Origin: a phage
Strand: one strand, 5' to 3'
Sequence record: PZ445533.1
DNA: 48,914 nt
Both the position numbers and the translations under genes were made by a program. The notes below the pieces were generated by a model. The model searched no databases. It saw only the letters and a program-made list of their open reading frames with translations, and had not been told where the DNA came from. Of this stretch, positions 1-48,914 are shown one piece after another (positions within the stretch are counted from its first letter, which is position 1; the number at the start of each line of letters is the position of its first letter).

Positions 1-1569
1 ATGATCATATGGGAAGATTTGACGGCGGCGCAAAAGCGAGCCATTAAAGAAATCAGTGAGCATTCATTCGAAAAGATGATCAGAATCTGGTTTCAGTTAT
101 TGCAGGGGCAAAAATTCCAGAGCAACTGGCATTTTAGCTTATTGTGCAGTGAGGTAGAGAAGATCATCAATGGAGAGTCGCAGAATGTGATTTTCAACAT
201 TACGCCAGGTAGCGGTAAGACTGAGATTTTCTCGATCCACATGTCACCCTACGCGTCATTGAAAAGTCGGAAGGTGAGAAACCTTAACCTTTCGTTTAGT
301 GATGGACTTGTCCAGCAAAACAGCAACAGGATAAAGGAGATTATCGGTTCTCCTGAGTGGCAAGAGCTATGGCCAGGAAAACTGGCAAAGGCGAGCGCAA
401 AAGATCTCATAGTTACGGATGGCGGCAAGGTTAAATTGCAAGTTAACTCACGTTCTATTGGCGGACAGGTAACAGGTTTGCGTGGCGGCTATATGGACGA
501 TGGTTTTACTGGTATGCTGGTTCTGGACGATCCAGACAAGCCGGATGATATGCTTTCTAAGGTCAAGCGTGAGGCGATCCACATGCGGTTAAAAAACACA
601 GTGCGATCGCGTCGAATGAAAGACACTACGCCGATTGTTATGGTGCAACAGCGACTACACGTTAATGATTCCACCTGGTTTATGCTTAATGGCGGGATGG
701 GTGGTATTGAGTTTAAAGTTGTGAGTATTCCGGCGCTGGTTACGAAAGAATACCGCGAAACGCTTCCTGATTGGTTGAAGCCTGAATTTGATCGTGATGT
801 GTTGTCAAGTAAGCCAGTGATGATAGATGGCGTTGCTCATTATTCATTTTGGCCTGCGAAGGAAAGCGCGGAGGAATTGCTTGCATTGCGCAATGCAGAT
901 CCTTATACGTTCGCCAGTCAGTACCAACAGCAACCCATCGCGCTTGGCGGCAACGTGTTTAAAACAGAGTGGTTCCAGTATTACGGCAGCGGCGAAAAAT
1001 GCGCACTTCCTAAACCGGATCGCTTTGAATACACATTTATTACTGGTGATACCGCGCAGAAGGCCGGAGAGCTTAACGACTATTCAGTTTTTTGTTATTG
1101 GGGGATGTATAAGAATCGCGTTTACTTCATTGATGGCATTCGCGGAAAGTGGGAAGCGCCGGATCTTGAATTAAATTTTATTGCCTTCGTTAATCAGTGC
1201 TGGAAGCGCAATAAGGAGTGTGGCAGCTTGCGACGTATCCACATTGAGGATAAGGCCAGCGGCACGGGTTTGATTCAGGGGGCCAAAAAGAAGATCCCGA
1301 TTGATATAAATCCCGTTCAGCGAAGCAATGACAAGGTAACGCGAGCAATGGACGCCGCGCCAGTAATGAGGGCCGGACGTGTGGCACTGCCAGAAAGTCA
1401 TCCCATGTTACCTGAGATACTGGCAGAGGTTGCAGCGTTCACTTTTGACGATTCTCATCCCCATGATGATATTGTCGATAATATAGTTGATGCTGTTAAC
1501 GTCGAAATGAACTTGGCTGATGATCCGGTAGCAAGGATGAAAAAGCTGGCTGGTCTACGCAATAAATAG
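1..1569 (+). CDS. terL: Terminase large subunit (ATPase + nuclease); start may lie at or just before position 1
   Basis: 522 aa; Walker A NITPGSGKT, Walker B MLVLDDPD, acidic nuclease-domain residues; followed by portal; stop TAG embedded in the 21-bp motif. Confidence 0.85.
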   Translation: MIIWEDLTAAQKRAIKEISEHSFEKMIRIWFQLLQGQKFQSNWHFSLLCSEVEKIINGESQNVIFNITPGSGKTEIFSIHMSPYASLKSRKVRNLNLSFSDGLVQQNSNRIKEIIGSPEWQELWPGKLAKASAKDLIVTDGGKVKLQVNSRSIGGQVTGLRGGYMDDGFTGMLVLDDPDKPDDMLSKVKREAIHMRLKNTVRSRRMKDTTPIVMVQQRLHVNDSTWFMLNGGMGGIEFKVVSIPALVTKEYRETLPDWLKPEFDRDVLSSKPVMIDGVAHYSFWPAKESAEELLALRNADPYTFASQYQQQPIALGGNVFKTEWFQYYGSGEKCALPKPDRFEYTFITGDTAQKAGELNDYSVFCYWGMYKNRVYFIDGIRGKWEAPDLELNFIAFVNQCWKRNKECGSLRRIHIEDKASGTGLIQGAKKKIPIDINPVQRSNDKVTRAMDAAPVMRAGRVALPESHPMLPEILAEVAAFTFDDSHPHDDIVDNIVDAVNVEMNLADDPVARMKKLAGLRNK

Positions 1570-1596
1570 CACTAATTGCTAAAAAGTTATATAATC
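1564..1596 (+). repeat. Variant 21-bp box (AAATAGCACTAATTGCTAAAAAG) containing terL stop, followed by TATAAT and terminator
   Basis: Read directly; same variant as at 44639. Confidence 0.45.
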
Positions 1597-1598
1597 AA

Positions 1599-1622
1599 GG
1601 CTGGATTTTTCCAGCCTTTTTT
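1599..1622 (+). terminator. Rho-independent terminator after terL
   Basis: Hairpin GGCTGGA/TCCAGCC plus T-run. Confidence 0.6.
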
Positions 1623-1639
1623 ATTATGGAGATTTGACG

Positions 1640-2932
1640 ATGAGCGAAAAAACAAGGCTAGTTAAGGCCGATGGATACAACGAGATTTTCAAGGGTAGTA
1701 AGGGCAATGGGCGTGTAGAGTTGCCTTTCTTTATGCAGGGGTTCGAATACACCACGCACGCTGATTTTTACATTCGTGACGGCCTAGCAAAACGAATCAT
1801 CGACGTTGTTCCAGAAGAAATGGTGACGCCTGGATTTAATATTGATGGCGTGGAAGATGAGGAGAGTTTTAGATCTTTGTGGGATGAGAAGCGACTAAAC
1901 GATAAAATCATTGATGCGCTTTGCTGGTCGCGTCTTTTTGGTGGCGCTGCAATCGTGGCAATCGTTCAGGATGGCAGGTCGTTAAAGTCACCTGTAGCGC
2001 CTGGTGCAATCCTTGAAGATGTTCGCGTTTACGATCGCTTTCAGGTTAGGGTAGAAAAGCGCGAAACTAATCCACGCAAGGTAAGATATGGTGAGCCATT
2101 AATTTACACCATTTCACCTGGTGTCGACTTGCCAGAATACCAGGTTCACTATTCGCGAGTCTGTATTATCGACGGTGAGCGACTACCAAATCAGCGGCGT
2201 CAATCAAATGATGGGTGGGGTGAGTCGATCCTGAATAAGGGACTTGTTGAGGCTATTTGTGATTATAACTACTGCGAAAACTTAGCAACTCAATTGTTGC
2301 GACGTAAGCAACAGGCGGTATGGAAAGTTAAAGGTCTTGCTGATCTTTGTGATGATGATGATGGTGTTAGTGCCGCACGTTTGCGACTTGCTCAAGTTGA
2401 TGATGAGGGTGGCGTAGGCCGTGCGATCGGCATTGATGCGGAAGATGAGGAATATGATGTTTTAAATTCTGATATTTCTGCCGTCGATTCGTTCTTGGAA
2501 AAGAAGATGGATCGCATTGTATCTCTTTCCGGCATCCATGAAATCATCCTCAAAAACAAGAACGTTGGCGGTGTTAGCGCGAGCCAAAACACGGCGCTTG
2601 AAACCTTCTACAAGCTGATCGACCGAAAGCGAAAGGAAGAATACAAACCAATCCTTGAATTTCTGATCCCGTTCCTTATTCAAGAGGAAGAATGGAGCAT
2701 TCAGTTTGCGCCGTTAAGCGTTCCAAGCGAAAAGGACCAGGCCGAAATCTTGAACAAGAACATTGATTCTTTGAGTAAGGCTATTGACGGTCAATTCATG
2801 GATGCAGAAGAGGCGCGCGACACATTGCGAGCCATTGCGCCTAACGTTAAACTAAAAGACGGCAATGACATTAAATTACCTGAGCAAGACGTAGAGCCGG
2901 AGCCAGGAACAACAGAGGGTAGCAATCAATGA
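1640..2932 (+). CDS. Portal protein
   Basis: 430 aa ORF directly after terL, GGAG RBS 9 nt upstream of ATG 1640; position and size typical of portal; stop overlaps next start (ATGA). Confidence 0.6.
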   Translation: MSEKTRLVKADGYNEIFKGSKGNGRVELPFFMQGFEYTTHADFYIRDGLAKRIIDVVPEEMVTPGFNIDGVEDEESFRSLWDEKRLNDKIIDALCWSRLFGGAAIVAIVQDGRSLKSPVAPGAILEDVRVYDRFQVRVEKRETNPRKVRYGEPLIYTISPGVDLPEYQVHYSRVCIIDGERLPNQRRQSNDGWGESILNKGLVEAICDYNYCENLATQLLRRKQQAVWKVKGLADLCDDDDGVSAARLRLAQVDDEGGVGRAIGIDAEDEEYDVLNSDISAVDSFLEKKMDRIVSLSGIHEIILKNKNVGGVSASQNTALETFYKLIDRKRKEEYKPILEFLIPFLIQEEEWSIQFAPLSVPSEKDQAEILNKNIDSLSKAIDGQFMDAEEARDTLRAIAPNVKLKDGNDIKLPEQDVEPEPGTTEGSNQ

Positions 2933-3684
2933 TAGTGAAAGGCGTCGTTAAACAATGGCGCTTTCCTGAAGCAAGCGAGCGGCAATTGCGCCGCTCAATT
3001 CAGGAGGCGATAAGGGATCTTGTTGTGCTGATGCGCAGCAAAACAAAGGAAATGAAATTTGACGCGGACACCGAAGAAATCAACGCCGCAGAGGATGAGA
3101 TTAGTAGCTTCGCGTTAAAGCTAATAGCTGGCATCGCCGCATCACTTCCGGCTATCGGTCTTGCTGTTTATAAATTCAACGCGAAGCAATTTATTAACGT
3201 AGCCAAATCAACGGGAGGCAAGTCAAATTCAGCCGTTATCATCCTTATGGCTATTGGGGCCAATGCGAATGAGAGTTGGTATAGGACGCTATACGGTCAA
3301 TGGCATGACATGACGATCGCATCTCTTCAAAAGCTATTTGGAAACATCGTGTCTGACTGGTCAACCAATATTAGATTGGCAAACTTTCGCGGAATGAGAG
3401 ATAGCCAGGTTAATGAATTGGCTGGTAAGAGGTTCGCAGTGTATAGCTCTTGGGGTAAGACAAGGGCGGAAAACATCATAGGCGCTTGGAATAGTAGACT
3501 CATGCGCCAGCGTCTTTATGATTCAAAAGTAACTCATTATTTTTGGCATGGTATGCTTGATGACAGAGAGCGATTGCAGCATGTACAATGGGAAGGTAAG
3601 CGCATTGCGCTAGATTCTGAACATGATTTTCCTGGTGAGCCTTTCGGTTGTCGTTGTTGGGCCATACCAGATTGGAACAGTTAA
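2929..3684 (+). CDS. Head morphogenesis / minor head protein (SPP1 gp7 / Mu F-like position)
   Basis: 251 aa ORF translationally coupled to portal; synteny. Confidence 0.5.
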   Translation: MIVKGVVKQWRFPEASERQLRRSIQEAIRDLVVLMRSKTKEMKFDADTEEINAAEDEISSFALKLIAGIAASLPAIGLAVYKFNAKQFINVAKSTGGKSNSAVIILMAIGANANESWYRTLYGQWHDMTIASLQKLFGNIVSDWSTNIRLANFRGMRDSQVNELAGKRFAVYSSWGKTRAENIIGAWNSRLMRQRLYDSKVTHYFWHGMLDDRERLQHVQWEGKRIALDSEHDFPGEPFGCRCWAIPDWNS

Positions 3685-3694
3685 GAGGTATTAA

Positions 3695-4810
3695 ATGAAG
3701 GCAAAACAAAGATTTGATAGCGCCAAAGTAAAGGCGCACTTTGATGATAACGGGTTTTTAGTTGATCGCCCTATCGTGGCGCGAATTGGTTTACAAGTCT
3801 ATCAGACTCCTTTCGGTGAGCGCCGAGAATTTCGCCCTGCGTCAGAAGTATTCAAGGCCGACTCGCTCGCCACCTTTGCAGGGAAGCCGGTCACGGTTGG
3901 TCACGTCACGGTAACGCCAGAAAACGCCGAAAAGGTTGTAGTTGGTTCTTGTGCTGGCGCTGGTGTGCCGAACGGGATCGGCGTAGAGGTTCCGTTAAGC
4001 ATTTACTCAAAACGAGCAATCGAAAGCGCAAAGAAGCGAGACACGGCGGAAATTTCAGTTGGTTATACATCGGTTGATATTGATAAACCAGGCTGGGGCA
4101 ATAATAAAACTGGTGAGTACGTTTTCGATGAGGACGTTAGCGAAGACTGGAAACCTGATTCTCCTGATTGGGTTAAGTTTGATGCAATCCAGACTGAAAT
4201 CAAGGTAAACCACATCGCGTTAGTTTTCCGAGGTCGAGCTGGCATTGCAAAATTAAACCTTGATAGCCAGCAAGATTTTCCGTATAGTGACGACGTTATT
4301 AACAACAAAGAGGATCAAATCATGACTGTAAAAATTAAACTGGATGGCGCTGTAGAGTTTGACGTGCCGAAAGCGGTTGCGGATCACATTGAATCACTGA
4401 AAGCTGATACCAAAGCGCAGAAAGAAAAGGCTGACAGCCTGGAAGCTGAGCGAGACGCACTGCAAACCAAAGTAGATGGCATTCAGGATCAGATTGATGC
4501 CGCAGTCAAGAAGGCCAAAGAAGATGCCGAGCAATATGCTCAATTAGTGGCGGACGCTAAAGAGTTAGGCATCAAGTGCGACGGCCTGGATGCGAAAGCA
4601 ATCAAGGTTGCATACATCAAGGAAGTTATGGGCAATGACGTTTCTGATAAAACTGATGCCTATATCGAAACAGCTTTCGACATCGCCAAAAACTCTGATA
4701 AAATGGCGGCGCAGCGTAAGAGCATTAAAGGTGACTCTTTCGCGAATGAAAAGCAGGATGACGCAGGTTCTAAGCTGAATCCTAACGCTCGTTTTGAGAA
4801 ACTGAAATAA
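3695..4810 (+). CDS. Prohead protease / scaffold fusion (putative)
   Basis: 371 aa; N-terminal GKPVTVGHV and S-x-GY motifs resembling HK97-type prohead protease, C-terminal charged coiled-coil typical of scaffold; AAGAGG RBS. Confidence 0.45.
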   Translation: MKAKQRFDSAKVKAHFDDNGFLVDRPIVARIGLQVYQTPFGERREFRPASEVFKADSLATFAGKPVTVGHVTVTPENAEKVVVGSCAGAGVPNGIGVEVPLSIYSKRAIESAKKRDTAEISVGYTSVDIDKPGWGNNKTGEYVFDEDVSEDWKPDSPDWVKFDAIQTEIKVNHIALVFRGRAGIAKLNLDSQQDFPYSDDVINNKEDQIMTVKIKLDGAVEFDVPKAVADHIESLKADTKAQKEKADSLEAERDALQTKVDGIQDQIDAAVKKAKEDAEQYAQLVADAKELGIKCDGLDAKAIKVAYIKEVMGNDVSDKTDAYIETAFDIAKNSDKMAAQRKSIKGDSFANEKQDDAGSKLNPNARFEKLK

Positions 4811-4822
4811 GGAGTAATTAAA

Positions 4823-5332
4823 ATGGCTAAAATTGGAGCAAGTTATTTTGACACTATGGCGCGTGCGCTTCCTGGTCAGGTATCCGATACTTCGGCGTAT
4901 AACATCGACGGCGCTTGTGTTCTTGACAAGGAAGACGGCATCCCAATCCTGGTTGGCGTGGCTGTTAAGCTAAAAGGAGTTGACTCAATGGGTAATAAGC
5001 TGATCGACGCTATTTCTGGTAGTGGTGATGTTCCTTATGGCGTTGGCATCCGTTCGCACTTTCAAACTACGGCTGATAATGGACGAATGGTTTATGAGGC
5101 TGGCGGCGGAATCAACGTTATGACAGAGGGCCGCGTTTGGATGGTTGGCGATGATACCGACAAGAGCAAAAAACCATCGTATCGTGAGCCTGTAAAAATT
5201 GATGAAAACACTGGCAAGGTGAAAAGTGCTGGCACTATCAATACCAACTGGATTTACACGGGAGATAAAACCACATTTGGAACTGGCGATGATGTGTTGA
5301 CTTTGTTTGAAGTTCAGGTCTTCCCAAGCTAA
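4823..5332 (+). CDS. Capsid accessory/decoration-like protein (paralog 1)
   Basis: 169 aa; shares YNIDG ... GV(A/G)IRS ... W(I)(Y/F)TGD pattern with the next ORF; RBS AAGGAG. Confidence 0.5.
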   Translation: MAKIGASYFDTMARALPGQVSDTSAYNIDGACVLDKEDGIPILVGVAVKLKGVDSMGNKLIDAISGSGDVPYGVGIRSHFQTTADNGRMVYEAGGGINVMTEGRVWMVGDDTDKSKKPSYREPVKIDENTGKVKSAGTINTNWIYTGDKTTFGTGDDVLTLFEVQVFPS

Positions 5333-5337
5333 AATTA

Positions 5338-5362
5338 AGGCGCTCGCTTGAGCGCCTTTTTT
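5338..5362 (+). terminator. Rho-independent terminator
   Basis: GGCGCTC GCTT GAGCGCC plus TTTTTT. Confidence 0.6.
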
Positions 5363-5382
5363 ATTATGTAAGGAGAAATGAA

Positions 5383-6165
5383 ATGGCTAAAGATTATTCA
5401 TCTGTTATGGGTCTTTCTTGCCCTGGTTGTTTGGTTGATTCTACTCGCTACAATATTGATGGAACTGGCGTTTGCGGATCTGAGTCGATCATTGCTGGAA
5501 AAGTTGTTTTCTTCAAAGAGAGAGTGGAAGGTTATAACATATTTGTTGATCATAAAGAGTATGATGCTGTGGTTGCTGGTGTTGCTATAAGGAGCAATAT
5601 CACGACAACGGTTAACGAGGAAGACGGATACTCTGACTATAAGGAAGGAGATTCTATCAATATTTTAACAAGAGGGGTTGTATGGTGCTTAACTCAAACG
5701 ATTGAGTCTGCGCCTGAACATGGCGATCTTGTTTATGTTAACAATGATGGTTTTGTAGCAAAAAGTGATGGCGATGAAATCGTCGATGGCTGGATTTTTA
5801 CTGGTGACTTCTACAAGTTTGATGAAACAATGAACATAGTCGGAGTCAGAATAACGCCGCTTCATCATAGAAAATACCTTCTCACTGGTGCGATCATTGA
5901 GGCCGAAAATGGCTACATAGAGGGAACAGAGACGATTAATAACGTTCAATTAAAGGTAACGGTTGTTCCTACTTGGGCTGATGACAAAACGGGTCAGTGG
6001 ACAATTACAAACGAGCAAGATCCAAAGGTTGCCAGCGTTAGCCGTACAGGTCTTGTTGTTCCTACTGGTGTAGGAGGCAGAGTTAACGTCAACTGGACTG
6101 CTAATGATGGTTCTGGAGTTGCTGACCAGTTTGATATTGTATTTACGAAAACCGCTGGCGAATAA
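5383..6165 (+). CDS. Capsid accessory protein (paralog 2) with C-terminal Ig-like domain
   Basis: 260 aa; N-terminal region paralogous to 4823-5332; C-terminal beta-rich Ig-like segment (VTVVPTW...VNVNWTANDGSG). Confidence 0.5.
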   Translation: MAKDYSSVMGLSCPGCLVDSTRYNIDGTGVCGSESIIAGKVVFFKERVEGYNIFVDHKEYDAVVAGVAIRSNITTTVNEEDGYSDYKEGDSINILTRGVVWCLTQTIESAPEHGDLVYVNNDGFVAKSDGDEIVDGWIFTGDFYKFDETMNIVGVRITPLHHRKYLLTGAIIEAENGYIEGTETINNVQLKVTVVPTWADDKTGQWTITNEQDPKVASVSRTGLVVPTGVGGRVNVNWTANDGSGVADQFDIVFTKTAGE

Positions 6166-6190
6166 CTAATAGCATAAAAAAACATTGCAC

Positions 6191-6208
6191 GTTTAACAAA
6201 AAGTGCTA
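6191..6208 (-). repeat. Isolated copy of 21-bp box (minus orientation) inside structural module
   Basis: TTTAACAAAAAGTGCTAT on + strand; no hairpin/CATCGAAACG tract; TATTAG 22 nt downstream in minus orientation. Confidence 0.5.
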
Positions 6209-6213
6209 TCATC

Positions 6214-6241
6214 TAGGCCGTTACATTTAACGGCCTTTTTT
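6214..6241 (+). terminator. Rho-independent terminator upstream of capsid gene
   Basis: AGGCCGTTA ... TAACGGCCT plus TTTTTT. Confidence 0.6.
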
Positions 6242-6255
6242 ATGGAGGAAGCAAA

Positions 6256-7227
6256 ATGGCTAAAAAATACGATGAATTAGATGCTACCATTGTAGCAAAT
6301 CATTTACAGGTTCAGGGCGTTAAGGGTGATGCTTCTGATATGGGTATTTGGACCGCTCAAGAGCTACACAAGATCCGTTCAACGGCATACGAGAAAGAGT
6401 ATCCGGCAGGTTCCGCACTTCGCGTATTCCCTGTAACAAACGAGCTTTCTGATACTGATAAGACTTTTGAGTATCAGACTTTTGATAAGGTTGGCTACGC
6501 GAAAATTATCGCCGACTACACCGACGATCTGCCGACCGTGGACGCGCTGATGACTTCTGAATTTGGCAAGGTGTTCCGCCTGGGTAACGCTTTTCTGATC
6601 TCCATTGATGAGATTAAAGCAGGTCAGCGAACTGGCAAGAGCCTGTCAACTCGCAAGGCTAACGCTGCGCAAAATGCGCATGATCAGTTGATTAACTTCC
6701 TGGTGTTCAAAGGTTCCAAGCCTCATAAGATCGTTTCCGTTTTCGATCACCCTAACCTTACGAAAATTGTTTCTAAAGGATGGATGAGCCAGGATGGAAA
6801 CACCAAGTTCCCTGATGTGGCAAGCGATGAACTGGAGGCTGCAATCGAGACTATCGAGAAAGTAACAAAAGGTCAGCACCGCGCGACTAACATCCTGATC
6901 CCGCCGTCCATGCGTAAAGTCTTGACGGTTCGAATGGAAAATACCACTGAAAGTTATCTTGAATACTTCCAGAAGCAAAACGGCGGAATCACTATCGACT
7001 CTATCGCAGAGCTTGAGGATATTGACGGCAAAGGTGCGAAAGGTTGCTTGGTTTACGAAAAAGATCCAATGAACATGAGCATTGAGATTCCAGAAGCGTT
7101 TAACATGCTTCCGGCGCAGCCAAAAGACCTTCATTTCAAGGTTCCTTGCACTTCCAAGTGTACTGGCCTTACGATTTACCGTCCGTTTACGATGGTGCTT
7201 ATTACTGGCTTGAAAAAGTCAGTTTAA
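6256..7227 (+). CDS. Major capsid protein (putative)
   Basis: 323 aa, strong RBS GGAGG, followed by a strong rho-independent terminator; synteny. Confidence 0.6.
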   Translation: MAKKYDELDATIVANHLQVQGVKGDASDMGIWTAQELHKIRSTAYEKEYPAGSALRVFPVTNELSDTDKTFEYQTFDKVGYAKIIADYTDDLPTVDALMTSEFGKVFRLGNAFLISIDEIKAGQRTGKSLSTRKANAAQNAHDQLINFLVFKGSKPHKIVSVFDHPNLTKIVSKGWMSQDGNTKFPDVASDELEAAIETIEKVTKGQHRATNILIPPSMRKVLTVRMENTTESYLEYFQKQNGGITIDSIAELEDIDGKGAKGCLVYEKDPMNMSIEIPEAFNMLPAQPKDLHFKVPCTSKCTGLTIYRPFTMVLITGLKKSV

Positions 7228-7238
7228 TTAGATAACAT

Positions 7239-7268
7239 GGGGAGCCTTAAGGGTTCCCCTTTTTTTTT
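7239..7268 (+). terminator. Rho-independent terminator after major capsid gene
   Basis: GGGGAGCC TTAA GGGTTCCCC plus T9. Confidence 0.7.
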
Positions 7269-7286
7269 ATTTACGGAGTACACAAA

Positions 7287-7553
7287 ATGAGCAAAACTTT
7301 AAAACTTAAAGTAACTGGCGTTTGCATGATTATTATGGACGGTAAGCGTTATCACCCTGGTGATGAGATTGAAATTGAATCTGATCGTATTAATGATTCC
7401 GCAATTGAATACCTGATCGCTCGCGGCGATGTGGAAGTTAAAGACAATTCCGAAATTAACGAGCAAATCAAGGAGAAAGCGGAGAAGAAGCGCAAAAAAG
7501 ATCCTACAGAGGGCAAGAGCCGCAAAGAGCTAGAGGATGGCGGCGAATATTAA
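7287..7553 (+). CDS. Hypothetical protein (lysine-rich C-terminus)
   Basis: 88 aa ORF after capsid terminator; ACGGAG RBS. Confidence 0.45.
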
Positions 7554-7599
7554 TAATTGGGGCGCTTATGCGCCCCTTGTCATATCTGGAGAAAACAAA

Positions 7600-8019
7600 A
7601 TGGTAGATGAATTTTACACAGACGCTGAAATCGTTCAGCAAATCGTAAATTTGGCCCCACCAATGCAGCAGGTTGATCCCGATTTAATTGTGGCATGGAT
7701 TGAGCTTGCTAAAGAATTTGTTTGCAAAAAACGGTTTAAAAACTCATACCCGAAAGCGGTTGCGCTTTACACTCTTCACCTTATGACCTTAGACGGGGCA
7801 ATGAAACAGGAAGGTGAAAGCGTAGAAAGCTATTCCCGCCGCGTTGCATCGTTCACTCTGACTGGTGAGTTTAGTCAGACGTTTGATCGAATTTCTTCCG
7901 ATACAAGCGGAAAGCAGATCCGACAAACGCCGTGGGGCAAAATGTACGAAGTGTTAAACCGTAAGCACGGTGGCGGCTTTGGACTTGTAACTGGATTGCG
8001 CCGGAGATGTTGCCGATGA
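7600..8019 (+). CDS. Head-tail connector / head completion protein (putative)
   Basis: 139 aa; RBS GGAGAAAACAAA-ATG; position between capsid and tail genes. Confidence 0.45.
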
Positions 8020-8390
8020 ATTACAATGAGATTGCAAGAATGGCTACTGCTGGGATTAACTTTTTCAGCGACGCTAACGGTATGTTTAAGTGCATCACGC
8101 AGCAGGGAGGGGTTGAGATTATCGGCGGAGAGGAAGTTACCAAGCCTGAGATTTCAGTGATGATAAAGGGGCTTGTTAGATCTCCGAGGACTAGAGAGGT
8201 TGACGGTGAAACGATCCGAGTAACCGACAAGTTGGGGGTATTCACCAATGAAACTGAGATCAAAAATGGTTATCAGATTGAAATTGATGGCGATCGTTAT
8301 GTTGTCGTTGAAGCAAGACCAGTCAGACAGACTAACATCACGGCAGCTTATCGTCCGATATTAAGGAGGATTGCAGTGCATGGCGGATAA
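8016..8390 (+). CDS. Head-tail joining protein (putative)
   Basis: ATGA overlap with upstream gene; synteny. Confidence 0.4.
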
Positions 8391-8823
8391 TTATAAGATC
8401 AGGGAATTTCACGGTGATATAAGCAGGTGGATTGATTCAGTAAGCAGCGGCCTTGTTGATTGCGTTGAAATGTTCGCGACAAACGTCCACGAGGATCTTG
8501 TAAAGCGTTCGCCAGTTGATACGGGCCGATATAAAGCTAACTGGCAGGTAACAGCAAACAAGCCGCCGCTATATGCTCTCAATCAATACGATCGCGATGG
8601 TAGTAAAACCATTGCAGAAGGCAAGCGAGCAATATATGCAATCATGCGGGGTGGTGGCGCGGTGCGGTCAATCTATTTTTCAAACATGCTTATTTACGCC
8701 AATGCGCTTGAATACGGGCATTCAAAACAAGCGCCGTCCGGCGTGCTGGGAATCGTGGCGGTAAAGCTGCGATCCTATATGACTAAGGCAATAAAGGATT
8801 CGAGGGCAAAAAATGCACTATGA
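8380..8823 (+). CDS. Neck / tail completion protein (putative)
   Basis: AAGGAGGA RBS 9 nt upstream of ATG 8380; synteny. Confidence 0.4.
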   Translation: MADNYKIREFHGDISRWIDSVSSGLVDCVEMFATNVHEDLVKRSPVDTGRYKANWQVTANKPPLYALNQYDRDGSKTIAEGKRAIYAIMRGGGAVRSIYFSNMLIYANALEYGHSKQAPSGVLGIVAVKLRSYMTKAIKDSRAKNAL

Positions 8824-9214
8824 TTTAATGTTAGCGGCAAGAAAGGCGCTGGCGGAGGAATATGAATCACGATTCAAGATCGCCTATGAAAACGTTGATT
8901 TTGTTCCGCCTGGTGATGGTTCGATGTGGTTAAAATTTGACTACATGGAAGCCGACACAGATCGCATATCTCTTGATAGAAAATGCGTTTCTTATATCGG
9001 ATTGGTTCAGGTTGGAATTGTTATGCCTCCTGGCGGCGGCACTGATAAAGCGCGTTTGCTGGCTAAAGAGATTGCGAGATTTTTCTATGATGGTAGAATG
9101 TTTGAAACTGGCTATATTAGCGAGGGGGCAAACGTCCACGCATTACTAAAAAGTGAAACAGGTTGGTTCTTACCGATACGTTTCAGTGTTAGGCTTGACA
9201 CAAAGGAGGAATAA
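8813..9214 (+). CDS. Tail terminator-like protein (putative)
   Basis: 133 aa ORF overlapping upstream stop; synteny before major tail gene. Confidence 0.4.
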   Translation: MHYDLMLAARKALAEEYESRFKIAYENVDFVPPGDGSMWLKFDYMEADTDRISLDRKCVSYIGLVQVGIVMPPGGGTDKARLLAKEIARFFYDGRMFETGYISEGANVHALLKSETGWFLPIRFSVRLDTKEE

Positions 9215-9216
9215 TC

Positions 9217-9879
9217 ATGCACTTGCCTAATGGTTCTCAAATTTTCATCGGCGTTAATATGGGTGAGCCAATTAGCGCGACTCAAATCAGCAATGCTGAT
9301 AATCCTGTTTTTACAACCGAAAACACTCAAAGCATCAAAAAAGGCGCTTATGTTCTTATTGAAACATCTTCTTGGGGCAAACTTGTTAGTCGAGTGCTTC
9401 GAGTTAAGGAAGTATCAGATAATGCAAGTGTTACTCTTGAGGGTGTTAGCACTAAAGATACAAACGTATTTCCAGAAGGACAGAACACAGCAACTTTCCG
9501 AGAAGTGAAATCTTGGGTAGAGGTTCCTTGCGTACAGGATCTTGCGCAGGACGGCGGCGAGCAACAGTATTACACTTATCAGTGTTTGGCTGATGACCAG
9601 GAGCAGCAGTTGCCGACCTACAAGAGCGCGGTTTATCTTACCTACACTTTCGCTCATGAATATGATAACCCGATTTATCCGATCTTGCGCGAGGCTGAGG
9701 AATCCGGCGACGTAACCGCTTTGCGTATGTACGTGCCGAAAGCTAAAGAGATGCGTTGCTGGGCTGGCGTATTGTCTTTTAATGACATTCCGCAAACAAC
9801 TATGAACGAAATGGAAACTGTTTCCCTTTCTGTATCTCTGAAAGGCCGATTCACGTTCTTACCTTCCGACGTTAAGTAA
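9217..9879 (+). CDS. Major tail protein (putative)
   Basis: 220 aa, AGGAGG RBS, followed by strong terminator and then chaperone G/GT. Confidence 0.55.
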   Translation: MHLPNGSQIFIGVNMGEPISATQISNADNPVFTTENTQSIKKGAYVLIETSSWGKLVSRVLRVKEVSDNASVTLEGVSTKDTNVFPEGQNTATFREVKSWVEVPCVQDLAQDGGEQQYYTYQCLADDQEQQLPTYKSAVYLTYTFAHEYDNPIYPILREAEESGDVTALRMYVPKAKEMRCWAGVLSFNDIPQTTMNEMETVSLSVSLKGRFTFLPSDVK

Positions 9880-9884
9880 AACAA

Positions 9885-9906
9885 GGGGCGTTGCGCCCCT
9901 TTTTTC
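9885..9906 (+). terminator. Rho-independent terminator after major tail gene
   Basis: GGGGCG TTG CGCCCC plus T-run. Confidence 0.65.
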
Positions 9907-9945
9907 ATTCCTGTAAAATCAATCTATCAAATAAATTAATTCCAC

Positions 9946-9964
9946 TTTTAACAAAAAGTGCTAT
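9946..9964 (-). repeat. Isolated copy of 21-bp box (minus orientation) abutting RBS of chaperone G gene
   Basis: TTTTAACAAAAAGTGCTAT directly followed by AAGGAG and ATG 9979. Confidence 0.5.
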
Positions 9965-9978
9965 AAGGAGATCTTAAG

Positions 9979-10296
9979 ATGGCAAAGATGAAACTAACGT
10001 TAGGCCCACTGCCTGATTTTAAGCTGCCTGTTTCTTTCGTGCTTCCAAATGGTGATGAGCAAGTTATTGTTTTTACCGTGCGCCACAAGAAGGCAAGCGA
10101 AATTCACGAACGATACACGGCAGAAAAGCCGATGAGCGACGTAGAAATGATCACCTTCCTTGCTTCCGGTTGGGATCTGGAAGATGAATTTAACGAGGAA
10201 AACGTTGCTAAATTGCTGGATTATTACCCGTCTGCGTCATTATCGCTGACTGGTCATTATATGAAAGCACTTGCGGGGCAGCGGGTAAAAAACTAA
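9979..10296 (+). CDS. Tail assembly chaperone (G-like)
   Basis: 105 aa acidic ORF immediately upstream of tape measure; ends at slippery A-AAA-AAC. Confidence 0.65.
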   Translation: MAKMKLTLGPLPDFKLPVSFVLPNGDEQVIVFTVRHKKASEIHERYTAEKPMSDVEMITFLASGWDLEDEFNEENVAKLLDYYPSASLSLTGHYMKALAGQRVKN

Positions 10297-10613
10297 AGCG
10301 GGCGGTTTACCTGTTTTACCTCAAGCCGCCAACTGACGCACAATTAGAGGCCGTCGGCCTATCCCGTTCAGACTACGAAGGGGAGGAGCCGCCGGAGGTA
10401 ATTTTTGATGAATCAATGTTTCAATCTTGGGATCTGTTTTGCGCTATGCAGACGCAATGGAGATCGACTAGCGGCAGTGTGTATGGGTTCGACTATAACG
10501 TTTTGCCTATGCTTTTTGACATTTACAAGATTGAGGATCGGGAGATGGCGCTAAATGATTTGCGCATCATGGAACAAAAGGCGCTAGAAATGATTCATTC
10601 AAACAAAACATAA
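9979..10613 (+). CDS. Tail assembly chaperone GT-like fusion produced by programmed -1 frameshift at 10287-10293
   Basis: Slippery heptamer A AAA AAC two codons before the G stop; -1 frame is open from 10293 and runs into ORF 10416-10613. Confidence 0.55.
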
Positions 10614-10652
10614 GCGCCGAGAGGCGCTTTTTTAATATCTGGAGGTTTTAAA

Positions 10653-13334
10653 ATGGCTGAAAAATACGCTGGCCTAACGCTAGGCGTTGACGTGTCGCAG
10701 GTCAACAATGCTGTTAAATCATTGCAGCAATTCAAGAAGGCAAACGACGACGCAAAAAAAAGCGTTAATGAATTTGTTGATTCTGAGGTTGTGGCGCGAC
10801 AGCAAGCAAAACAGTTTGCCGAAGAACTGGCGCGCCAGAAAGCAGAATTTAAGAAAATCCAGGAGTCAATTGATCCCACCGCGTCAAAGATGGATAAGCT
10901 GCGAAAGGCAGCGACACAGCTTGATGCGCTATGGAAAAAGGGCATTGTTCCTGATGAGACTTTTTTTGAGCTTGGATCAATTCTTGAGACGCAGCAAAAC
11001 AAGCTGATCGCAACAAAAAAAGCGATGACGGAGGAAGGCCGCGCGGCGCTTGAGGAATCAAAGAACAAAGCGCGTGCAGCGGAAGAGGCTAAAAAATTCG
11101 TCCAGGCTTTGCGTGAGCAGGAAGAAGCAGCAGGAAAAAGCAAGTCTGAATTGCTGGAAATGAAAGCGGCACAGCTTGGAGTTAGCCAGGAGGCAGCACC
11201 TTACATCGCAAGGCTGAAAGAGCAGGAAAAGCAGATCCAGAAACTTGGGATTTCTACAGGCCAATACAAACAAGCAATGGCGCAATTGCCAATGCAGATC
11301 ACAGACGTGGTGACTTCACTTGCTTCTGGTATGCCAGTTTGGTTGGTCGCAGTCCAGCAGGGTGGACAGATCAAGGATTCTTTTGGTGGTGCATCCAATG
11401 CTTTAAAAGCGTTGCTATCTTTCCTGAATCCGGTAAACGTGGCGTTTGGCTTGCTTTCCGGCACGCTGGCAATTGCTGCATATAATGCCTACAAAGCACA
11501 GACAGAGCTTGAGGCAATTAAAAAAACCGTTCAGGAAACAACTGGCTTGAGTGGTGAGTTTGCCGAAAAGATTGCTATAGGAATCCAGGAGCTTTCCGAC
11601 AAGACAGGCGAAAGCGCCGAAGATCTGGCAAAGGCTTACATAACAACGAAAGACGGCGCGAGCGAGGCGATTAAAAAACTGGTTGACGTTGGGATGACTT
11701 ATGATGACGCAAAAAAGAAAGTCAACGAGTACAAGGGCGCGTCTAGCTTTGTCAGCTTGAATAACGAAATTGCAAACCACAAAAACAAAGTCCTTGAGTT
11801 GGGCGAGTCGTGGTATGAAGTTTTGAAAGCTAAGCGTGATTACGCTTCCCCGTCCGGCGGCCTGTTAGGTAAAGAGCTTGGCTATGTTAATCCTATGCTT
11901 AAGTTTGCACTTAACACTTATGAAGACATTGGAAAGGTCGTAAAAGATGCGAATAAGGACATGGCGGAACGAGCGGAGCGAATCGACAAAGAAAATCTGT
12001 CATTAAACAGAGTGCGAGCGGCGCAAGAGGCTTTAAACAAAGCCATTGAGGATCAGAAGGGCGTGGCGCGTTCGGCTGATGAAGAACTGAAAAAGCGCGC
12101 GGCTGAAAACGTGGAGTTTAGGCGCAAAGAGCTTGAGGAAATCAAGAAGCAGGAGCAGAAAAAGAAAGAGGCTAAAGGTGGAATAGTTCGCGGCCCTACT
12201 GAGCAGCTTGATAAAGAGTTGTACGTTTTAAAGGCGCAACTGGAAACTCTTAAAGAGCATCGCACTGTTAACGATGTTATTTCTCGCCAGCGTAAATCTT
12301 TATGGAGCATCGAAAAGCAGATCGAGATCCTGGAGAATGCGCAGAGCAAGCGTAAATTGACCGGAGCGGAACAGGCGCTACTAAACGAGCAAAAGGCCGT
12401 TCTTGAAATGGCAAGACAAAAAGCTGAGCTAGGGGATCAGATTGTTTTGCAGGAGCGCAAAAACAAGCTGGAGCAAGATAGTCTTAAGTTTATCCGTGAA
12501 ACTGAGGCTGCTATTGATGCGATTGGCCTTAAGCAACTTGGCTACACTGAAAAGCAGATCGAGCGTGAGCTAGAGTTACGCAAGCTGCGCACCGACTACG
12601 AGGCGCAAGGCGGAAGCGTTAGCGATGAAGTTTTTCAGCAAATGGAGGCGAAACTTAAGCTGTATTACCAGGCACAAGACGAGGCGCAAGGCAACTGGTT
12701 AGCCGGAGCAAAGAACGCATGGGAGCTATTCGCGGAAGATGCAAACAATGCCTATGGCAATGTTCAGCAGATCGCAAGCGAGGCGTTAAACGGCCTTACA
12801 AACCAATTAGCGAATTTTATCGCTACTGGCAAGGCAAACTTTAAAGACTTCTCGACGGCTATCATCAAAATGATTATCCAGATGATCACGAAAATGGTCG
12901 TCTTTAATGCGTTATCTGGCCTGATTGGTGGTCAAACCTGGACGATGGGGAGCTTGCTTAAGAATATTGGCGGATTTGCTGGCGGTGGATACACTGGAGA
13001 CGGCGGGAAGTATGAGCCAGCCGGAATTGTCCATAAAGGTGAATTTGTCATGACGAAGGAGGCGACGCAGCGTATCGGGGTAGGAAACTTGTACCGCATG
13101 ATGCGAGGCTATGCTAACGGCGGCGTTGTTGGTAGTTCCGGCTATACTGGCGGTGGCGCTGTAACTGGTGGAGCACCTCAATTTAACATCGGCGGGATTG
13201 ATGTTAGCATCACTAACGGAAACGATCCGAAGGGCATCGAAACTGGTGTTAAGATGATCTTTACTGATATGATTAAACGTTCCTGTATGCAGGGCGGCGA
13301 GGTTTACGAATTTGTTATGAGCAAGCGAGGTTGA
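10653..13334 (+). CDS. Tail tape measure protein
   Basis: 893 aa, long charged coiled-coil regions, Gly-rich C-terminal part; canonical position. Confidence 0.85.
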   Translation: MAEKYAGLTLGVDVSQVNNAVKSLQQFKKANDDAKKSVNEFVDSEVVARQQAKQFAEELARQKAEFKKIQESIDPTASKMDKLRKAATQLDALWKKGIVPDETFFELGSILETQQNKLIATKKAMTEEGRAALEESKNKARAAEEAKKFVQALREQEEAAGKSKSELLEMKAAQLGVSQEAAPYIARLKEQEKQIQKLGISTGQYKQAMAQLPMQITDVVTSLASGMPVWLVAVQQGGQIKDSFGGASNALKALLSFLNPVNVAFGLLSGTLAIAAYNAYKAQTELEAIKKTVQETTGLSGEFAEKIAIGIQELSDKTGESAEDLAKAYITTKDGASEAIKKLVDVGMTYDDAKKKVNEYKGASSFVSLNNEIANHKNKVLELGESWYEVLKAKRDYASPSGGLLGKELGYVNPMLKFALNTYEDIGKVVKDANKDMAERAERIDKENLSLNRVRAAQEALNKAIEDQKGVARSADEELKKRAAENVEFRRKELEEIKKQEQKKKEAKGGIVRGPTEQLDKELYVLKAQLETLKEHRTVNDVISRQRKSLWSIEKQIEILENAQSKRKLTGAEQALLNEQKAVLEMARQKAELGDQIVLQERKNKLEQDSLKFIRETEAAIDAIGLKQLGYTEKQIERELELRKLRTDYEAQGGSVSDEVFQQMEAKLKLYYQAQDEAQGNWLAGAKNAWELFAEDANNAYGNVQQIASEALNGLTNQLANFIATGKANFKDFSTAIIKMIIQMITKMVVFNALSGLIGGQTWTMGSLLKNIGGFAGGGYTGDGGKYEPAGIVHKGEFVMTKEATQRIGVGNLYRMMRGYANGGVVGSSGYTGGGAVTGGAPQFNIGGIDVSITNGNDPKGIETGVKMIFTDMIKRSCMQGGEVYEFVMSKRG

Positions 13335-13336
13335 TA

Positions 13337-13687
13337 ATGAAGCTGGATCAGTTTAAGTGGTGTACGCAGGTTCAGAATGGTGGCGGGGCCATGACGTCAT
13401 CGAATAACGATCGAGAGATTGCATTCGGTAACGGATACACACAGGTAGCATCTGGAGGTTTTAACACAATCCGGCGAGAGTTCAGCATTGTTTACGCTGG
13501 GCTTGATTACAGAGATGTTGTCAAGTTCCTGAATGAGCACAGGCTAAAACCTTTCTTGTGGATCATGCCAGATGGAAGCCCTGGATTGTTTAGGGTGAAA
13601 AGCGGTAGCGTCGGCCTTACTCCATTGTCGCCAACCGTTCAGGAAGTAAAAGCCACTTTTACGGAACAATTTACATCAATGCAGTAA
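13337..13687 (+). CDS. Minor tail protein (lambda gpM-like position)
   Basis: GAGG RBS; 116 aa directly after tape measure. Confidence 0.5.
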   Translation: MKLDQFKWCTQVQNGGGAMTSSNNDREIAFGNGYTQVASGGFNTIRREFSIVYAGLDYRDVVKFLNEHRLKPFLWIMPDGSPGLFRVKSGSVGLTPLSPTVQEVKATFTEQFTSMQ

Positions 13688-13691
13688 TTTA

Positions 13692-13717
13692 AAGCCGCCT
13701 TTGTGCGGCTTTTTTCT
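13692..13717 (+). terminator. Rho-independent terminator
   Basis: AGCCGC ... GCGGCT plus TTTTTT. Confidence 0.55.
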
Positions 13718-13749
13718 TGATGTTACAATGAGCAAAAAGGAGGTAGAAA

Positions 13750-14511
13750 ATGGCTAATAAAGAATCAGGTAGAGTTGAATTTGAGAACTGCCTACAAAGT
13801 TTGTACCCAGGCGAAATTATAACGCTTGTAGAGATTGACGGGACGAAGTTCGGAGCAAATATTTACCGATTTCACAATGAGAACATCTCTTATACTGCCG
13901 AAGAATTAATGCAAGCGCAGCAAACCGGAATATTGCCGCCGAAAGATATTATTTTTCAGGGTGAGGTTTACGGAGCGCGGCCTTTCGGTGTGAGCGGTAT
14001 TAACTTCACAAGTAACGGCAGGGCAGATAAGCCTCAGCTTATAGTGTCAAACCTTGACAGCAGGGTGAGCGCCATGATCAGAAATTACAATGGCATGATG
14101 CAAGCAAAGGTGACTTTCTGGATAACGGCAAAGGAATTTATCGGAGAAGGCGGAGCAATCAAAGATGGCGCTTACAGAAAATTGGTTTATTACATTGAGC
14201 GCCCAAGCCAGTACAATAGAGAGATAGCGAAATTTGATCTAACATCGCCTTACGATATGGATGGACTGATGATCCCGCCGCGCATCACTCAAAGCGTTTG
14301 CTATTGGGCGCAAAGGGGATGGTACAGGAGCGGAAAGGGTTGCTCTTATAACGGATCGGCAATGTTCGATAAAGACAATAAGCCAGTAACAGATCCATCA
14401 CAAGACTATTGCGCCGGAACTGTAACGGCTTGCAAATTGAGGTTCGGTCAGCAAAACGAATTGGATTTCGGCGGTTGCGCGGTTGCTTCACTGCTACGGA
14501 GGAATCAATAA
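13750..14511 (+). CDS. Minor tail protein L-like
   Basis: 253 aa; C-terminal conserved Cys cluster as in lambda gpL; synteny. Confidence 0.6.
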   Translation: MANKESGRVEFENCLQSLYPGEIITLVEIDGTKFGANIYRFHNENISYTAEELMQAQQTGILPPKDIIFQGEVYGARPFGVSGINFTSNGRADKPQLIVSNLDSRVSAMIRNYNGMMQAKVTFWITAKEFIGEGGAIKDGAYRKLVYYIERPSQYNREIAKFDLTSPYDMDGLMIPPRITQSVCYWAQRGWYRSGKGCSYNGSAMFDKDNKPVTDPSQDYCAGTVTACKLRFGQQNELDFGGCAVASLLRRNQ

Positions 14512-15242
14512 TGATTAGTGCAAAAATTAAACTTGAAATAATGCAGCACGTTAAAGAGGAATACCCTAAAGAGGCTTGCGGCGTCATAACTCAAAAGTCA
14601 CGGGTACAGAAATATCACCGCATAACCAACGTGCATGACGATCCAGAAAATCATTTTGAAATGGACGCCGTAGAATACGCTGAATCGCTCGACAAAGGCG
14701 AATTAATCGCGGTGGTGCATTCCCATTGCGGGGATGGTGCTAGCACGATACCGAGCGCGCACGACTCATGTATGTGCGATGAAATGGGTGTGTCGTGGAT
14801 TATAGTGTCATGGCCCGAAGGTGATATGAGAATTGTCGAGCCGCAGGAGAGGCCGCTTATCGGTCGCCCGTGGTCGCTGGGGTCGTTCGATTGCTGGGGT
14901 CTTATCATGGCATGGCATAAACAGCACGGAGTAGTATTGAATGACTTCCGAAAGCCTTACGAGTGGTGGAAGTCAGAATATGGTGAAAATCTTTACCAGG
15001 ATAATTATTTGAAAGAGGGATTTGTTGAAACTAACGAGCCTCCAAAACCTGGTGATATGGTGATTATGCAGCTATCATCGCCAGTCTGGAATCATGCGGG
15101 GATTTATTTGGGTAACAATCAGCTATTACATCATGCGTTTGGAAAGCTATCTCGCATTGACTTGTATTCTGGATGGTATCAGGAGCACACTGTAAAAATT
15201 TGCCGACATAAGGATCTGAAATATGACATTGAAAGTAATTAA
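14511..15242 (+). CDS. Tail tip assembly protein K-like (JAB/MPN + NlpC/P60 domains)
   Basis: JAMM-like HSHCGDG...S..HD motif and NlpC/P60-type Cys (DCWGL) with downstream His; TAATG overlap with L. Confidence 0.75.
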   Translation: MISAKIKLEIMQHVKEEYPKEACGVITQKSRVQKYHRITNVHDDPENHFEMDAVEYAESLDKGELIAVVHSHCGDGASTIPSAHDSCMCDEMGVSWIIVSWPEGDMRIVEPQERPLIGRPWSLGSFDCWGLIMAWHKQHGVVLNDFRKPYEWWKSEYGENLYQDNYLKEGFVETNEPPKPGDMVIMQLSSPVWNHAGIYLGNNQLLHHAFGKLSRIDLYSGWYQEHTVKICRHKDLKYDIESN

Positions 15243-15819
15243 ACTATCTGGTTCCCTGGGGCGTAGATTTGGCGTCTTTCACAAAATGGCGGTTGACTCA
15301 TACCCCGAAGCAATACGAGCGTTATCTTCCCAGGTTGATGGGTTCAAAGACTACATGCAAAGCGAAGTAGGATCGCGAATGAAGTATGCTGTATTTGTTG
15401 ATGGAAAAAACGTTAGTCAGCATGATGAAAAATCATGGAAGTGCGCGCGAGAGGTTCGAATAGTTCCCGTTCCAACTGGTTCTAAGTCCGGCGGCCTGTT
15501 CAATGTTGTTTTTGGTGCTGTAATTATGGCTACTGCGTTCTTTACTGGTGGTGCAAGCCTGGCGGCTATGGGCGCTTTTGCATCTTCCGCATTTATGATG
15601 GGTGGGGCTATCGCGTTGGGCGGTGTAATGCAAATGATCTCACCGCAGCAGGGAGGAATGAAACTGCAAAGCCAATCAGCAGAAAACAAGCCTTCTTACG
15701 CTTTCGGCGGTGCTGTAAATACCACGGCGGCAGGTTATCCGGTTCCTTTGCCATATGGATATAGGACAGTAGGCGGAGCAATCTGGTCGGCTGGCAGCTA
15801 CGCAGAAGATAAAGCATAA
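15223..15819 (+). CDS. Tail assembly protein I-like
   Basis: 198 aa, Gly/Ala-rich hydrophobic C-terminal half; between K and J. Confidence 0.6.
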   Translation: MTLKVIKLSGSLGRRFGVFHKMAVDSYPEAIRALSSQVDGFKDYMQSEVGSRMKYAVFVDGKNVSQHDEKSWKCAREVRIVPVPTGSKSGGLFNVVFGAVIMATAFFTGGASLAAMGAFASSAFMMGGAIALGGVMQMISPQQGGMKLQSQSAENKPSYAFGGAVNTTAAGYPVPLPYGYRTVGGAIWSAGSYAEDKA

Positions 15820-15826
15820 AAAAATA

Positions 15827-15848
15827 CCCGCCTTGCGCGGGTTTTTTT
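15827..15848 (+). terminator. Rho-independent terminator after tail I gene
   Basis: CCCGC CTTGC GCGGG plus T7. Confidence 0.6.
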
Positions 15849-15897
15849 GTGCATTTATAATGTGCAAACCAAGAAACAGCACAAAAGGTTAAAAGTC

Positions 15898-18800
15898 ATG
15901 GCTAAATATATGATAAGCGGCAGTAAGGGCGGAAGCAAAAAGCCATACGTGCCAAAAGAGATGGAAGATAACCTGATCTCGATAAACAAGATTAAAGTTT
16001 TGCTGGCTGTATCTGATGGCGAGTGCGATCCAGATTTCACGTTGCGCGATCTTTATCTTGATGATGTTCCGGTTATTGCCAGCGATGGCACTGTTAACTA
16101 CGAGGGAGTTACGGCTGAATATCGACCAGGTACGCAGACGCAAGATTACATCCAGGGTTTTACTGACACATCAAGTGAGGTGACAGTTGCAAGAGATATT
16201 ACCGGAGACAATCCTTATGTTATTTCTGTTACAAATAAAAATCTATCTGCGGTAAGAATAAAGATCCTGATGCCAGTAGGCATTAAAACAGAGGATAACG
16301 GCGATCTTGTTGGCGTAAGGGTTGAGTATGCCGTAGATATGGCTGTTGATGGCGGTTCTTATAGCGAGGTTATGAGAGATGTAATTGACGGCAAGACAAG
16401 ATCAGGATACGACCGCAGCAGAAGGATTGATCTTCCTAAGTTTGATGAGCGCGTTTTAATCCGAGTAAAGCGACTGACTCCAGACAGCACATCTTCAAAG
16501 GTGACTGATAAAATCAAGCTGCAAAGTTACGCTGAGGTTGTTGATGCAAAATTCCGCTATCCTCTGACTGGACTTGTATTCGTAGAATTTGACAGCGAAT
16601 TGTTTCCTACGCAAATCCCTAACATTTCTATAAAAAAGAAATGGAAGATTATTAATGTGCCAAGCAACTATGATCCAATATCAAGAGAATATCACGGGTC
16701 ATGGGATGGGACTTTTAAAAAAGCGTGGTCAAATAATCCTGCTTGGGTTCTTTATGATCTGGTGACAAATCAGCGTTATGGACTTGATCAGCGAGAGTTA
16801 GGAATACAGATCGACAAGTGGAGCTTATACGAGGCGGGCGTTTACTGCGATCAGAAAGTTCCAGACGGTAAAGGCGGCACTGAGCCTCGCTACCTATGCG
16901 ATGTGGTGATTCAGAATCAAGTTGAGGCTTATCAGCTAATCCGTGACATTTGCTCAATCTTTCGCGGAATGAGTTTTTGGAATGGTGAGAGCTTATCAAT
17001 CGTGATTGATAAGCCGCGCGATCCATCATACGTGTTTACTAATGAAAACGTCATCAACGGTGATTTTCAGTACACAAACGCAAGCGAAAAAAGCATGTAC
17101 ACGCAGTGTAACGTGACGTTTGACGACGAACAAAACATGTATCAGCAGGACGTAGAGGGGGTTTTTGATACTGAGGCGGCATTACGATTTGGATACAACC
17201 CAACAAGCATTACAGCGATCGGGTGTACGCGCAGGAGCGAAGCGAATCGTCGCGGTCGTTGGGTTTTGAAAACAAACCTTAGAAGCACTACTGTAAACTT
17301 TGCTACCGGACTAGAGGGGATGATTCCATCAATAGGTGATGTTATTGCTATCGCTGATAATTTTCAGAGTAGCAACCTAACGTTAAACCTATCGGGCCGA
17401 GTAATGGAAGTTTCAGGGCTGCAGGTTTTCGTTCCGTTTAAGGTTGATGCTCGCCCTGGTGATTTTATTATCATCAACAAGCCGGACGGCAAGCCAGTTA
17501 AGCGCACGATCTCAAAGGTTAGCGCAGACGGAAAAACCATTGAGTTAAATATTGGATTTGGTTTTGATGTTAAGCCTGATACTGTTTTTGCGATTGACCG
17601 TACTGATCTTGCGTTGCAGCAATACGTTGTGACAACCATCAGCAAGGGTGATGACGAAAACGAGTTTACCTATTCAATCACGGCTGTAGAGTACGATCCG
17701 AACAAATACGACGAGATTGATTATGGAGTAAACATTGATGACAGACCGACTTCAATTGTTCAGCCTGACGTGATGGCAGCGCCTGAGAACGTTAAGATCT
17801 CATCTTATTCTCGCGTCGTGCAGGGTGTTAGCGTTGAGACTATGGTTGTTTCATGGGATAAGGTTCCTTACGCATCGCTTTATGAAATGCAGTGGCGAAA
17901 AGGTGATGGTAACTGGCTGAATACGCCGCAGACCGCTAACAAAGAGATAGAGGTAGAAGGGATTTACTCTGGCAACTACCAAGTAAGGGTGAGATCCGTT
18001 TCTGCAAGCGGTAACGCTTCCCCGTGGTCAAAGATTGCAACCGCCACTCTGACAGGTAAAGTTGGCGAGCCAGGAGCGCCGATTAATCTTACGGCTTCTG
18101 ATAATGAAGTTTTTGGCATTCGTGTCAAATGGGGTATGCCGGAAGGATCAGGCGATACGGCTTACATTGAGCTTCACCAATCGCCAGACGGAACGGTTGA
18201 AAACTCAAGTCTGCTTACGCTGATTCCATATCCTCAATATGAGTATTGGCATAGCACGTTACCAGCGGGGCAAGTTGTATGGTATAGAATCCGCAGCGTT
18301 GACAGAATAGGCAACGTTTCAAGCTGGACTGACTTTGTTCGCGGCATGGCGTCAGATGACGTTGAATCTGTTTTGGGCGACATTCTGGACAAGATTTTTG
18401 ATACAGAAGCTGGTCAAGAAATCAAAGAGAACGCCATAGACAGTGCCAATAAAATCAAAGACCAGGCGCAATCAATCATACAGAACGCGTTGGCAAATGA
18501 TGCAGATGTGAAGTGGACGCGAGTGCAAAACGGAAAGCGCAAGGCTGAATATGGTCATGCTCTTGAGCTTATCGCCAATGAAACAGAAGCGCGCGTAACT
18601 CAAATCGAAGAGTTAAGGGCTTCAATTGATGGCGAGATAACATCAAGCATCAAGACAGTGCAGGAGGCAATTGCCACTGAATCAGAGACGCGAGCGACTC
18701 AAATTCAGCAGCTTGATTCTAAATTCACAAAAGAAATCGACGGCGTGCGCAAGGATACTTCTGCAAGCATTAGCGATGTAAGGCAGACAATCACTAACGA

Positions 18801-19476
18801 GTCAGAAGCGCGCGCTCAGGCCGTTCAGCAGCTTGACGCTAAGTTCACGAAAGAGATAAACGACCTTGACGGAGTTATCAAAACAGAAGTCGAGGCTAAC
18901 ATCTCAGAAGTGAAACAGGCGATCGCCAATGAGACAGAGGCAAGGGTTCAGGCTGACCAGGCATTAACAGCACGATTTGGCGACGTTGAATCTGCATTGG
19001 TTGAAAAGTTGGATTCTTGGGCGAGCGTTGATTCAGTTGGCGCTAAATACGCTATGAAACTTGGCCTTACTTACAAAGGCCAGCAATACAGCGCAGGAAT
19101 GGTGATGCAGCTTTCGCAGGGTTCATCCGGCCTTATCTCGCAAATTTTGTTTGATGCTAACAGGTTCGCCATTATGACTAGCTCTACTGGAGGGACTTTT
19201 ACTTTGCCTTTCGTGGTTGAGAATAATCAGGTTTTCATTAATAGTCTTTTGGTGAAGAACGGTTCAATCACTAATGCGATGATTGGTAATGTGATTCAGT
19301 CAAACAACTTTGTTCAAAACCAGCAAGGATGGAGGCTTGATAAAAACGGAATCTTTGAGAATTACGGATCAACGCCAGGAGAAGGAGCTACTAAATTCAC
19401 CAATGAGGGATTGAAGGTAAAAGATGCAAACGGAGTATTGAGGGTTGAAGTCGGAAGGATTACCGGAAGCTGGTAA
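15898..19476 (+). CDS. Central tail fibre / host specificity protein J-like
   Basis: ~1190 aa ORF after M-L-K-I; C-terminal coiled repeat region (ETEARVTQIEEL-type repeats); strong terminator after stop. Confidence 0.8.
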   Translation: MAKYMISGSKGGSKKPYVPKEMEDNLISINKIKVLLAVSDGECDPDFTLRDLYLDDVPVIASDGTVNYEGVTAEYRPGTQTQDYIQGFTDTSSEVTVARDITGDNPYVISVTNKNLSAVRIKILMPVGIKTEDNGDLVGVRVEYAVDMAVDGGSYSEVMRDVIDGKTRSGYDRSRRIDLPKFDERVLIRVKRLTPDSTSSKVTDKIKLQSYAEVVDAKFRYPLTGLVFVEFDSELFPTQIPNISIKKKWKIINVPSNYDPISREYHGSWDGTFKKAWSNNPAWVLYDLVTNQRYGLDQRELGIQIDKWSLYEAGVYCDQKVPDGKGGTEPRYLCDVVIQNQVEAYQLIRDICSIFRGMSFWNGESLSIVIDKPRDPSYVFTNENVINGDFQYTNASEKSMYTQCNVTFDDEQNMYQQDVEGVFDTEAALRFGYNPTSITAIGCTRRSEANRRGRWVLKTNLRSTTVNFATGLEGMIPSIGDVIAIADNFQSSNLTLNLSGRVMEVSGLQVFVPFKVDARPGDFIIINKPDGKPVKRTISKVSADGKTIELNIGFGFDVKPDTVFAIDRTDLALQQYVVTTISKGDDENEFTYSITAVEYDPNKYDEIDYGVNIDDRPTSIVQPDVMAAPENVKISSYSRVVQGVSVETMVVSWDKVPYASLYEMQWRKGDGNWLNTPQTANKEIEVEGIYSGNYQVRVRSVSASGNASPWSKIATATLTGKVGEPGAPINLTASDNEVFGIRVKWGMPEGSGDTAYIELHQSPDGTVENSSLLTLIPYPQYEYWHSTLPAGQVVWYRIRSVDRIGNVSSWTDFVRGMASDDVESVLGDILDKIFDTEAGQEIKENAIDSANKIKDQAQSIIQNALANDADVKWTRVQNGKRKAEYGHALELIANETEARVTQIEELRASIDGEITSSIKTVQEAIATESETRATQIQQLDSKFTKEIDGVRKDTSASISDVRQTITNESEARAQAVQQLDAKFTKEINDLDGVIKTEVEANISEVKQAIANETEARVQADQALTARFGDVESALVEKLDSWASVDSVGAKYAMKLGLTYKGQQYSAGMVMQLSQGSSGLISQILFDANRFAIMTSSTGGTFTLPFVVENNQVFINSLLVKNGSITNAMIGNVIQSNNFVQNQQGWRLDKNGIFENYGSTPGEGATKFTNEGLKVKDANGVLRVEVGRITGSW

Positions 19477-19500
19477 AAAAAGGGGGCATAGCCCCCTTTA
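19474..19500. terminator. Bidirectional terminator between J (+) and cor operon (-)
   Basis: A7 GGGGGC ATA GCCCCC TTT. Confidence 0.6.
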
Positions 19501-19503
19501 ATT

Positions 19504-20118
19504 TTAATCATAGTGTGATGCATTTATAACCAAAACAGATGAAGCGGTGTAAATACCAACAGGTCCAGGAGTTTGTGCAACCTGCCTAGAAAAAGAGTAG
19601 ATCCCGTTACCATACGCGGCAGCTTGAGACTCAAAAATCATGAATCCACCTAAAGCCGGATTAGGAACAGAGTTTAATGCTGTCAGTGATGGCATTATGG
19701 CGCAAGGATAGCCCATGTTAACATCAAATGCGATCCCGCTTACGCCTACTTGCTTTGCATCTAGCGGCCTCATTTTTCCATGATAAACCATTTCACCATG
19801 AGCATTATAAAACGCTATGCCGTGACTACCTGGGGGAGTAACCATATTACTAAAAGCATAAACAATAACCTCACCCTGATTATCAGATCTATCAAGTCTT
19901 ATTGCGTGCCTTCCACCATTGTTAAATTGCGTGAATGATATGTATGATTTAGCGGTCAATCTAACAAAGAAAAAACATACCCTATCAACAGGAATTGACG
20001 AAGTAAAAACGGTTCCGGTATTAGCAGATATTACAGCCCGATCAATTAGATTAACTGGAGTGAAATCTGGACTTAACCATAACGATCCGTCTGATTTTTT
20101 TATACTCATCCCGTACAT
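19504..20118 (-). CDS. Hypothetical protein, third gene of cor operon
   Basis: 204 aa; GGTGA RBS; overlaps upstream gene end. Confidence 0.5.
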   Translation of the reverse strand: MYGMSIKKSDGSLWLSPDFTPVNLIDRAVISANTGTVFTSSIPVDRVCFFFVRLTAKSYISFTQFNNGGRHAIRLDRSDNQGEVIVYAFSNMVTPPGSHGIAFYNAHGEMVYHGKMRPLDAKQVGVSGIAFDVNMGYPCAIMPSLTALNSVPNPALGGFMIFESQAAAYGNGIYSFSRQVAQTPGPVGIYTASSVLVINASHYD

Positions 20119-20120
20119 TA

Positions 20121-20399
20121 TCACCCCCAAAAAGTATATATATATCTTGAATCAGATCCAGAAAGCCCACTCCATGTAACGGTGTCGCCACTCACCCCTA
20201 AGTTTGGTGCGCCAGGGTCGCCACCACGCCAGGAATTCATGCCAACATATATTGCTTTCAATGATTTACCTGGCGGCCTGTTTTGGTAAGTCTTGCTACC
20301 TGATGGCTGAGTGAATTTATCAAGGAAGAAAACAGGCGTTAAAAGTCCTGTAACTTCCCTTCCTCGATCGTCATATATTGCATAACCATATTGCGCCAT
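20121..20399 (-). CDS. Hypothetical protein
   Basis: 92 aa; TAATG overlap with cor-like gene. Confidence 0.5.
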   Translation of the reverse strand: MAQYGYAIYDDRGREVTGLLTPVFFLDKFTQPSGSKTYQNRPPGKSLKAIYVGMNSWRGGDPGAPNLGVSGDTVTWSGLSGSDSRYIYTFWG

Positions 20400-20674
20400 T
20401 AATTACACCTCAAATCAATAAATTTACTTTCATTTTGCCAACGGTTGATAAATTTAACTTCTTTATTGTCAACGCTCAACCTGTATTGCTTTTGGCTGAA
20501 TCTGTTTTCGCGGACTGCATTAATTTTGACTTCATGTAACCCGTTAACAGGGAATGTTTTAACGTTAAATTTTGCCGTGCAATCGATCTCCTTGAAGTTG
20601 CCAGTAGGCGACGCTGCGCATCCTGTCAGAGCGGCTACAGTGGCGATAACTGCGATTAACTTTTTCATCTTCAA
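20399..20674 (-). CDS. Lipoprotein, Cor-like superinfection exclusion candidate
   Basis: 91 aa; signal peptide plus lipobox LTGC; located next to J on opposite strand as cor is in T1/phi80-like phages; motif-type promoter cassette upstream. Confidence 0.55.
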   Translation of the reverse strand: MKMKKLIAVIATVAALTGCAASPTGNFKEIDCTAKFNVKTFPVNGLHEVKINAVRENRFSQKQYRLSVDNKEVKFINRWQNESKFIDLRCN

Positions 20675-20679
20675 TACTC

Positions 20680-20745
20680 CTTAGTTGTTGTTGGATGCAA
20701 CTATACACGATCTTGGGCATCGCGTTTAGCAAAAAGTGCTATTTG
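20680..20745 (-). promoter_or_regulatory. Motif cassette upstream of cor-like operon
   Basis: Minus-strand reading AAATAGCACTTTTTGCTAAA, imperfect hairpin, TATAGT, CATCCAACAACAAC, RBS AAGGAG. Confidence 0.45.
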
Positions 20746-20749
20746 TTAT

Positions 20750-21110
20750 TTTTTGTTTTCCGGTGTTATCGAATTTAAGACGGCGTAAATTTAGCGCAAA
20801 ATTTAGACAACATAAGATCAATAAACAATCAATAAAATAGATATATACATATAAAATCAATAGTTTATTTATTTATGTATGTATATTTGTTTTTTCTTGT
20901 TATCTGCGTTTCTTGTGGTTTTGGTTGTTTGTGGTGATTTTTCTTTCTGAGTATCTGTATGTGCCATCATTCATGTGTATGTATATAATCCGGCGTATCT
21001 GAGAGAACAGGGGAACAAGAAAAATAACGCATATTAATCATTAACTTATGAGTCAAATCTGTTTTCTTGCCATCTGAGAACATTTAGAAAACAGAAAAAA
21101 CAAAACAGCT
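20750..21110. repeat. AT-rich divergent control region A with alternating purine-pyrimidine tracts and short iteron-like repeats
   Basis: ATCAATA x3, AAATTTAG x2, TGTATGTATAT tracts; homologous to 41200-41480. Confidence 0.5.
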
Positions 21111-21111
21111 A

Positions 21112-21139
21112 TTGACTAAATCAACCAAATGGCTACAAT
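21112..21139 (+). promoter_or_regulatory. Sigma70-like promoter (TTGACT-16-TACAAT) for recombination operon
   Basis: Read directly: TTGACT 21112-21117, 16-nt spacer, TACAAT 21134-21139, about 30 nt upstream of ATG 21170. Confidence 0.55.
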
Positions 21140-21169
21140 GCACGCATAAAGCAACAAGGAGCATTAAAG

Positions 21170-22225
21170 ATGAGTGATTTTAACGCCTACACTAGCGAAG
21201 AAATGAGCAACGAGCTTTATCATGATCCTAACGCGTGGACGGCTGAATATGTCAGCGGTTCCAGCCTGGCGGAGATTTACAGCACTTGCCCGGCGTACTG
21301 GAAGTACAAGCCGCGCCAGGAAACTAAAGCACTTGTTTTCGGTACGCAGTCGCATACCAACTTTGAAAGCAAGGAGCTATTCGAAAAAACATATCGCCGC
21401 GCACCGTCGCAGGATGATTTTAAAGATCTGATCACTAGCCAAACGGCGTTAGCATCAAAGCTGAAATCTTTTGGCCTGAAAGGTACAACGGGTAAACAAT
21501 ACCCTGAATTACTGGAAATGCTGTACAAGTGCGGCGAGGATCTCAATGTGTGGTGGCTTATCGAAATGATGGCAGAATGCCAGGCCGCAGCGGACGGAGT
21601 GCAGTTAATAGACGCTAAAGATTATGATGCCTGTGTAGCGATGCGGCGCGTACTTGAGGCCATACCGGAGCATAACGCTTGCATGAACAGCCCAACCGCG
21701 CAGCGTGAAATGTCAATATTTGGGATCATCAACGGCGTAAAAGTAAAAGTGCGTCTTGATCACGTTGACGTAAACAAGGATGTAAAGGCAACAATCATTA
21801 ACGGTTACGACGAAAAAGGCAGGCCGATTTATGAAGAAGTCACCTATCCAGAAGCGGTGATTATCACTGACTACAAAACAACGGTTAGCGCAAATCCGGT
21901 TGACTTCCAGCGCCTGGCTTACAATCACGGCTATTATCTTAAAATGGCTTTGCAACATGACTTATTCAAAAAGGCGTATCCAGACGAGGAAAGGCCAGTA
22001 ATTGTAAGATTGCTTGCGCAGGAGAAGAAAGAGCCTTACTTGCCGCTTGCTTTCCGCATGAATATTGAGCAATTGAAGATCGGGCGAATCCAGTACATGA
22101 GCGTGATCAACAAGTTCAACGTTTGCCAGCAGTTAGACGAATGGCCTTCGTATGCAAACGGGCAACCGGAAATTGATCTTGATACTCCTGATTGGGTACG
22201 CGCTCAATTCAGGCAGTATCTATAA
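21170..22225 (+). CDS. PD-(D/E)XK family exonuclease (RecE/RecB-like recombination nuclease)
   Basis: 351 aa; hhhDYKT motif (VIITDYKTT) with upstream acidic residues; first gene after sigma70-like promoter, followed by Erf and SSB. Confidence 0.55.
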   Translation: MSDFNAYTSEEMSNELYHDPNAWTAEYVSGSSLAEIYSTCPAYWKYKPRQETKALVFGTQSHTNFESKELFEKTYRRAPSQDDFKDLITSQTALASKLKSFGLKGTTGKQYPELLEMLYKCGEDLNVWWLIEMMAECQAAADGVQLIDAKDYDACVAMRRVLEAIPEHNACMNSPTAQREMSIFGIINGVKVKVRLDHVDVNKDVKATIINGYDEKGRPIYEEVTYPEAVIITDYKTTVSANPVDFQRLAYNHGYYLKMALQHDLFKKAYPDEERPVIVRLLAQEKKEPYLPLAFRMNIEQLKIGRIQYMSVINKFNVCQQLDEWPSYANGQPEIDLDTPDWVRAQFRQYL

Positions 22226-22297
22226 CAAACTAAACAAATAGCTAAACTTTTATAATGGTTGGTGATATAATTCGACAGCCAGATAACGGGAGAATGA

Positions 22298-22954
<657 letters not shown>

Positions 22955-22997
22955 TAAACGGGGCGCTTGCGCCCCTTTTGTCATAGGAGAAAACAAA

Positions 22998-23450
22998 ATG
23001 CACGTTATTACAGGTGAGATTCGAAAAGAGCCAAAAGTAAAGCAAATGCCTAACGGCAGCACGCTATATGTTATTGAGCTTTCCGAACGATATAAAGATC
23101 GTGAAGGAAATTGGCAGTATACAAACTATGTGTTTTTCTTTAACGCGAAAACAGACGGCCTGAATGGTTGGTATGCTGAGGCGTTCCAGGTAGGCAAGGT
23201 TATTTCTGTTTCCTGCGATACCTTGCGAGTTGAAACGCGAGAATACAACGGAAAGATTTACAGCACCGTGCAGCCTGGCGGATTTGCAAACTTGCTATTT
23301 AGCCAGAGAGGTGAAAGCCAGCAACAATATCAGCAGCGAACGCAAGGAGGATGGGGGCAACCACAACAGCAACAGCAACAAAATACTCAACAGCAGCCGC
23401 AGCAAAGCAATCAGCCTCCGATTGACTTTGACGACGATATACCATTCTGA
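22998..23450 (+). CDS. ssb: Single-stranded DNA-binding protein
   Basis: OB-fold-like N-terminus, Gln-rich linker, acidic C-terminal tail DFDDDIPF. Confidence 0.8.
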   Translation: MHVITGEIRKEPKVKQMPNGSTLYVIELSERYKDREGNWQYTNYVFFFNAKTDGLNGWYAEAFQVGKVISVSCDTLRVETREYNGKIYSTVQPGGFANLLFSQRGESQQQYQQRTQGGWGQPQQQQQQNTQQQPQQSNQPPIDFDDDIPF

Positions 23451-23455
23451 TAACA

Positions 23456-23486
23456 AAAAGCCCCGCATATGCGGGGCATTTTTTAG
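23456..23486. terminator. Bidirectional terminator between ssb (+) and fibre-like gene (-)
   Basis: AAAAAG CCCCGCAT ATGCGGGG CATTTTTT. Confidence 0.65.
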
Positions 23487-24220
23487 TCTAACGTGGTTGG
23501 TTTGTTTACCAGTGCCGCTACAACCGCTTTTAGCTCGTCAATTTCTTTTCTCATCTCATCGTTTTCCGCTTTCAATTTCTTAACTTGGTGAATCAGTGGA
23601 ACAGTGAGGCGGTCATACATAACGCCTTCCGCCACCATGCCATTACTTGAAGCAATGGCAGGATCTTCTCCTTCTTGCAGCGGTCGCCAGTGAACGTATT
23701 CCGGCGCAATTTCTCCAACCTCTTCCGCGATTAGCCCGTACCATCCCCAATCTTTACGGTCGCTTTCACAAGTTGACCGATACCACACAGGACGCATTTC
23801 AAGCATCAGATCCGCATATTCATCAATAACCGATTCTACGCTGCTCTTATAACGAGAAGAGGAAGTGGAGCGTAAAACTTGCGACACTCCAGCATTTGGA
23901 TCAAGCCATAAGTTTGCTGATTGAGCGGTTGTGTTAATATTAAATAAATAAAATGCATCGTTACCAGTTAGGGGGTAAAAACTCCCACTATACCTTCCGC
24001 TATCCAACTTGGATGATAGATCAGTTTGTTTTAGATACGGTTTCAACTTATTGTCAACATCAGCAGTTGATGCTTTTCCTGCAACATCCTGTTTTAGTGT
24101 CGAAACATCACTTTTCAGCTTCGTTATATCACCAGGAATAGTAGCAACATCCTGTTTTAGTGTTGAAACGTCATTTTTCAGCTTCGTTATATCACTAGGT
24201 ATAACAGTGACTGTAGCCAT
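23483..24220 (-). CDS. Tail fibre-like protein with C-terminal S74-type intramolecular chaperone domain
   Basis: 245 aa; N-terminal 21-aa tandem repeat (ITKLK.DVSTLKQDVA), C-terminal GLIAEEVGEIAPEYV segment typical of peptidase S74 IMC domains. Confidence 0.55.
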   Translation of the reverse strand: MATVTVIPSDITKLKNDVSTLKQDVATIPGDITKLKSDVSTLKQDVAGKASTADVDNKLKPYLKQTDLSSKLDSGRYSGSFYPLTGNDAFYLFNINTTAQSANLWLDPNAGVSQVLRSTSSSRYKSSVESVIDEYADLMLEMRPVWYRSTCESDRKDWGWYGLIAEEVGEIAPEYVHWRPLQEGEDPAIASSNGMVAEGVMYDRLTVPLIHQVKKLKAENDEMRKEIDELKAVVAALVNKPTTLD

Positions 24221-24232
24221 TTTCCTAACTCC

Positions 24233-24511
24233 TTAAGCCCATCCTCTAATAGACTGATCTAACTCAACCACGTATCCATTAAAAATTACGGCATCAAACT
24301 TATCATCAATGATTCGCACATTAACGAAATAGCCGTCGTTCTTTCGCGCAATCTCCTCGCCATCGTCAGATCGTGCAATTACTGTATAAGTATTGCCGAT
24401 TACATCGAGCAGGATTGCATCCTGAATGGATTCGTTATCATCCCAATTAATTTTTCCTAAAAAGGCCGAAAACTCGGCCTTGTCTGAAAATTTTAATGTT
24501 AAATCACGCAT
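24233..24511 (-). CDS. Hypothetical protein between fibre genes
   Basis: 92 aa; TAATG overlap with upstream fibre gene. Confidence 0.45.
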   Translation of the reverse strand: MRDLTLKFSDKAEFSAFLGKINWDDNESIQDAILLDVIGNTYTVIARSDDGEEIARKNDGYFVNVRIIDDKFDAVIFNGYVVELDQSIRGWA

Positions 24512-26487
24512 TAAACAATTTCCCCCAATTGATGATCTGTTAGTGCCTTGTGCCATATACGGAAGTTTCTAACGTGCCCGAAAAGATGACGTTCTCCCGT
24601 AGTTGTTTGTCCGCCAATCCTTATAGTAGCCGTTGATACTATATATCTCCATTCCGTTTTTGTTTCGCTTGATATTCTGGCATTACTTACACAGCAATTA
24701 TTGTAATCACTCTTTACTCTCATTCCCACGATCATCTTTTTTAGTTTTGCATTCTCGTAAACCCTTCTGTTTGATCCACCTATATCGCAATAAGGGAATC
24801 CGTCATTATCGCCTTCGGCAGACCCGAAAGCAAGAATAATTGCCGCTCCGGTTTGATGGCCGCCTGTATCAAAAACACGTGGCGCTGCGTTTGGCGTTAT
24901 ACTCCAGTTTTTATGAGCTTCCACAAGCAATGTAAACGGCAAATTGTAAAGGTTGTTTTTTATTGGCAATGCAACCATATCGCTTGCCCGTGTTACTGGA
25001 GTATCTTCTGTAATAATAAAGGATGAAGCGCACGCCCCACCTTCAACTTGAGGTGTCGCAATATAAATATAATCATCCGCACCAGTGCCAACTCCTTTTG
25101 CTGGGGCATACTGAACCATTCCACCTATCATATTTTCTGTATCAAGTGCCTTAATTGTCGCCTCAAAAAAGATCCATTTGCTTGCTTCATCTTTAACAGC
25201 CCTTGCAGTAATACGATTTGCAGCGCCGCCAGTTTTTTCAATTGATAAATCTGTCAGATTTACGTAAGCATCACCCAAAAATGCATAAGCAGATCCATCG
25301 TAGTTTTCAAATCGTAATCGGCATCTTAAATTTGGAGTCCCACTTTGCGCCCTGCATGATATGGTTACATACTTTTCATTTCCTGTTACATCAAAACCTC
25401 TACTGCCGGAAACGGTTACTATGTTAATCGATGAAGTTTGCCCTACCATTTCTGGTTTTAATGTAAATTTTGCGTACTGGAATCCGAAATTATCCACACC
25501 TGATCTATCTAAGATCATATTTGATGACTTGTTCCATTTTGAAGGATTGACGCTATTTATAAGAAGGTTTGTTCTTTGCCCCTCAATTAGCAGACCATCC
25601 TTTTCAAATCTAGGTTCATCAATAGCAGCATTAGTAAGCACCCCAGACTTATTAATGTAAGTAGCGGCTGATGCTCGTTTAAACTTAACTATCTTGTCAC
25701 CTGGCATCGTGATCTCATCGTCACCTATAACAATCTTTTTGTATGACGGCGAGAATCCGGTAATCATATCCAGGGAGTCATTAAATGGTATCCACACGTC
25801 CGGCAACGGTTGCAATAAGTCCTTGTAAGGTTCTGCCGCCTGCTTTGCGTATTCCTCCGCCTGATCTCGCGCACTTTCAGCTCCTGCCTTTGCAGTGTTC
25901 GCAGCGTCACGCGCGGATTCAGCGCCAGACTTTGCTGCTTCAGCGCCAGTCTTTGCAGTGTTTGCAGCGTCGCGCGCGGATTCAGCGGCAGCCTTTGCAG
26001 TATCAGCACCTTTCTTGCTATTCGCTGCATTTGTTGCGCTTGTCTTCGCGTTATTCTCGCTGGTTTTAGCTGCCTGCTGGCTTGCTGCTGCTGCGTCAGC
26101 ATTTGTCTTTACGTCTTCCTGGATCTTCTGTAGCTTATCCCAATCAAAATCCTTGATGATCTCAATAAATCCAGCAAACTCCGATTCCTTCCCCTGGTAA
26201 TAACGCAGCGTTTCCGCTACGTCTTGCGCAAGACCGTCAACCGTTAACGAGTCATGAAGCAAGATCAGGTAATTTGTCTTCTGGACTACCGCGCCGCCAG
26301 TAGTAATTGCGCGAATGCTTGTATCGCTAATCACTTCTGTAATCACAGCAGCTTGCAAAGGTTGAGCAAGAAAGAAAATAGTTGCGCCTGGGCGAATCAA
26401 TGTTAATTGCTCACGCCATTTTGTACCGTAACCAGTTACATAACCTTGCGCGTCCATAGACGCTTGGCCTTGTCTGTAAATCGCCAT
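24511..26487 (-). CDS. Tail fibre / receptor-binding protein
   Basis: 658 aa from ATG 26487 (AGGAGG RBS); Ala/Lys-rich repeated coiled region (AESARDAANTAK x3), C-terminal lectin/LamG-like region. Confidence 0.65.
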   Translation of the reverse strand: MAIYRQGQASMDAQGYVTGYGTKWREQLTLIRPGATIFFLAQPLQAAVITEVISDTSIRAITTGGAVVQKTNYLILLHDSLTVDGLAQDVAETLRYYQGKESEFAGFIEIIKDFDWDKLQKIQEDVKTNADAAAASQQAAKTSENNAKTSATNAANSKKGADTAKAAAESARDAANTAKTGAEAAKSGAESARDAANTAKAGAESARDQAEEYAKQAAEPYKDLLQPLPDVWIPFNDSLDMITGFSPSYKKIVIGDDEITMPGDKIVKFKRASAATYINKSGVLTNAAIDEPRFEKDGLLIEGQRTNLLINSVNPSKWNKSSNMILDRSGVDNFGFQYAKFTLKPEMVGQTSSINIVTVSGSRGFDVTGNEKYVTISCRAQSGTPNLRCRLRFENYDGSAYAFLGDAYVNLTDLSIEKTGGAANRITARAVKDEASKWIFFEATIKALDTENMIGGMVQYAPAKGVGTGADDYIYIATPQVEGGACASSFIITEDTPVTRASDMVALPIKNNLYNLPFTLLVEAHKNWSITPNAAPRVFDTGGHQTGAAIILAFGSAEGDNDGFPYCDIGGSNRRVYENAKLKKMIVGMRVKSDYNNCCVSNARISSETKTEWRYIVSTATIRIGGQTTTGERHLFGHVRNFRIWHKALTDHQLGEIV

Positions 26488-26502
26488 TTGTAAAATCCTC
26501 CT

Positions 26503-26522
26503 AAATAGCACTTTTTGCTAAT
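26503..26522 (+). repeat. Isolated copy of 21-bp box upstream of tail fibre gene (opposite orientation)
   Basis: AAATAGCACTTTTTGCTAAT located 10 nt beyond fibre gene RBS. Confidence 0.5.
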
Positions 26523-26555
26523 GACAATGCAGATAATAGCATTTTCAAGTGCAAA

Positions 26556-26580
26556 AAAAAACCCCGCATAAGCGGGGCAA
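26556..26580. terminator. Terminator after primase gene (minus strand), A/T flanks both sides
   Basis: A9 CCCCGC ATAA GCGGGG. Confidence 0.6.
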
Positions 26581-26593
26581 TACTAGCGGAGTT

Positions 26594-27523
26594 TTATAGC
26601 AGTGATTCGGGCTTGTAGAGTTTTCTTTCTACTCCCTGTTTAAAATTATCGTTAACAGGCATCATTATGTCAAGCCCTCTTTCCTCTGCCGCGATTATCA
26701 CATCACGATCATCTTTCCGGCAGACTACGCGCATTCTTCTTTCTCCTTTATATCTATGCGCAACCATTTCAAGATTTGAAGGAGTAAAACAGGCCCACAC
26801 CTCTTGACCAGTTGATAAATGAACATGCTGAGAATCAACCCAATCAAGGCACAAATAGATCGTCTTATCTGTACTACCTGTTTTAACAACAGATCCTCGC
26901 GTGTAGTCGCGAGCTAAAAACCAATCCTTTCCATCCTCATCAATGAAAAGCACGTTACACATTTCATCATCCAGCCCGTCATCATGCACCAGGTGACAAG
27001 GTAGCGCGTGAATGTATCGACCATCCTTGACGCCGCAATCATAATGACAATCTTCCGGCGGATATATCCCCTCATAAACGCTTAAAGGTGTGCGATCGAA
27101 TTTTAATGTTTTTGCCATCACTTTTTCGCAACATTCATGACTTGCCTGTTTCCCGAACGAGTAACCAGAAGAACGCGAAGCGCGTTTGTTTGCTCTGATC
27201 CTGTAATCTTGTGGCACTTTTCCGAGGAAGCGGCCCAAAATGTTGATGGCCTCGCTGTAAGGTTCGCCAGTTAATTTCATTAACCAACCGATCCCCGTGT
27301 CGTTGCCGCACACGTTGCAGATCGCGCCGCCGTCGCCCTCTTCATTTAGCTTATCAGTCCATCTAAAACGATCCTTACCGCCGCAGTGTGGGCAAGGTTG
27401 ATGCTTTTTGTTGAAAACATCGCTATGCAGTCCGCAAATGCTTTGTAGTGCTTCACGCCATAACCCCTTCATATATGGCAAAACATCTTCTTTCTGATAG
27501 GTCATAAAGTTTTCAGTATTCAT
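26594..27523 (-). CDS. DNA primase (zinc-binding domain)
   Basis: CPHCGG...CNVCG zinc-finger motif; start ATG 27523 chosen because it follows a terminator hairpin and GAGG RBS. Confidence 0.6.
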   Translation of the reverse strand: MNTENFMTYQKEDVLPYMKGLWREALQSICGLHSDVFNKKHQPCPHCGGKDRFRWTDKLNEEGDGGAICNVCGNDTGIGWLMKLTGEPYSEAINILGRFLGKVPQDYRIRANKRASRSSGYSFGKQASHECCEKVMAKTLKFDRTPLSVYEGIYPPEDCHYDCGVKDGRYIHALPCHLVHDDGLDDEMCNVLFIDEDGKDWFLARDYTRGSVVKTGSTDKTIYLCLDWVDSQHVHLSTGQEVWACFTPSNLEMVAHRYKGERRMRVVCRKDDRDVIIAAEERGLDIMMPVNDNFKQGVERKLYKPESLL

Positions 27524-27530
27524 GGCAAAC

Positions 27531-27570
27531 CTCAATAAAAAAGCCCAGCAAATATTATCATTTCGCTGGG
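27531..27570 (-). terminator. Hairpin + T-run between HTH gene and primase start
   Basis: Minus-strand GCCCAGCGAAATGATAATATTTGCTGGGC followed by TTTTTTATT, then RBS GAGG and ATG 27523. Confidence 0.5.
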
Positions 27571-27578
27571 CCTTATCA

Positions 27579-28055
27579 TTAGCTATTCGTGCTGTTATCA
27601 CCTTTGTAGAATCTTCCGCCTGGTTCGTAGTCTGAATTTTTGACTACGCGCAACATTTCGTATTTGTCGCAACGGGTAGTAAGAGGCTTGCCGTTAGAAT
27701 CAAACCGCAGATCTGGACGACAAAATGATGCGCGGTATCCTTTGCATCCATTATATTTGTAGTCGTTATGCACCTTTTGTGCTCCAGCGGCTGAAATCAT
27801 ACCACGCTTTCGCCATTGGTTAACGACTTGCTGAGATACGCGCAGACGTCGAGCCATAGCAGGAACACCGCCATAATACTCGATCAGAATATCCAGGCGA
27901 GATTTCAGGCTTGCTTTTACCTCATCTCGCAGGATAAGGAATCCGGTTCGGTGTTTTCGTGGCTTTTTGTCTTTACCTCGTCGCGTTCCGTTGTTACCGT
28001 TAATAGTGCGCTTGTCGATCTCACCCGTAGATACTGCAATTCGTGCATCTTTCAT
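27579..28055 (-). CDS. Cro/YdaS-like HTH DNA-binding protein with C-terminal Cys cluster
   Basis: GGVPAMARRLRVSQQVVNQWRKRG HTH signature; basic N-terminus; GAGGTGA RBS. Confidence 0.55.
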   Translation of the reverse strand: MKDARIAVSTGEIDKRTINGNNGTRRGKDKKPRKHRTGFLILRDEVKASLKSRLDILIEYYGGVPAMARRLRVSQQVVNQWRKRGMISAAGAQKVHNDYKYNGCKGYRASFCRPDLRFDSNGKPLTTRCDKYEMLRVVKNSDYEPGGRFYKGDNSTNS

Positions 28056-28065
28056 CTAGTCACCT

Positions 28066-28130
28066 CATAGCATTTTTTGTTAAAACAGTTTATTGTAATG
28101 AGTCTATTATATACTCCAAATGGCATTTTT
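28066..28130 (+). promoter_or_regulatory. Motif copy in divergent region between HTH gene and helicase
   Basis: ATAGCATTTTTTGTTAAAAC then TATTAT 22 nt after TTGTTA, no hairpin; about 60 nt upstream of helicase ATG. Confidence 0.4.
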
Positions 28131-28142
28131 TAAAGGTTTAAG

Positions 28143-30140
28143 ATGATTCCAAATATCGAAAAACAAATATCAGCATTAGGCGAGGCAGTAATAAAAAGCA
28201 TCCAAGAGCGATTCACGGTTGGCAATATAGTGCCTTATCCTTATCAGTGCGTTGCGTATGCAGAGATCGCAAAGCGCATGAAAAACTATGAGCATCCTTT
28301 CTTTGTTAAGGCTTCTGTATCGGCTGGCAAAACATTGATGTTTGCGATGGTTGCGGCGCAATGCCGCAAAATGGGATTGAAAATGATGGTCCTTGCTCGC
28401 CAGGCTGAAATTGTTGATCAGGATTCGGAAGAGATCAGCAATCTTGGCGTGCCAAACTCAATCTATTGCGCCGGACTGAAAACAAAAAGCGCATACTTTC
28501 CGATCGTAGTCGGTTCTGAGGGCACTGTAGTAAACGGATTGTTTAAGTCGTTAGGTGATTATGTTCCGCACGTTATCGGTATTGATGAATGTCACCAGGT
28601 GGATTGGGAGGATCTCGCGGACGCGATAGAAAATAATGAATCTTACCAGCAGATGACCACTAAGAAGGATTTGCCAGTACTGATTGGAGAAGAACAGCAA
28701 TTTGATTCCAATGGCGATCCAATGTTCGGAACAGGGCGCACACAGTACACCGTAATAATAATGGAAATGATGCGTAGGTGTCGCGAGGCATACGGGCACG
28801 AATTGCGAATATTCGGCATGACTGGATCTGAGTTTCGCGGCGTGGTTCCAATACTGGTTGAAGATAAGAACAAAAAGGGATTCTGGCGTGAGCAGGTGAC
28901 TAACATAGACACAAACTACTTAATCAAATTCGGTTCGGTAGTGCCAACAAACTTCGGCGACGTAGGCGACCTGGGTTATGACCTTTCAGAGTTCGAAGCC
29001 AGTAGCGAGGATGGCGTTTCAGACTTTGACGCTAAAACATTGCGCAAGATGGAAGAAAAGATCCATCAAGACGCAACAATGACACAGAAAATCATGGCTA
29101 AAGTCCATGAGATATGCAAAGACAGGAACGGAGTTTTAGTTACATGCGCAGGGGAAAGGCACTGCAAGGAGGCCGCCGCCGCACTGCCGCCAGGCGTTGA
29201 ATACAGGATCATAACTGGCAAGACTGGAGATAATCAGCGTAAAGAGTGGCTGAGGGAGGCATACGAGGGAAAAGTAAAATACATCTTCCAGGTACAGGCG
29301 CTTACCACTGGCGTTAACGTTCCGTTTTGGGATACTTCTGTAATACTGAGAAAGATAGGATCTCTAACATTGCTTATCCAGCTTTTGGGGCGCGGCATGC
29401 GACTGCTTAAGCAATGGCACATTGAGCAGGGATTCAAGAAAAAAGATCATCTTGTATTGGATTTTGCAGGTACTATGGATGAGTTAGGTGATTTGTATTT
29501 CGATCCAATCCTTGAGCAAGCGCAATTCCAAAAGAGATTTACAAACGGGAAAGAGCCTAAGACTTGTCCGATATGTGGAACGCTAAACAGCTTTTACGCT
29601 CGCCGATGTATGCACGTAGACGATAACGGGAAACGATGCGAGCATTTTTGGACTTACAGAATTTGCGAGGACCAGGTAGATCCGAGAACAAAAAAGATAA
29701 TCAAGCGCGGTTGCGGAACAAAAAACGACGTAGTGGCGAGAGTTTGCCGTTGTTGCGATATTTCTCTTGTCGATCCTAACGAGAAGTTAAGCGGTAAGCA
29801 CTACACCAAAAACGATTGGTGCAACGTTAAATATTTCCGCGTTGATATGACGAAAAACCAGAAAGGAATTGTTTTTTGCTATGAGCTTGAGGCCAACGGC
29901 GACACGTTCAAGGCATACGAAAGATTTTTCCCTGAGTCAGAAAGCAACATTTGCCGGACGATATGGAGAAAAATAGCATTGCAGCACATACCGGATCGCA
30001 AGATTGCTGGTATGGTGGCGAGCTATAGAAATGCGCGTAAAATAATGTCATACGCTCATCACATCATGCCGCCTGTACGCGTAACGCATCGCAAAAACGG
30101 CAAAGGTGAGGATAACATTGCAAAACGGGAGTTTGTTTAA
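28143..30140 (+). CDS. SF2 DNA helicase with C-terminal zinc-ribbon region
   Basis: Walker A ASVSAGKT, DECH box, TGS motif, QLLGRGMR motif VI; Cys-rich C-terminus. Confidence 0.85.
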   Translation: MIPNIEKQISALGEAVIKSIQERFTVGNIVPYPYQCVAYAEIAKRMKNYEHPFFVKASVSAGKTLMFAMVAAQCRKMGLKMMVLARQAEIVDQDSEEISNLGVPNSIYCAGLKTKSAYFPIVVGSEGTVVNGLFKSLGDYVPHVIGIDECHQVDWEDLADAIENNESYQQMTTKKDLPVLIGEEQQFDSNGDPMFGTGRTQYTVIIMEMMRRCREAYGHELRIFGMTGSEFRGVVPILVEDKNKKGFWREQVTNIDTNYLIKFGSVVPTNFGDVGDLGYDLSEFEASSEDGVSDFDAKTLRKMEEKIHQDATMTQKIMAKVHEICKDRNGVLVTCAGERHCKEAAAALPPGVEYRIITGKTGDNQRKEWLREAYEGKVKYIFQVQALTTGVNVPFWDTSVILRKIGSLTLLIQLLGRGMRLLKQWHIEQGFKKKDHLVLDFAGTMDELGDLYFDPILEQAQFQKRFTNGKEPKTCPICGTLNSFYARRCMHVDDNGKRCEHFWTYRICEDQVDPRTKKIIKRGCGTKNDVVARVCRCCDISLVDPNEKLSGKHYTKNDWCNVKYFRVDMTKNQKGIVFCYELEANGDTFKAYERFFPESESNICRTIWRKIALQHIPDRKIAGMVASYRNARKIMSYAHHIMPPVRVTHRKNGKGEDNIAKREFV

Positions 30141-30559
30141 TGGCTATAACTGATAAAGGAGATTATCTTGAGTTTTACGAAAGAGATCCAACCGACACTA
30201 GAAAGGAAGTTAATCACCAGATAGATAGCTTTCAGTGGTTGACTTATGCTCATCCTTACTTGCTGGCGTGGCATACGGTAAACGAGAATGAGAAGTCGAA
30301 AGTAACGGCGATGATTGATCAGCAGTCCGGCTTGGTTAAGGGGGTAAGCGATTTCATCATCCTGATTGGTTCAAACGGAAAATACCCCTTTGCAGCGATT
30401 GAGATCAAACGAGTTAATAAATCAGGCAAGGGGAAAGCATCACCAGTCAGCGATGAACAAAAGGCTTTTTTGCGTCGCGTTCGCAGTTTAGGAGGATTCG
30501 CTGCGGTCGCCTACGGATTTAATCAGTTTAAGTTAGCTATTGAATACATGCTTAAATAG
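30140..30559 (+). CDS. VRR-NUC domain nuclease
   Basis: GVSDFIIL...AAIEIKR...DEQKAFL pattern typical of VRR-NUC PD-(D/E)XK fold; TAATG overlap with helicase. Confidence 0.7.
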   Translation: MAITDKGDYLEFYERDPTDTRKEVNHQIDSFQWLTYAHPYLLAWHTVNENEKSKVTAMIDQQSGLVKGVSDFIILIGSNGKYPFAAIEIKRVNKSGKGKASPVSDEQKAFLRRVRSLGGFAAVAYGFNQFKLAIEYMLK

Positions 30560-30612
30560 CACTTTTTGTTAAAACTGGCGCGATGGATTGCGCCATAATT
30601 CAATAACACGAG
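30553..30612 (+). promoter_or_regulatory. Motif cassette (21-bp box + hairpin + ATAAT) upstream of dam
   Basis: AAATAGCACTTTTTGTTAAAAC with TAG as stop of VRR-NUC gene; hairpin GGCGCGATGGATTGCGCC; CATAAT 22 nt after TTGTTA. Confidence 0.5.
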
Positions 30613-30639
30613 ATGGCTTTTAATAGCGGAGAAATGAAA

Positions 30640-31365
30640 ATGGCTAAAGATATTTTAGATAAAGACACACATGACGCATTCGTTAGCTTTGAGCAGTTGG
30701 AGAGAGAAACGTTTATAGGAAATGCTCTTGCAACTGGAGGCCATTACCAGGCAGTAAAGCCAAATCAATATTATAAGGTAAGCGGCAACCGATACGCTGG
30801 AAGCACTACGCCGGACGTTGTGCGCGATATGTGGAGCACACCTCAAGAGATCGTGGAGTGGATGGAATCAGAATTTGGCGAATACGATCTCGACGCGGCA
30901 GCAAGCCATGAAAACGCAGTTTGCGAGAAGTTCTATAGCAAGGAAACAAACTGCTTAAAGCGTTGGTGGGGTAGCAACAAGCACGTATGGCTTAACCCGC
31001 CGCACAGCAACCCAACGCCATTTATCAAGAAAGCAATTGAGCAAATGGAGCACAACAACCAAATTGATGTTTTGCTGCCTGCCGACAATTCCACGGCCTG
31101 GTTTTATGAGGCGCAGAAAAACGCGGCTGAAATCATATGGATCACTGGCGAGGTTTACGAAGAGGGGGGAGTGGAATATTCCCGCACCGGAAGAATCGCC
31201 TTTGTGTCTGGATTGACTGGCGAGCCTGTACAGGGCAACAATAAGGGAAGCGTGATTTTTGTCATGCGCAAACTTAAAGAAGGCGAGGAGCAGAAAACGC
31301 GATACGTTAAGATCAGCGATATTTGCCCCTCTGTAACCGAACGCCGCGCGCGCAAACGGAGCTAA
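30640..31365 (+). CDS. dam: DNA N6-adenine methyltransferase (phage Dam family)
   Basis: DLDAAAS and WLNPPHS motifs; GGAG RBS 9 nt upstream; ORF is open from 30613 so start uncertain. Confidence 0.65.
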   Translation: MAKDILDKDTHDAFVSFEQLERETFIGNALATGGHYQAVKPNQYYKVSGNRYAGSTTPDVVRDMWSTPQEIVEWMESEFGEYDLDAAASHENAVCEKFYSKETNCLKRWWGSNKHVWLNPPHSNPTPFIKKAIEQMEHNNQIDVLLPADNSTAWFYEAQKNAAEIIWITGEVYEEGGVEYSRTGRIAFVSGLTGEPVQGNNKGSVIFVMRKLKEGEEQKTRYVKISDICPSVTERRARKRS

Positions 31366-31369
31366 CACG

Positions 31370-31627
31370 ATGAAAAAAGAGAGAAGCGTTTATTTAAATG
31401 AAACTGGCGAGTGGTTGTTATTTCGCGCTATGGTGTGCGATGCACTTGATAAAAACCCTAACGTGAAAAAGATGATTGATTGCGATCCGTGGGAATTTTC
31501 AAGCGCATTAGATATGAGCTTTGAGGATACAAGAAAACTACCTCTTGAAAAATGGCACGAACAAATAAGAAATGACATGCAAGAGTTTGTCGATTCGTGG
31601 AATTTTCAGAACGGAATGATCCACTAA
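31370..31627 (+). CDS. Hypothetical protein
   Basis: 85 aa; stop TAA directly followed by the motif cassette. Confidence 0.5.
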   Translation: MKKERSVYLNETGEWLLFRAMVCDALDKNPNVKKMIDCDPWEFSSALDMSFEDTRKLPLEKWHEQIRNDMQEFVDSWNFQNGMIH

Positions 31628-31690
31628 TAGCACTTTTTGTTAAAACGCCCGGCATTTTGTCGGGCATAATTATTTCATCGAAACGAACGT
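31626..31690 (+). promoter_or_regulatory. Motif cassette
   Basis: AATAGCACTTTTTGTTAAAAC, hairpin GCCCGGCATTTTGTCGGGC, ATAATT, CATCGAAACGAAC, RBS GAGG. Confidence 0.5.
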
Positions 31691-31702
31691 GAGGAAATGA
31701 AA

Positions 31703-31882
31703 ATGGTAGTATATAGCAAGAAAGCATTTGACCAGGCGCAACAAGCCGCACGCGAGGCGGTAAAAGGTGGAACGAAAAACAATATGCAGCTTGATTGGGG
31801 CGCTGCAATGATTCTACTTCGCGTTGCATATGGTCACTACCCGTTAGAATTTGCGGAGGCATATTATAAGCATGAAGGTTGA
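31703..31882 (+). CDS. Hypothetical small protein
   Basis: GAGG RBS 8 nt upstream of ATG 31703; downstream of motif cassette. Confidence 0.45.
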   Translation: MVVYSKKAFDQAQQAAREAVKGGTKNNMQLDWGAAMILLRVAYGHYPLEFAEAYYKHEG

Positions 31883-32114
31883 GCAAGGTAGAGAGGCGGT
31901 ATGGAATCACGCTAAAGAATGCGGAATAGCCGACGATATAAAGAAGATCGCGCAATACTTTGATATTGCAGATGTGAGCATAATTAGCGGCGATAAGATG
32001 ACTTTCCTCAAGGAAAGGCCGCGAAAAATGGTAAGAGTTCCAGCAGTTCCAACAAAAATTGATTTCAAAGAGGCAATGGCTAAAATCCGAGAGCCTCGCA
32101 AATATTATAAATGA
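31872..32114 (+). CDS. Hypothetical protein
   Basis: 80 aa from internal ATG overlapping upstream stop. Confidence 0.4.
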   Translation: MKVEQGREAVWNHAKECGIADDIKKIAQYFDIADVSIISGDKMTFLKERPRKMVRVPAVPTKIDFKEAMAKIREPRKYYK

Positions 32115-32208
32115 GGATAGTTATCATGTGGCGCTTGTTTGTTCTACCGTTACCCGTTATCATCGCTGTTACAGTTATGTACCATATAGTGATGAGATAG
32201 GTAGCAGA

Positions 32209-33324
32209 ATGAAAAATGTAAAAATTACAGATGAGCAATTCAAAATCGAACGGGCGGCGGGTAAGACATATAAACAGATCGCTCAAGAGTACGGAATGAA
32301 TGTGAGAAGCGTCGAGCGTCGCGCGGCGCGCCTTGCAAAGCAAGGCCAGGTATCCACCATTGGAGCGCCTGGTTTTGGCGTTCATGGTGAGTCAGTAATG
32401 ACTGACAAAGAAGGCAACATAATCCTAAAGTGGACTAAAACCAGCAAGGATAAAGAGCAATTAGAAGCATTAATGCGCGCAGCAATGGAGGCATTTAGCG
32501 AGGAAGTGCCGCGATTAGATCCGGTTCCATTACAGGAGCGCGACTATAACGAAACGCTTTCCTTGTATCCGATCTTTGACATGCACTTAGGCGCTATGGC
32601 CCATAAGCACGAATGCGGCGAAAATTGGGATACTGCCACGGCAGAGCGCGTTATGAATAACTTTATCGACTATGCTTTAATGTGCGCACCGGATAGCGAA
32701 AAGGCTGTCATCCTGATTGGTGGCGATATGCTGCATAGCGACGGCCTGGAGGCGGTTACACCTGCAAGCGGTCACGTACTGGATCAAGATAGTCGATATG
32801 CAAAATTGGTTTACGTTGCCATCCGTGCAATGCGACGCGCAATCAATAAAATGTTGTTAAAGCATAAACATGTTGAAGTCCAGATCGTAGAGGGCAATCA
32901 TGACCAATCAGGAATGATTTGGCTACGCGCAGCAATGGCGGCAGCATATGAAAACGAGCCGCGCGTTTACGTTGATGTTTCCCCTCGCGTTGTGCACCAC
33001 ACGCAATACGGAAAAACTTTCCTTGCGTACCATCACGGGCACACAGTGCGTAAACCGGAGGATTTGCTAATGATGTGCGCGTCAGATTGGCGGGAGGACT
33101 TCGGAAACTCAAAAACGATGTATGCGCACGTAGGGCACTGGCATCACCAGACCGTGACAGAAACGTCGCTTGGCATCGTTGAGGTGCATAGCACACTGGC
33201 GGCAAAAGACGCATACGCCGCGCGAGGTGGCTGGAGATCTCGACGCCGTGCGGCGGTTATCATTTACGACAAAGAGCATGGAGAGGTGGGGCGATTTGTT
33301 CACTATCCAGAAATGATGAATTGA
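32209..33324 (+). CDS. HTH domain fused to calcineurin-like metallophosphoesterase (Mre11/SbcD-like motifs)
   Basis: N-terminal HTH-like segment (YKQIAQEYGMNVRSVERRAARL); DxHLG, GD, GNHD, GHWHH phosphoesterase motifs; start 32209 inferred. Confidence 0.5.
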   Translation: MKNVKITDEQFKIERAAGKTYKQIAQEYGMNVRSVERRAARLAKQGQVSTIGAPGFGVHGESVMTDKEGNIILKWTKTSKDKEQLEALMRAAMEAFSEEVPRLDPVPLQERDYNETLSLYPIFDMHLGAMAHKHECGENWDTATAERVMNNFIDYALMCAPDSEKAVILIGGDMLHSDGLEAVTPASGHVLDQDSRYAKLVYVAIRAMRRAINKMLLKHKHVEVQIVEGNHDQSGMIWLRAAMAAAYENEPRVYVDVSPRVVHHTQYGKTFLAYHHGHTVRKPEDLLMMCASDWREDFGNSKTMYAHVGHWHHQTVTETSLGIVEVHSTLAAKDAYAARGGWRSRRRAAVIIYDKEHGEVGRFVHYPEMMN

Positions 33325-33469
33325 TGAATTTTTATTTAAATCAATGACAAATTAAATCAAAAACTTGCAAAGGGGCGGCGTTTGTCGCCTCTTTTTTTTG
33401 TTTAATTTTTTACCATGTACGTTTATCATGCGGTCAATATATTGACTTTAATTAATATGGAGAATAAAA

Positions 33470-33685
33470 ATGAAAGATTTTATTAACGCAGCTACCGCTG
33501 GATCTGGCGGTTCATCTATCGCAAGCGCCGCTACAGGGCAGTTAACCATTGCTATTGCCAGCTTTGTTTTAATGGCTGCATTCGGTGCATGGGGCGCTTA
33601 CCTTCGCTGGCGTGATAGTAAAAAATTCCACGAAGCGATCGAAAAAGGTGATATTCAAAAAGCTATTGAAATCAGGGGCAAGTAA
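33470..33685 (+). CDS. Holin (putative)
   Basis: 71 aa, one or two TM segments, charged C-terminus, immediately upstream of endolysin (TAATG overlap). Confidence 0.55.
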
Positions 33686-34176
33686 TGAGCATAAAGAACA
33701 GGGTAGCGGCTGCGGCCTTTGGCGTTGCGGTTGCCTTGACTTCTCCACTTCTTGAAGAGATCGAAGGGGTAAGATACAAGCCATACAAAGATATTGCTGG
33801 AGTATGGACGGTTTGCGCAGGAATCACCGGACCAGATGTTATCCTGGGGAAAACGTACACTAAAAAAGAGTGTGATGCTTTGTTGGCTAAGCATATCCAG
33901 GTTGCTAAAAAGGAAGTTGACAAGCAAGTTAAGGTTGATATTCCTGATAGTATGCGTGCAGCAATGTACTCATTCACTTACAATGCAGGTGTGGGAGCTT
34001 TCAGAAATTCAACAATGCTGAAACTCATCAACCAGGGGAAATTAAACGAGGCTTGCGATCAGCTTTATCGTTGGACTTATTACCATAACCCAAAAACAGG
34101 AAAGCGCGAGAAGTCTAAAGGCTTACTTAACAGGCGCAAGGTCGAATACAAATATTGCACAATGGATCTGAAATGA
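33685..34176 (+). CDS. SAR endolysin, T4-lysozyme-like (GH24)
   Basis: E-x8-D-x5-T catalytic triad pattern ([19 protein letters not shown]) preceded by Ala/Gly-rich signal-anchor-release segment. Confidence 0.8.
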
Positions 34177-34568
34177 TGAAGAATTTTTTACTTACACCAA
34201 TCGCAATGGCGGTGATCTTGTCTGGATGTTCAAGCGTTACGCCACTGACCGGATTAATCGGCAGTAAGCCGGAAATCACAGCACAGGCTGGAGCGGAGAA
34301 CGTGAAGCAGACAGTTGGCATTACAGCAAAGCAGGACGCCAGCACAAAACAGGAAACCACAATAAAGGAATCTGCGGTTGACAAGGTGGACACGTCCAGC
34401 AAGAAGGATTTCACAACATCAACCATTCAGGCCAATACCATCAAGGCAGACAAAATTCAGGTCGTGCAGGGTAATAACGGCAGATGGTACGATCCGGTAA
34501 TCATATGCGTGGTTGTGTTAATTGTGCTGATTTTTCTTTACTGGAGAGAAAAGAAAAAGGAGGCTTAA
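34176..34568 (+). CDS. Unimolecular spanin (T1 gp11-like)
   Basis: N-terminal lipoprotein signal with lipobox LSGC plus C-terminal TM helix (VIICVVVLIVLIFLYW) in one polypeptide; overlaps endolysin stop. Confidence 0.7.
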   Translation: MKNFLLTPIAMAVILSGCSSVTPLTGLIGSKPEITAQAGAENVKQTVGITAKQDASTKQETTIKESAVDKVDTSSKKDFTTSTIQANTIKADKIQVVQGNNGRWYDPVIICVVVLIVLIFLYWREKKKEA

Positions 34569-34582
34569 TGCCTCCTTTATTT
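34549..34582. terminator. Bidirectional terminator between convergent spanin (+) and small gene (-)
   Basis: AAAAAGGAGGC TTAATG CCTCCTTTATTTTT. Confidence 0.6.
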
Positions 34583-34808
34583 TTATGCGTCGGGCCACAT
34601 ATGAGTTTCGTTTGTTGGCTTGTTCGATTCGTCGTACTGCCTTACTTCAATGCTGCAAGTGTCGCCGTACATTTCTGCAATCTTGCGCTCATTTTCAACC
34701 GCCGATTGCTCACTCCAGCCTGAATCCTTATCGTAAACTGTCGGGATTTCAGAAGAAGATCCATTTGCATGATTGTATACGCGAACTACTAAAAACTTGC
34801 TGGACATA
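34583..34808 (-). CDS. Hypothetical protein
   Basis: 75 aa from ATG 34808 with AGGA RBS, directly downstream of motif cassette. Confidence 0.5.
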
Positions 34809-34814
34809 ATTTTT

Positions 34815-34889
34815 CCTTTTTGGTTGGTTCGTTTCGATGAAACAAATATACCCGACACAAGGTCGGGAGTTTTAACAAAAAATGCTATT
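34815..34889 (-). promoter_or_regulatory. Motif cassette
   Basis: Minus-strand AATAGCATTTTTTGTTAAAAC, hairpin CCCGACCTTGTGTCGGG, TATATT, CATCGAAACGAACC. Confidence 0.5.
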
Positions 34890-35079
34890 CCATACGCTTT
34901 ACTGTAACCAATAACACACCATCATCATTGCATAAAACGTGTTCAGTGGTGCTAAAAGCTCGCATATCTGAATAAAGTAGCGTAAGTAAAGCATGAATAA
35001 AATCATCATGTGATATTGAATTTACGGCGCAGTGCTTCAAGATCTTGTCTATTAGCTTTTGCCTGGAACAATTCATCAT
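34885..35079 (-). CDS. Hypothetical small ORF overlapping 3' end of upstream gene (uncertain)
   Basis: 64 aa ORF whose TAG stop is the TAG inside the 21-bp motif; overlaps 35006-35401 by 74 nt. Confidence 0.2.
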   Translation of the reverse strand: MMNCSRQKLIDKILKHCAVNSISHDDFIHALLTLLYSDMRAFSTTEHVLCNDDGVLLVTVKRME

Positions 35080-35401
35080 CGCCCATCTCCCCTATTCTAG
35101 CTATATCCCTGATCCAGTCGTTGCGCATACCATCCAGGCTATACAATTCGAATCCGAAAGGCCGCTTTGACGATCCTTTGGACCAGTATTTTCCGCAGAC
35201 TCCATCTATATAACCAGCCGTCATCATTCTTGCGCAAAATTCCTTAGATGCAAGGCTGGCGAACATTCGCGGCGTAAGTCCGGCGGCCCGTGCGAGCCGC
35301 TCACATTCTCTATGCTGATAGATAAATTTGGCTATGTGCTGCCTGTTAAACCAATCGTATGACTCACACCATTTATACAGATCAAGCAAAAACATAATCA
35401 T
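35006..35401 (-). CDS. Hypothetical protein coupled to P-loop ATPase
   Basis: 131 aa; ATGA overlap with upstream 526-aa gene. Confidence 0.55.
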   Translation of the reverse strand: MIMFLLDLYKWCESYDWFNRQHIAKFIYQHRECERLARAAGLTPRMFASLASKEFCARMMTAGYIDGVCGKYWSKGSSKRPFGFELYSLDGMRNDWIRDIARIGEMGDDELFQAKANRQDLEALRRKFNIT

Positions 35402-36978
35402 CCCAGCAGTATTGGATTGACAAAAATAACACCATTAATCACACAAACATAATTTCTTTCTTCCAGCATTGGCAGTAAGTGCCCTTCTATCCTTTTCATT
35501 ACGCCAGCCTGACCAACGAAAGGTTTTACCTTTCTCGCTGATTCGTACAGGGCGCGGATATTCAGAATCCCTTTATTAGCCTTGCCGTGCCTCGTGATCA
35601 ATTCAATCAATTTACCCATTTCAGCATCATCACCAGCATAACCAGAAGCATTGGCGGCGCTAATGTATGTTTTGCTCAATTCCTGAAACATGATCAACGC
35701 CTCTTGCATTGTTTCCACGTCGATCTCTTTCGACTTCTGCGGGTATCCGGCAGGATTAAACCAGTTACGGATAACATGCAGGACGGAAGCAAGCCTGATC
35801 ACCTGTTTATCCATTTTACCCAGCGCACCGCGTAACATTGTATGAGAATACTTTCCTCCGTCTGCAAGATGCGGTTCCATATCCTGGCGAGCAATGTTGA
35901 GCACTCGCATAGCTGAACGGCTTATTTTCAGCGATATATTTGATTCGCTCATGATGTTATGCACCAATTGATAATATTGGGCTTTCAATTCAGAATCCAC
36001 CGCCTCATAGGTAGAATCACCATTTTCATCAATGAATGAGCGACGGCCTAAGAATGATTCCTCTCGGACCAACAAAAAACGCTCACTAACACCGATGCCT
36101 CGCGATCCAGCGTCCATGATTCCGCTTATCGTTTCATCCTGGGCTATGACGCTCATACATCCAAGCGCGCGAAAACTCATATTATTGTCAGCATTAGCGC
36201 GGGCAATTGATACGTGACCATTATCCCACGCCTTAAGCACTAACTCACTGTTAGTCTTCCTTTCGCTATTTGCATAGGTCAAGCCTAACAGACTGTTAAT
36301 ACTTGTTGCTTCATCAGATATTACGGCAAAGTTACCTTGCTTGTTGTTGATTTTCGCCAAGCCTTCTGGAGTTGTATCTGAAACAGGAAAAGTTATATCA
36401 CACATTTTTTCCAGCTTTTCCTCCAGATCCTCTTTTTCCTGGTATAGAGATTCCATATCAGCGCCGGATCTTTCGCTTTTCATCTCCTTTGCAAGACCTG
36501 CCAGCTTTGCCTGTATTTTCTTTCTTTCCTTGCGGCGTTGCTCGTTGATCTTCTCAACTTCCGCAATCATCGGAGCAATAGCCATGCTGTTGATCGCAGA
36601 TTTACCAGTTGACGGCGGCTGGCTTGTAACGACGTAAAGCGCAGTCGGCTGATCGGTTCCGTGATAGTCAACCGTAAAGCGTCCAAGCATAGCGGCAGAA
36701 ATGCAGCCGATAAAGTGCATGTAAGCCGATGATTCAGGGAATTGAACGGATCGCGCAATGCTGCGTGATAACTTGCCGACAACATCAATATCATTACCAA
36801 GAGAAATAACGGGGTAGCGATCGTGACCGCTATTCACATCCTTTACGTCGCCCCAAAAGCTGGACGACTGGCGATAGCCGTTAGCCTGAATTGATACGCG
36901 AACTGGCGAAAGGTTCTGGCTTTCAGCCATAGCGATTATTTGTTGTGGAGTTAATTTGTTCGTTTCTAATGAAAACAT
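35398..36978 (-). CDS. P-loop NTPase of unknown function (deviant Walker A PPSTGKS, Walker B VISDEA)
   Basis: 526 aa; SF3-helicase-like Walker A variant, Walker B hhhhDE about 90 aa downstream with charged coiled insert; first gene behind motif cassette. Confidence 0.5.
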   Translation of the reverse strand: MFSLETNKLTPQQIIAMAESQNLSPVRVSIQANGYRQSSSFWGDVKDVNSGHDRYPVISLGNDIDVVGKLSRSIARSVQFPESSAYMHFIGCISAAMLGRFTVDYHGTDQPTALYVVTSQPPSTGKSAINSMAIAPMIAEVEKINEQRRKERKKIQAKLAGLAKEMKSERSGADMESLYQEKEDLEEKLEKMCDITFPVSDTTPEGLAKINNKQGNFAVISDEATSINSLLGLTYANSERKTNSELVLKAWDNGHVSIARANADNNMSFRALGCMSVIAQDETISGIMDAGSRGIGVSERFLLVREESFLGRRSFIDENGDSTYEAVDSELKAQYYQLVHNIMSESNISLKISRSAMRVLNIARQDMEPHLADGGKYSHTMLRGALGKMDKQVIRLASVLHVIRNWFNPAGYPQKSKEIDVETMQEALIMFQELSKTYISAANASGYAGDDAEMGKLIELITRHGKANKGILNIRALYESARKVKPFVGQAGVMKRIEGHLLPMLEERNYVCVINGVIFVNPILLG

Positions 36979-36984
36979 TCGTTA

Positions 36985-37053
36985 GCTTCTCCTTTGTGGG
37001 CCGTAAATTTTAACGGCCCAATACTACCCCGTTTTGTCAAAAAGTGCTATTTG
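36985..37053 (-). promoter_or_regulatory. Motif cassette (box carries canonical TTGACA) upstream of P-loop ATPase gene
   Basis: Minus-strand AAATAGCACTTTTTGACAAAAC, hairpin GGGCCG...CGGCCC with TAAAAT in loop 22 nt after TTGACA. Confidence 0.5.
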
Positions 37054-37268
37054 ATCCGCTCTATTGCAACCAGAAGTCGATCAGGCTGGCGGTCGCTGTA
37101 GCATTCTCCTGTAATCCCATCCTTAAACGTAAAGTAAAGCGCCTTATGATATGAAAAACCAATCAGCCAACCTACCGCCGTTTTTTTGATGGGCCTGACT
37201 ATATCGCCAGGCTTGAAAGTCTTTGTGGTAGAATGCGTTACTTTGTAACGGTTTTCACTGTTTATCAC
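37047..37268 (-). CDS. Hypothetical protein
   Basis: 73 aa; ATGA overlap with upstream gene; stop TAG within motif. Confidence 0.5.
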   Translation of the reverse strand: MINSENRYKVTHSTTKTFKPGDIVRPIKKTAVGWLIGFSYHKALYFTFKDGITGECYSDRQPDRLLVAIERIK

Positions 37269-37651
37269 AGATATTTGCCCTCAAACAGATAACAGCCGCC
37301 AGCAGAGAATCCGACCTCTTCACGGTACAGGTTCCAGCGGTCGCCGCACTCATCAAAAACATAACCCGCAACGCTTCCAAGCGGTCGCCCTTTCTCGATC
37401 TGGTATCGCTTGCCCTGCTTAAAGTGCTTTTTGCACGGCATGTTATGATCTACAAACGTGCAAAGAACGGTTTTTGTGTTAATGGAGCGGTAATCATCTC
37501 GGTTTGCTGGAAGCCAGCGGCTACCCTTAACAAGCGTCTTAACCTGGAACTCTTCCACCTCGATCACATCATCACTTCCTGCAATCTTCTGATAAACCGT
37601 TTTAAAACGGCCTTTCATCAATACGTTGGTTTCATTACAGATAACATTCAT
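37265..37651 (-). CDS. Hypothetical protein
   Basis: 128 aa; AAGGAG RBS; directly downstream of motif cassette. Confidence 0.55.
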   Translation of the reverse strand: MNVICNETNVLMKGRFKTVYQKIAGSDDVIEVEEFQVKTLVKGSRWLPANRDDYRSINTKTVLCTFVDHNMPCKKHFKQGKRYQIEKGRPLGSVAGYVFDECGDRWNLYREEVGFSAGGCYLFEGKYL

Positions 37652-37659
37652 GATTAGAT

Positions 37660-37727
37660 CTCCTTTGTTTGTTCGATGTGATTATGCCAGGTTTTTACAC
37701 CTGGCTTTTAACAAAAAGTGCTATTTT
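37660..37727 (-). promoter_or_regulatory. Motif cassette
   Basis: Minus-strand motif containing methyltransferase stop TAG, hairpin GCCAGGTGTAAAAACCTGGC, ATAATC, TCGAACAAACAAAGGAG. Confidence 0.5.
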
Positions 37728-38431
37728 GAGTTTGACTCAAAGACTGCGCGAGCAAAGCCGCGCGGAGTGAGGGAGCGGATCATCTTTGTGCGCGATGACT
37801 TGCCGCCAGTTTTGGCCCAGCCTGGATTATCTTTGTCTTCCTCTTTCGGCAGGATTAAAGCGCGTGGAGGAATAACAAAGCCGTTGCCAGTCCAGAGGCA
37901 CGTTTTCTTAAAATAGCGATCACGCGCCGGAATAATATCAGGGAAGTCGGGATGTTTATCATCTTCCGGCAGATAGCCAGCGTAATCGCACGGATGGAAC
38001 GTATAATCAGGCTTACGCCATAACGTTGACAACTTGCCAACCGGATTTTCGATCATGTAAGGAACACCGAAATAATCAGCTATATCAGCCGCGATTCTGC
38101 AAGTGTCGGCGGCCTCATCCTGGAACGATGGATTCTCAAGGCGTTTTTTGGCCCAATGGCGAGATCCGCTATTTGCAAGGTCGGTGCAAGGAGGGAACGC
38201 CATAATAAAATCAGGATTGCCCCACTCATTATTGATTGCCTTAACATAAAAAGCATCATCAATCCAGACGTTAACGTATTCGATATTCTCATGCTGTATG
38301 CGCACTGACTGGTAATCACCGTGATCGCCGCCGTCAGCATTAAAGCAAATGCACTTATATCCATTATCAGCCCAATCTTTAACTGCTTTACCAGATCCAT
38401 CAAATAGGGAGAACATTAAACCTTTATACAT
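37721..38431 (-). CDS. Compact DNA (cytosine-5)-methyltransferase-like protein
   Basis: 236 aa; motif I-like FSLFDGSG, motif IV FPPCTDLANSG (PC catalytic Cys), motif VI ENPVG, C-terminal TPRGFARAVF; GAGG RBS 8 nt upstream of ATG 38431. Confidence 0.6.
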   Translation of the reverse strand: MYKGLMFSLFDGSGKAVKDWADNGYKCICFNADGGDHGDYQSVRIQHENIEYVNVWIDDAFYVKAINNEWGNPDFIMAFPPCTDLANSGSRHWAKKRLENPSFQDEAADTCRIAADIADYFGVPYMIENPVGKLSTLWRKPDYTFHPCDYAGYLPEDDKHPDFPDIIPARDRYFKKTCLWTGNGFVIPPRALILPKEEDKDNPGWAKTGGKSSRTKMIRSLTPRGFARAVFESNSK

Positions 38432-38441
38432 CGTCATTACC

Positions 38442-38666
38442 TCAAAACGGAAAACAGCGCGGACAACCAGGATCGAAATCGCATCCACAATCATTAACAA
38501 TCATAGTGGGATCTGCAAATATTGCGCTTGATTCAAGATCCATATCCATATCACCTAAAGCCTCATCAAGAGTCTTAATTTTATATGCCACTTCAAGCGC
38601 CGCCTCTTTATTTAGTCCGGCATCTTCTGCCATTTGAAGGCGCTCAAAAAATCCGTCTTGACTCAT
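38442..38666 (-). CDS. Small acidic protein with C-terminal Cys knuckle (CGCDFDPGCPRC)
   Basis: 74 aa, 16 acidic vs about 5 basic residues; stop overlaps RBS of methyltransferase gene. Confidence 0.5.
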   Translation of the reverse strand: MSQDGFFERLQMAEDAGLNKEAALEVAYKIKTLDEALGDMDMDLESSAIFADPTMIVNDCGCDFDPGCPRCFPF

Positions 38667-38779
38667 CGCATAATCCCCTTAATAACAGCCAAGATAATAG
38701 CCAGGCCAGCAGTAGTAACCAAAAAGCCAACCGCGCCAATAATCGAATAAAAAAAGAAATCAATAGCCTTATCTATCAT
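38663..38779 (-). CDS. Small hydrophobic membrane peptide (38 aa)
   Basis: Own translation: MIDKAIDFFFYSIIGAVGFLVTTAGLAIILAVIKGIMR; GAGGTGG RBS; stop TGA overlaps ATG of next gene; not in ORF track (under 60 aa). Confidence 0.4.
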   Translation of the reverse strand: MIDKAIDFFFYSIIGAVGFLVTTAGLAIILAVIKGIMR

Positions 38780-38820
38780 TTCCACCTCATTTAAAAGGCG
38801 GCAAAACGCCGCCATATTAA

Positions 38821-39048
38821 TTAAAGAGCACGCCAACTTTGAATATAGAAAGAGTTTTCTTCCAGTAATTCTTTTAACTGATCTTTATTGTATTTGCGCA
38901 CCTTACCGCCTGGATGGATACCAATAAGATAGCCTCCTTTGCCCTCGGTGATAGTGATTTGGCTAATTCCACAAGACTTATCAAGTTTTACAGCCACGCG
39001 GTGATGAGCGTCAATAGTTGACATAATGTTTAAAACTTTTGCTTTCAT
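38821..39048 (-). CDS. Hypothetical protein
   Basis: 75 aa ORF in minus-strand small-gene block. Confidence 0.45.
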   Translation of the reverse strand: MKAKVLNIMSTIDAHHRVAVKLDKSCGISQITITEGKGGYLIGIHPGGKVRKYNKDQLKELLEENSFYIQSWRAL

Positions 39049-39156
39049 TTAAATATCCTCAATTGAAATATGAATGGCGTCGTGCTCTTTTTCCGTCTCC
39101 GCCGTAATGGTCATTTGCAACCGCTACCATCCAGGCATTTTTGAAAATAAATAGCC

Positions 39157-39369
39157 TCATTTCTTATTTTTCATCTTAAATTTATGGCCTGGAACACCAG
39201 CACCAATATAGCCATCGTTGTATTCCATTAAATAAAGGTGAAGGCCATTATCTGAAATTACATGAGGATCTTCTTTGAGATTTCCCATTAGCGGGTATTC
39301 TTTTCCGCGCGTAAATCTCCAAGTTGAGTCATAAGTTTCTACGCATTTAAGTTTTAATTGCTTTGCCAT
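39157..39369 (-). CDS. Hypothetical protein
   Basis: 70 aa; start overlaps upstream stop (ATGG...TAA). Confidence 0.45.
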   Translation of the reverse strand: MAKQLKLKCVETYDSTWRFTRGKEYPLMGNLKEDPHVISDNGLHLYLMEYNDGYIGAGVPGHKFKMKNKK

Positions 39370-39566
39370 TAGATGATCTCCATGTATGTTTCAAAGCCAT
39401 TTAACTTGAACAGGCCGTTTTCACATTTGCGAACGTTCCAAGTTAGCCCTGAGTGGTACGCCTCCATATCATCAAGGTCAATGGTGATTTCAGCACCTTT
39501 CTTAAACAAACCTTTTTCGTGAGACTTGTCGCGCTTAACAACTTTAACATCAACCTGATTTTCCAT
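39369..39566 (-). CDS. Hypothetical protein
   Basis: 65 aa; directly downstream of motif cassette with GAGGA RBS. Confidence 0.5.
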   Translation of the reverse strand: MENQVDVKVVKRDKSHEKGLFKKGAEITIDLDDMEAYHSGLTWNVRKCENGLFKLNGFETYMEII

Positions 39567-39574
39567 CTTTAAAT

Positions 39575-39643
39575 CCTCGTTTGTTGTCGATGCGCTTACT
39601 ATACCAATCAGCAGCGCATCGTTTTTAACAAAAAGTGCTATTT
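39575..39643 (-). promoter_or_regulatory. Motif cassette
   Basis: Minus-strand motif, hairpin GATGCGCT...AGCGCATC with TATAGT in loop, CATCGACAACAAACGAGGA. Confidence 0.5.
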
Positions 39644-39863
39644 AGTCCAGAAATTCGATTTCACGCTCTCCAGTTAACGGATTTACAAGCCAGAATCCGA
39701 GAGGTTCGCCGTGAACACCGCCATAGAATCCAAGCGCCGCCAGATCTTCACCTTTAACGAATACCAGGTTTCCGCTACGGCTTACGTGAGACACGTTAAC
39801 GATAACCGGAAATATGCGATCCTTAAATGCAGGCCGCAGGGCGTAACATCCGTTATTGAGCAA
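39642..39863 (-). CDS. Hypothetical protein
   Basis: 73 aa; stop TAA immediately followed by motif. Confidence 0.45.
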   Translation of the reverse strand: MLNNGCYALRPAFKDRIFPVIVNVSHVSRSGNLVFVKGEDLAALGFYGGVHGEPLGFWLVNPLTGEREIEFLD

Positions 39864-39917
39864 ACGTGCTTTGCGCTAAACTGGAATAGGTGCATTAATT
39901 TTCATGGTTATTACTCC

Positions 39918-40130
39918 TTATCGTAAAGATTTAAAGACGTATAGTTTATTGCGGTAACTATATATCCGCATTGTTATTTCTCGCAGTGCAATATATTCCT
40001 TCCTGTTTTCCGGCAGACTGGCGAGCAACAACAGACAGTATTTATAAGCGCGATCAAGATTCCTTTCCGTGCCCCTGCAATATCCCTTGTTGCGCCTGGA
40101 GCGGTACAGCCATAACAATTTCTTGAACAT
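39918..40130 (-). CDS. Hypothetical basic small protein (uncertain)
   Basis: 70 aa from internal ATG placed 1 nt after stop of upstream gene (TGAAATG); Arg/Lys-rich. Confidence 0.3.
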   Translation of the reverse strand: MFKKLLWLYRSRRNKGYCRGTERNLDRAYKYCLLLLASLPENRKEYIALREITMRIYSYRNKLYVFKSLR

Positions 40131-40131
40131 T

Positions 40132-40341
40132 TCAGATCCGCCCATACAGATCGCAAACTTCGTTGATAAAACAGCGTTGAGACTCTTTATCCTGCTTCTC
40201 AAACATCGCACGGCACTCATAGCGGTGATTATGTACGATGACAACAACCATATTTTCAGGTGCTGACGGGTGACGCGCGGAAGCGTCGCAGATTGAAACA
40301 TCCATACCCATCTCATGTGCTTTCTTGATCACATCCAACAT
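40132..40341 (-). CDS. Hypothetical protein
   Basis: 69 aa from second ATG; protein-like composition. Confidence 0.4.
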   Translation of the reverse strand: MLDVIKKAHEMGMDVSICDASARHPSAPENMVVVIVHNHRYECRAMFEKQDKESQRCFINEVCDLYGRI

Positions 40342-40595
40342 TTTTTCTTCTCCTGCAATAAGCAAACATCATTGATAAAATCAGCACGGCCCTTAATGTT
40401 GCTGATGTGGAACGTCTTTTCAGCGTACAGGCCATCACCTTCAATCACGATCATTACGCGAGTCGGTTTATTCACGGGCGCACACGAAAAGAGTGGTCGC
40501 GCCGGAAGAAATTTAGTGGTCACATCCAGGTTAGCCCTGGCGGCCCTGCAAAATGCCTCCGCCAGATCCAAATCATTTTCGGTAATCACCGCCAT
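40329..40595 (-). CDS. Hypothetical protein
   Basis: 88 aa; ATGA-type coupling with upstream gene. Confidence 0.45.
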   Translation of the reverse strand: MAVITENDLDLAEAFCRAARANLDVTTKFLPARPLFSCAPVNKPTRVMIVIEGDGLYAEKTFHISNIKGRADFINDVCLLQEKKKCWM

Positions 40596-40867
40596 TACTT
40601 TTTGATCTCCTTACTGATAAATTTCAGCACATGGCGCAAGAAAACTTCGTTGTTGATAGTCGCTGGCAATTCTTCTTTCACTTCTTGCGGCAGATAGATA
40701 TTGCCGTGCCAGGTCAAGCAATCGTAGTTGATACGATAAGAGCAAAGCCACTCGCAATCGTTATCTGCTTCCCAAATGCAGAGTTGCAGAACATCGCCAA
40801 AATCTTCAACAGTCAGATCCAGACCGTGACGCTTAGCGAAATTGAAAGTGGTTTTGCTGATGTTCAT
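40595..40867 (-). CDS. Hypothetical protein, first gene of leftward small-gene operon
   Basis: 90 aa; AGGAG RBS; motif cassette immediately upstream. Confidence 0.55.
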   Translation of the reverse strand: MNISKTTFNFAKRHGLDLTVEDFGDVLQLCIWEADNDCEWLCSYRINYDCLTWHGNIYLPQEVKEELPATINNEVFLRHVLKFISKEIKK

Positions 40868-40874
40868 TTACTAT

Positions 40875-40946
40875 CTCCTGAGCGGTTCGTTTCGATGTGT
40901 GTAATGTACCCGATCAGGCGGCCTGATTTTTAACAAAAAGTGCTAT
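40875..40946 (-). promoter_or_regulatory. Motif cassette at head of leftward small-gene operon
   Basis: Minus-strand motif, hairpin ATCAGGCCGCCTGAT, TACATT, CATCGAAACGAACC, RBS AGGAG. Confidence 0.5.
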
Positions 40947-40949
40947 TTG

Positions 40950-41485
40950 ACGGTTAGCACCAGGATTGTGATCGAAATAATCAAAAGTAATCATTCGTAA
41001 TCAAATCACGTCAAAATGATGATTGCCTTTGCAAATTTGATGAGAAAAGTAATCACGTTTAATCATTGGTTGCAGGGGAGATAGTGAAACCCTCCACTCT
41101 TGCCTCACTTTTCCGCCTGGCTGTCAGTGGTTGTTATGTTCCGTTCCCGCCTGTTCTTTTGTTGACCTTCCGCAAAATACGATAACAAAAAATAACAAAC
41201 AATACCTATATAATACATTGAAAAATAAGGATTATTTATTTATATGTATCTATATATTCTCTTTTGTTATCTTGGTTATTGTGGTATTTGGTGGGGGTAT
41301 ATAGTTTTTGTGTATCTGTATGTGTGTATGGGTATGTAGGGGCATATATATCTATATGGCACTTTCCGCGAGAAAACTTCGATAACAGGCAATGATAACA
41401 TTGATTTATAAGGAAAAATAACGCCCATATTGTTATTGTGCCACCATATAAAATTGATAAAACACGCGGGAACAAGAAAAAACAG
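40950..41485. repeat. AT-rich divergent control region B, homologous to region A, with (G)TAATCA iteron-like repeats
   Basis: Five TAATCA copies 40975-41075; shared blocks TTATTTATTTAT, GTATCTGTATGTG, GGGAACAAGAAAAA with region A. Confidence 0.5.
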
Positions 41486-41514
41486 TTGACACATTAAATA
41501 GCATTATTGATAAT
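41486..41514 (+). promoter_or_regulatory. Sigma70-like promoter (TTGACA-17-GATAAT) for rightward operon
   Basis: TTGACA 41486-41491, 17-nt spacer, GATAAT 41509-41514, RBS AGGAGG and ATG 41544 downstream. Confidence 0.6.
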
Positions 41515-41543
41515 GCCGACACCTAACAACCAGGAGGTAGAAA

Positions 41544-42008
41544 ATGAGCGAGCAATCATTCACTGACACGCTGCGCCGTGCAGCTATTATGCTGGCTAAT
41601 GGCGAGGAAGAGACGATCAAGATTCCTGACGCGTATTTGCAGGTCCACATGTTCGGCAAGAAGTCGGCAAGCAATCCGGCGGCCTACATTCGCCAGATCA
41701 TGAGTCGAGTGCCAGAAGTCGCCGAGCGGGGGCGCGTATCCGTTACCCGTGGCGTTTACGGGCCGGAAGATGAAAACTTCGGTAGCACTTTCTACGAGGT
41801 GCGGATTGTTGAAGGCCGTCGCAAGGTTTACAACAAAGAGGCACTGGAAAGGGCAGTGCGCCAGGCTAAGCGCAAGGTTGCAGAGGCGATCATTGATATG
41901 TCACCAAACCTGGCAAACTATGCGCCGGAAGAGTACGAAACATTATCAAAGGCCGTCGCTGACTTTCACGCGATGATCAAAAAAACTTTCCTGGAGGATG
42001 AGCAATGA
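41544..42008 (+). CDS. Hypothetical protein, first gene of rightward operon
   Basis: 154 aa; AGGAGG RBS; canonical sigma70-like promoter about 30 bp upstream. Confidence 0.6.
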   Translation: MSEQSFTDTLRRAAIMLANGEEETIKIPDAYLQVHMFGKKSASNPAAYIRQIMSRVPEVAERGRVSVTRGVYGPEDENFGSTFYEVRIVEGRRKVYNKEALERAVRQAKRKVAEAIIDMSPNLANYAPEEYETLSKAVADFHAMIKKTFLEDEQ

Positions 42009-42277
42009 AAAAGGCATTAATCAGCGTTTTGGCGGCAATGGCATTCCTGACCGGATGCAAAGAAGATGGCGCGCATGTTGGCAATGTGCAGATGGCTAAC
42101 CCTGGTGATGACTACAGCGTAAGGGAGCTATTCACCGCTGACGGTTGCACCGTTTACCGATTCTATGACGATCGCACTGTTTACTTCACCAACTGCAAGG
42201 GCACTACTAGCTGGGAAGTGTCGAAAAGCAATGGCAAAGGCACGAAGACAGAACATATGACCGTCGAGACAAAATAG
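42005..42277 (+). CDS. Lipoprotein (second superinfection-exclusion candidate)
   Basis: 90 aa; signal peptide and lipobox LTGC; ATGA overlap with upstream gene; stop TAG within motif. Confidence 0.55.
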   Translation: MKKALISVLAAMAFLTGCKEDGAHVGNVQMANPGDDYSVRELFTADGCTVYRFYDDRTVYFTNCKGTTSWEVSKSNGKGTKTEHMTVETK

Positions 42278-42335
42278 CACTTTTTGTTAAAACTCAAATG
42301 TGGGGCCAGGTATAATGGCCTCACTTTCAACGAGA
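42272..42335 (+). promoter_or_regulatory. Motif cassette
   Basis: Motif with TAG stop of lipoprotein gene; hairpin GGCC...GGCC with TATAAT in loop, 21 nt after TTGTTA. Confidence 0.5.
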
Positions 42336-42346
42336 GGGGAAACGCG

Positions 42347-42574
42347 ATGGAAAGTTTAATCATCCAGAAGAAAATGAAGTGCGTCAGTGTAGCGCCAGGT
42401 TGCGGCTTTATGTTCACGGTGGGAAATATCTACTCCGCGCAGAAGATGAGAACATCAACCGGATCGTTTTACGTCAATAATAATCAGGGATTCCGCATGT
42501 TCCTGAACGGTCAAAGTGGCAACGAAATTTGCGCTTACGCCGACCTTATCGCAACCTTTGAGGAAGTGAAATAA
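42347..42574 (+). CDS. Hypothetical protein
   Basis: 75 aa from ATG 42347 with GAGGGG RBS downstream of motif cassette. Confidence 0.45.
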   Translation: MESLIIQKKMKCVSVAPGCGFMFTVGNIYSAQKMRTSTGSFYVNNNQGFRMFLNGQSGNEICAYADLIATFEEVK

Positions 42575-42987
42575 TGGATGACTGCATGCCGTTTCCTGGA
42601 TATAGAAATAAAGATGGTTACGGTCAGGTTTGCATAAATGGTGTAGTTGTTGGTGCTCACGGGTTAGCATATTGCAGAGCTAACAACCTTTCACTTAATG
42701 ATATACGTGGAATGGTTGTAAGGCATAGGTGTGATAATCCGCCGTGCTGCAATCCTGATCATTTGGAGATAGGAACGCAAAGGGATAACGTTATTGATTG
42801 CATAAAGCGAGGAAGGTTTAAAAGTAATGCTGGTGTTAATAATCCAAGAGCAAAATTGAATTACGACACAGCAGAAGAGATTCGCAAAGAGTACGCTAGC
42901 GGCGTAGTGTCTATGGGGGCGCTAGCTGAGAAATACATGGTTGGTAAAAGCACAATAAAAAGAGTTATTGACCGGAGCATTTGGTGA
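42574..42987 (+). CDS. HNH homing endonuclease
   Basis: HRCDNPPCCNPDHLEIGTQRDN HNH motif with Cys pairs; free-standing between small genes. Confidence 0.75.
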   Translation: MDDCMPFPGYRNKDGYGQVCINGVVVGAHGLAYCRANNLSLNDIRGMVVRHRCDNPPCCNPDHLEIGTQRDNVIDCIKRGRFKSNAGVNNPRAKLNYDTAEEIRKEYASGVVSMGALAEKYMVGKSTIKRVIDRSIW

Positions 42988-43526
42988 TGAAAATTTATAC
43001 ATTTGAACTATGGGGCAATAAGTACGAATTTACGACAAGCAAGCCTATTGTTGTGTGCGATCTCGACGGCACGCTATCGGACGGATCGCATCGTTTGCAC
43101 TTGCTGCCAACCGAAAACTTGCACCTTACGGAATCGTGGAGCGAATTTAACAGGGCAGCCGCCGCAGATTCACCGATTAAGAGCACGATTGCTGTTATCA
43201 ATGGTTTGTGGGTATCTGGCTTTGCCGTCGTTATCCTTACCGGACGCAGCGACGAAGTGCGCTATGAAACATGTAAATGGCTGAATGAGAACGGCGTGAA
43301 GTTTGACGAAATCATCATGCGTCGCCAGCAGGACAACCGAAAGGATACGGTTATTAAAGAAGAAGCCTTGCGCGCTATTGGATTGGGCAACATTGTTTGC
43401 GCCTTTGACGATTCTCCGAATGTGGTTAAGCACTTCCGAAGCCTGGGGATCACAACCTATCAGGTCACGGAATACGACAAGCCACACGCTCACCTGCAAT
43501 CTCACGGCGTGGAGTGTTTAAAATGA
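42987..43526 (+). CDS. HAD-family phosphatase (nucleotidase or polynucleotide 3'-phosphatase-like)
   Basis: DxDGT motif (VVCDLDGTL) at N-terminus, later hhhhTGR and FDD motifs typical of HAD fold; TGATG overlap with HNH gene. Confidence 0.6.
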   Translation: MKIYTFELWGNKYEFTTSKPIVVCDLDGTLSDGSHRLHLLPTENLHLTESWSEFNRAAAADSPIKSTIAVINGLWVSGFAVVILTGRSDEVRYETCKWLNENGVKFDEIIMRRQQDNRKDTVIKEEALRAIGLGNIVCAFDDSPNVVKHFRSLGITTYQVTEYDKPHAHLQSHGVECLK

Positions 43527-43684
43527 CTTGGTTGCTTTTAATCTTTGTCACAAGTTACAACTCCGCAGCTATTGAGTCGCAGGAGTTCCACGGCGAATCA
43601 AGATGCCAGGAAGCGCGAAAGCAAGTTGTTCTCCACATGTCAGATAGTGGGAAGGATGTAACAGCGTTATGCGTTCGTAAATAG
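43523..43684 (+). CDS. Small protein with N-terminal hydrophobic/signal-like segment (53 aa)
   Basis: Own translation MTWLLLIFVTSYNSAAIESQEF...; ATGA overlap with upstream stop; TAG stop is the TAG of the 21-bp motif. Confidence 0.4.
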   Translation: MTWLLLIFVTSYNSAAIESQEFHGESRCQEARKQVVLHMSDSGKDVTALCVRK

Positions 43685-43775
43685 CACTTTTTGTTAAAGC
43701 ATTCCATCGGGCTTGCTTTATAGTAAGCCCATCAACAACGAAAGAGGAAAGCATCATGTTGTTACAGCAGACGAG
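43679..43775 (+). promoter_or_regulatory. Motif cassette
   Basis: Motif, hairpin GGGCTT...AAGCCC with TATAGT in loop, ATCAACAACGAAAGAGGAAA. Confidence 0.5.
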
Positions 43776-43786
43776 GAGACGAAGAA

Positions 43787-44056
43787 ATGACACGCAAAAT
43801 TGAAATATTCCAGGCCATAGACAGAATCGACATGAGGGATTCACTATTCGCTATTGAGTCCATTGATGGCGAAGACGTCGCCTACAACGTAGAGCTGGAT
43901 GAATACAGCTTCGACTGTGTGCGCAAAAAGTTTGCAGATAAAATTGCTATGCAAGGCCGATGCTTGCATAAAGACTCAAGCATAGAGCCTAGACGAAGCG
44001 ACATGATTAATCCAAAACTTGTTGAGACTATTACTTTTGTGGAGAGCAGAAAATGA
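43787..44056 (+). CDS. Hypothetical protein
   Basis: 89 aa downstream of motif cassette; ATGA overlap with kinase gene. Confidence 0.5.
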   Translation: MTRKIEIFQAIDRIDMRDSLFAIESIDGEDVAYNVELDEYSFDCVRKKFADKIAMQGRCLHKDSSIEPRRSDMINPKLVETITFVESRK

Positions 44057-44643
44057 AAAGAGACATCATTATCCTGAATGGGCCACCTGGAGTGGGAAAG
44101 GACACCATTGCGGCATACCTTACCGGACACCAATACCCAGCAGTTAAGGCATCATTCAAACAGCCAATGTTCGATATTGCGTTCTCCATGCTTGGTGTGT
44201 ACAGATACGATGAATTTATGGACTTGTACAACGACCGGGAACAGAAAGAAAAGCCTCAAGTGATATTGCAGGGCAAATCACCGCGTCAGTTCATGATCTG
44301 GATTAGCGAGGAGGTAATGAAGCCAGCATTTGGGGAACAGTATTTCGGCTGGAGAATGGTTGAGCAGATTCACGAAATGTACCGCGACCTTGCAATTATC
44401 GTAACAGACGGCGGCTTTCCAGAAGAAATCAAGCCACTGATTAAAGCAGGTCACAAAGTGCACATTTGCCGACTGCATCGCGAGGGGTACACGTTCGATG
44501 GCGACTCGCGAAACTATATCGACATGGGCGACTATCATCACCGCCTCAAGCATTACGATTTCACGTTGCACGATGGCGAGCCAGAAAAGACGGTGGAGGA
44601 AATCATCGAAACCGTGCAGTGGCATTTCACAAAAATCAAATAG
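44053..44643 (+). CDS. P-loop nucleotide kinase (dNMP-kinase-like, GKDT motif)
   Basis: N-terminal IILNGPPGVGKDT Walker A resembling phage deoxynucleoside-monophosphate kinases; stop TAG within motif variant. Confidence 0.6.
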   Translation: MKRDIIILNGPPGVGKDTIAAYLTGHQYPAVKASFKQPMFDIAFSMLGVYRYDEFMDLYNDREQKEKPQVILQGKSPRQFMIWISEEVMKPAFGEQYFGWRMVEQIHEMYRDLAIIVTDGGFPEEIKPLIKAGHKVHICRLHREGYTFDGDSRNYIDMGDYHHRLKHYDFTLHDGEPEKTVEEIIETVQWHFTKIK

Positions 44644-44705
44644 CACGAATTGCTAAACGCGGGGCGCAATGCTCCGCTATAATTTACCCCGTTCAGTAAA
44701 CATAG
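44639..44705 (+). promoter_or_regulatory. Motif cassette (variant box AAATAGCACGAATTGCTAAA)
   Basis: Variant box containing kinase stop TAG, GC hairpin, TATAAT 22 nt after TTGCTA. Confidence 0.45.
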
Positions 44706-44714
44706 GAATCAACA

Positions 44715-45116
44715 ATGTTAGAGCTAAGCAATATCCGCACCGGAACAAAATTTCGCGTAACCTGGGCAGACGAAAAATGCGGCCTTCGTCGTGGTGAGAT
44801 TGTAACCGCCCAATCCCGTTACATCGGCAGACTGGAGAACTACAAGCGCCCACGCATTAAATTCGGCTACATCATCACCGATAGCCTGGGATTCGACAAT
44901 TACGTGATCAAGTCCAGCACCGGAATCATCGCAGACCTTAAGCGAATCCGTAATCATCGCGGCTGTCACATAAAGACCATGAAAACACCATTCCAGAACG
45001 CCCGATACGATGCGCGACGTATGCGCCGACTTGCTCGCAACGCCTGTAAGTTCAAGAAGACTGGCGATGATTTTTACAAAACCTACCAGGGGATCGCGCG
45101 CAATGCTGGCAAATAA
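44715..45116 (+). CDS. Hypothetical basic protein
   Basis: 133 aa downstream of motif cassette. Confidence 0.5.
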   Translation: MLELSNIRTGTKFRVTWADEKCGLRRGEIVTAQSRYIGRLENYKRPRIKFGYIITDSLGFDNYVIKSSTGIIADLKRIRNHRGCHIKTMKTPFQNARYDARRMRRLARNACKFKKTGDDFYKTYQGIARNAGK

Positions 45117-45215
45117 CGTCGATTCGACTAATCCAAAGCCGCCATTTGATTTTCATAAGGCGATGGCTGTGATACTATTCGTTCTGTTAATTTTTCACTG
45201 TTTGAGGTTTGGATT

Positions 45216-45467
45216 ATGGTTGTCAATGCACTAAAGCGGCTTATTCGTCCAGAATACAGGATCGTATGTTGCACTGAATGCAAAGTTTACTACCTGCAAC
45301 GTCGTAGCACCTGGCGCGGTCGCTGGGAATATCTGACAGAGGATTCATTCGGCCTGTTCGCTATGGAGTTTGCTCGATACAGTTCGGCGGCAATGTACGC
45401 GAAAACAGCGCACCGATTCCGCAAATCACGACTTCGTTTGCTTGTTGTTAATAAGTGCGATGCATAG
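45216..45467 (+). CDS. Hypothetical protein (CxxC motif)
   Basis: 83 aa, GAGG RBS. Confidence 0.45.
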   Translation: MVVNALKRLIRPEYRIVCCTECKVYYLQRRSTWRGRWEYLTEDSFGLFAMEFARYSSAAMYAKTAHRFRKSRLRLLVVNKCDA

Positions 45468-45475
45468 GATCACGA

Positions 45476-45655
45476 ATGAAAATAGCAATTATCACTTTTA
45501 TTGCCCTTATCGCTGGTTGCTACCTTGCTTATAATTATAGCGGCATTGTTGAGTCAATCGGCGGGTTGATTATCTTCATGGCTGGCGGTTATGCTGGCTA
45601 TTGTGACGGATTCGAAAACGGAAAGCGTTATGTGCTGACCGGAAAGAAAAAGTAA
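45476..45655 (+). CDS. Small membrane protein (two predicted TM segments)
   Basis: 59 aa from ATG 45476 with AGGA RBS; hydrophobic segments IAIITFIALIAGCYLAY and GGLIIFMAGGYAGY. Confidence 0.45.
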   Translation: MKIAIITFIALIAGCYLAYNYSGIVESIGGLIIFMAGGYAGYCDGFENGKRYVLTGKKK

Positions 45656-45699
45656 AACACGCGCCGCCGCAAGGTGGCGTTTTCTATAGGAGAAAGAAA

Positions 45700-45990
45700 A
45701 TGGCAACTATGCGAAAAATGCTTATCAATGGCTTTGAAAGAGAAATTCGCCGTCGAGGCTGGGATGATTCTAAAAATTCACCTTACACTATCAATCGCGG
45801 AGAGTATAAATCAGTTCGACATTTTGCACGATGCCTGGCTGGATGCTACGACCTGGAGCATCCTTTCCCGTTCATGAACGAAACGCTAACCGAAATGATG
45901 GAAGAGGCCGCAACTCAAGATCGACCATTGACGCAACATGATTTTGATGAGTTTGCGCACTGGGAAATCGAATGTGCGCTATATAAATAG
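45700..45990 (+). CDS. Hypothetical protein
   Basis: 96 aa, AGGAGAA RBS; stop TAG within motif. Confidence 0.55.
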   Translation: MATMRKMLINGFEREIRRRGWDDSKNSPYTINRGEYKSVRHFARCLAGCYDLEHPFPFMNETLTEMMEEAATQDRPLTQHDFDEFAHWEIECALYK

Positions 45991-46050
45991 CACTTTTTGT
46001 TAAAACCAGCTTCGGCTGGTTTTGTATTATATGCGCATCGACAACAGAGG
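45985..46050 (+). promoter_or_regulatory. Motif cassette
   Basis: Motif with TAG stop, hairpin CCAGCTTCGGCTGG + T-run, TATTAT, CATCGACAACAGAGGAGG. Confidence 0.5.
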
Positions 46051-46060
46051 AGGCCGGAAC

Positions 46061-46246
46061 ATGGCAACGCTGACAGTTAAAACAAAATTTTCCGTTATGA
46101 AGTTCGAATGTGAGCAATACAATTACAAGAAAGGTGGCAGCTTCGGAACGCTGGTTACATACGACAAAGAAGGTCGACAACTTGAAGTGGTGACAATAGG
46201 TAATGCGCTAGGCGGCGAGAATCCACAATTTCAGTTTGAGGGATAA
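46061..46246 (+). CDS. Hypothetical protein
   Basis: 61 aa from ATG 46061 with AGGAGG RBS downstream of motif cassette. Confidence 0.5.
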   Translation: MATLTVKTKFSVMKFECEQYNYKKGGSFGTLVTYDKEGRQLEVVTIGNALGGENPQFQFEG

Positions 46247-46249
46247 GTG

Positions 46250-46498
46250 ATGAAAGATAAAAGTTTTGTAGGCCATGTTCGCGTTAAGTTAATCAATGTT
46301 GACTATCGTCCAGATCCAGAATCACCTACATTGCGCGAGTGGGCTGGATTCGAAAACGGAAAGGAAATGGTTGTAGAGCTTTATAAAGACGGTGAGATGT
46401 GGGCTATGGCTGGCGTTAACCGTAGCGGCGAATTTGGCGAAGTGAAGGAAACAGATTGGTTTAGTTTGACAAACGAAGAAGCGGAGATTATCGAATGA
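46250..46498 (+). CDS. Hypothetical protein
   Basis: 82 aa; GAGGGATAA RBS; coupled to neighbours. Confidence 0.5.
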   Translation: MKDKSFVGHVRVKLINVDYRPDPESPTLREWAGFENGKEMVVELYKDGEMWAMAGVNRSGEFGEVKETDWFSLTNEEAEIIE

Positions 46499-46803
46499 TT
46501 ACGATCAACCTTTCAGAAGAGCAAGCGCGCATTATGTTAGCGGCCTTTGGTTGGCGAGATGATAACGGTATTCAGGCAACGGTTAAAATTCCTGAGACTG
46601 TAGCGCGTGAAGTTTTTAACCAGCTTGAACACGCATTTGTTCCCGCTGGTTCTGATCAGGCAGAAACAGCGGCATGGTTTGGTGAGAATGGCTACCGAGA
46701 TCAGCAGGTTGAGGACTGGAAGCGAAAGAATGAAAGCATGGAGTCGGCATTTGCTGATTACGTTCAATCAGTTGCAAATCACGTATCGGAGAAATACAAA
46801 TGA
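46495..46803 (+). CDS. Hypothetical protein
   Basis: 102 aa; ATGA overlaps at both ends. Confidence 0.5.
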   Translation: MITINLSEEQARIMLAAFGWRDDNGIQATVKIPETVAREVFNQLEHAFVPAGSDQAETAAWFGENGYRDQQVEDWKRKNESMESAFADYVQSVANHVSEKYK

Positions 46804-47114
46804 TTTACATTCACTACTACCAAATCGGAACAAACGAGAACAAAAAAGAGCATCGTTTCATTCATGATGATTTTGACAAGGCAAAGGCGCAGCAACAGGT
46901 TTTAGGCGGTGTCATTCAGGCTTTTGAGCCTGTAGAAGATATTGAGCACCGCGATCATTTAAAAGATATTGTCATTGATGAGATCTCTTGCTTGATTGAC
47001 GATATGACAAATCACGGCCCTGGTTCCCCGTGGGAAGATGCAGGATCTGTAACGTGGGACAAGGCAAAAGTTAAGACGCTAAACAACTTTCGGGAGATTC
47101 TCGACGGTTTTTAA
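46800..47114 (+). CDS. Hypothetical acidic protein
   Basis: 104 aa; ATGA overlap. Confidence 0.5.
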   Translation: MIYIHYYQIGTNENKKEHRFIHDDFDKAKAQQQVLGGVIQAFEPVEDIEHRDHLKDIVIDEISCLIDDMTNHGPGSPWEDAGSVTWDKAKVKTLNNFREILDGF

Positions 47115-47184
47115 TTAAAAACACATAGCCGCTAGAGCGCCTCAGTAGCATTCTAACGAGTTATTTTTTAAGTAAGGTGATTTT

Positions 47185-47313
47185 ATGGGTGAGTACAAGC
47201 AGCCTTCGCAGTGGTGCAAAGAGAAGCAGGAGGAGGCATTGGAGCGCGGAGAAGTAGAAGAAGCCATGAACTATTTCAAACTTGCGGAAGAATGGAAGGG
47301 GAGAGGATACTGA
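47185..47313 (+). CDS. Small ORF (42 aa, uncertain)
   Basis: AAGGTGA RBS 5 nt upstream of ATG 47185; TGA overlaps ATG of next ORF. Confidence 0.3.
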   Translation: MGEYKQPSQWCKEKQEEALERGEVEEAMNYFKLAEEWKGRGY

Positions 47314-47543
47314 TGTTCGGTATGAATGAGGCGCAATTCAACGCAGCTAAACGCCAGGCTAAAAAGTGCGGCGAGGCCATGAAAGCGGATGTAGAAAAGC
47401 GCGGGAAGTATGTTGATGAAGTAATGAAGAGCATCATTGCAGAGCACTACCAACCAATCGCGCCAATGTTGACGATCACGCAATTTATCTGGCTGTGCGG
47501 TTACTTGCGCGGGCGGTGGGGCAATGCTTTCGACCGCGAATGA
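47313..47543 (+). CDS. Hypothetical protein
   Basis: 76 aa from ATG overlapping upstream stop; GGAGAGGA RBS. Confidence 0.45.
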   Translation: MFGMNEAQFNAAKRQAKKCGEAMKADVEKRGKYVDEVMKSIIAEHYQPIAPMLTITQFIWLCGYLRGRWGNAFDRE

Positions 47544-47572
47544 TTGACAACGTTGTCATGATTGGATAGCAT
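47544..47572 (+). promoter_or_regulatory. Promoter candidate TTGACA-17-TAGCAT with embedded 14-bp perfect palindrome TGACAACGTTGTCA
   Basis: TTGACA 47544-47549, spacer 17, TAGCAT 47567-47572; palindrome 47545-47558 overlaps -35. Confidence 0.4.
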
Positions 47573-47635
47573 CAATCCCGTAAACGTAAGAGCGGCCTTG
47601 CTGCCGAACGCGTGACGCGATAGTCACAAACAACG

Positions 47636-47682
47636 GCGCTATGCTGGGACACTGTAAGACGTAGCGCCTTTTTTTACGGAGC
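47636..47682 (+). terminator. Hairpin + T7 downstream of palindromic promoter candidate
   Basis: GGCGCTA ... TAGCGCC then TTTTTTT. Confidence 0.5.
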
Positions 47683-47689
47683 AAATAAA

Positions 47690-47923
47690 ATGCAAAAGTT
47701 CAAACTTACAATTGCCTTTCGCGATGAGGTCATTCATCCTTTCTACGGTAGCTTTGATAAATGCTTTACGGTAGAAGTCACAGAAAATCAGCTTAATGGT
47801 GATGATACGTGTATTTCTATCGGTGATGTTGCCTACCCGATTCATAATATTACTTGCATTAAGCGTGAGGTTATCGCCAGTGATTTACAAGGTGAAACTA
47901 ACGATTCGACGGATGGGGCGTAA
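47690..47923 (+). CDS. Hypothetical protein
   Basis: 77 aa, ACGGAG RBS directly after terminator. Confidence 0.5.
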   Translation: MQKFKLTIAFRDEVIHPFYGSFDKCFTVEVTENQLNGDDTCISIGDVAYPIHNITCIKREVIASDLQGETNDSTDGA

Positions 47924-48061
47924 TTGCTCCTCTTGCAAACAAGATTTTGAATGTGAGGTTGCGGCCTTTAATGCAGAGCACGCCGTTAACCTTGCAAAAC
48001 GCCTTTCAGGGGCGAATCCTGAAACACATCAATTTTCCATTAACTTTGTAAAGGAAATGTC

Positions 48062-48304
48062 ATGAGTACGTTACTATTTGTTTTAAGTTATATCCTCACC
48101 TTTATTGCTGGCGCATTTGCATGGGGATGCCTGACGTCAGTCGCAATAGCTCATCTTGCACGTAAAGGCAAGGCGGCGTTTGCCATTTACTCAAGCAAGG
48201 ATGAGAAATGGCATGTTCGCGGTCGATACCTGCGGATCGGACAGGAAATTCACAAGCACATCAAAGCAATGGACGGAAAAGTGGAATACAAATTGCTTGA
48301 GTGA
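48062..48304 (+). CDS. Small membrane protein (N-terminal TM helix)
   Basis: 80 aa; hydrophobic N-terminus LLFVLSYILTFIAGAFAWGCL; followed by terminator. Confidence 0.5.
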   Translation: MSTLLFVLSYILTFIAGAFAWGCLTSVAIAHLARKGKAAFAIYSSKDEKWHVRGRYLRIGQEIHKHIKAMDGKVEYKLLE

Positions 48305-48312
48305 CGAAAAAC

Positions 48313-48338
48313 AGCCCGCCTTTATGGCGGGTTTTTTA
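48313..48338 (+). terminator. Rho-independent terminator before terS promoter
   Basis: CCCGCC TTTAT GGCGGG plus TTTTTT. Confidence 0.65.
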
Positions 48339-48359
48339 TTGCCCGTTGTCTGGTATAAT
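48331..48359 (+). promoter_or_regulatory. Extended -10 promoter candidate (TGGTATAAT) upstream of terS
   Basis: TGnTATAAT-type element at 48351-48359 just downstream of terminator hairpin. Confidence 0.4.
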
Positions 48360-48387
48360 CAGGCATCTAACCAAAGGAGGATTAACA

Positions 48388-48914
48388 ATGGCTAAAAACG
48401 TTGAGCCTGCTGTAAAGGCATTAAATTTCAAAGAGTTATACAATAAAACTTATGGCGATATTGTCACGCTAAACAACCGCCACAAGTACACGCCGGAACA
48501 GGTTTTTGACATGGCGATCCGCTATTTCACTTGGGCCGAAGAGAATCACATTCAGGCGGCTGAAACTGCTTCCTTTCAGGGTGACGTGTACGAGAGCAGA
48601 GTTTACAAGCCTCGCGTTTTCACGGTTAACGGATTCAGCTTGTATCTCGGCGTTACTGAGGCGGCTGTAAGCAAGTGGCGTAAAGAGCCTGGATTCTGCG
48701 ATGTGATGGAGTTTGTTGATAAAGTAATTTACGAGCAAAAATTCCAGCTTGCGGCAAATAACATGATTAATGCTGGATTTATCGGTAAAGAGATCGGCGT
48801 AGAGAAGCCAGCAACAGTGAGCGTTGAAGCTAGCGCGGCAGCTAATGCAAGCATTGACGCAGTAACTGCCGATGAGGTGAAAGAGGCTGTTATTGATATT
48901 CTGGAGCAACTTTA
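48388..48914 (+). CDS. terS: Terminase small subunit, 3'-partial (runs off window end)
   Basis: Own translation MAKNVEPAVKALNFKELYNKTYGDIVTL... open to the last base; AAGGAGG RBS; extended -10 promoter upstream; position immediately before terL. Confidence 0.65.
   Translation, partial: MAKNVEPAVKALNFKELYNKTYGDIVTLNNRHKYTPEQVFDMAIRYFTWAEENHIQAAETASFQGDVYESRVYKPRVFTVNGFSLYLGVTEAAVSKWRKEPGFCDVMEFVDKVIYEQKFQLAANNMINAGFIGKEIGVEKPATVSVEASAAANASIDAVTADEVKEAVIDILEQL

What the first reader, a model, noticed from the sequence alone, without database searches (positions are those of the whole stretch)
42005..42277. Second, unrelated lipoprotein in the early rightward operon
90-aa protein with signal peptide and lipobox (LTGC) and no obvious similarity to the cor-like lipoprotein. 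Early-expressed phage lipoproteins (for example T5 Llp) block the receptor to prevent superinfection and virion inactivation by receptor-containing debris. Two distinct lipoproteins suggest two exclusion functions or two receptors.
Basis: inference. Interest (0 to 1): 0.4.

Follow-up and report, generated by a model that had tools for sequence, protein, structure and literature searches.

The report
Uncharacterised DUF4884 phage lipoprotein gene
The 90-codon gene is real and encodes a small outer-membrane lipoprotein of the catalogued but unstudied DUF4884 family, common in phage accessory regions; nothing ties it to this phage's receptor, so a second receptor-blocking role remains a guess.

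Summary
ORF 42005-42277(+) encodes a 90-aa protein with a textbook lipoprotein signal (MKKALISVLAAMAFLTGC, Cys18, +2 Lys). Its mature part shows no similarity to the cor-like lipoprotein, which lies on the minus strand at 20399-20674. The window is a T1-like coliphage (Drexlerviridae, Warwickvirus-like), and identical proteins are already deposited for phages tonn, orkinos and swan01.

The protein belongs to Pfam DUF4884 (about 1,800 clusters at 50% identity). Sampled members are nearly all 80-100 aa lipoproteins with one or two disulfides. All eight contexts examined were phage or prophage accessory-gene arrays.

An AlphaFold2 model (pLDDT 84) gives a disordered tether followed by a five-stranded beta meander. 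Cys48 and Cys64 are placed to staple a hairpin. No solved structure resembles it, and T5 Llp was not among the hits.

The gene is an independently exchanged cassette. Its allele does not follow the receptor-binding/cor locus or the lateral tail fibre. It sits with DUF7174 behind one of only three near-consensus sigma-70 promoters in the genome, which fits early expression.

No member has a known function. My best guess, at low confidence, is early envelope remodelling or exclusion through a conserved envelope target, not an Llp/Cor-type block of this phage's own receptor. The genome also encodes a third lipoprotein, the u-spanin.

The parts
41486..41514 (+). Near-consensus sigma-70 promoter (TTGACA-17-GATAAT) in front of the DUF7174/lipoprotein pair
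   Evidence: 11 of 12 matches. It is one of only three sites at >=11/12 in the whole window. Activity is inferred, not shown.
41544..42008 (+). Upstream gene, 154 aa, DUF7174 (PF23796), no signal peptide. Its stop overlaps the lipoprotein start (ATGA).
   Evidence: E 2.5e-28. It is exchanged independently of the lipoprotein gene.
41993..41998 (+). Shine-Dalgarno GGAGGA, 6 nt before the ATG
   Evidence: Read directly from the sequence.
42005..42277 (+). DUF4884 lipoprotein gene (90 aa plus TAG)
   Evidence: Pfam PF16225 scores 31.8 bits against a cut-off of 30. It matches phrog_6360 and phrog_902. The protein is 100% identical in phages tonn, orkinos, swan01 and others.
42005..42058 (+). Lipoprotein signal peptide (residues 1-17) and lipobox L15-T16-G17-C18. 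Cys18 is the predicted lipidated N-terminus, and Lys at +2 predicts Lol sorting to the outer membrane.
   Evidence: Regex tests. Cys18 is conserved in >=90% of homologues. 148 of 171 sampled family members carry a lipobox. Sorting follows the E. coli +2 rule (established knowledge).
42059..42118 (+). Variable, low-confidence tether (residues 19-38)
   Evidence: pLDDT is 67-73 in this stretch. Only 2-11 of 20 residues are identical between alleles.
42119..42274 (+). Five-stranded antiparallel beta domain (residues 39-90). It contains the conserved hairpin LFTxDGCTVYRFxD...YFTNC, with Cys48 (42146-42148) and Cys64 (42194-42196).
   Evidence: AlphaFold2 model md51164fd534f has pLDDT 88-94 here. 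C48 and C64 are invariant or nearly so. The hairpin register (54 pairs with 58, down to 48 with 64) puts the two cysteines opposite each other; this is inference.
42272..42292 (+). Copy of the 21-nt phage regulatory repeat AAATAGCACTTTTTGTTAAAA. It overlaps the lipoprotein stop codon and heads the next unit, which has a promoter-like site at 42287-42316.
   Evidence: The element is described for phage TLS in PMC11447400.
40928..40948 (-). Inverted copy of the same 21-nt repeat, heading the leftward operon. With the 42272 copy it brackets the 1.3-kb unit that holds the lipoprotein gene.
   Evidence: (I1: 25-nt arms, 96% complementary).

Best explanation
The gene encodes a small phage lipoprotein of the DUF4884 family. 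After Sec export, Cys18 would be lipidated and the signal peptide removed by signal peptidase II. With Lys at +2, the Lol pathway would carry the protein to the inner leaflet of the outer membrane. There a flexible tether of about 20 residues would hold a disulfide-stapled five-stranded beta domain of about 50 residues in the periplasm. The gene is transcribed with DUF7174 from a canonical host-type promoter, so probably very early. It is a non-essential accessory cassette that is swapped among related phages. I think its most likely job is to alter the infected cell's envelope early in infection by binding an envelope component that is conserved across Gram-negative hosts. The most probable outcome is exclusion of secondary phage or DNA entry, or protection of progeny, rather than a block of this phage's own terminal receptor in the manner of Llp or Cor. 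What is shown in silico: the gene, its family membership, the lipobox, the fold model, the distribution and the lack of linkage to host-recognition genes. What is inferred: localisation, timing, and above all the function. My confidence in the identity part is about 0.9. The confidence value given here is for the functional part.
For: The gene is real and conserved. A profile search found 1,795 clusters at E<=1e-3, and 142 of 143 aligned homologues match PF16225. Evidence for an envelope location: 148 of 171 sampled members have a lipobox, and the mature parts carry 2 or 4 cysteines in 137 of those 148. C48 and C64 are invariant or nearly so. Asp at +2 is rare in the family (8 of 148), and the window has Lys. 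The model is confident in the core. Every context examined was an array of small early or accessory genes in a phage or prophage. One sat next to Lar (restriction alleviation) and one sat two genes from Gad2. There is no copy in 72,556 plasmids or in 5,426 complete E. coli genomes. T1 itself lacks the gene, so it is dispensable. The cassette behaviour shows in two comparisons: against tiwna the flank is 97-100% identical but the gene only 50-78%, and against tonn the reverse holds. The hairpin core is 68-75% identical between Drexlerviridae alleles, while the tether and C-terminal strands are 10-55% identical. That pattern fits a conserved target. As established knowledge, the early phage lipoproteins of Gram-negative hosts that I know to be characterised (T5 Llp, T1/phi80/N15 Cor) are exclusion factors.
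Confidence: 0.35

Rival explanations
1. The protein is an Llp/Cor-type blocker that binds the periplasmic face of a specific phage receptor, either this phage's own or a second one, closing it to superinfection and protecting progeny from debris.
For: It is an early-expressed outer-membrane lipoprotein in a phage whose relatives use outer-membrane protein receptors. It is small and disulfide-bonded, as my recollection of Llp and the two conserved cysteines of the window's cor-like protein suggest for those proteins. The strands outside the hairpin vary a great deal between alleles, which could reflect a change of target.
Against: Allele identity is uncoupled from the RBP/cor locus and from the lateral tail fibre. 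The gene is about 21 kb from the receptor-binding locus, whereas Llp and Cor genes sit beside theirs. The core motif is conserved in phages of hosts that lack E. coli's receptors. There is no similarity to Cor, and Llp was not among the listed fold hits. The phage already carries a cor-like gene in the FhuA-type cassette.
Confidence: 0.12
2. The protein is a counter-defence or stress-silencing factor. It neutralises a host system that senses or acts in the envelope, for example a membrane-anchored defence system with a periplasmic domain, or the Rcs/sigma-E envelope-stress pathways.
For: It is placed among early accessory genes that include known counter-defence functions. These are Gad2 two genes away in one phage, Lar next door in another, and polynucleotide kinase close by in the window and in Rtp, which also has an Stp-like gene nearby. 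Rapid cassette exchange is typical of arms-race genes. A conserved core is consistent with a conserved host target.
Against: There is no match to any PADLOC model, though that library holds defence proteins rather than anti-defence proteins. I know of no periplasmic anti-defence lipoprotein. The association with anti-defence genes is loose, because these arrays hold many unrelated genes.
Confidence: 0.2
3. The protein is a periplasmic inhibitor of a cell-wall hydrolase or a stabiliser of the envelope. It would protect the infected cell from lysis from without or from premature lysis, functionally like T4 Spackle or the lysozyme-inhibitor lipoproteins.
For: The protein is tethered in the periplasm in phages that use a SAR endolysin, which is exported early. 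The window has holin, SAR endolysin and u-spanin at 33470-34568. The family occurs in myoviruses as well as siphoviruses.
Against: The gene is not near the lysis cassette. The Pfam scans returned no lysozyme-inhibitor family. There is no fold match to such inhibitors.
Confidence: 0.1
4. The protein is a spanin component (an Rz1-like o-spanin), or the ORF is a chance ORF that is not expressed.
For: It is small and has a lipobox, like o-spanins.
Against: The genome already has a complete T1-type lysis cassette with a unimolecular spanin that has both a lipobox and a C-terminal membrane helix. This protein has no membrane helix, no adjacent i-spanin, and no link to lysis genes. A chance ORF is excluded by the size and conservation of the family, the strong ribosome-binding site and the translational coupling.
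Confidence: 0.02

Closest known systems
Pfam DUF4884 (PF16225), also PHROG 6360/902
   Same: The protein is a member. It scores above the curated cut-off, has the same length class, an N-terminal lipobox and the conserved DGCTVYRF...YFTNC hairpin with its cysteine pair.
   Different: The window's allele lacks the second cysteine pair (SCGKxC) that 92 of 148 sampled members have. The family has no characterised member.
T5 Llp and T1/phi80/N15 Cor (receptor-blocking superinfection-exclusion lipoproteins)
   Same: All are small outer-membrane lipoproteins made by virulent or temperate siphophages of enterobacteria. Early expression is plausible. They have a disulfide-containing mature domain.
   Different: There is no sequence similarity beyond the signal peptide. 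Llp was not among the listed fold hits. The gene is not beside the receptor-binding gene, and its allele is not linked to the receptor-binding locus. The family spans phages of unrelated hosts.
T1 gp11 unimolecular spanin / Rz1 o-spanins
   Same: These are phage-encoded outer-membrane lipoproteins.
   Different: The spanin is a separate gene at 34176-34568, with a C-terminal membrane helix, inside the lysis cassette. The DUF4884 protein has neither feature.
Lipoprotein_15 (PF03640), which I recall as the COG4315 'Yx(FWY)xxD' secreted lipoprotein repeat
   Same: There is a weak, recurrent sub-threshold match over the hairpin (E 0.007-0.02 in 14 of 143 members). The motif is similar (YRFYDD).
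   Different: The match is below the family cut-off (14.6 against 24.4 bits). That family is also of unknown function, so it adds no mechanism.
Plasmid entry-exclusion lipoproteins (TraT, TrbK, EexN)
   Same: They share the concept of a small lipoprotein that blocks incoming DNA at the envelope.
   Different: Only the signal peptide gives a weak hit to EexN (E 0.14). No DUF4884 gene was found on any of 72,556 plasmids.

Membership tests
Pfam DUF4884 (PF16225) | HMM score at or above the curated gathering threshold | tested here: met
   31.8 bits against a cut-off of 30, E 1.2e-7. 142 of 143 aligned homologues also match.
Pfam DUF4884 (PF16225) | About 80-100 aa with the conserved hairpin motif and cysteine pair | tested here: met
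   The protein is 90 aa. F53 and D55 are invariant, and C48, C64, Y51 and R52 are conserved in >=90% of sequences.
Bacterial lipoprotein (signal peptidase II substrate) | Positively charged n-region, hydrophobic h-region, and a lipobox [LVI][ASTVI][GAS]C with Cys at position 15-35 | tested here: met
   MKK / ALISVLAAMAF / LTGC, Cys18. Only four loci in the window match the rule.
Bacterial lipoprotein (signal peptidase II substrate) | Actual acylation and globomycin-sensitive processing, and outer-membrane localisation | not testable with these tools
   This needs palmitate labelling or globomycin treatment plus membrane fractionation. Lys at +2 only predicts outer-membrane sorting.
Llp/Cor superinfection-exclusion lipoproteins | Sequence or fold similarity of the mature domain to Llp or Cor | tested here: not met
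Llp/Cor superinfection-exclusion lipoproteins | Gene adjacent to, and co-varying with, the receptor-binding protein locus | tested here: not met
   The gene lies about 21 kb away. Phages with the same RBP/cor alleles carry DUF4884 alleles 45-56% identical.
Llp/Cor superinfection-exclusion lipoproteins | Binds and inactivates a phage receptor; its expression excludes phages that use that receptor | not testable with these tools
   This needs plating and adsorption assays on expressing cells.
Spanins (o-spanin or u-spanin) | Located in the lysis cassette, with an i-spanin partner or a C-terminal transmembrane helix | tested here: not met
   The lysis cassette is at 33470-34568 and has its own u-spanin. 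The DUF4884 protein has no C-terminal hydrophobic segment.

The most novel reading that the evidence does not exclude
DUF4884 could be a widespread, so far unrecognised class of phage envelope effectors. On this reading it is a lipid-anchored periplasmic hairpin domain that binds a component conserved across Gram-negative envelopes. It would thereby give receptor-independent exclusion of incoming phage DNA, or switch off an envelope-based host defence or stress sensor. The mechanism would be distinct from Llp and Cor.
Probability: 0.3. Interest if true: 0.55.

Novelty: already known. Interest (0 to 1): 0.27.

Why it matters
As it stands, this is an ordinary annotation result. The gene is a catalogued domain of unknown function, and identical copies are already deposited. 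Its value is as a lead. The family is large, almost entirely phage-borne in the sample examined, clearly periplasmic, exchanged as a cassette, and apparently expressed from one of the few host-type promoters of the genome. Those are the hallmarks of a gene involved in phage-host or phage-phage conflict at the cell envelope. Showing what it binds would assign a function to well over a thousand phage genes. It might also reveal an exclusion or counter-defence mechanism that does not depend on the phage's own receptor.

Tried and rejected
1. Simple duplication of the cor-like gene. Rejected, because BLASTP gives no alignment and the profile comparison aligns only the signal peptide.
2. Spanin. 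Rejected, because a complete lysis cassette with a u-spanin lies elsewhere.
4. Function by sequence. NCBIfam gave signal-peptide hits only. PADLOC and the PDB sequence search gave nothing.
5. Literature. Two papers mention DUF4884, with no functional data. The papers on T1-like phages (KanT1, TLS, BASEL) do not discuss this gene in the passages I searched.
6. Linkage to host-recognition modules (RBP, cor, lateral tail fibre). None found.
7. Obligate partnership with the upstream DUF7174 gene. Rejected, because tonn has the same lipoprotein with a DUF7174 region only about 50-65% identical at the DNA level, and tiwna shows the reverse. Other phages have different upstream genes.
8. Bacterial chromosomal context. 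The genome scan with the full alignment failed. The scan with the smaller alignment found 10 loci, nine in Pseudomonas and one in a deltaproteobacterial MAG. Two of the four I inspected showed prophage hallmarks such as SSB, integrase or methylase genes. The Bacteroides members named by Pfam were not examined.

Full report
**1. Observation**

Its product is MKKALISVLAAMAFLTGCKEDGAHVGNVQMANPGDDYSVRELFTADGCTVYRFYDDRTVYFTNCKGTTSWEVSKSNGKGTKTEHMTVETK. A GGAGGA ribosome-binding site lies 6 nt upstream, and the ATG overlaps the stop of the preceding gene as ATGA.

The N-terminus has a basic n-region, a hydrophobic stretch without charged residues, and the lipobox LTGC with Cys at position 18. I scanned every start/ORF combination of at least 40 aa in six frames, 1,330 in all, with two standard lipobox rules. 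Only four loci matched:
- this gene;
- the cor-like gene (20399..20668/20674, minus strand);
- the unimolecular spanin (34176..34568);
- a 59-aa ORF at 45476..45655, which looks more like a small two-helix membrane protein.

The lipobox is therefore not a chance match. BLASTP finds no alignment even at E = 100. An hhalign comparison of the two family alignments aligns only the 20 columns of the signal peptide.

Two small corrections apply. The cor-like gene is on the minus strand. The genome has at least three lipoproteins, because the lysis cassette encodes a T1-type u-spanin with lipobox LSGC and a C-terminal membrane helix. That cassette comprises the holin (33470-33685), the SAR endolysin (33685-34176) and the spanin.

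**2. What the window is**

The region matches T1-like coliphages of the family Drexlerviridae, subfamily Tempevirinae, genus Warwickvirus. The protein is 100% identical in phages tonn, orkinos, tunzivis, swan01, G3B1 and AV105. In those records it is annotated 'hypothetical protein'; in some related records it is 'DUF4884 domain-containing protein'.

**3. Family**

- The protein matches Pfam DUF4884 (PF16225) above the curated threshold, at 31.8 bits against 30. It also matches two PHROGs of unknown function.
- A profile search of 1.84 billion representative proteins found 1,795 clusters at E <= 1e-3 and 752 at E <= 1e-10. Almost all listed hits are 78-100 aa.
- Of 171 sampled members, 148 have a lipobox. 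Asp at +2, the inner-membrane retention signal in E. coli, is rare (8 of 148).
- The mature parts contain four cysteines in 92 members and two cysteines in 45.
- In the 143-sequence alignment, F53 and D55 are invariant. C18, L42, F43, G47, C48, Y51, R52, Y60, C64, G77 and K78 are conserved in at least 90% of sequences.
- 142 of the 143 members match PF16225 individually.

The window's allele has lost the second cysteine pair (consensus SCGKxC) that most members have. A weak, sub-threshold but recurrent match to Lipoprotein_15 (PF03640) covers the same hairpin. That family is also of unknown function.

**4. Structure**

With the shallow alignment the AlphaFold2 model was mediocre (pLDDT 65). 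With the 143-sequence alignment it reached pLDDT 84.4, and 88-94 over residues 40-90. The model shows:
- the signal-peptide helix;
- a low-confidence stretch at residues 19-38, which I read as a tether;
- a five-stranded antiparallel meander (strands 40-45, 48-54, 58-62, 66-75, 80-89).

The hairpin formed by strands 2 and 3 turns at residues 55-57. That register places Cys48 opposite Cys64, which fits a cross-strand disulfide. This is my inference from the register; I did not measure it on coordinates.

**5. Where homologues live**

In the annotated phage collection, 119 records carry a homologue. Many are Drexlerviridae, including Rtp (rtp3). Others are Serratia and Erwinia myoviruses, a Pantoea phage, Pseudomonas phage Dolphis and Xanthomonas phage X1. 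T1 itself has none (hmmsearch of six-frame translations), so the gene is dispensable for this phage family.

Every metagenomic or genomic context I examined was a phage or prophage, and in each the gene sat in a dense array of small accessory ORFs:
- a 124-kb T4-like contig, next to a Lar restriction-alleviation gene;
- a 71-kb phage, just after queuosine-pathway genes;
- a 169-kb contig;
- a 42-kb contig, two genes from Gad2;
- Pseudomonas loci, several with prophage hallmarks such as methylase, NinX-like and integrase genes.

There is no copy on 72,556 plasmids. There is no DNA match in 5,426 complete E. coli genomes.

**6. Test of the receptor idea**

The receptor-binding locus of this phage lies downstream of the J-like tail-tip gene (15847-19476). 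It consists of three minus-strand genes: 19504-20130, 20121-20399 and the cor-like lipoprotein. The first two correspond to the 'membrane associated / outer membrane protein' pair that accompanies cor in FhuA-dependent phages. Maffei et al. showed that alleles of this locus match the terminal receptor in Drexlerviridae (PMC8594841).

If the DUF4884 protein were a receptor-specific blocker, its allele should follow this locus. It does not.
- Atuna, tiwna, mar001J1, Kalemo, MatMar, BEBK14 and Jahat have cor-like proteins 95.6-97.8% identical and RBP-locus proteins 95-98.6% identical to the window's.
- Their DUF4884 proteins are only 45-56% identical.
- Conversely, tonijn and brachmannus differ in the RBP-locus protein (86.5%) but have 98-99% identical DUF4884.

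The lateral tail fibre is also unlinked. Phages with a 100% identical DUF4884 have fibres 96% (swan01, AV105), 73-77% (tonn, orkinos, tunzivis) or 61% (G3B1) identical.

**7. Cassette behaviour**

Sliding-window DNA identity shows clean breakpoints.
- Against tiwna, identity is 97-100% from 41120 to about 42020 (93% in the two windows before that). This covers the intergenic region, DUF7174 and the signal-peptide codons. It then drops to 50-78% across the mature lipoprotein.
- Against tonn, identity is about 50-70% across DUF7174 (41540-42019) and mostly 50-80% in the intergenic region upstream. It then rises to 98-100% across 42020-42260 and falls again after the stop codon.

The lipoprotein gene is therefore exchanged on its own, independently of its translationally coupled upstream neighbour. 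Between Drexlerviridae alleles the hairpin core (residues 39-66) keeps 68-75% identity, while the tether and the last two strands keep 10-55%.

**8. Expression signals**

The gene pair DUF7174 + DUF4884 follows a TTGACA-17-GATAAT site at 41486-41514. This is one of only three sites in the 48.9-kb window that match the sigma-70 consensus at 11 of 12 positions or better.

The pair is bracketed by two outward-facing copies of a 21-nt element, AAATAGCACTTTTTGTTAAAA. One is at 40928-40948 on the minus strand. The other is at 42272-42292 on the plus strand and overlaps the lipoprotein stop codon. The element occurs 16 times in the window, against none expected. Most copies (about 11 of the 16) are followed by a variable GC-rich hairpin, a -10-like box, a conserved leader and a ribosome-binding site.

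The same element was described for phage TLS (21 copies, about 76 nt upstream of start codons). [quoted passage not shown]

So most units of this genome start with the phage-specific element, while the lipoprotein unit starts with a plain host-type promoter. That fits immediate-early expression. It is an inference from sequence, because no transcript data were available.

**9. Interpretation**

The identity is secure. This is a real, conserved, non-essential phage gene for a DUF4884 lipoprotein. It is predicted to be anchored in the outer membrane with a tethered, disulfide-stapled beta domain in the periplasm.

The function is not known for any member. The searchable literature mentions DUF4884 twice, once in a gene table for phage Henu8 and once in a Bacteroides glycoproteome table.

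Four results count against it: position, lack of linkage, breadth of distribution, and lack of similarity. It is not excluded.

I commit, with low confidence (about 0.35), to a broader version. The protein is made early and changes the envelope by binding a component conserved among Gram-negative bacteria. The most likely result is exclusion of secondary infection or protection of progeny.

The main rival (about 0.2) is a counter-defence or stress-silencing role in the periplasm. The company the gene keeps suggests this (Gad2, Lar, polynucleotide kinase nearby). A Spackle-like inhibitor of wall hydrolases is a further possibility (about 0.1). A spanin role and a chance ORF are effectively refuted.

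**10. Novelty and interest**

The family is catalogued in Pfam and PHROGs, and identical proteins are in GenBank, so the object is already known. Only its function is open. A specialist would not be surprised to find another hypothetical lipoprotein among the early genes of a T1-like phage. The finding does single out a large, almost purely phage-borne periplasmic family with arms-race features, and it is cheap to test. I score interest at 0.27. I give a 0.3 chance that it represents a receptor-independent envelope effector distinct from Llp and Cor, which would merit about 0.55.

Noticed in passing
window 16 sites, e.g. 30554-30574(+), 37706-37726(-), 39623-39643(-), 40928-40948(-), 42272-42292(+), 45985-46005(+): The 21-nt element AAATAGCACTTTTTGTTAAAA occurs 16 times (up to 3 mismatches) against 0 expected. 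Most copies are followed by a sequence-variable GC-rich hairpin, a -10-like box, a conserved 'catcgaaacgaac'-type leader and an RBS. The same element was reported for phage TLS (PMC11447400). The variable hairpin between the element and the -10 box is not mentioned in the passages of that paper I read.
   Followed up: partly
window 33470-34568 (+): A complete T1-type lysis cassette: a 71-aa holin, a SAR endolysin (163 aa) and a unimolecular spanin. The spanin starts at 34176, has lipobox LSGC and a C-terminal membrane helix.
   Followed up: partly
window 45476-45655 (+): A 59-aa ORF whose N-terminus matches the lipobox rules (IAGC). It has two hydrophobic segments, so it is more likely a small membrane protein. 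It lies in the same rightward gene array.
   Followed up: no
window 19504-20674 (-): The receptor-binding and exclusion locus downstream of the J-like gene consists of three minus-strand genes: 208 aa, 92 aa and the 89/91-aa cor-like lipoprotein. The 208-aa protein is annotated 'membrane associated / outer membrane protein' in relatives and has homologues in Stx-converting and Klebsiella phages. The cor-like protein has no Pfam hit, has its own conserved cysteine pair (C30/C88), and aligns with T1 Cor mainly over the signal peptide (39% identity overall). Its likely start is the ATG at 20668 rather than the TTG at 20674.
   Followed up: partly
window 41000-42700 compared with L016 (tiwna) and L001 (tonn): Sharp mosaic breakpoints lie at about 42020 and about 42270. 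The lipoprotein gene and the DUF7174 gene are exchanged independently among Warwickviruses. The left breakpoint lies within or just after the signal-peptide codons, and the right one coincides with the 21-nt repeat.
   Followed up: yes
window 40868-41543: A 680-bp non-coding, AT-rich divergent control region lies between the leftward and rightward gene arrays. It contains short direct repeats (e.g. AAAAGTAATCA x3 at 40973-41065, and ATAACAAA repeats at 41182-41206) and small inverted repeats. Their function was not examined.
   Followed up: no
window 22899-22928 (+) and 26673-26645 (-): These are the only other two sites in the window that match the sigma-70 consensus at 11 of 12 positions. 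The minus-strand site lies upstream of the lateral tail fibre gene (24511-26511).
   Followed up: no
phage records MG065643, MG065657, MG065681 ('Campylobacter phage' E6, C4, A139; 49,946 bp): Records labelled as Campylobacter jejuni phages carry homologues of the DUF4884 protein (36% identity), and Campylobacter-labelled records also appear among the matches to the window's cor-like and RBP-locus proteins. Their size is T1-like. They look like T1-like enterobacterial phages, so the host label may be wrong.
   Followed up: no
L018 (phage Rtp) 1064-1383: The Rtp homologue is rtp3, the third annotated gene at the left genome end. It follows a 172-aa first gene (rtp1) that I did not test for DUF7174, and a 19-codon ORF. 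It lies just before the polynucleotide kinase gene, with an Stp-like gene further downstream. So the position at the head of this gene array is kept across subfamilies.
   Followed up: partly

What the first reader, a model, noticed from the sequence alone, without database searches (positions are those of the whole stretch)
41544..42008. First gene behind the canonical sigma70 promoter: 154-aa protein of unknown function
This ORF is immediately downstream of the canonical TTGACA-17-GATAAT promoter with a strong RBS, so it is probably among the first proteins made if that promoter is early. No motif recognised. Candidate host-takeover or transcription-modifying factor, possibly linked to the shift toward box-type promoters.
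Basis: inference. Interest (0 to 1): 0.4.

Follow-up and report, generated by a model that had tools for sequence, protein, structure and literature searches.

The report
First early gene of T1-like phage
This is a real gene, conserved among many T1-like coliphages (catalogued family DUF7174), that sits first behind a host-type promoter; its function is still unknown, it looks weakly like a small nucleic-acid-binding protein, and it is exchanged between related phages as one block with its own control region.

The parts
41486..41514 (+). sigma70-type promoter TTGACA-17-GATAAT, preceded by an A-tract (AAGAAAAAACAG). Its spacer carries AAATAGCA, the first 8 nt of the 21-nt box.
41531..41537 (+). 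Shine-Dalgarno sequence AGGAGGT, 7 nt before the ATG
41544..42008 (+). DUF7174 gene, 154 aa. Residues 1-90 form a basic winged-helix-like domain; residues 98-153 form an acidic two-helix hairpin.
41141..41995 (.). Variable cassette replaced as one block between same-genus phages. It holds the box arrays, the promoter and nearly the whole ORF. The right edge recurs at 41992-41994. The left edge varies (40948, about 41140, or 41294).
41130..41200 (.). Left arrays of TGTT/AACA-type boxes at about 10-nt spacing (TGTTAT, CGTTCC, TGTTCT, TGTTGA; then GATAACA and AATAACA)
41206..41254 (.). AT-rich core (CTATATAATACATTGAAAAATAAGGATTATTTATTTATATGTATCTATA). It is conserved even where the flanking boxes diverge.
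41380..41440 (.). Right array of ATAACA-type boxes (41382 +, 41395 +, 41418 +, 41431 -)
42005..42277 (+). Next gene, a 90-aa lipoprotein with a DUF4884 domain. Its start overlaps the stop of the DUF7174 gene (ATGA), so the two are probably co-transcribed and translationally coupled.
42272..42292 (+). First 21-nt box (AAATAGCACTTTTTGTTAAAA) downstream. It marks the end of the two-gene stretch that lies behind the sigma70 promoter alone.
40930..40950 (-). 21-nt box facing left, at the head of the leftward gene cluster in the same intergenic region

Best explanation
The gene encodes a non-structural, immediate-early protein of family DUF7174. Unmodified host sigma70 RNA polymerase transcribes it from the conserved near-consensus promoter as soon as the phage DNA enters, together with the lipoprotein gene that overlaps its stop codon. 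This step is inferred from promoter logic, not measured. The protein most likely binds nucleic acid through its basic N-terminal domain. The acidic C-terminal helical hairpin probably serves for pairing with itself or with a partner. Its most likely site of action is the phage's own complex control region just upstream: phased AACA-type boxes around a conserved AT-rich core, next to its promoter. There it would tune early transcription or help organise that region. Shown here: the gene, the promoter and their conservation, family membership, purifying selection, and inheritance of gene plus control region as one cassette. Inferred: early timing, nucleic-acid binding, and the target.
Confidence: 0.3

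Rival explanations
1. Anti-defence or host-takeover protein. It would be an early protein that binds and neutralises a host factor (a restriction or other defence system, RecBCD, a nucleoid protein, or RNA polymerase) rather than phage DNA.
For: It is the first gene behind a strong host-type promoter, the slot that Ocr holds in T7 (my own knowledge). Divergence is extreme, 23-60% identity between alleles and about 30% within one genus, with cassette-like replacement. The slot holds an unrelated protein in a Webervirus. The family occurs only on phage-sized contigs of about 50 kb, with no domain fusions. The C-terminal half is acidic.
Against: The whole protein is near neutral (pI 6.2), not a DNA mimic. 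Accessory anti-defence genes usually come and go, whereas this one has fixed length, position and motifs across 235 records. I found no published anti-defence role. I did not scan the PADLOC library.
Confidence: 0.3
2. Replication initiator or origin organiser. The protein would bind the phased AACA-type boxes that flank the conserved AT-rich core and open or mark an origin, as lambda O or plasmid Rep proteins do at iterons.
Against: The protein has only one small domain, whereas RepE and Pi have two winged-helix domains, and there is no Rep_3 match. A second, similar region at 20.7-21.2 kb does not covary with the allele. The slot is not conserved in Webervirus. The skew minimum can be explained by the strand switch alone. 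TLS authors place the pac site in this same region.
Confidence: 0.12
3. Switch factor for the 21-nt box promoters. An early activator would bind AAATAGCAC...TTGTTAAAA and redirect host polymerase, as MotA does in T4.
For: Only two genes lie between the sigma70 promoter and the first box. The function of the box is an open question (PMC11447400). The promoter spacer itself carries AAATAGCA. A basic domain joined to an acidic helical domain would suit an activator.
Against: The box is identical in window, SLUR29 and T1, while the protein shares about 30% identity or less, and T1 replaces the nearly invariant R50. A Webervirus lacks a detectable homologue. A factor reading an invariant 21-nt site should be among the most conserved proteins.
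Confidence: 0.1
4. RNA-binding early protein, acting for example as an antiterminator, a transcript stabiliser or a translation factor on the early mRNA.
Against: All these scores are below significance. No RNA-binding Pfam family recurs among the 31 members. No conserved RNA element was identified.
Confidence: 0.08

Closest known systems
Pfam DUF7174 / PHROG 4841 (includes TLS gene 01, AAR09231)
   Same: Full-length match well above the curated threshold. Same length (141-163 aa) and same position as the first rightward gene. Conserved motifs F-x-D-x-LR, SYIRxxMxRVPEV and PNxxDLxGE.
   Different: Nothing differs; it is a member. The family has no assigned function, and I found no paper that mentions it.
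T1 gene 1 product (CPTT1_001, Orf 77, 191 aa)
   Same: Same slot behind the same kind of intergenic region. It gives a collinear, full-length match to DUF7174, but below the threshold (E 2.3e-4, 21.3 bits).
   Different: It is below the gathering score of 27 bits and has about 35 extra N-terminal residues. The nearly invariant R50 is not kept in the hhalign alignment, which gave only 7% probability.
Winged-helix DNA-binding domains (Stn1 C-terminal domain, CtsR, RepE, Pi)
   Same: The predicted order of elements is helix, strand, helix, helix, then a long beta hairpin. The domain is basic, with conserved arginines in or near the third helix.
T7 gene 0.3 (Ocr), first gene behind the strong early host-type promoters
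   Same: Positional analogy: the first product made by host polymerase on entry, and highly variable between related phages. This rests on my own knowledge.
   Different: Ocr is a strongly acidic DNA mimic. This protein has pI 6.2 with a basic N-domain, and there is no sequence or fold similarity.
T4 MotA, activator of middle promoters through a box upstream of the -10 element
   Different: There is no similarity. Here the box is invariant while the protein is hypervariable, which is the opposite of what a box reader should show.
Lambdoid specificity modules (repressor with its operators; O protein with its ori iterons)
   Same: A trans-acting gene and the adjacent repeated sites are exchanged as one cassette between otherwise near-identical phages.
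   Different: Binding has not been shown. The unlinked paralogous region does not covary. The phage is virulent, with no repressor or O homology.

Membership tests
Pfam DUF7174 | HMM score above the curated gathering threshold over the full length | tested here: met
   99.2 bits against a cutoff of 27. Residues 1-150 match profile positions 2-150 of 153. All 31 aligned relatives match.
Pfam DUF7174 | Occurs in T1-like phages as a single-domain protein of about 150 aa | tested here: met
   235 phage records, nearly all Drexlerviridae. There are 33 representative clusters. The 30 profile hits are all 144-172 aa, carry only PF23796, and most lie on contigs of about 50 kb.
Winged-helix DNA-binding proteins | Helix-strand-helix-helix-strand-wing-strand topology | tested here: inconclusive
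   The AF2 secondary-structure order is H3-19, E25-28, H29-36, H45-54, E63-71, E82-90 at pLDDT of about 90.
Winged-helix DNA-binding proteins | Significant structural or profile match to a known winged-helix family | tested here: not met
Iteron-binding replication initiators (RepE, Pi, Rep_3) | Two tandem winged-helix domains and a Rep_3-type sequence signature | tested here: not met
Iteron-binding replication initiators (RepE, Pi, Rep_3) | Repeated binding sites next to an AT-rich unwinding element adjacent to the gene | tested here: inconclusive
   ATAACA occurs 7 times against 0.4 expected, around a conserved AT core. Binding is untested, and a similar region elsewhere does not covary.
DNA-mimic anti-restriction proteins (Ocr, ArdA type) | Strongly acidic protein overall | tested here: not met
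   pI 6.19, with 23 K+R against 24 D+E. The N-domain has pI 8.1 here and about 9 in most relatives.
MotA-like activators of box promoters | A conserved protein matched to a conserved promoter box across the phage group | tested here: not met
   The box is identical in window, SLUR29 and T1. The protein is about 30% identical or barely detectable and absent from RCIP0025.
Virion structural proteins | Similarity to a known structural protein, or placement in the morphogenesis module | tested here: not met
   No such hit in Pfam, PHROGs, PDB or BFVD. The gene lies among small early-type genes, about 7 kb upstream of terminase.
Early gene class | Transcript and protein appear in the first minutes of infection | not testable with these tools
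   This is inferred only from the host-type promoter. No Drexlerviridae time-course paper was found.

The most novel reading that the evidence does not exclude
DUF7174 is the sequence-specific subunit of a so far unrecognised early-control or origin module of T1-like phages. It would bind the phased AACA-type boxes on both sides of the conserved AT-rich core. It is exchanged together with those boxes as a specificity cassette, much as lambdoid phages exchange O/ori or repressor/operator modules. This would give T1-like phages their first defined origin or early switch.
Probability: 0.15. Interest if true: 0.6.

Novelty: already known. Interest (0 to 1): 0.3.

Why it matters
T1-like phages are common laboratory and therapy-candidate phages, yet their early programme is largely unmapped. 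A 2024 reannotation of TLS lists host shut-off, host DNA degradation and the role of the 21-nt repeats as open questions. This gene is probably one of the first products made, so it is a sensible target for a knockout. The cassette structure suggests an allele-swap experiment: exchange the gene with or without its upstream control region. As it stands, the gene is a catalogued protein of unknown function, identical to deposited sequences, and nothing here shows an unusual mechanism.

Tried and rejected
- **PDB sequence searches.** A single-sequence and a profile search gave only chance hits, E >= 0.15.
- **Fold searches.** Foldseek against PDB found nothing below E 1e-3. Foldseek against BFVD returned only uncharacterised relatives from T1-like and related phages. 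The AlphaFold database library was not available.
- **Weak Pfam hits.** Scanning all 31 family members at E <= 10 showed no recurring second family.
- **Other protein libraries.** NCBIfam gave nothing. I did not scan PADLOC.
- **Locus searches.** The profile-based locus search failed for lack of a conserved stretch. The single-protein scan of viral contigs returned only 2 near-identical loci.
- **Second profile search.** A search of the 5.8-billion-protein set for domain fusions or bacterial contexts found none.
- **Literature.** Searches for DUF7174, the PHROG, VOG and Bas05 identifiers, and Drexlerviridae transcriptomes found nothing relevant. The SECphi27 defence-trigger papers found and checked concern other phage proteins, the capsid, a recombinase and the portal. 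The 2004 T1 genome paper is not held.
- **Essentiality.** I suspected that truncated copies in JK16 and 2019SD1 showed the gene to be dispensable. JK16 has a tandem duplication and keeps a full copy. 2019SD1 has -1 and -2 deletions in an otherwise conserved sequence, so it may be a sequencing error. Neither is informative.
- **Covariation.** I tested whether the boxes covary with the protein allele at an unlinked site. They do not.

Full report
**What the window is.** The region 41300-42300 is 97-99% identical to Escherichia phages AV105, brachmannus, BEK12A and JLBYU10. JLBYU10, JK16 and PeterMerian are classified as Drexlerviridae, Tempevirinae, Warwickvirus. The 48.9-kb window starts with the large terminase gene and looks like a whole T1-like genome.

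**The observation.**
- ORF 41544-42008 (+) encodes 154 aa, and 41544 is the first possible start after a stop.
- AGGAGGT ends 7 nt before the ATG.
- TTGACA-17-GATAAT lies at 41486-41514, 29 nt before the ATG.
- An 11/12 match is not rare by itself. The genome has three, against about one in Markov simulations.
- The promoter's position is conserved. A 9-12/12 promoter lies 28-37 nt before the start codon in about 10 of 12 diverged relatives. Spacer sequences differ, and an A-tract lies upstream of the -35 hexamer.
- Four close relatives differ from the window at 23 synonymous and 3 non-synonymous codons, so the ORF is under purifying selection.

**Family.**
- The protein matches Pfam DUF7174 (E 2.5e-28, full length) and PHROG 4841, both of unknown function.
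- tblastn finds it in 235 phage records at 23-100% identity, nearly all of them T1-like phages of enterobacteria.
- An exhaustive search of 1.8 billion cluster representatives finds only 33 clusters, almost all about 150 aa.
- A profile search finds only single-domain proteins, most on contigs of about 50 kb.
- The protein is TLS gene 01.
- The first gene of T1 matches DUF7174 collinearly but below threshold (E 2.3e-4). hhalign support for that match is weak.
- A T1-type query adds 59 more records.
- About 700 records carry a large terminase at least 60% identical to the window's, so the family is widespread but not universal.
- In the Klebsiella phage RCIP0025 the same slot holds a 181-aa protein with no detectable similarity.

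**Position.** In every annotated relative I examined, the gene is the first one on the rightward arm. It follows a divergent intergenic region that is usually about 0.65-0.7 kb long. Small genes, polynucleotide kinase and dNMP kinase follow it. Its stop overlaps the start of a DUF4884 lipoprotein gene (ATGA).

**Structure.**
- With a 31-sequence alignment, AlphaFold2 gives a mean pLDDT of 78.9.
- Residues 1-90 score about 90 and run helix, strand, helix, helix, long beta hairpin, which is the order seen in winged-helix domains.
- Residues 98-153 form two long helices at pLDDT 55-69.
- The N-domain is basic (pI about 9 in most members) and the C-domain is acidic (about 5). The whole protein is near neutral.
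- Invariant or nearly invariant residues are L10, R11, G20, Y48, R50, R55, G63 and P121.
- Foldseek finds nothing significant in PDB and only uncharacterised relatives in BFVD.
- PDB sequence searches and weak-hit Pfam scans add nothing.
- The fold therefore suggests a small nucleic-acid-binding domain, but it does not prove one.

**The cassette.**
- SLUR29 belongs to the same genus. Compared with it, the window is near-identical up to about 41140.
- It then diverges through the box arrays, the promoter and the whole ORF (30% protein identity).
- It becomes 98% identical again about 10 nt before the stop codon.
- Only an AT-rich core (41206-41254) stays conserved inside the diverged block.
- The right edge recurs at 41992-41994 against mar001J1, aalborv and Henu8. 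The left edge varies.
- Gene and control region are thus inherited as one unit.

**The boxes.**
- ATAACA occurs 7 times in 41120-41490 against 0.4 expected.
- The boxes sit in arrays at about 10-nt spacing on both sides of the AT core.
- Phages with the same allele in another genus (damhaus, 2019SD1) have 10-11 copies.
- Other alleles lack that enrichment and have related boxes instead, for example GATTAAC in T1 and CTGTTA in SLUR29.
- Between window and damhaus, the boxes and the AT core are conserved islands.

**A negative test of the box link.** The genome holds a second, collinear control region at 20725-21172. It has a leftward 21-nt box, TGTTAT boxes, an AT core, a GT-rich stretch and TTGACT-16-TACAAT, all in front of the exonuclease VIII gene. 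This region is 98-99% identical in tunus, JLBYU01 and Tuinin, which carry the 30%-identical allele. The boxes at this unlinked site therefore do not follow the protein allele. Co-occurrence at the linked site may be shared descent only.

**The 21-nt box.**
- AAATAGCACTTTTTGTTAAAA occurs 13 times in the window. Most copies point the same way as the flanking genes, and most are followed by a hairpin.
- It is the TLS 'direct repeat', whose function is listed as an open question. The same paper finds only three sigma70-like intergenic promoters, finds no phage polymerase or sigma factor, and places the pac site in this intergenic region (PMC11447400).
- The box is the same in window, SLUR29 and T1, while the protein is hypervariable.

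**Other points.** The ORF has the highest GC of any 465-nt window in the genome (53.1% against 44.8%; GC3 61%). A GC excess of 3-9 points over the local average holds in 14 other loci. This fits a highly expressed gene, but that is an inference. No paper mentions the family, and I found no Drexlerviridae transcriptome.

**Verdict.** The function remains unknown.

| Explanation | Probability |
|---|---|
| Immediate-early nucleic-acid-binding regulator acting on its own control region | about 0.3 |
| Anti-defence or host-takeover protein | about 0.3 |
| Origin organiser | about 0.12 |
| Activator of the 21-nt box promoters | about 0.1 |
| RNA-binding early protein | about 0.08 |

This is a catalogued orphan family, so novelty is low and interest is modest.

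Noticed in passing
window 6197, 9952, 20730, 26507, 30558, 31629, 37038, 37712, 39629, 40934, 42276, 43683, 45989: There are 13 copies of the 21-nt box AAATAGCACTTTTTGTTAAAA. By my reading of ORF strands, about 10 point the same way as the flanking genes. Most are followed by a GC-rich hairpin, and three have TATAGT or TATAAT in the loop (at 42272, 43679 and 39645 on the minus strand). This is the TLS 'direct repeat' of unknown function. TTGTTAAAA reads like an extended -10 element (TGnTAAAA) that lacks the final T.
   Followed up: partly
window 20725-21172: This is a second control region, collinear with the one upstream of the DUF7174 gene. It has a leftward 21-nt box, TGTTAT boxes, an AT core (TTTATTTATTTAT), a GT-rich stretch and TTGACT-16-TACAAT. 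It lies in front of the exonuclease VIII gene (21170-22225). Recombination genes may therefore be immediate-early too, or the genome may have two origin-like regions.
   Followed up: partly
window 40965-41070: Repeats of TAATCA / TGATTG type (for example GTAATCA three times) lie left of the variable block and are identical in SLUR29. TLS authors place the pac site in the equivalent stretch, so these may be packaging rather than replication signals.
   Followed up: no
L020 (Shigella phage JK16) 845-1430, equivalent to window 41142-41728: JK16 carries a tandem duplication of 587 bp covering the boxes, the AT core, the promoter and the first 61 codons. This produces a truncated 68-aa copy ahead of the full gene. 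The left edge coincides with the left edge of the cassette. It could be real or an assembly artefact.
   Followed up: partly
L008 (Shigella phage 2019SD1) 2501-3013: The DUF7174 gene carries a -1 and a -2 deletion relative to damhaus in an otherwise conserved sequence, and it is annotated as two short ORFs. This is either a sequencing error or a very recent pseudogene.
   Followed up: partly
window 41498-41505: The spacer of the sigma70 promoter carries AAATAGCA, the first 8 nt of the 21-nt box. SLUR29 has AAATAGC at the same place, while damhaus and TLS do not.
   Followed up: no
window 41544-42008 and 14 related loci: The first-gene ORF is consistently 3-9 GC points richer than its surroundings, with GC3 up to 71%. 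In the window it is the richest 465-nt stretch of the genome. The same holds for the unrelated first gene of RCIP0025.
   Followed up: partly
window 42574-42987: This is an HNH homing-endonuclease gene (HNH_3, PHROG 6254) just before the polynucleotide kinase gene. JLBYU10 has small unrelated ORFs at this place, so it is probably a mobile insertion.
   Followed up: no
window 26645-26673 (minus strand): A second TTGACA-17-GATAAT (11/12) lies on the minus strand, inside the 3' end of ORF 26594-27601 and upstream of the 666-aa gene 24511-26511. A plus-oriented 21-nt box sits at 26507 between these minus-strand genes.
   Followed up: no
L021 (Klebsiella phage RCIP0025) 1432-1977: In this Webervirus-type relative the first rightward gene is an unrelated 181-aa protein behind TTGACG-17-TAAGAT. 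The slot and the promoter are conserved, but the protein family is not.
   Followed up: partly

What the first reader, a model, noticed from the sequence alone, without database searches (positions are those of the whole stretch)
42574..44643. Free-standing HNH endonuclease next to a nucleotide-metabolism pair (HAD phosphatase + dNMP-kinase-like)
An HNH endonuclease (HRCDN...CCNPDHLEIGTQRDN) is inserted between small early genes and overlaps the start of a HAD phosphatase (DLDGT); two genes later is a P-loop kinase with a GKDT motif. HNH genes in T1-like phages are typically mobile homing endonucleases; the phosphatase/kinase pair could recycle host-DNA-derived nucleotides or heal nucleic-acid ends.
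Basis: partly seen in the sequence, partly recalled or inferred. Interest (0 to 1): 0.4.

Follow-up and report, generated by a model that had tools for sequence, protein, structure and literature searches.

The report
Homing HNH nuclease beside phage phosphatase
A small selfish nuclease gene sits exactly in front of a conserved phosphatase gene of a T1-like coliphage and has carried the first 81 bases of that gene with it between phages; this is a clean but ordinary case of a homing endonuclease, and the neighbouring phosphatase and nucleotide-kinase genes are standard equipment of this phage family.

Summary
The window is a near-complete Warwickvirus-like T1-type coliphage. It encodes an intact 137-aa HNH nuclease (42574-42987), a 179-aa HAD phosphatase (42987-43526) and a 196-aa P-loop kinase (44053-44643).

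The HNH is I-HmuI-like, with a nuclease domain and a C-terminal helix-turn-helix. Among about 130 related phage records it occurs only in tonijn and one other group (8 records). Of 80 IMG/VR phosphatase loci, one carries it.

It is inserted exactly at the phosphatase start codon, and phage JakobBernoulli shows the empty site.

In three different genetic backgrounds the first ~81 nt of the phosphatase gene travel with the HNH. Window and tonijn share HNH plus tract almost identically, although their flanks belong to different alleles.

Every HNH-linked phosphatase allele reads GTGTGC (Val-Cys) just before the catalytic DLDGT; none of 68 HNH-less alleles does.

This is the signature of "intronless homing", with a target in the 5' end of the phosphatase gene. 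Cleavage itself is untested.

The phosphatase is only the phosphatase half of a polynucleotide kinase-phosphatase. The kinase folds most like T4 dNMP kinase. The two genes are syntenic across the family. A role in nucleotide salvage is plausible but unproven.

Verdict: a new member of a known kind, of modest interest.

The parts
42272..42333 (+). Conserved promoter-like intergenic element (TTGTTA/TTAAAA ... TATAAT, 42284-42316). It is present in several copies in relatives.
   Evidence: Sequence read. The promoter scan lists 42287-42316 (10 of 12 matches), but such sites are no more frequent than in shuffles. The same 27-62 nt recur at several places in relatives' early regions.
42348..42574 (+). 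75-aa small early ORF, forming the left flank of the cassette slot.
   Evidence: 100% identical to ExeQuayColi, and 99.6% to tunus and XY3, up to base 42575, where similarity stops. It is only about 64% identical to the tonijn allele.
42557..42573 (+). Conserved left junction TTTGAGGAAGTGAAATA: the end of the small ORF plus a Shine-Dalgarno-like GAGGA that serves whichever gene follows.
   Evidence: The same string precedes the HNH ATG (window, tonijn), the phosphatase ATG (JakobBernoulli, empty site) and other cassettes (ExeQuayColi, Poky).
42574..42987 (+). Free-standing HNH endonuclease gene (137 aa): an N-terminal HNH_3 nuclease with a Cys/His cluster, and a C-terminal helix-turn-helix.
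42987..43067 (+). Co-conversion tract: the first 81 nt of the phosphatase gene, which travel with the HNH.
   Evidence: Window vs MatMar: 17 of 26 mismatches fall in nt 1-81. tonijn vs Poky: 17 of 19. E6 vs JLBYU09: 24 of 49. The binomial p values, computed for mismatches within nt 1-90, are 4e-8, 7e-12 and 2e-7. Window vs tonijn shows only 3 mismatches in nt 1-90 but 45 in the rest.
43053..43058 (+). GTGTGC (Val23-Cys24), immediately before the catalytic Asp25 codon. This is the HNH-linked allele signature and a candidate immunity or target position.
   Evidence: Present in every HNH-linked phosphatase allele (window, tonijn, E6, L009/L177, L174, L175) and in 0 of 68 HNH-less alleles, which read IV, IF, II or VV. 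An exact-pattern scan of IMG/VR finds only the HNH-carrying contig.
42987..43526 (+). HAD-superfamily phosphatase of the PNKP phosphatase-domain type (179 aa), with no kinase domain.
   Evidence: HAD_PNKP at 1.2e-20. PDB sequence hits cover only the phosphatase domains of Pnkp1 4xrp (residues 180-308) and T4 Pnk 1ltq/5uj0. D25, D27, G28, T29, T85, K119, D141 and D142 are invariant in 82 homologues.
43523..43684 (+). 53-aa ORF with a hydrophobic N-terminus, overlapping the phosphatase stop.
   Evidence: ORF list. Annotated in Jahat and MatMar. Matches phrog_5579 of unknown function.
43787..44056 (+). 89-aa ORF of unknown function. Its stop overlaps the kinase start.
44053..44643 (+). P-loop nucleotide kinase, dNMP-kinase-like (196 aa).
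44659..44677 (+). Terminator-like G+C-rich hairpin after the kinase gene.
   Evidence: Consensus scan only. Such sites are not enriched over shuffles.
21170..23450 (+). Phage recombination genes (RecE-like exonuclease VIII, Erf-like annealase, SSB) that could repair an HNH-made break from a co-infecting genome.
   Evidence: phrog_412 at 2.7e-96, phrog_155 at 2.8e-44 and phrog_44 at 2.6e-22. Their involvement in homing is inferred.

Best explanation
The 137-aa gene is a free-standing, I-HmuI-like HNH homing endonuclease. It occupies a variable cassette slot immediately upstream of the phosphatase gene ('pnk') of a Warwickvirus-like T1-type coliphage.

Shown:
- The gene is intact and is rare among relatives.
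- It is inserted exactly at the pnk start codon.
- It uses the ribosome-binding site that serves pnk in the empty-site phage. Its own 3' end supplies a GGAG and an overlapping TGATG for pnk.
- In three genetic backgrounds it is linked to a diverged first ~81 nt of pnk.

Inferred:
- In a mixed infection the enzyme nicks or cuts the HNH-less pnk allele within its first ~80 nt. That stretch encodes the start of the protein and the strand leading into the catalytic DxDGT motif.
- The phage's RecE-like exonuclease, Erf annealase and SSB repair the break from the HNH-carrying genome. This copies the HNH and co-converts pnk nt 1-81.
- The HNH-linked allele (GTGTGC, Val-Cys in place of ATCGTT, Ile-Val, plus changes at nt 6-18) is resistant to cutting.

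The two enzymes next to it are host-independent core early genes, not part of the mobile element:
- a stand-alone PNKP-type HAD phosphatase, which is not a polynucleotide kinase;
- a T4-gp1-like dNMP kinase.

The kinase most likely feeds dNMPs released from degraded host DNA back into phage DNA synthesis. The phosphatase most likely removes 3'-phosphates from DNA ends or nucleotides produced in that breakdown. These functions are inferred from family membership and from the known T1 habit of recycling host DNA.
For: Identity:
- Pfam and PHROG matches, invariant catalytic and Cys/His residues, and an I-HmuI top fold match followed by HTH domains.

Sporadic distribution:
- 8 of about 130 related INPHARED records, all of them tonijn or the E6 group.
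- One contig among 80 IMG/VR pnk loci.

Same site in diverged lineages:
- HNH homologues of 75-80% identity all lie directly upstream of HAD_PNKP genes in E. coli-type and Klebsiella-type contigs.

Exact boundaries:
- The empty site in JakobBernoulli reads ...GAGGAAGTGAAATA|ATGAAAAAATAC.
- The window reads ...GAGGAAGTGAAATA|ATGGATGAC...TTTGGTG|ATGAAAATT.

Recent transfer:
- Window vs tonijn shows 2 mismatches in 414 nt of HNH and 3 in pnk nt 1-90.
- The same pair is about 64% identical in the upstream ORF and has 45 mismatches in the rest of pnk.

Replicated co-conversion tract:
- Seen in window/MatMar, tonijn/Poky and E6/JLBYU09.

Allele signature:
- GTGTGC is found in all HNH-linked alleles and in 0 of 68 HNH-less alleles.
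- HNH-less alleles share one pnk 5' end whatever cassette precedes them.

Repair machinery:
- Recombination genes are present in the window.

Phosphatase:
- HAD_PNKP match, PDB hits to phosphatase domains only, and invariant motifs.

Kinase:

Background:
- T1 and TLS degrade the host chromosome and reuse its nucleotides (PMC11447400).
- HNH genes are sporadic in Drexlerviridae, and the PNK plus dNMP kinase genes are read as a nucleotide-supply module (PMC13164509).
- The properties of intronless homing are reviewed in PMC2988022.
Against: - No cleavage site has been mapped, so the target position is inferred only from allele patterns.
- The HNH and its flanking tract are physically linked. The Val-Cys signature could therefore be a hitchhiking ancestral polymorphism rather than an immunity change.
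- The left boundary shows no graded tract. Only about 17-20 nt of shared sequence lie there, so simple double-strand-break repair does not obviously explain it.
- The same slot boundaries are used by unrelated small-ORF cassettes, so ordinary recombination also shuffles this site.
- One 72%-identical HNH relative (L176) is not next to a pnk gene.
- The kinase has no significant sequence match to any Pfam, NCBIfam or PDB kinase family beyond the P-loop.
- The phosphatase substrate is unknown.
Confidence: 0.75

Rival explanations
1. The HNH gene is a passive, possibly inactive passenger. The mosaic pattern arises from ordinary homologous recombination at the conserved boundaries of a cassette slot, with no endonuclease-driven homing.
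For: - The slot between the small ORF and pnk holds at least four unrelated alternatives plus an empty state.
- All of them are bounded by the same TTTGAGGARGTGAAATA on the left and the pnk ATG on the right.
- Repeated promoter-like elements in this early region are associated with other indels.
Against: - Non-HNH cassettes do not bring a diverged pnk 5' end. ExeQuayColi, Poky, JK16, MatMar and JakobBernoulli share the same pnk nt 1-81 type within their genus whatever precedes it.
- The diverged tract is seen only with the HNH, and in three backgrounds.
- The HNH ORF is intact with invariant catalytic residues.
- It is 99.5% identical between two phages whose flanks differ by 8-36%.
Confidence: 0.12
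2. The HNH is a functional phage nuclease retained for the phage's own benefit, for example host-DNA degradation or DNA packaging, rather than a selfish element.
For: - T1-type phages degrade host DNA and the responsible nuclease is unidentified (PMC11447400).
- HNH proteins assist terminases in some phages (own knowledge).
Against: - It is absent from the closest relatives and from the vast majority of Drexlerviridae, so it cannot be needed for a family-wide trait.
- It lies in the early region, far from the terminase gene at base 1.
- Its architecture is that of sequence-specific homing enzymes: nuclease plus HTH, I-HmuI-like.
Confidence: 0.05
3. The phosphatase and the P-loop kinase together form a split polynucleotide kinase-phosphatase. 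It would heal broken RNA or DNA ends, for example after cleavage by a host anticodon nuclease or another defence nuclease, rather than salvage nucleotides.
For: - The phosphatase is homologous specifically to PNKP phosphatase domains.
- The two genes are syntenic in 89 of 89 loci and adjacent or overlapping in 28, as expected for partners.
Against: - Viral structural neighbours are mostly annotated as dNMP kinases.
- No RNA or DNA ligase is annotated in the closely related MatMar genome.
- One contig carries the kinase with no phosphatase gene in the 4.5 kb held.
Confidence: 0.15

Closest known systems
Free-standing homing endonucleases of T-even phages (T4 SegF, SegG and MobE; 'intronless homing'; PMC2988022, PMC2790892)
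   Same: - A stand-alone endonuclease gene placed between conserved genes.
- Patchy distribution among close relatives.
- An inferred target in a neighbouring gene.
- Co-conversion of flanking sequence, which spreads linked markers.
- MobE is likewise an HNH domain fused to a separate DNA-binding region.
   Different: - The host is a T1-type siphovirus rather than a T4-type myovirus.
- The tract is very short (about 81 nt) and one-sided.
- The inferred target lies within about 80 nt of the insertion point. That is closer than the hundreds to thousands of base pairs typical of T4 free-standing enzymes, and more like an intron-encoded enzyme.
- There is no biochemical or genetic proof here.
I-HmuI (Bacillus phage SPO1 intron-encoded HNH homing endonuclease, PDB 1u3e)
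   Same: - Both have an N-terminal HNH nuclease followed by an extended region and a C-terminal helix-turn-helix.
   Different: - I-HmuI is intron-encoded, 174 aa, and nicks one strand of the DNA polymerase gene.
- This protein is 137 aa, free-standing, and carries an invariant Cys/His cluster (C4, C53, C58, H63) typical of HNH_3 and zf-His_Me_endon.
- The match is modest.
Phosphatase domain of T4 polynucleotide kinase-phosphatase (PseT, PDB 1ltq/5uj0) and Capnocytophaga Pnkp1 (4xrp)
   Same: Same HAD subfamily (Pfam HAD_PNKP), with the DxDGT, T, K and DD motifs conserved.
   Different: - It is a stand-alone 179-aa protein with no 5'-kinase domain, so the database label 'polynucleotide kinase' is a misnomer.
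- No ligase partner is annotated in the close relative MatMar.
T4 gp1 deoxynucleoside monophosphate kinase (PDB 1dek) and the phage dNMP kinases grouped in PHROG 139
   Same: - The P-loop ends in GKDT.
- It is an early gene in a phage that reuses host nucleotides (PMC11447400).
   Different: - Only 18% identity.
- No detectable sequence match to curated kinase families.
- Substrate range is untested.

Membership tests
HNH (beta-beta-alpha-Me) endonuclease, HNH_3 / I-HmuI-like | Sequence match to the HNH_3 profile above the curated threshold | tested here: met
   PF13392 at 29.1 bits against a cutoff of 24.8, PF05551 at 27.3 against 27, and phrog_6254 at 1.4e-29.
HNH (beta-beta-alpha-Me) endonuclease, HNH_3 / I-HmuI-like | Conserved catalytic His and Asn residues and metal-binding Cys/His residues | tested here: met
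   H51, C53, D54, N55, C58, N72, D75 and C4 are invariant, and H63 and N60 are at least 90% conserved, in 49 homologues.
HNH (beta-beta-alpha-Me) endonuclease, HNH_3 / I-HmuI-like | Nuclease fold plus a separate DNA-binding module | tested here: met
   [not shown]
HNH (beta-beta-alpha-Me) endonuclease, HNH_3 / I-HmuI-like | Metal-dependent DNA nicking or cleavage | not testable with these tools
   Needs purified protein.
Free-standing homing endonuclease gene (intronless homing) | Patchy presence among otherwise closely related genomes | tested here: met
   Absent from Jahat, MatMar, JK16, ExeQuayColi, tunus and Poky. Present in tonijn and the E6 group, which is 8 of about 130 records. Present in one contig among 80 IMG/VR pnk loci.
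Free-standing homing endonuclease gene (intronless homing) | Precise insertion with an identifiable empty site | tested here: met
   JakobBernoulli has the small-ORF stop directly overlapping the pnk ATG. In the window, 413 nt are inserted at exactly that point.
Free-standing homing endonuclease gene (intronless homing) | Co-conversion of flanking host-gene sequence with the endonuclease gene | tested here: met
   pnk nt 1-81 is linked to the HNH in three backgrounds (p values 4e-8 to 7e-12). Window and tonijn share HNH plus tract on different pnk alleles.
Free-standing homing endonuclease gene (intronless homing) | Site-specific cleavage of the endonuclease-lacking allele, and resistance of the carrier allele | not testable with these tools
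   There is only a correlate: GTGTGC before the DLDGT codons in all HNH-linked alleles and in 0 of 68 HNH-less alleles.
Free-standing homing endonuclease gene (intronless homing) | Over-inheritance in mixed infections, dependent on the nuclease | not testable with these tools
   Needs phage crosses.
HAD phosphatase, PNKP phosphatase-domain subfamily | Profile match and the four HAD catalytic motifs | tested here: met
   PF25109 at 74.5 bits against a cutoff of 27.6. D25-x-D27-G-T29, T85, K119 and D141-D142 are invariant in 82 distinct homologues.
Bifunctional polynucleotide kinase-phosphatase (the database label 'polynucleotide kinase') | An N-terminal P-loop 5'-kinase domain in the same protein | tested here: not met
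   The protein is 179 aa. It aligns only to residues 180-308 of Pnkp1 and to residues 202-298 of T4 Pnk. It has no P-loop.
Bifunctional polynucleotide kinase-phosphatase (split version with the downstream P-loop protein) | The P-loop partner resembles polynucleotide 5'-kinase domains more than nucleotide kinases | tested here: not met
   [not shown]
Phage dNMP kinase (T4 gp1-like) | P-loop kinase fold closest to gp1, and membership of the phage dNMP-kinase family | tested here: met
   [not shown]
Phage dNMP kinase (T4 gp1-like) | Sequence-level match to a curated kinase family or a solved dNMP kinase | tested here: inconclusive
   Only P-loop-level matches were found in Pfam, NCBIfam and PDB, with either the single sequence or the 40-sequence profile.
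Phage dNMP kinase (T4 gp1-like) | Phosphorylation of dNMPs | not testable with these tools
   Needs an enzyme assay.

The most novel reading that the evidence does not exclude
This HNH lineage would be a dedicated parasite of the Drexlerviridae phosphatase gene, with a recognition site covering the codons that lead into the catalytic DxDGT motif. Carrier phages would escape self-cutting through an Ile-Val to Val-Cys recoding next to the active-site aspartate. In mixed infections the element would impose local marker exclusion. It would thereby help create the cassette slot and the mosaic early region seen across E. coli and Klebsiella T1-type phages. That would give a tractable model of intronless homing outside the T4 group, with a target only about 70 nt from the insertion point.
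Probability: 0.45. Interest if true: 0.4.

Novelty: new member of a known kind. Interest (0 to 1): 0.3.

Why it matters
Homing endonucleases are thought to drive much of the mosaicism of phage genomes, but mapped cases are mostly from T4-type and Bacillus phages.

Here the comparative data alone define four things in a T1-type phage:
- an empty site;
- the exact insertion point;
- an 81-nt co-conversion tract seen in three independent backgrounds;
- a candidate target and immunity position.

That makes a direct experiment easy to design. The element could also be a simple tool for marker exchange in T1-type phages.

The analysis also corrects a widespread annotation: the 'polynucleotide kinase' of Drexlerviridae is only a phosphatase. 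It further shows that this phosphatase gene and the dNMP-kinase-like gene form an ancient syntenic pair. None of this changes current understanding of how such systems work.

Tried and rejected
- **Kinase against PDB sequences.** Searches with the single sequence and with a 40-sequence profile gave only generic P-loop matches. NCBIfam gave nothing above threshold for any of the three proteins.
- **HNH against PDB sequences.** The search gave only chance hits. The fold search was needed instead.
- **A second copy of this HNH family in the window.** None was found.
- **Further copies in the window of the repeated promoter-like element.** Only one copy is present.
- **Promoter and terminator scans.** Sites are no more frequent than in shuffled sequence, so transcription signals are only suggestive.
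- **A co-conversion tract in the Klebsiella-type lineage.** The nearest HNH-less relative (P-K7R) is too diverged, with about 25% mismatches throughout.
- **The 'HNH endonuclease' labels on three small ORFs of phage phiE31-2, including the homologue of window 44715-45116.** These got no Pfam or PHROG support and were set aside.
- **The idea that the long (236-237 aa) phosphatase form is a fusion with the window's 53-aa ORF.** Rejected, because the extension and the ORF are unrelated.
- **Literature.** Searches found no paper describing this particular HNH-phosphatase association.
Full report
**What the window is.**
- The 3.7 kb around the finding matches about 130 phage records, all T1-type (Drexlerviridae, subfamily Tempevirinae). 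The closest are the Warwickvirus phages Jahat_MG145 and MatMar, at 98% identity downstream of the HNH.
- The window starts at the large terminase gene and is almost a whole genome.
- The finding lies in a rightward block of small early genes that starts after an A+T-rich divergent region near 41000-41500.

**The observation.**
- All three ORFs and all quoted motifs are present at the stated coordinates.
- The gene order on the + strand is: a 75-aa ORF (42348-42574), HNH (42574-42987), HAD phosphatase (42987-43526), a 53-aa ORF (43523-43684), an 89-aa ORF (43787-44056), and the P-loop kinase (44053-44643).
- Stops and starts overlap: TAATG before the HNH, TGATG before the phosphatase, and ATGA before the kinase.
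- Profile matches are strong. HNH: HNH_3 and zf-His_Me_endon above Pfam thresholds, and phrog_6254 at 1e-29. Phosphatase: HAD_PNKP at 1e-20 and phrog_415 at 2e-65. Kinase: phrog_139 at 3e-50.

**The HNH protein.**
- In an alignment of 49 homologues, C4, H51, C53, D54, N55, C58, N72 and D75 are invariant.
- The architecture is therefore a nuclease plus a sequence-reading module, as in homing enzymes.
- Relatives at 35-53% identity are common in T7-type, Acinetobacter, Pseudomonas and mycobacterial phages, where many are annotated as homing endonucleases.

**Distribution.**
- Among phage records, close copies of this HNH exist only in tonijn (99.5% nt) and in a set of 'Campylobacter phage' records that are in fact Hanrivervirus genomes (76%).
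- Of 80 IMG/VR loci retrieved through the phosphatase, only one contig carries it.
- The large protein collection holds four more clusters at 72-80% identity on ~51-kb contigs. Three of them lie directly upstream of a HAD_PNKP gene, including Klebsiella-type phages. One (72%) does not.
- The element is therefore rare, old, and with one exception tied to this one site.

**Insertion boundaries.**
- In ExeQuayColi the upstream small ORF is 100% identical to the window up to base 42575 (99.6% in tunus), where similarity stops. It resumes at the phosphatase ATG (42987).
- In those phages the slot holds a 69-aa ORF. Poky and JK16 have two other ORFs there. Jahat and MatMar have yet others.
- JakobBernoulli has nothing in the slot. 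Its small-ORF stop overlaps the phosphatase start: ...TTTGAGGAAGTGAAATA|ATGAAAAAATAC.
- The window reads ...TTTGAGGAAGTGAAATA|ATGGATGAC...(HNH)...TTTGGTG|ATGAAAATT.
- The HNH thus takes over the ribosome-binding site that serves the phosphatase in the empty-site phage. Its own 3' end supplies a GGAG and an overlapping stop/start for the phosphatase. This arrangement is conserved in the diverged copies.
- In the E6 type the HNH follows the promoter-like element directly, but the right junction is again the phosphatase ATG.

**Co-conversion.**

| Comparison | Result |
|---|---|
| Window vs tonijn, upstream ORF | about 64% identity |
| Window vs tonijn, HNH | 2 mismatches in 414 nt |
| Window vs tonijn, pnk nt 1-90 | 3 mismatches |
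| Window vs tonijn, rest of pnk | 45 mismatches |
| Window vs MatMar, pnk | 17 of 26 mismatches in nt 8-81 |
| tonijn vs Poky, pnk | 17 of 19 mismatches in nt 8-78 |
| E6 vs JLBYU09, pnk | 24 of 49 mismatches in nt 6-78 |

- Apart from its first 81 nt, the window's phosphatase gene is the MatMar/Jahat allele, and tonijn's is the Poky allele.
- The binomial probabilities for clustering in the first sixth of the gene are 4e-8, 7e-12 and 2e-7 respectively.
- HNH-less phages keep one common 5' end whatever cassette precedes it, so the tract is specific to the HNH.
- The tract has low G+C (0.37), as does the HNH (0.42), against 0.50 for the rest of the gene.

**A candidate target.**
- All HNH-linked alleles read GTGTGC (Val-Cys) immediately before the DLDGT codons: window, tonijn, E6, L175, L009/L177 and L174.
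- None of 68 HNH-less alleles does; they read Ile-Val, Ile-Phe, Ile-Ile or Val-Val.
- An exact scan of IMG/VR for the signature returns only the HNH-carrying contig.
- A second cluster of linked changes lies at nt 6-18.
- Homing enzymes often recognise conserved, functionally constrained coding sequence. The strand leading into the catalytic aspartate fits that habit.
- Because the HNH and the tract are linked, the signature could also be inherited baggage. Only a cleavage assay can decide.

**Mechanism.**
- The pattern matches 'intronless homing' as defined for T4 Seg and Mob enzymes: a free-standing endonuclease cuts the allele of a co-infecting phage that lacks it, and repair from the carrier genome copies the gene and converts flanking markers (PMC2988022, PMC2790892).
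- The window encodes a RecE-like exonuclease, an Erf-like annealase and an SSB that could do the repair.
- It differs from the T4 cases in that the inferred target is within about 80 nt of the insertion point and the tract is short and one-sided.
- On the left only about 17-20 nt are shared, so the left junction may rest on that short conserved string or on later recombination.

**The phosphatase.**
- It matches only the phosphatase domains of Pnkp1 and T4 polynucleotide kinase-phosphatase and has no kinase domain.
- All HAD catalytic motifs are invariant in 82 distinct homologues.

**The kinase.**
- Sequence searches see only the P-loop.

**The pair.**
- The kinase gene follows the phosphatase gene in all 89 loci examined, with a gap of 30 nt or less in 28 of them. 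The window has 526 nt and two small ORFs between the two genes.
- T1 and TLS are reported to degrade the host chromosome and reuse its nucleotides (PMC11447400). A recent survey reads the two genes as a nucleotide-supply extension of the replication module (PMC13164509).
- This is the most economical reading. A split end-healing enzyme is a weaker alternative, with no ligase annotated in MatMar.

**Verdict.**
- The genes themselves are already annotated in relatives. What is new is the precise anatomy of the HNH's mobility and its tie to the phosphatase gene.
- It is a new member of a known kind, useful as a ready-made experimental case but not surprising.

Noticed in passing
window 42272-42298 (junction), compared with L005 (JK16) 2385-4151: The window lacks about 1.8 kb that JK16, tonijn, tunus, Poky and others carry between the DUF4884 gene and the 75-aa ORF (three to four ORFs, including an 894-1125-nt one). 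In the relatives the missing segment is bracketed by two copies of the 27-nt promoter-like repeat, and the window has a single copy. This looks like a deletion by recombination between the repeats.
   Followed up: partly
window 43514-43684, compared with L003 (tonijn) 3953-4124, L172, L008 and L175: The phosphatase comes in two forms. The window, Jahat, MatMar, JK16 and tunus have 179 aa followed by a separate 53-aa hydrophobic ORF. tonijn, Poky, JakobBernoulli and L175 have 236-237 aa with a C-terminal extension of about 57 aa (ITKRARFVGSKDS...DGDFVNA). The extension and the 53-aa ORF are unrelated.
   Followed up: partly
L176 1651-2061 (Logan SRR10499707 contig, 51.8 kb): A 72%-identical HNH relative sits in a T1-type contig but is not next to a phosphatase gene. 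A 70-aa membrane-like ORF follows it, and the kinase homologue lies 1.6 kb downstream with no phosphatase gene in the 4.5 kb held. Either the element moved to a new site or the phosphatase was lost there.
   Followed up: partly
L004 (MG065643.1 and five sister records): Records named 'Campylobacter phage E6/A143/C4/A113/A139/A112a' (UNVERIFIED) are classified as Drexlerviridae, genus Hanrivervirus. In this region they match E. coli phages at about 90%. The host label is probably wrong.
   Followed up: no
window 44715-45116 and L169 (phiE31-2) 1576-2014 and 3746-4147: Phage phiE31-2 labels three ORFs as 'HNH endonuclease', including the homologue of the window's 133-aa ORF. That ORF has no Pfam or PHROG match at all and no HNH motif, so the labels look like annotation errors.
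   Followed up: partly
window 43750-43761, compared with L002 (MatMar) 3276-3734: MatMar carries about 460 nt with two extra small ORFs (99 aa and 64 aa) between the 53-aa ORF and the 89-aa ORF. These are absent from the window and from Jahat. It is another small cassette indel in the same early block.
   Followed up: no
window 42005-42277 and 41544-42008: Upstream early genes match families of unknown function. A 90-aa protein with a lipoprotein-like N-terminus (LTGC) matches DUF4884, and a 154-aa protein matches DUF7174. Both are conserved across relatives.
   Followed up: no
window 40950-41550: An A+T-rich stretch (G+C 0.35) with a switch in GC skew separates leftward and rightward gene blocks. 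A near-consensus promoter-like site (TTGACA, 17-nt spacer, GATAAT) lies at 41486-41514, just before the first rightward early gene.
   Followed up: no

What the first reader, a model, noticed from the sequence alone, without database searches (positions are those of the whole stretch)
47541..47685. Promoter-terminator pair with a perfect 14-bp palindrome: candidate small RNA or operator-controlled leader
Between two + strand genes lies TTGACA-17-TAGCAT (47544-47572) whose -35 is embedded in the perfect palindrome TGACAACGTTGTCA (47545-47558), followed about 65 nt later by a hairpin plus T7 terminator (47636-47682) and only then the RBS of the next gene. A transcript from this promoter would be about 100 nt, or an attenuated leader; the palindrome looks like a repressor operator.
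Basis: seen in the sequence. Interest (0 to 1): 0.5.

Follow-up and report, generated by a model that had tools for sequence, protein, structure and literature searches.

The report
Conserved small RNA of T1-like phages
The promoter, hairpin and T-run are real and form this phage's copy of a structured, roughly 100-nt non-coding RNA unit found at the same spot in every T1-like (Drexlerviridae) phage examined. The eye-catching palindrome is a lineage-specific accident, and what the RNA does is unknown.

Summary
In detail: TTGACA-17-TAGCAT (47544-47572), a perfect 14-bp palindrome (47545-47558), a hairpin (47635-47668, -15.3 kcal/mol) plus T7 (47669-47675), then the RBS and ATG (47690).

The window is a T1-like coliphage (Drexlerviridae, Warwickvirus). 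The palindrome occurs in 1 of 35 distinct promoter variants, and 14-bp palindromes are common here by chance, so an operator is not supported.

The promoter is conserved family-wide: TTGACN, a spacer of 17 (32 of 35) and TAnnnT. A conserved RNA motif, CGUnnACAnAAGAG, begins 6 nt after the -10 in 33 of 35 variants. Two short hairpins follow (P1, P2), then a 3' hairpin carrying a YNRUAA motif (CCGUAA in most members, CUGUAA here). All are supported by compensatory changes: 97.7% of cells paired, and 16 of 22 pairs changed on both sides.

No Rfam family matches. The element is single-copy per genome and has no E. coli homologue.

The 3' end differs by lineage:
- an intrinsic terminator here and in close genera;
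- no terminator in T1, TLS and Klebsiella phages;
- a tRNA gene directly downstream in Rogue1 and LF82-10.

Best reading: a conserved non-coding RNA unit that yields a roughly 97-nt RNA in this phage, with leaky read-through into three small genes. Whether it acts in trans or in cis is unresolved.

The parts
47544..47549 (+). -35 hexamer TTGACA; it abuts the stop codon (47541-47543) of the upstream 76-aa gene
   Evidence: TTGACN is present in all 35 distinct family variants.
47545..47558 (.). Perfect 14-bp palindrome TGACAACGTTGTCA; judged incidental
   Evidence: Unique in the window. There are 7 such palindromes in the window against 3.9 expected. It is present in 1 of 35 promoter variants, shared only with relatives more than 98% identical.
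47559..47565 (+). Conserved spacer motif TGATTGG (family consensus CTGAKYGG), just upstream of the -10; it may contribute an extended -10 TG
   Evidence: Alignments.
47567..47572 (+). -10 hexamer TAGCAT
   Evidence: TAnnnT is kept in all 35 variants; the spacer is 17 nt in 32 and 18 nt in 3.
47579..47592 (+). Predicted transcript start and conserved single-stranded 5' segment CGUAAACGUAAGAG (family consensus CGUnnACAnAAGAG)
   Evidence: The motif begins 6 nt after the -10 in 33 of 35 variants and 5 nt after it in 2. It is conserved from Warwickvirus to T1 and KP36; Rogue1 keeps only CGUAGAC. The start site is inferred and was not measured.
47593..47606 (+). Helix P1: CGGC / GCCG with loop CUUGCU
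   Evidence: The stem sequence differs between lineages while pairing is kept: CGGC/GCCG, GCCC/GGGU, GCGC/GCGC, GCUC/GAGC, GUGUG/CACAC. All 4 pairs show changes on both sides.
47607..47611 (+). Conserved junction AACGC (family AACGn)
47612..47627 (+). Helix P2: GUGAC / GUCAC with conserved loop GCGAUA (family RCGnnn)
   Evidence: 4 of 5 pairs are changed on both sides and none is broken in 27 sequences. It is 100% paired in 26 distinct sequences.
47628..47634 (+). A/C-rich linker AAACAAC
47635..47668 (+). Helix P3: GC-rich lower stem, bulged A, conserved internal loop with the motif CUGUAAGAC, and a variable tip
   Evidence: -15.3 kcal/mol, z = -3.6. 6 of 10 lower-stem pairs are changed on both sides. 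Sixteen U-G pairs at one position fit the + strand RNA only.
47669..47675 (+). U7 tract; with P3 it forms an intrinsic terminator
   Evidence: The T-run is T5-T9 in Warwick- and Hanrivervirus, weak in PHB17 and BHUENT2, and absent in Pocis76, T1, TLS, P-K7R, KP36 and Rogue1.
47678..47692 (+). RBS GGAG and the ATG of the next gene (77 aa, 47690-47923); this gene is reached only by read-through of P3
   Evidence: No other promoter-like site lies between the T-run and the ATG.

Best explanation
This is the window's copy of a non-coding RNA transcription unit conserved across the T1-like phages (Drexlerviridae).

How I think it works:
- Host sigma-70 RNA polymerase starts at a canonical, conserved promoter (47544-47572).
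- The transcript begins at or next to the conserved CGU at 47579-47581.
- It has a 14-nt conserved single-stranded 5' end, two short hairpins (P1, P2), an A/C-rich linker and a longer 3' hairpin (P3) with a conserved RUAAGAC internal loop.
- In this phage and its sister genera, P3 plus U7 is an intrinsic terminator. Most transcripts should therefore end near 47675 as a discrete RNA of about 97 nt.
- A minority should read through into the three small genes at 47690-48304.
- The same terminator also ends transcription coming from the upstream genes.

My most likely reading is that the RNA itself is the functional product. It would act through its invariant 5' segment and the P2 loop by binding a host or phage factor, or another RNA. 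The palindrome plays no part.

Shown here: sequence anatomy, family-wide conservation, the fixed promoter-to-RNA register, base-pair covariation, single copy per genome, and the absence from Rfam.

Inferred: the transcription start, termination efficiency, early timing and any trans action.
For: Promoter and register:
- The promoter geometry is invariant in 35 distinct variants, and the RNA motif starts 6 nt after the -10 in 33 of them.

Structure:
- On 26 distinct sequences, 97.7% of cells are paired against 80.3% in shuffles.
- 16 of 22 pairs are changed on both sides.
- Slid controls fall to 25-49% paired.
- P2 has 4 of 5 covarying pairs with none broken in 27 sequences spanning three architectures.
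- P1 keeps its pairing with five different stem sequences.
- The U-G pairs fit only the + strand.

Distribution:
- The covariance model finds one copy per genome at the syntenic site: window 47577-47677 at 102.5 bits, T1 at E = 1.7e-6, TLS at E = 1.6e-4 and Rogue1 at E = 0.005.
- KP36 holds a minimal copy.

Independence from the downstream gene:
- The element stays constant while the gene after it differs between phages.
- In LF82-10 and Rogue1 a tRNA gene follows it directly.
- That argues against a gene-specific translational operator and for an RNA module in its own right.

Terminator and coding:
- P3 is -15.3 kcal/mol and is followed by U7.
- Element lengths differ by amounts that are not multiples of three, so no reading frame is conserved.
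Against: - No expression data exist for this locus; the transcript, its ends and its abundance are all predicted.
- The terminator is confined to one part of Tempevirinae. In T1, TLS, the Klebsiella phages and KP36 the RNA is necessarily a 5' leader unless it is processed. That fits a cis role at least as well as a trans role.
- No conserved target was found. The 5' segment has no consistent complementary site in three phage genomes. Host targets could not be searched.
- The conserved 5' segment lies in the initially transcribed DNA, so part of its conservation could be a DNA-level signal.
- The alignment behind one search was fitted to the model, which inflates the paired percentages somewhat.
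Confidence: 0.5

Rival explanations
1. A cis-acting transcription-control leader. In this reading the 5' domain (the 5' strand, P1 and P2) acts on the polymerase that makes it. It could do so alone, as HK022 put does, or with a phage or host factor. The modified polymerase would read through P3 and the terminators that follow. Alternatively P3 is a regulated attenuator. The short RNA would then be a by-product, like lambda 6S RNA from PR'-tR'.
For: - The RNA starts exactly at the transcription start, as putL does (PMC9378689).
- It has two stem-loops followed by a terminator.
- The ancestral forms have no terminator, so the unit works as a leader in most lineages.
- The three conserved small genes downstream have no promoter-like site of their own and need read-through.
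- The + strand downstream carries many strong intrinsic terminators: about 9 in window 1-20000, and likewise in Sip, TLS and KP36.
- The conserved spacer motif between -35 and -10 sits where lambda Q binds (my recollection of the lambda system, not tested here).
Against: - P1 and P2 are only 3-6 bp, unlike the two long irregular stems of put, which has 21 Watson-Crick pairs and a triplex.
- No alternative antiterminator pairing is conserved. The 5'-end complementarity to P3 exists only in the CGUUUAC lineages.
- If read-through were constitutive, the strong U6-U9 terminators would have little reason to persist.
- terS has its own terminator-promoter junction at 48313-48358.
- T1-type late regions are described as serial units with their own promoters (PMC11447400).
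- No antiterminator homologue was seen in the nine proteins tested.
Confidence: 0.3
2. Nothing more than a terminator for the upstream genes next to an ordinary promoter. Conservation would reflect DNA-level signals (promoter, initially transcribed sequence, terminator), with no function for the RNA as such.
For: - The upstream genes have no other terminator, so P3 does end that unit in this clade.
- Promoter and terminator elements are expected to be conserved.
- Single-sequence statistics are unremarkable.
Against: - P1 and P2 are neither promoter nor terminator, yet they keep pairing through compensatory changes across subfamilies.
- The P3 or P4 hairpin and its YNRUAA motif (CCGUAA in most members) persist where no U-tract exists.
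- Non-coding identity of 75-82% is kept between genera in which the gene directly downstream of the element differs.
Confidence: 0.1
3. One reading: an operator-controlled promoter in which a phage helix-turn-helix repressor binds the palindrome TGACAACGTTGTCA over the -35.
For: - The palindrome is perfect and overlaps the -35.
- T1-like phages encode a Cro-like helix-turn-helix regulator. This was shown for the Sip protein, PHROG 2856; the window's own copy was not examined.
Against: - The palindrome is present in 1 of 35 promoter variants. Other Warwickvirus phages have TTGACAACTCTTTCC.
- There is no second copy or near-copy above chance in the window.
- 14-bp palindromes are frequent here by chance.
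Confidence: 0.05

Closest known systems
Lambda PR'-tR' unit (6S RNA) with Q antitermination
   Same: A constitutive sigma-70 promoter is followed within about 100-200 nt by a strong intrinsic terminator, upstream of the packaging and structural genes. A short RNA is made by default, and downstream genes need read-through. There is conserved sequence between the -35 and the -10.
   Different: No Q homologue was identified. The RNA here has conserved, covarying hairpins that the Q mechanism does not require. Most family members have no terminator at all.
HK022 put RNAs (factor-independent processive antitermination)
   Same: A phage-encoded structured nascent RNA that begins at the transcription start of a sigma-70 promoter, has two stem-loops and lies upstream of terminators (PMC9378689).
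   Different: put is about 70 nt with two long irregular stems, a triplex and two copies per genome. This element has 3-6-bp hairpins, a long conserved single-stranded 5' end, an extra 3' domain and one copy per genome. No sequence relation is evident, and no activity has been tested.
Enterobacterial base-pairing small RNAs with a 5'-terminal seed and a Rho-independent terminator (for example RybB, OmrA/B; phage examples such as lambda OOP)
   Same: In this window the product would be about 97 nt. It has its most conserved, unpaired segment at the very 5' end, an A-rich linker, a GC-rich terminator hairpin and a U7 tail.
   Different: The terminator and U-tail are missing in most of the family. 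No target was found. Hfq or ProQ binding is unknown. These comparisons rest on my recollection of those RNAs.
T4 stable RNAs C and D, co-transcribed with tRNA genes
   Same: A phage-encoded structured RNA of unknown function that in some relatives (Rogue1, LF82-10) sits directly next to a tRNA gene in the same transcript. tRNA processing would then define its end.
   Different: There is no sequence or structural relation, and the tRNA adjacency is seen in only two lineages. The comparison rests on my recollection.

Membership tests
Any curated RNA family (Rfam 15) | Score at or above the family's gathering threshold | tested here: not met
   No hit in the whole window. Nothing better than E = 5.6 on 47480-47740. 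No hit on the element in T1, LF82-10, P-K7R, KLB26, HCF1, PMBT35, Pocis76, Henu7 or Rogue1; only the neighbouring tRNAs scored.
Sigma-70 promoter | -35 and -10 hexamers at a spacing of 17 +/- 1 | tested here: met
   TTGACA-17-TAGCAT, a 10/12 match. The geometry is kept in 35 of 35 variants.
Sigma-70 promoter | Transcription actually starts there | not testable with these tools
   No transcript data are available. The fixed 6-nt distance from the -10 to the conserved RNA motif is indirect support.
Intrinsic (Rho-independent) terminator | A GC-rich hairpin immediately followed by a U-tract | tested here: met
   Hairpin 47635-47668 at -15.3 kcal/mol, then U7 at 47669-47675. The stem covaries. This feature is lineage-specific: it is absent in T1, TLS, KP36 and Rogue1.
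Repressor operator | Dyad symmetry conserved in relatives | tested here: not met
   The palindrome is in 1 of 35 promoter variants.
Repressor operator | Further copies of the site at other regulated promoters of the same genome | tested here: not met
   One exact copy only. Near-copies number 5 against 2.0 expected by chance.
HK022 put-type antiterminator RNA | An RNA element located at or near the start of the transcript, upstream of terminators | tested here: met
   The motif begins at the predicted start. Terminators lie downstream.
HK022 put-type antiterminator RNA | About 70 nt folded as two long irregular stems (21 Watson-Crick pairs, a triplex) that clasp the beta' zinc-binding domain | tested here: not met
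   P1 is 3-6 bp and P2 is 5 bp, against the put description in PMC9378689. The model search of HK022 24-30 kb found nothing, but I could not confirm that this stretch contains put.
HK022 put-type antiterminator RNA | Factor-independent read-through of terminators | not testable with these tools
   This needs in vitro transcription or reporter assays.
Lambda Q-type late control | A Q-family antiterminator gene in the genome | not tested
   Only nine proteins were scanned: eight flanking proteins and the Cro-like regulator. None is Q-like. The rest of the proteome was not scanned.
Hfq-dependent small RNA | A terminator hairpin with a long U-tail plus an adjacent A/U- or A-rich site | tested here: inconclusive
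   Met in this window (U7, AAACAAC linker). Not met in most of the family. Binding itself cannot be tested here.
Riboswitch or attenuator | A conserved alternative pairing that competes with the terminator or the RBS | tested here: not met
   None is conserved. The 5'-end to P3 complementarity occurs only in the CGUUUAC lineages. A 3-bp GAG-YUC contact near the RBS in the TLS type shows changes on one side only. The downstream genes are unrelated between phages.
Protein-coding small ORF | A conserved reading frame | tested here: not met
   Element lengths of 99-124 nt differ by amounts that are not multiples of three. Variation follows base pairing, not codons.

The most novel reading that the evidence does not exclude
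The 5' domain is a previously undescribed functional RNA fold shared by the whole Drexlerviridae family. It comprises a transcript-start-anchored CGUnnACAnAAGAG strand, P1, AACGn and P2 with an RCG loop. It is made from one of the few canonical host-type promoters of these phages.

It would work as an RNA-only or RNA-protein device. One possibility is that it modifies host RNA polymerase, functionally like put but structurally unrelated. Another is that it captures a conserved enterobacterial factor early in infection.

The three interchangeable 3' ends (terminator, tRNA, plain leader) would then be different ways of releasing the same active RNA.
Probability: 0.25. Interest if true: 0.75.

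Novelty: new member of a known kind. Interest (0 to 1): 0.5.

Why it matters
T1-like phages are classic, abundant coliphages, well represented in current phage collections. How they control their own transcription or take over the host is still poorly understood; the recent TLS re-annotation lists host shut-off among its open questions (PMC11447400).

This locus is a conserved, experimentally tractable RNA of about 60-250 nt with a defined promoter. Its structure is supported by covariation, and its 5' end is more conserved than any neighbouring protein.

If it is a regulatory or host-targeting RNA, it offers an entry point into T1 early biology and would be a new RNA family for Rfam. If it acts on the polymerase, it would be a second, structurally distinct example of RNA-mediated control of elongation in phages.

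It also corrects annotation. Several deposited genomes call ORFs across it.

Tried and rejected
- **Rfam.** Searches at the gathering and permissive thresholds on the window and nine relatives found nothing.
- **tRNA or tmRNA.** None was found in the window. A BLAST hit labelled 'tRNA-Ser' turned out to be the element lying next to a real tRNA, not a tRNA-like element.
- **Operator.** Rejected by conservation and copy number.
- **Second copies in the genome.** None was found by the covariance model or by a motif scan.
- **Host homologue.** None in 5,426 E. coli genomes.
- **Targets within the phage.** The 5' segment gave only non-homologous, moderate hits in three genomes.
- **Members outside Drexlerviridae.**
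  - The viral-contig pattern scans found only T1-like contigs plus chance hits.
It gave 17 true members: 11 on contigs of about 50-53 kb, the rest on shorter fragments. All have the known architectures.
- **Relatives through the flanking proteins.** The downstream protein gave none and the upstream protein gave only close relatives.
- **Lambda boxA.** CGCTCTTA lies on the minus strand and is probably chance; the U-G pairs favour the + strand.
- **Motifs considered by eye and dropped.** GNRA-receptor, K-turn, ops and CRISPR-repeat resemblances were not conserved.
- **Literature.**
  - No paper on T1-family small RNAs or transcriptomes was found.
  - A catalogue of 8,495 candidate phage RNAs may contain this element, but its tables were not available.
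- **HK022 put.** A sequence-level comparison could not be done properly, because put was not located in the sparsely annotated record.

Full report
**1. What is in the sequence**

The interval lies between a 76-aa ORF (47313-47543, PHROG 303, function unknown) and a 77-aa ORF (47690-47923), both on the + strand.

- The stop codon TGA (47541-47543) abuts TTGACA (47544-49). After 17 nt comes TAGCAT (47567-72).
- This is the only + strand promoter-like site in the last 5 kb.
- The palindrome TGACAACGTTGTCA (47545-58) is perfect.
- Downstream, GGCGCUAUGC...GACGUAGCGCC (47635-68) folds at -15.3 kcal/mol (z = -3.6) and is followed by seven U (47669-75).
- GGAG follows at 47678-81 and ATG at 47690.

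The description is therefore accurate. Taken alone it is not statistically special.

- Promoter-like hits are at the shuffle level.
- The window has seven perfect 14-bp palindromes against 3.9 +/- 2.2 expected.
- The palindrome has no other copy.
- The whole 104-nt fold has z = -2.1.

**2. Where the window comes from**

The region is 98-99% identical to the Escherichia phages BEBK14, WaterSpirit, MatMar, Jahat_MG145 and BabyEgg. It is about 83% identical to many Warwickvirus phages (Drexlerviridae, Tempevirinae). The window ends inside the terminase small-subunit gene.

**3. The intergenic sequence is conserved far beyond close relatives**

- A 221-nt query found 141 phage records at 74-82% identity across genera.
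- The same gene order recurs everywhere: a 129-nt gene, a roughly 230-nt gene, a 130-270-nt gap, two to four small genes, a terminator, then terS.
- Alignment shows what is and is not conserved.

In 35 distinct promoter variants:
- the -35 is TTGACN in all;
- the spacer is 17 nt in 32 and 18 nt in 3;
- the -10 is TAnnnT in all;
- the spacer carries CTGAKYGG;
- the next conserved block, CGUnnAC..., starts 6 nt after the -10 in 33 and 5 nt after it in 2.

The conserved block therefore begins at the position where sigma-70 promoters start transcription. The palindrome occurs in one variant only, the window's. It is shared just with Jahat, BabyEgg and MatMar, which are too close to be informative. 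Sip, in the same genus, reads TTGACAACTCTTTCC.

**4. The transcript is a structured RNA**

In window coordinates the parts are:
- a 5' single strand, CGUAAACGUAAGAG (47579-92);
- P1, CGGC/GCCG (47593-606);
- the junction AACGC;
- P2, GUGAC-GCGAUA-GUCAC (47612-27);
- the linker AAACAAC;
- P3 (47635-68).

RNAalifold on eight diverse sequences predicted these helices, with 8 of 22 pairs compensated.

A covariance model built from them found exactly one hit in the window (47577-47677, 102.5 bits). It also found one hit in each T1-like contig among the loci from a pattern scan.

On the 33 model-aligned matches (26 distinct):
- 97.7% of cells are paired, against 80.3 +/- 1.0% in shuffles;
- 16 of 22 pairs show changes on both sides;
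- sliding the partner by 1-3 columns drops pairing to 25-49%.

The alignment was fitted to the model, which flatters these numbers. However, a plain MAFFT alignment of the 5' domains of 27 sequences from three architectures independently gives P2 with 4 of 5 pairs compensated and none broken. A rule-based parse shows P1 built from five unrelated stem sequences.

Sixteen U-G pairs at one P3 position would be C-A on the other strand. The structure therefore belongs to the + strand RNA.

Element lengths differ by amounts that are not multiples of three, so it is not coding.

**5. Family-wide anatomy**

The 5' domain is near-universal.
- T1: CGUAGACAGACGAG, P1 GCGC/GCGC, AACGC, P2 GUGAG-ACGAUU-CUCAC.
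- TLS.
- Rogue1 of the Rogunavirinae, which lacks the AAGAG part.
- KP36 of Webervirus, which has a minimal version ending after the second hairpin.

The 3' domain comes in three forms that share a YNRUAA motif (CCGUAA in most members; CUGUAA in the window; CAUAA in a few type I members).
- **Type I** (the window, Warwick-, Hanriver-, Henuseptima- and Changchunvirus): the motif is an internal loop of a long GC-rich hairpin followed by a U-tract. The tract is strong (U5-U9) in the Escherichia clades, weak in PHB17 and BHUENT2, and absent in Pocis76.
- **Type II** (TLS, Salmonella phage 36, the Klebsiella and Citrobacter phages): a variable hairpin, then CGGG-AACCGUAA-CCCG, then a conserved AACCAYUCAGGAG ribosome site, with no terminator.
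- **Type III** (T1, LF82-10, Rogue1): extra hairpins and a loop ending in GUAA, with no terminator.

In LF82-10 a tRNA-Ser gene begins directly after the last hairpin. In Rogue1 a tRNA-Arg gene does the same.

The first protein gene after the element differs between phages.

**6. What it is not**

- No Rfam family matches any variant.
- It is not a tRNA.
- It has no homologue in E. coli genomes.
- It has no second copy per genome.
- Within the limits of the scans, it has no member outside T1-like contigs.
- The flanking proteins have no known function.

**7. Context**

[quoted passage not shown] It also described a 21-nt repeat, aaATAGCACnnnTTGnTAAAA, of unknown function (PMC11447400).

The same repeat is abundant in this window: 19 matches against 2.6 expected. 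In 12 of 16 strict copies a TAnnnT -10-like hexamer starts 18-19 nt after it (11 at exactly 19 nt), and the other copies also have a -10-like hexamer near 18-21 nt by eye. That suggests a phage-specific promoter class.

The promoter studied here is not of that class. It is a canonical host-type promoter, so I infer that it is active without phage factors and hence early.

No promoter-like site lies between the U-tract and the next ATG. The three small genes at 47690-48304 include PHROG 2919 and DUF7299 proteins. In this clade they depend on read-through of P3. The next terminator (48313-33) and an extended -10 (TGGTATAAT, 48350-58) precede terS.

The + strand beyond terS has about nine strong terminators in 19 kb.

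**8. How it most likely works**

Shown: a conserved promoter, an RNA whose conserved sequence starts at the predicted +1, three covarying helices, and in this clade a good intrinsic terminator.

Inferred: host RNA polymerase makes a roughly 97-nt RNA ending at the U-tract, with some read-through.

I favour the view that the RNA itself is the product under selection.
- The module is independent of what follows it: different genes, or a tRNA.
- Its most conserved part is an unpaired 5' terminus in fixed register with the promoter.
- Three different solutions exist for the 3' end (terminator, tRNA processing, plain leader), all placed just after a protective hairpin.

The main rival is a cis-acting role on the transcribing polymerase or on read-through, resembling put or Q.
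- It is favoured by the terminator-less ancestral state, by the dependence of the downstream genes on read-through, and by the terminator-rich late region.
- It is disfavoured by the very short helices, the lack of a conserved alternative pairing, and the persistence of strong U-tracts.

I put these at about 0.5 and 0.3. 'Just a promoter next to a terminator' gets 0.1 and the operator idea 0.05.

**9. Novelty and interest**

I found no description of this RNA in the held literature or in Rfam. A 2023 catalogue of candidate phage RNAs may list it, but I could not check that.

It is a new RNA family of a familiar kind: a promoter-proximal phage small RNA or leader. It is well supported as a structure and open as to function. 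It covers a classic phage family in which transcription control is largely unknown. I rate interest at 0.5.

Noticed in passing
window, e.g. 1566-1584, 28067-28085, 30556-30574, 31627-31645, 42274-42292, 43681-43699, 44640-44658, 45987-46005 (+); 40946-40928, 39641-39623, 37724-37706, 37050-37032, 34888-34870, 20742-20724, 9964-9946, 6209-6191 (-): The 21-nt repeat ATAGCACnnnTTGnTAAAA gives 19 matches against 2.6 expected. In 12 of 16 strict copies a TAnnnT -10-like hexamer starts 18-19 nt after the repeat (11 at exactly 19 nt), and the remaining copies also have a -10-like hexamer near 18-21 nt by eye. A small hairpin often lies between the two. This looks like a phage-specific promoter class with non-canonical spacing. 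The repeat is reported for TLS, T1, Rtp and Rogue1 as function unknown (PMC11447400).
   Followed up: partly
L078 751-838 (phage LF82-10); L232 3387-3462 (phage Rogue1): tRNA genes (Ser-GCU and Arg) lie directly 3' of the conserved RNA element in two separate lineages. The element would then be the 5' leader of a tRNA precursor.
   Followed up: partly
L232 3249-3371 (Rogue1 gp13); L002 722-1024 and L003 705-1007 (G29-2 and egaa CDS): These annotated ORFs overlap the conserved non-coding RNA. They are probably over-annotation or over-long N-terminal extensions.
   Followed up: no
L236 8728-8832 (Klebsiella phage KP36): A minimal version of the element: the promoter, CGUAGACACAAGAG, P1 and one further hairpin (GCCCC-GCUUA-GGGGC), then the RBS. 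There is no CCGUAA domain and no terminator.
   Followed up: partly
window 48313-48358: A strong bidirectional-looking terminator (AGCCCGCC...GGCGGGTT plus T-run) is followed by an extended -10 (TGGTATAAT) just upstream of terS. The same junction is present in Sip, TLS and KP36.
   Followed up: no
window 47588-47595, minus strand: CGCTCTTA, identical to lambda boxA, is the reverse complement of the conserved AAGAGCG. The U-G pairs favour the + strand RNA, so this is probably coincidence.
   Followed up: partly
phage records MG065636-MG065685: About 20 records labelled 'Campylobacter phage' match this T1-like coliphage intergenic region at 75-78% identity. They are probably mislabelled or contaminant assemblies.
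   Followed up: no
window 47108-47121: A perfect AT-only palindrome, TTTTTAATTAAAAA, lies in the gap after the 104-aa gene, next to a weak hairpin (47090-47104).
   Followed up: no
L079 (Enterobacter phage N5822, MW032452): The record is 78 kb and circular, but it is classified as Henuseptimavirus and carries a normal copy of the element. Its size suggests a misassembly or a concatemer.
   Followed up: no

What the first reader, a model, noticed from the sequence alone, without database searches (positions are those of the whole stretch)
48388..48914. Window appears to be a complete, circularly closed phage genome cut at the terL start
The terS-like ORF is open to the last base (…GAG CAA CTT TA). 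Joining the window end to position 1 (ATGATC…) would create TAATG, that is a terS stop overlapping the terL start codon, the usual coupling of terminase genes. The window also contains every module expected for a T1-like genome of about this size, so it is probably an entire headful-packaged, circularly permuted genome.
Basis: partly seen in the sequence, partly recalled or inferred. Interest (0 to 1): 0.35.

Follow-up and report, generated by a model that had tools for sequence, protein, structure and literature searches.

The report
Complete phage genome opened at terL
The window is one whole, unit-length genome of an ordinary T1-family coliphage (genus Warwickvirus) whose two ends join perfectly, and the break at the large-terminase start codon is a database layout convention, not a real DNA end.

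Summary
An ORF starting at ATG 48388 runs 175 codons and ends in "TA" at the last base. Base 1 completes TAA and begins the terL ATG (TAATG).

The proteins are a P22-gp3-type small terminase and a large terminase, followed by a portal. The joined end+start sequence occurs as one ungapped piece inside 80 deposited phage genomes, at up to 99.4% identity. It also occurs inside 10 of 10 independent ~51 kb contigs that encode the identical TerL.

The window and phage JLBYU19 close each other's record ends. The whole map is collinear with T1, and the window has no terminal or long internal duplication. So the window is a complete circular map of a Warwickvirus (Drexlerviridae, Tempevirinae).

The cut at terL matches the Pharokka/dnaapler re-orientation convention. 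Citizen Phage Library records have the same layout, including a truncated 527-nt terS.

Headful packaging is inferred from homology only: TerL is 65% identical to T1 and 62% to TLS, and TerS resembles P22 gp3.

The real first packaging cut is predicted about 7.3 kb upstream of terS, at 41083|41084 (GGGGAGATA|GTGAAACC). This is homologous to the read-mapped pac cut of phage Chapo and to the record starts of XY3, PHB17 and G29-2.

The finding is ordinary and of low interest.

The parts
48388..48914 (+). terS (small terminase): 175 codons plus TA. The stop codon TAA is completed by window base 1.
   Evidence: frame; PF16677, 43.5 bits; phrog_606, 2e-53; P22 gp3, 3P9A, 1.7e-15; 54% identical to T1 TerS, aligned to the last residue.
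1..1569 (+). terL (large terminase), 522 aa. Its ATG shares its A with the terS stop codon.
   Evidence: Terminase_6C; phrog_38, 3e-107; 65% identical to T1 TerL; 62% identical to TLS TerL, aligned from residue 1; annotated this way in JLBYU19 and OR912983.
48903..48906 (+). GGAG Shine-Dalgarno-like element for terL, 8 nt before the ATG at position 1. It is separated from its start codon by the record break.
   Evidence: Read directly from the sequence. Function is inferred.
48313..48333 (+). Intrinsic-terminator-like hairpin plus T-run just upstream of terS. It ends the early rightward genes.
   Evidence: T1 has an annotated terminator in the same place (8322-8344, before terS at 8396).
48351..48359 (+). 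TGGTATAAT, an extended -10-like element between the terminator and terS. Candidate promoter of the packaging and morphogenesis operon.
   Evidence: Read from the sequence. Not reported by the two-hexamer scan. Unverified.
48375..48380 (+). AGGAGG ribosome-binding site of terS, 7 nt before the ATG at 48388.
   Evidence: Read from the sequence.
1634..2932 (+). Portal gene, the next gene of the packaging module. Relatives annotate the ATG at 1640 as the start.
   Evidence: PF06381, 4e-75.
40868..41543 (.). AT-rich divergent intergenic region (36% GC against 44.8% for the genome). It is syntenic with the region that holds the mapped pac or first-cut sites of T1, TLS and Chapo.
41075..41091 (+). 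Predicted pac cut motif GGGGAGATA|GTGAAACC. The predicted first packaging cut lies between 41083 and 41084, with packaging running rightwards towards terS.
   Evidence: homologous to the Chapo read-end cut GGGGGGATTTA|GTGTTACC (PMC7471380). The records of XY3 (Warwickvirus, with the upstream 60 nt identical to the window), PHB17 and G29-2 open at or within 2 nt of this point; the motif occurs once in the window. Inference; not tested on reads.

Best explanation
The window is one non-redundant unit length (48,914 bp) of the genome of a virulent T1-family siphophage of E. coli (Drexlerviridae, Tempevirinae, Warwickvirus). It is written as a circular map that was opened by software or convention at the first base of terL.

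That opening splits the overlapping terS stop and terL start (TAATG) and separates the terL ribosome-binding site from its ATG. The apparently truncated terS is therefore a layout artefact. On the real molecule terS and terL are adjacent and probably translationally coupled.

In the virion the DNA is most likely linear, terminally redundant and partly circularly permuted. It would be produced by P22/T1-type pac-initiated headful packaging from concatemers.

The first cut is predicted in the divergent intergenic region at 41083|41084, about 7.3 kb upstream of terS. Packaging would then proceed rightwards through the early genes, terS, terL and the structural genes.

Shown here: protein identities, exact closure, collinearity, and the matching layout of sibling records. 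Inferred: translational coupling, the headful mechanism, the pac position and the packaging direction. The confidence given (0.9) is for the core claim (complete closing genome, opened at terL by convention); the headful mechanism is about 0.85 and the exact pac coordinate about 0.5-0.6.
For: Closure:
- The 1,400-nt end+start query matches as a single piece (1289 nt to 1289 nt) in 80 phage records, at up to 99.4% identity.
- The exact TerL protein occurs on 10 independent 50.5-51.8 kb contigs. In each, a 175-aa GP3_package gene ends on the A of the terL ATG.
- The synthetic junction 60-mer is found exactly in 8 of 11 loci, and junction-spanning alignments exist in all 10 contigs.
- Window 1-26592 equals JLBYU19 23067-49897, and window 26593-48914 equals JLBYU19 1-23066, so each record closes the other.
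- The whole circle is collinear with T1.
- There is no terminal repeat and no long internal repeat.

Layout convention:
- OR912983 starts at terL 1..1569 and ends with terS 50453..>50979 (527 nt, marked partial), the same as the window.
- The OR8968xx Citizen Phage Library records are opened at the same point (their first or last base maps to the window's), and that project annotated its genomes with Pharokka.
- Relatives are opened at more than 10 different positions.
- T1-like genomes, including Warwickviruses, 'circularized upon assembly' (PMC9119101).

Packaging:
- TerS is related to P22 gp3.
- TerL is 65% identical to T1 and 62% to TLS.
- The T1 record carries a terminal repeat_region 1-2800.
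- TLS pac and headful packaging were shown by restriction analysis (PMC11447400).
- The Chapo pac cut at 68/69 was mapped by read ends (PMC7471380).
- The cut-site motif and the XY3, PHB17 and G29-2 record starts align with window 41083|41084.
- G29-2 was one of a set of genomes linearised where reads ended abruptly, when such ends could be detected (PMC6563267).
Against: - No reads or assembly graph are available, so closure of this particular isolate is shown only through relatives.
- No terminal redundancy or permutation can be seen in a unit-length sequence.
- The pac motif was defined after looking at the sequences. A generic local alignment of the Chapo cut region with the window's intergenic region is not significant (505 of 2000 shuffles reach the score), and the regular expression is expected 0.78 times per shuffled genome.
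- How the XY3 and PHB17 record starts were chosen could not be found. They may copy one another's convention.
- The provenance of the window, including whether Pharokka or dnaapler was really used, is unknown.
Confidence: 0.9

Rival explanations
1. The window ends are real physical ends of a linear genome that is cut between terS and terL.
For: Only that the record begins and ends there.
Against: - The break falls inside a stop codon and between an RBS and its ATG.
- The same junction is internal and uninterrupted in 80 records and 10 contigs.
- Sibling records with this layout come from a pipeline that re-orients to terL.
- Mapped ends in the family lie 8-9 kb upstream of terS.
Confidence: 0.01
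2. The window is an incomplete genome or a piece of a larger replicon (for example a prophage or a mis-joined contig), and the neat ends are a coincidence.
For: At 48.9 kb the window is at the small end of the genus (48.5-51.9 kb). About 6.3 kb of the window does not align to JLBYU19 by megablast.
Against: - The unaligned stretches are all internal: 25054-25554, 37778-38433, and the mosaic early-gene region 41156-46492. None lies at the junction.
- Both halves are collinear with relatives and with T1 all round the circle.
- Every functional module annotated in JLBYU19 has its counterpart.
- The junction is exact to the base.
Confidence: 0.03
3. The genome is complete and closes on the map, but it is packaged with fixed ends (cos or short direct terminal repeats) and not by headful packaging.
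For: Several records in the family open at one precise nucleotide. That could also reflect fixed ends.
Against: - TerS is of the P22 gp3 type, and TerL is 62-65% identical to the T1 and TLS enzymes, for which pac-initiated headful packaging with terminal redundancy was shown.
- Only about 20% of Chapo reads at the cut share the end, as expected for a first cut in a headful series.
- Assemblies of these phages circularise.
Confidence: 0.05

Closest known systems
Warwickvirus coliphages (tunus, JLBYU19/16/01, swan01, SECphi27, JK16, XY3)
   Same: - 98-99% nucleotide identity over the structural half, and 95-97% over 75-84% of the other half.
- Identical gene order.
- The same TAATG terS/terL overlap.
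- The same intergenic pac-candidate sequence.
   Different: - No identical record exists in the collection searched.
- The window is about 1-3 kb shorter because of differences in small early genes (41156-46492) and tail-fibre segments.
- Most of these records are opened at other positions.
Citizen Phage Library / Pharokka-style records (OR912983 tunus CPL00169_2; OR896819, OR896828, OR896836)
   Same: - OR912983 has exactly the window's layout: base 1 is the terL ATG, and the last 527 nt are a terS annotated as 3'-partial.
- The OR8968xx records start at the same terL base and end at the point homologous to the window's last base.
   Different: The sequences differ by 1-4%. It is not known whether the window came from the same pipeline.
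Escherichia phage T1 (Tunavirus), the family prototype
   Same: - Collinear genome of 48.8 kb.
- TerL 65% and TerS 54% identical.
- A terminator directly before terS.
- A divergent AT-rich intergenic region carrying the GGGG..TAGTGWWACC motif and the 17-nt repeat.
   Different: - Different subfamily, with only 64-72% nucleotide identity in conserved genes.
- T1 terS and terL are separated by 24 nt and do not overlap.
- The T1 record is opened near pac and annotates a 2.8 kb terminal repeat.
Phage TLS (Tlsvirus, same subfamily) and phage Chapo (Tunavirus)
   Same: Pac-initiated headful packaging was shown experimentally, by restriction analysis for TLS and by read ends for Chapo. In both, the first cut lies in the same divergent intergenic region upstream of the early rightward genes.
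   Different: The nucleotide-level pac assignment in TLS rests on a 6-mer resemblance to P22 and lies about 40 nt from the TAGTG motif. There are no experimental data for the window's phage.
Salmonella phage P22 gp3/gp2 pac-headful system
   Same: The small terminase belongs to the same family (PF16677; 3P9A at E=1.7e-15). The expected mechanism is a sequence-specific first cut followed by processive headful cuts.
   Different: In P22, from general knowledge, pac lies inside gene 3 itself. Here the predicted cut is about 7.3 kb upstream of terS. TerL has no sequence-detectable relative in the PDB.

Membership tests
Genus Warwickvirus (Drexlerviridae; Tempevirinae) | High genome-wide nucleotide similarity to recognised members (the ICTV genus criterion is about 70% or more) | tested here: met
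   Window 1-24500: 98-99% identity at 95-100% coverage to JLBYU01/19/16, JK16, tunus and swan01. Window 24501-48914: 95-97% identity at 73-84% coverage. The taxonomy lines of these records read Warwickvirus.
Drexlerviridae (T1-like) genome architecture | Collinear module order with T1: early genes, terS, terL, portal, head, tail, then recombination, replication and lysis | tested here: met
   An ordered series of blastn matches to T1 runs all round the circle. Gene-by-gene correspondence with the annotated JLBYU19 is shown.
P22 gp3-type small terminase (PF16677) | Pfam score above the gathering threshold, and similarity to the solved gp3 structure | tested here: met
   43.5 bits against a cut-off of 29.4. 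3P9A at E=1.7e-15 over residues 34-144.
Large terminase (ATPase plus RNaseH-like nuclease) | C-terminal terminase nuclease domain and an N-terminal Walker A motif | tested here: met
   Terminase_6C 42.5 bits against a cut-off of 22.6. TPGSGKTE at residues 68-75 is conserved with T1 and TLS. phrog_38 at 3e-107.
Complete circular (closing) genome map | The last base is directly followed by the first base, with nothing missing or duplicated | tested here: met
   Tested comparatively only. One ungapped junction piece in 80 records. 10 of 10 contigs. Reciprocal closure with JLBYU19. No terminal overlap.
Complete circular (closing) genome map | Reads or assembly-graph edges of this isolate span the junction | not testable with these tools
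   No reads or assembly graph are available for the window.
pac-type headful packaging (terminally redundant, partly permuted virion DNA) | Terminal redundancy, a submolar pac fragment or read-start pile-up, and imprecise downstream headful cuts | not testable with these tools
   Homology only: T1 repeat_region 1-2800, TLS restriction data, and Chapo read ends.
pac-type headful packaging | The pac cut sequence is conserved with an experimentally mapped relative at the syntenic position | tested here: inconclusive
   The motif GGGGAGATA|GTGAAACC at 41075-41091 aligns with the Chapo cut and with the XY3, PHB17 and G29-2 record starts, and it is unique in the window. However, the pattern was defined post hoc, and the generic alignment test is not significant.
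terL-first re-oriented record (Pharokka --dnaapler / --terminase convention) | The record begins at the first base of terL on the + strand, regardless of neighbouring genes | tested here: met
   Base 1 is the terL ATG. Sibling records have an identical layout. The convention is described in PMC13338908. The actual provenance of the window is not testable.

The most novel reading that the evidence does not exclude
The short motif GGGG-N(2-6)-|G(T/A)G(A/T)(A/T)AC(C) lies in the divergent intergenic region 7-9 kb upstream of terS. It may be a family-wide pac cleavage site of Drexlerviridae, conserved across at least four genera (Tunavirus, Warwickvirus, Changchunvirus, Hanrivervirus), even though the surrounding DNA has diverged beyond alignment. 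The window's phage would then start its packaging series exactly at 41084. As far as the papers I could read show, the site has been mapped only phage by phage and not described as a shared motif.
Probability: 0.45. Interest if true: 0.25.

Novelty: already known. Interest (0 to 1): 0.07.

Why it matters
The value is mainly practical.
- The 'truncated' terS at the window end should be annotated as a complete 175-aa gene that wraps the origin of the record. It is not a pseudogene or a contig edge.
- The window can be treated as a complete genome for taxonomy and comparative work.
- Coordinates in this record say nothing about the physical ends of the virion DNA.
- The comparative prediction of the first packaging cut (41083|41084) gives a precise, cheap test for anyone holding the reads. 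If confirmed, it would allow T1-family records to be opened at a biologically meaningful point.

Nothing here challenges current knowledge of T1-like phages.

Tried and rejected
1. I looked for a terminal overlap left by an assembler (exact repeats of 5-400 nt between the ends) and for long internal duplications. There are none, so the record is trimmed to unit length.
2. I searched for the window itself in the phage collection. There is no 100% record; the best matches are about 99% for the first half and about 97% at 82-84% coverage for the second half.
3. I tried to locate pac by plain nucleotide similarity to the T1 and TLS record starts. Only the 17-21-nt intergenic repeat matched.
4. I ran a Smith-Waterman test of the Chapo and T1 cut regions against the window's intergenic region. 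It was not significant (505 of 2000 shuffles), and the top-scoring hit was a different site, 41292-41308. The pac call therefore rests on synteny plus the record-start coincidences, not on alignment statistics.
5. Within-genus phylogenetic footprinting of 40868-41543 was uninformative, because the region is almost invariant among close relatives.
6. I looked for papers stating how the XY3 and PHB17 ends were determined, and for PhageTerm data on any Warwickvirus. I found none.
7. A sequence search of TerL against the PDB gave no hit.
8. The two-hexamer promoter scan found nothing convincing upstream of terS. Only an extended -10-like TGGTATAAT can be read by eye.
9. I rejected the idea that the TAATG overlap is 'usual' for the family, because T1, TLS and Chapo have spacers of 24, 11 and 38 nt.

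Full report
**1. Observation**

The window's last 527 bases (48388-48914) form an ORF that starts at ATG, preceded by AGGAGG at 48375-48380. The ORF remains open for 175 codons and leaves the dinucleotide TA at the very end. The window begins ATGATC.

Joining end to start gives ...CTT TAA, with the last A also serving as the A of ATG. This is a one-base stop/start overlap (TAATG). A GGAG at 48903-48906 lies 8 nt upstream of that ATG, so the ribosome-binding site of the first gene of the window sits at the window's far end.

There is no direct repeat between the two ends, no long internal duplication and no tRNA gene.

**2. What the genes are**

- The terminal ORF is a small terminase of the P22 gp3 family: Pfam PF16677 at 43.5 bits against a cut-off of 29.4, phrog_606 at 2e-53, and PDB 3P9A at 1.7e-15.
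- Bases 1-1569 encode a large terminase: phrog_38 at 3e-107, the Terminase_6C nuclease domain, and the Walker A motif TPGSGKTE.
- Bases 1634-2932 encode a portal protein (PF06381, 4e-75).
- TerS is 54% identical to T1 TerS, and the alignment reaches the last residue of both proteins. Nothing of terS is therefore missing beyond the window end.
- TerL is 65% identical to T1 TerL and 62% identical to TLS TerL. The TLS alignment starts at residue 1 of both (MIIWEDLT against MLIWEDLT), so base 1 is the genuine start codon.

**3. Is the junction real?**

I joined the last 700 and first 700 bases and searched annotated phage genomes.
- 94 records matched, and in 80 of them one place covers at least 80% of the query.
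- In the best records the match is one ungapped piece (1289 nt against 1289 nt) at up to 99.4% identity. It lies in the interior of the record and is annotated 'terminase small subunit | terminase large subunit'.

A look-up of the exact TerL protein gave further support.
- It returned 10 independent contigs of 50.5-51.8 kb, from Logan, ENA metagenomes and NCBI.
- In every one, a 175-aa GP3_package gene ends on the first base of terL (9474..10001 and 10001..11569).
- The synthetic 60-mer made from the window's last 30 and first 30 bases occurs exactly in 8 of the 11 loci tested, and all 10 contigs give a single alignment spanning the junction.

**4. Is the genome complete?**

- Against JLBYU19 (OK272489, 49,897 bp, opened elsewhere), window 1-26592 aligns to 23067-49897 and window 26593-48914 aligns to 1-23066. 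Each record closes the other's ends to the base.
- The stretches that do not align by megablast are all internal: 25054-25554 and 37778-38433, plus the mosaic early-gene region 41156-46492. This accounts for the window being 1-3 kb shorter than most relatives.
- Ordered matches to T1 run all the way round the circle.
- The taxonomy of the close relatives is Drexlerviridae; Tempevirinae; Warwickvirus. 'T1-like' is therefore correct at the family level, but the phage is not a Tunavirus.

**5. Why the break is where it is**

Relatives are opened at more than ten different points, and window base 1 maps to these record positions:

| Record | Position matching window base 1 |
|---|---|
| JLBYU01 | 23805 |
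| JK16 | 25086 |
| XY3 | 9483 |
| G3B1 | 7805 |
| tunzivis | 18223 |
| orkinos | 1802 |
| SECphi27 | 20846 |
| EC125/EC195 | 528 |
| Several others | 1 |

The records opened at 1 are OR912983 (tunus isolate CPL00169_2) and the OR8968xx Citizen Phage Library phages.
- OR912983 begins with terL 1..1569 and ends with a terS annotated 50453..>50979. That is 527 nt and 3'-partial, identical to the window's layout.
- That project annotated its genomes with Pharokka (PMC10893117).

The cut at the terL ATG is therefore a bioinformatic convention applied to a contig treated as circular. The split terS is its by-product.

T1-like genomes, including two Warwickviruses, are reported to circularise on assembly (PMC9119101). 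The family is described as terminally redundant and circularly permuted (PMC4070988).

**6. Mechanism**

*Expression.* A terminator-like hairpin (48313-48333) and an extended -10-like TGGTATAAT (48351-48359, read by eye) precede terS. T1 has an annotated terminator in the same place. TerS and terL overlap by one base with an internal GGAG, the classical arrangement for translational coupling. Coupling is inferred and not tested. The overlap is conserved in Warwickvirus, but it is not a family trait, because T1, TLS and Chapo have spacers of 24, 11 and 38 nt.

*Packaging.* The terminase is of the type used by P22, T1 and TLS.
- The T1 record annotates a 2.8 kb terminal repeat.
- TLS shows a submolar pac fragment and a series of 3-4 headfuls (PMC11447400).
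- Chapo shows a pac cut at 68/69, defined by identical ends in about 20% of the reads at that site (PMC7471380).

By homology, the window's phage most likely packages by a pac-initiated headful mechanism. This would give linear, terminally redundant, partly permuted virion DNA that assembles as a circle. That remains an inference, because a unit-length sequence cannot show it.

**7. Where the real end probably is**

In T1, TLS and Chapo the mapped first cut lies not in terS but 8.4-9.4 kb upstream of it. It sits in the AT-rich divergent intergenic region between the leftward and rightward early genes. The syntenic region of the window is 40868-41543, with 36% GC.

The cut and record-start sequences compare as follows:

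| Phage | Genus | Sequence at the cut or record start | Basis |
|---|---|---|---|
| Chapo | Tunavirus | GAGAGGGGGGATTTA\|GTGTTACCC | Read ends |
| T1 | Tunavirus | GGGGGGATCTAGTGTTACC (positions 59-76) | Same sequence as at the Chapo cut |
| XY3 | Warwickvirus | ...GGGGAGATA\|GTGAAACC... | Record start; upstream 60 nt identical to the window |
| PHB17 | Changchunvirus | GAGGGGAATC\|GTGAAACC | Record start |
| G29-2 | Hanrivervirus | GGAGGGGAT\|AGAGAAAC | Record start; that study linearised genomes where reads ended abruptly, when such ends could be detected |
| Window | Warwickvirus | GCAGGGGAGATA\|GTGAAACCC (41072-41092) | Predicted |

The motif occurs once in the window, once in T1 and once in JLBYU19, each time at the syntenic spot. 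I therefore predict the first packaging cut between 41083 and 41084, which is 7,304 nt upstream of the terS ATG. Packaging would proceed rightwards.

Caveats:
- The pattern was defined after seeing the sequences, and it is expected 0.78 times per shuffled genome.
- A generic local-alignment test was not significant.
- Within-genus conservation is too high to be informative.
- I could not find how the XY3 and PHB17 starts were chosen.

My confidence in the exact coordinate is about 0.5-0.6.

**8. Verdict**

The window is a complete unit-length genome of a Warwickvirus, presented as a circular map opened at terL by convention. It is not identical to any record in the collection searched; the best matches are about 99% over the structural half and about 97% at 82-84% coverage over the other half. 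In kind it is entirely ordinary.

Rival readings are each unlikely: real ends at the junction, an incomplete or embedded fragment, and fixed-end packaging.

The only mildly new element is the cross-genus coincidence of the pac cut motif, which raw reads could test at once.

Noticed in passing
window 1566, 6193, 9948, 20726, 26505, 28067, 30556, 31627, 34872, 37034, 37708, 39625, 40930, 42274, 43681, 45987 (17-nt sites): The motif TTARCAAAAARTGCTAT occurs 16 times (0.01 expected), mostly between genes. It is also present in T1 and in the TLS intergenic region. It corresponds to the '18 intergenic 21-base repeats upstream of start codons' reported for TLS (PMC11447400). Its function is unknown; it may be a regulatory or promoter-associated element.
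   Followed up: partly
window 41194-41324 and 20824-20963: The TATATA-rich block of the pac-candidate intergenic region resembles (70% over 140 nt) a second AT-rich block in the other large divergent intergenic region, upstream of the recE-like exonuclease gene at 21170. These are possible replication-origin or unwinding elements. T1 and TLS have similar TATA-rich blocks next to their pac regions.
   Followed up: no
window 40975-41070: Short GTAATCA / TAATCA-type repeats (for example AAGTAATCATTCGT and AAGTAATCACGTTTAATCATTGGT) lie just upstream of the predicted cut. T1, Chapo and TLS have different short iterated repeats (TGTTGATGTGATTG..., GATTTGATTTGATTAGATTTG) at the same relative position. 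These are candidate TerS recognition repeats.
   Followed up: partly
window 24081-24203 and 25876-26016 (minus-strand ORFs 23483-24220 and 24511-26511): Two pairs of 60-78-nt direct repeats, each offset by exactly 63 nt (21 codons), lie inside the leftward tail-fibre genes. These are in-frame tandem repeat units in receptor-binding proteins. The same genes are among the segments that differ from relatives (25054-25554 is unaligned to JLBYU19).
   Followed up: no
window 41156-46492: The early rightward gene block is mosaic. About 4.8 kb of the 5.3 kb interval (41156-42986 and 43515-46492) does not align to JLBYU19 by megablast. Other relatives cover only 73-84% of the window's second half. This explains the small genome size of 48.9 kb against 50-51.9 kb. 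A rough whole-genome similarity to the nearest record is about 90%, below the 95% species line, so this may be a separate species of Warwickvirus. That figure was not computed properly (for example with VIRIDIC).
   Followed up: partly
window 1634-1642: The mechanical ORF for the portal starts at TTG 1634. Relatives annotate the ATG at 1640 (a 430-aa product), which is probably the true start.
   Followed up: no
database hits to window 1-48914: About 17-20 records labelled 'Campylobacter phage' (MG0656xx, host C. jejuni, 47-50 kb, unannotated) match this coliphage family at 67-90% identity. These are probably Drexlerviridae coliphages mislabelled or co-isolated in that study.
   Followed up: no
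window 48351-48359: TGGTATAAT (an extended -10 consensus) lies between the terminator and the terS ribosome-binding site. The two-hexamer promoter scan missed it. It is a candidate promoter for the late packaging and morphogenesis operon.
   Followed up: no
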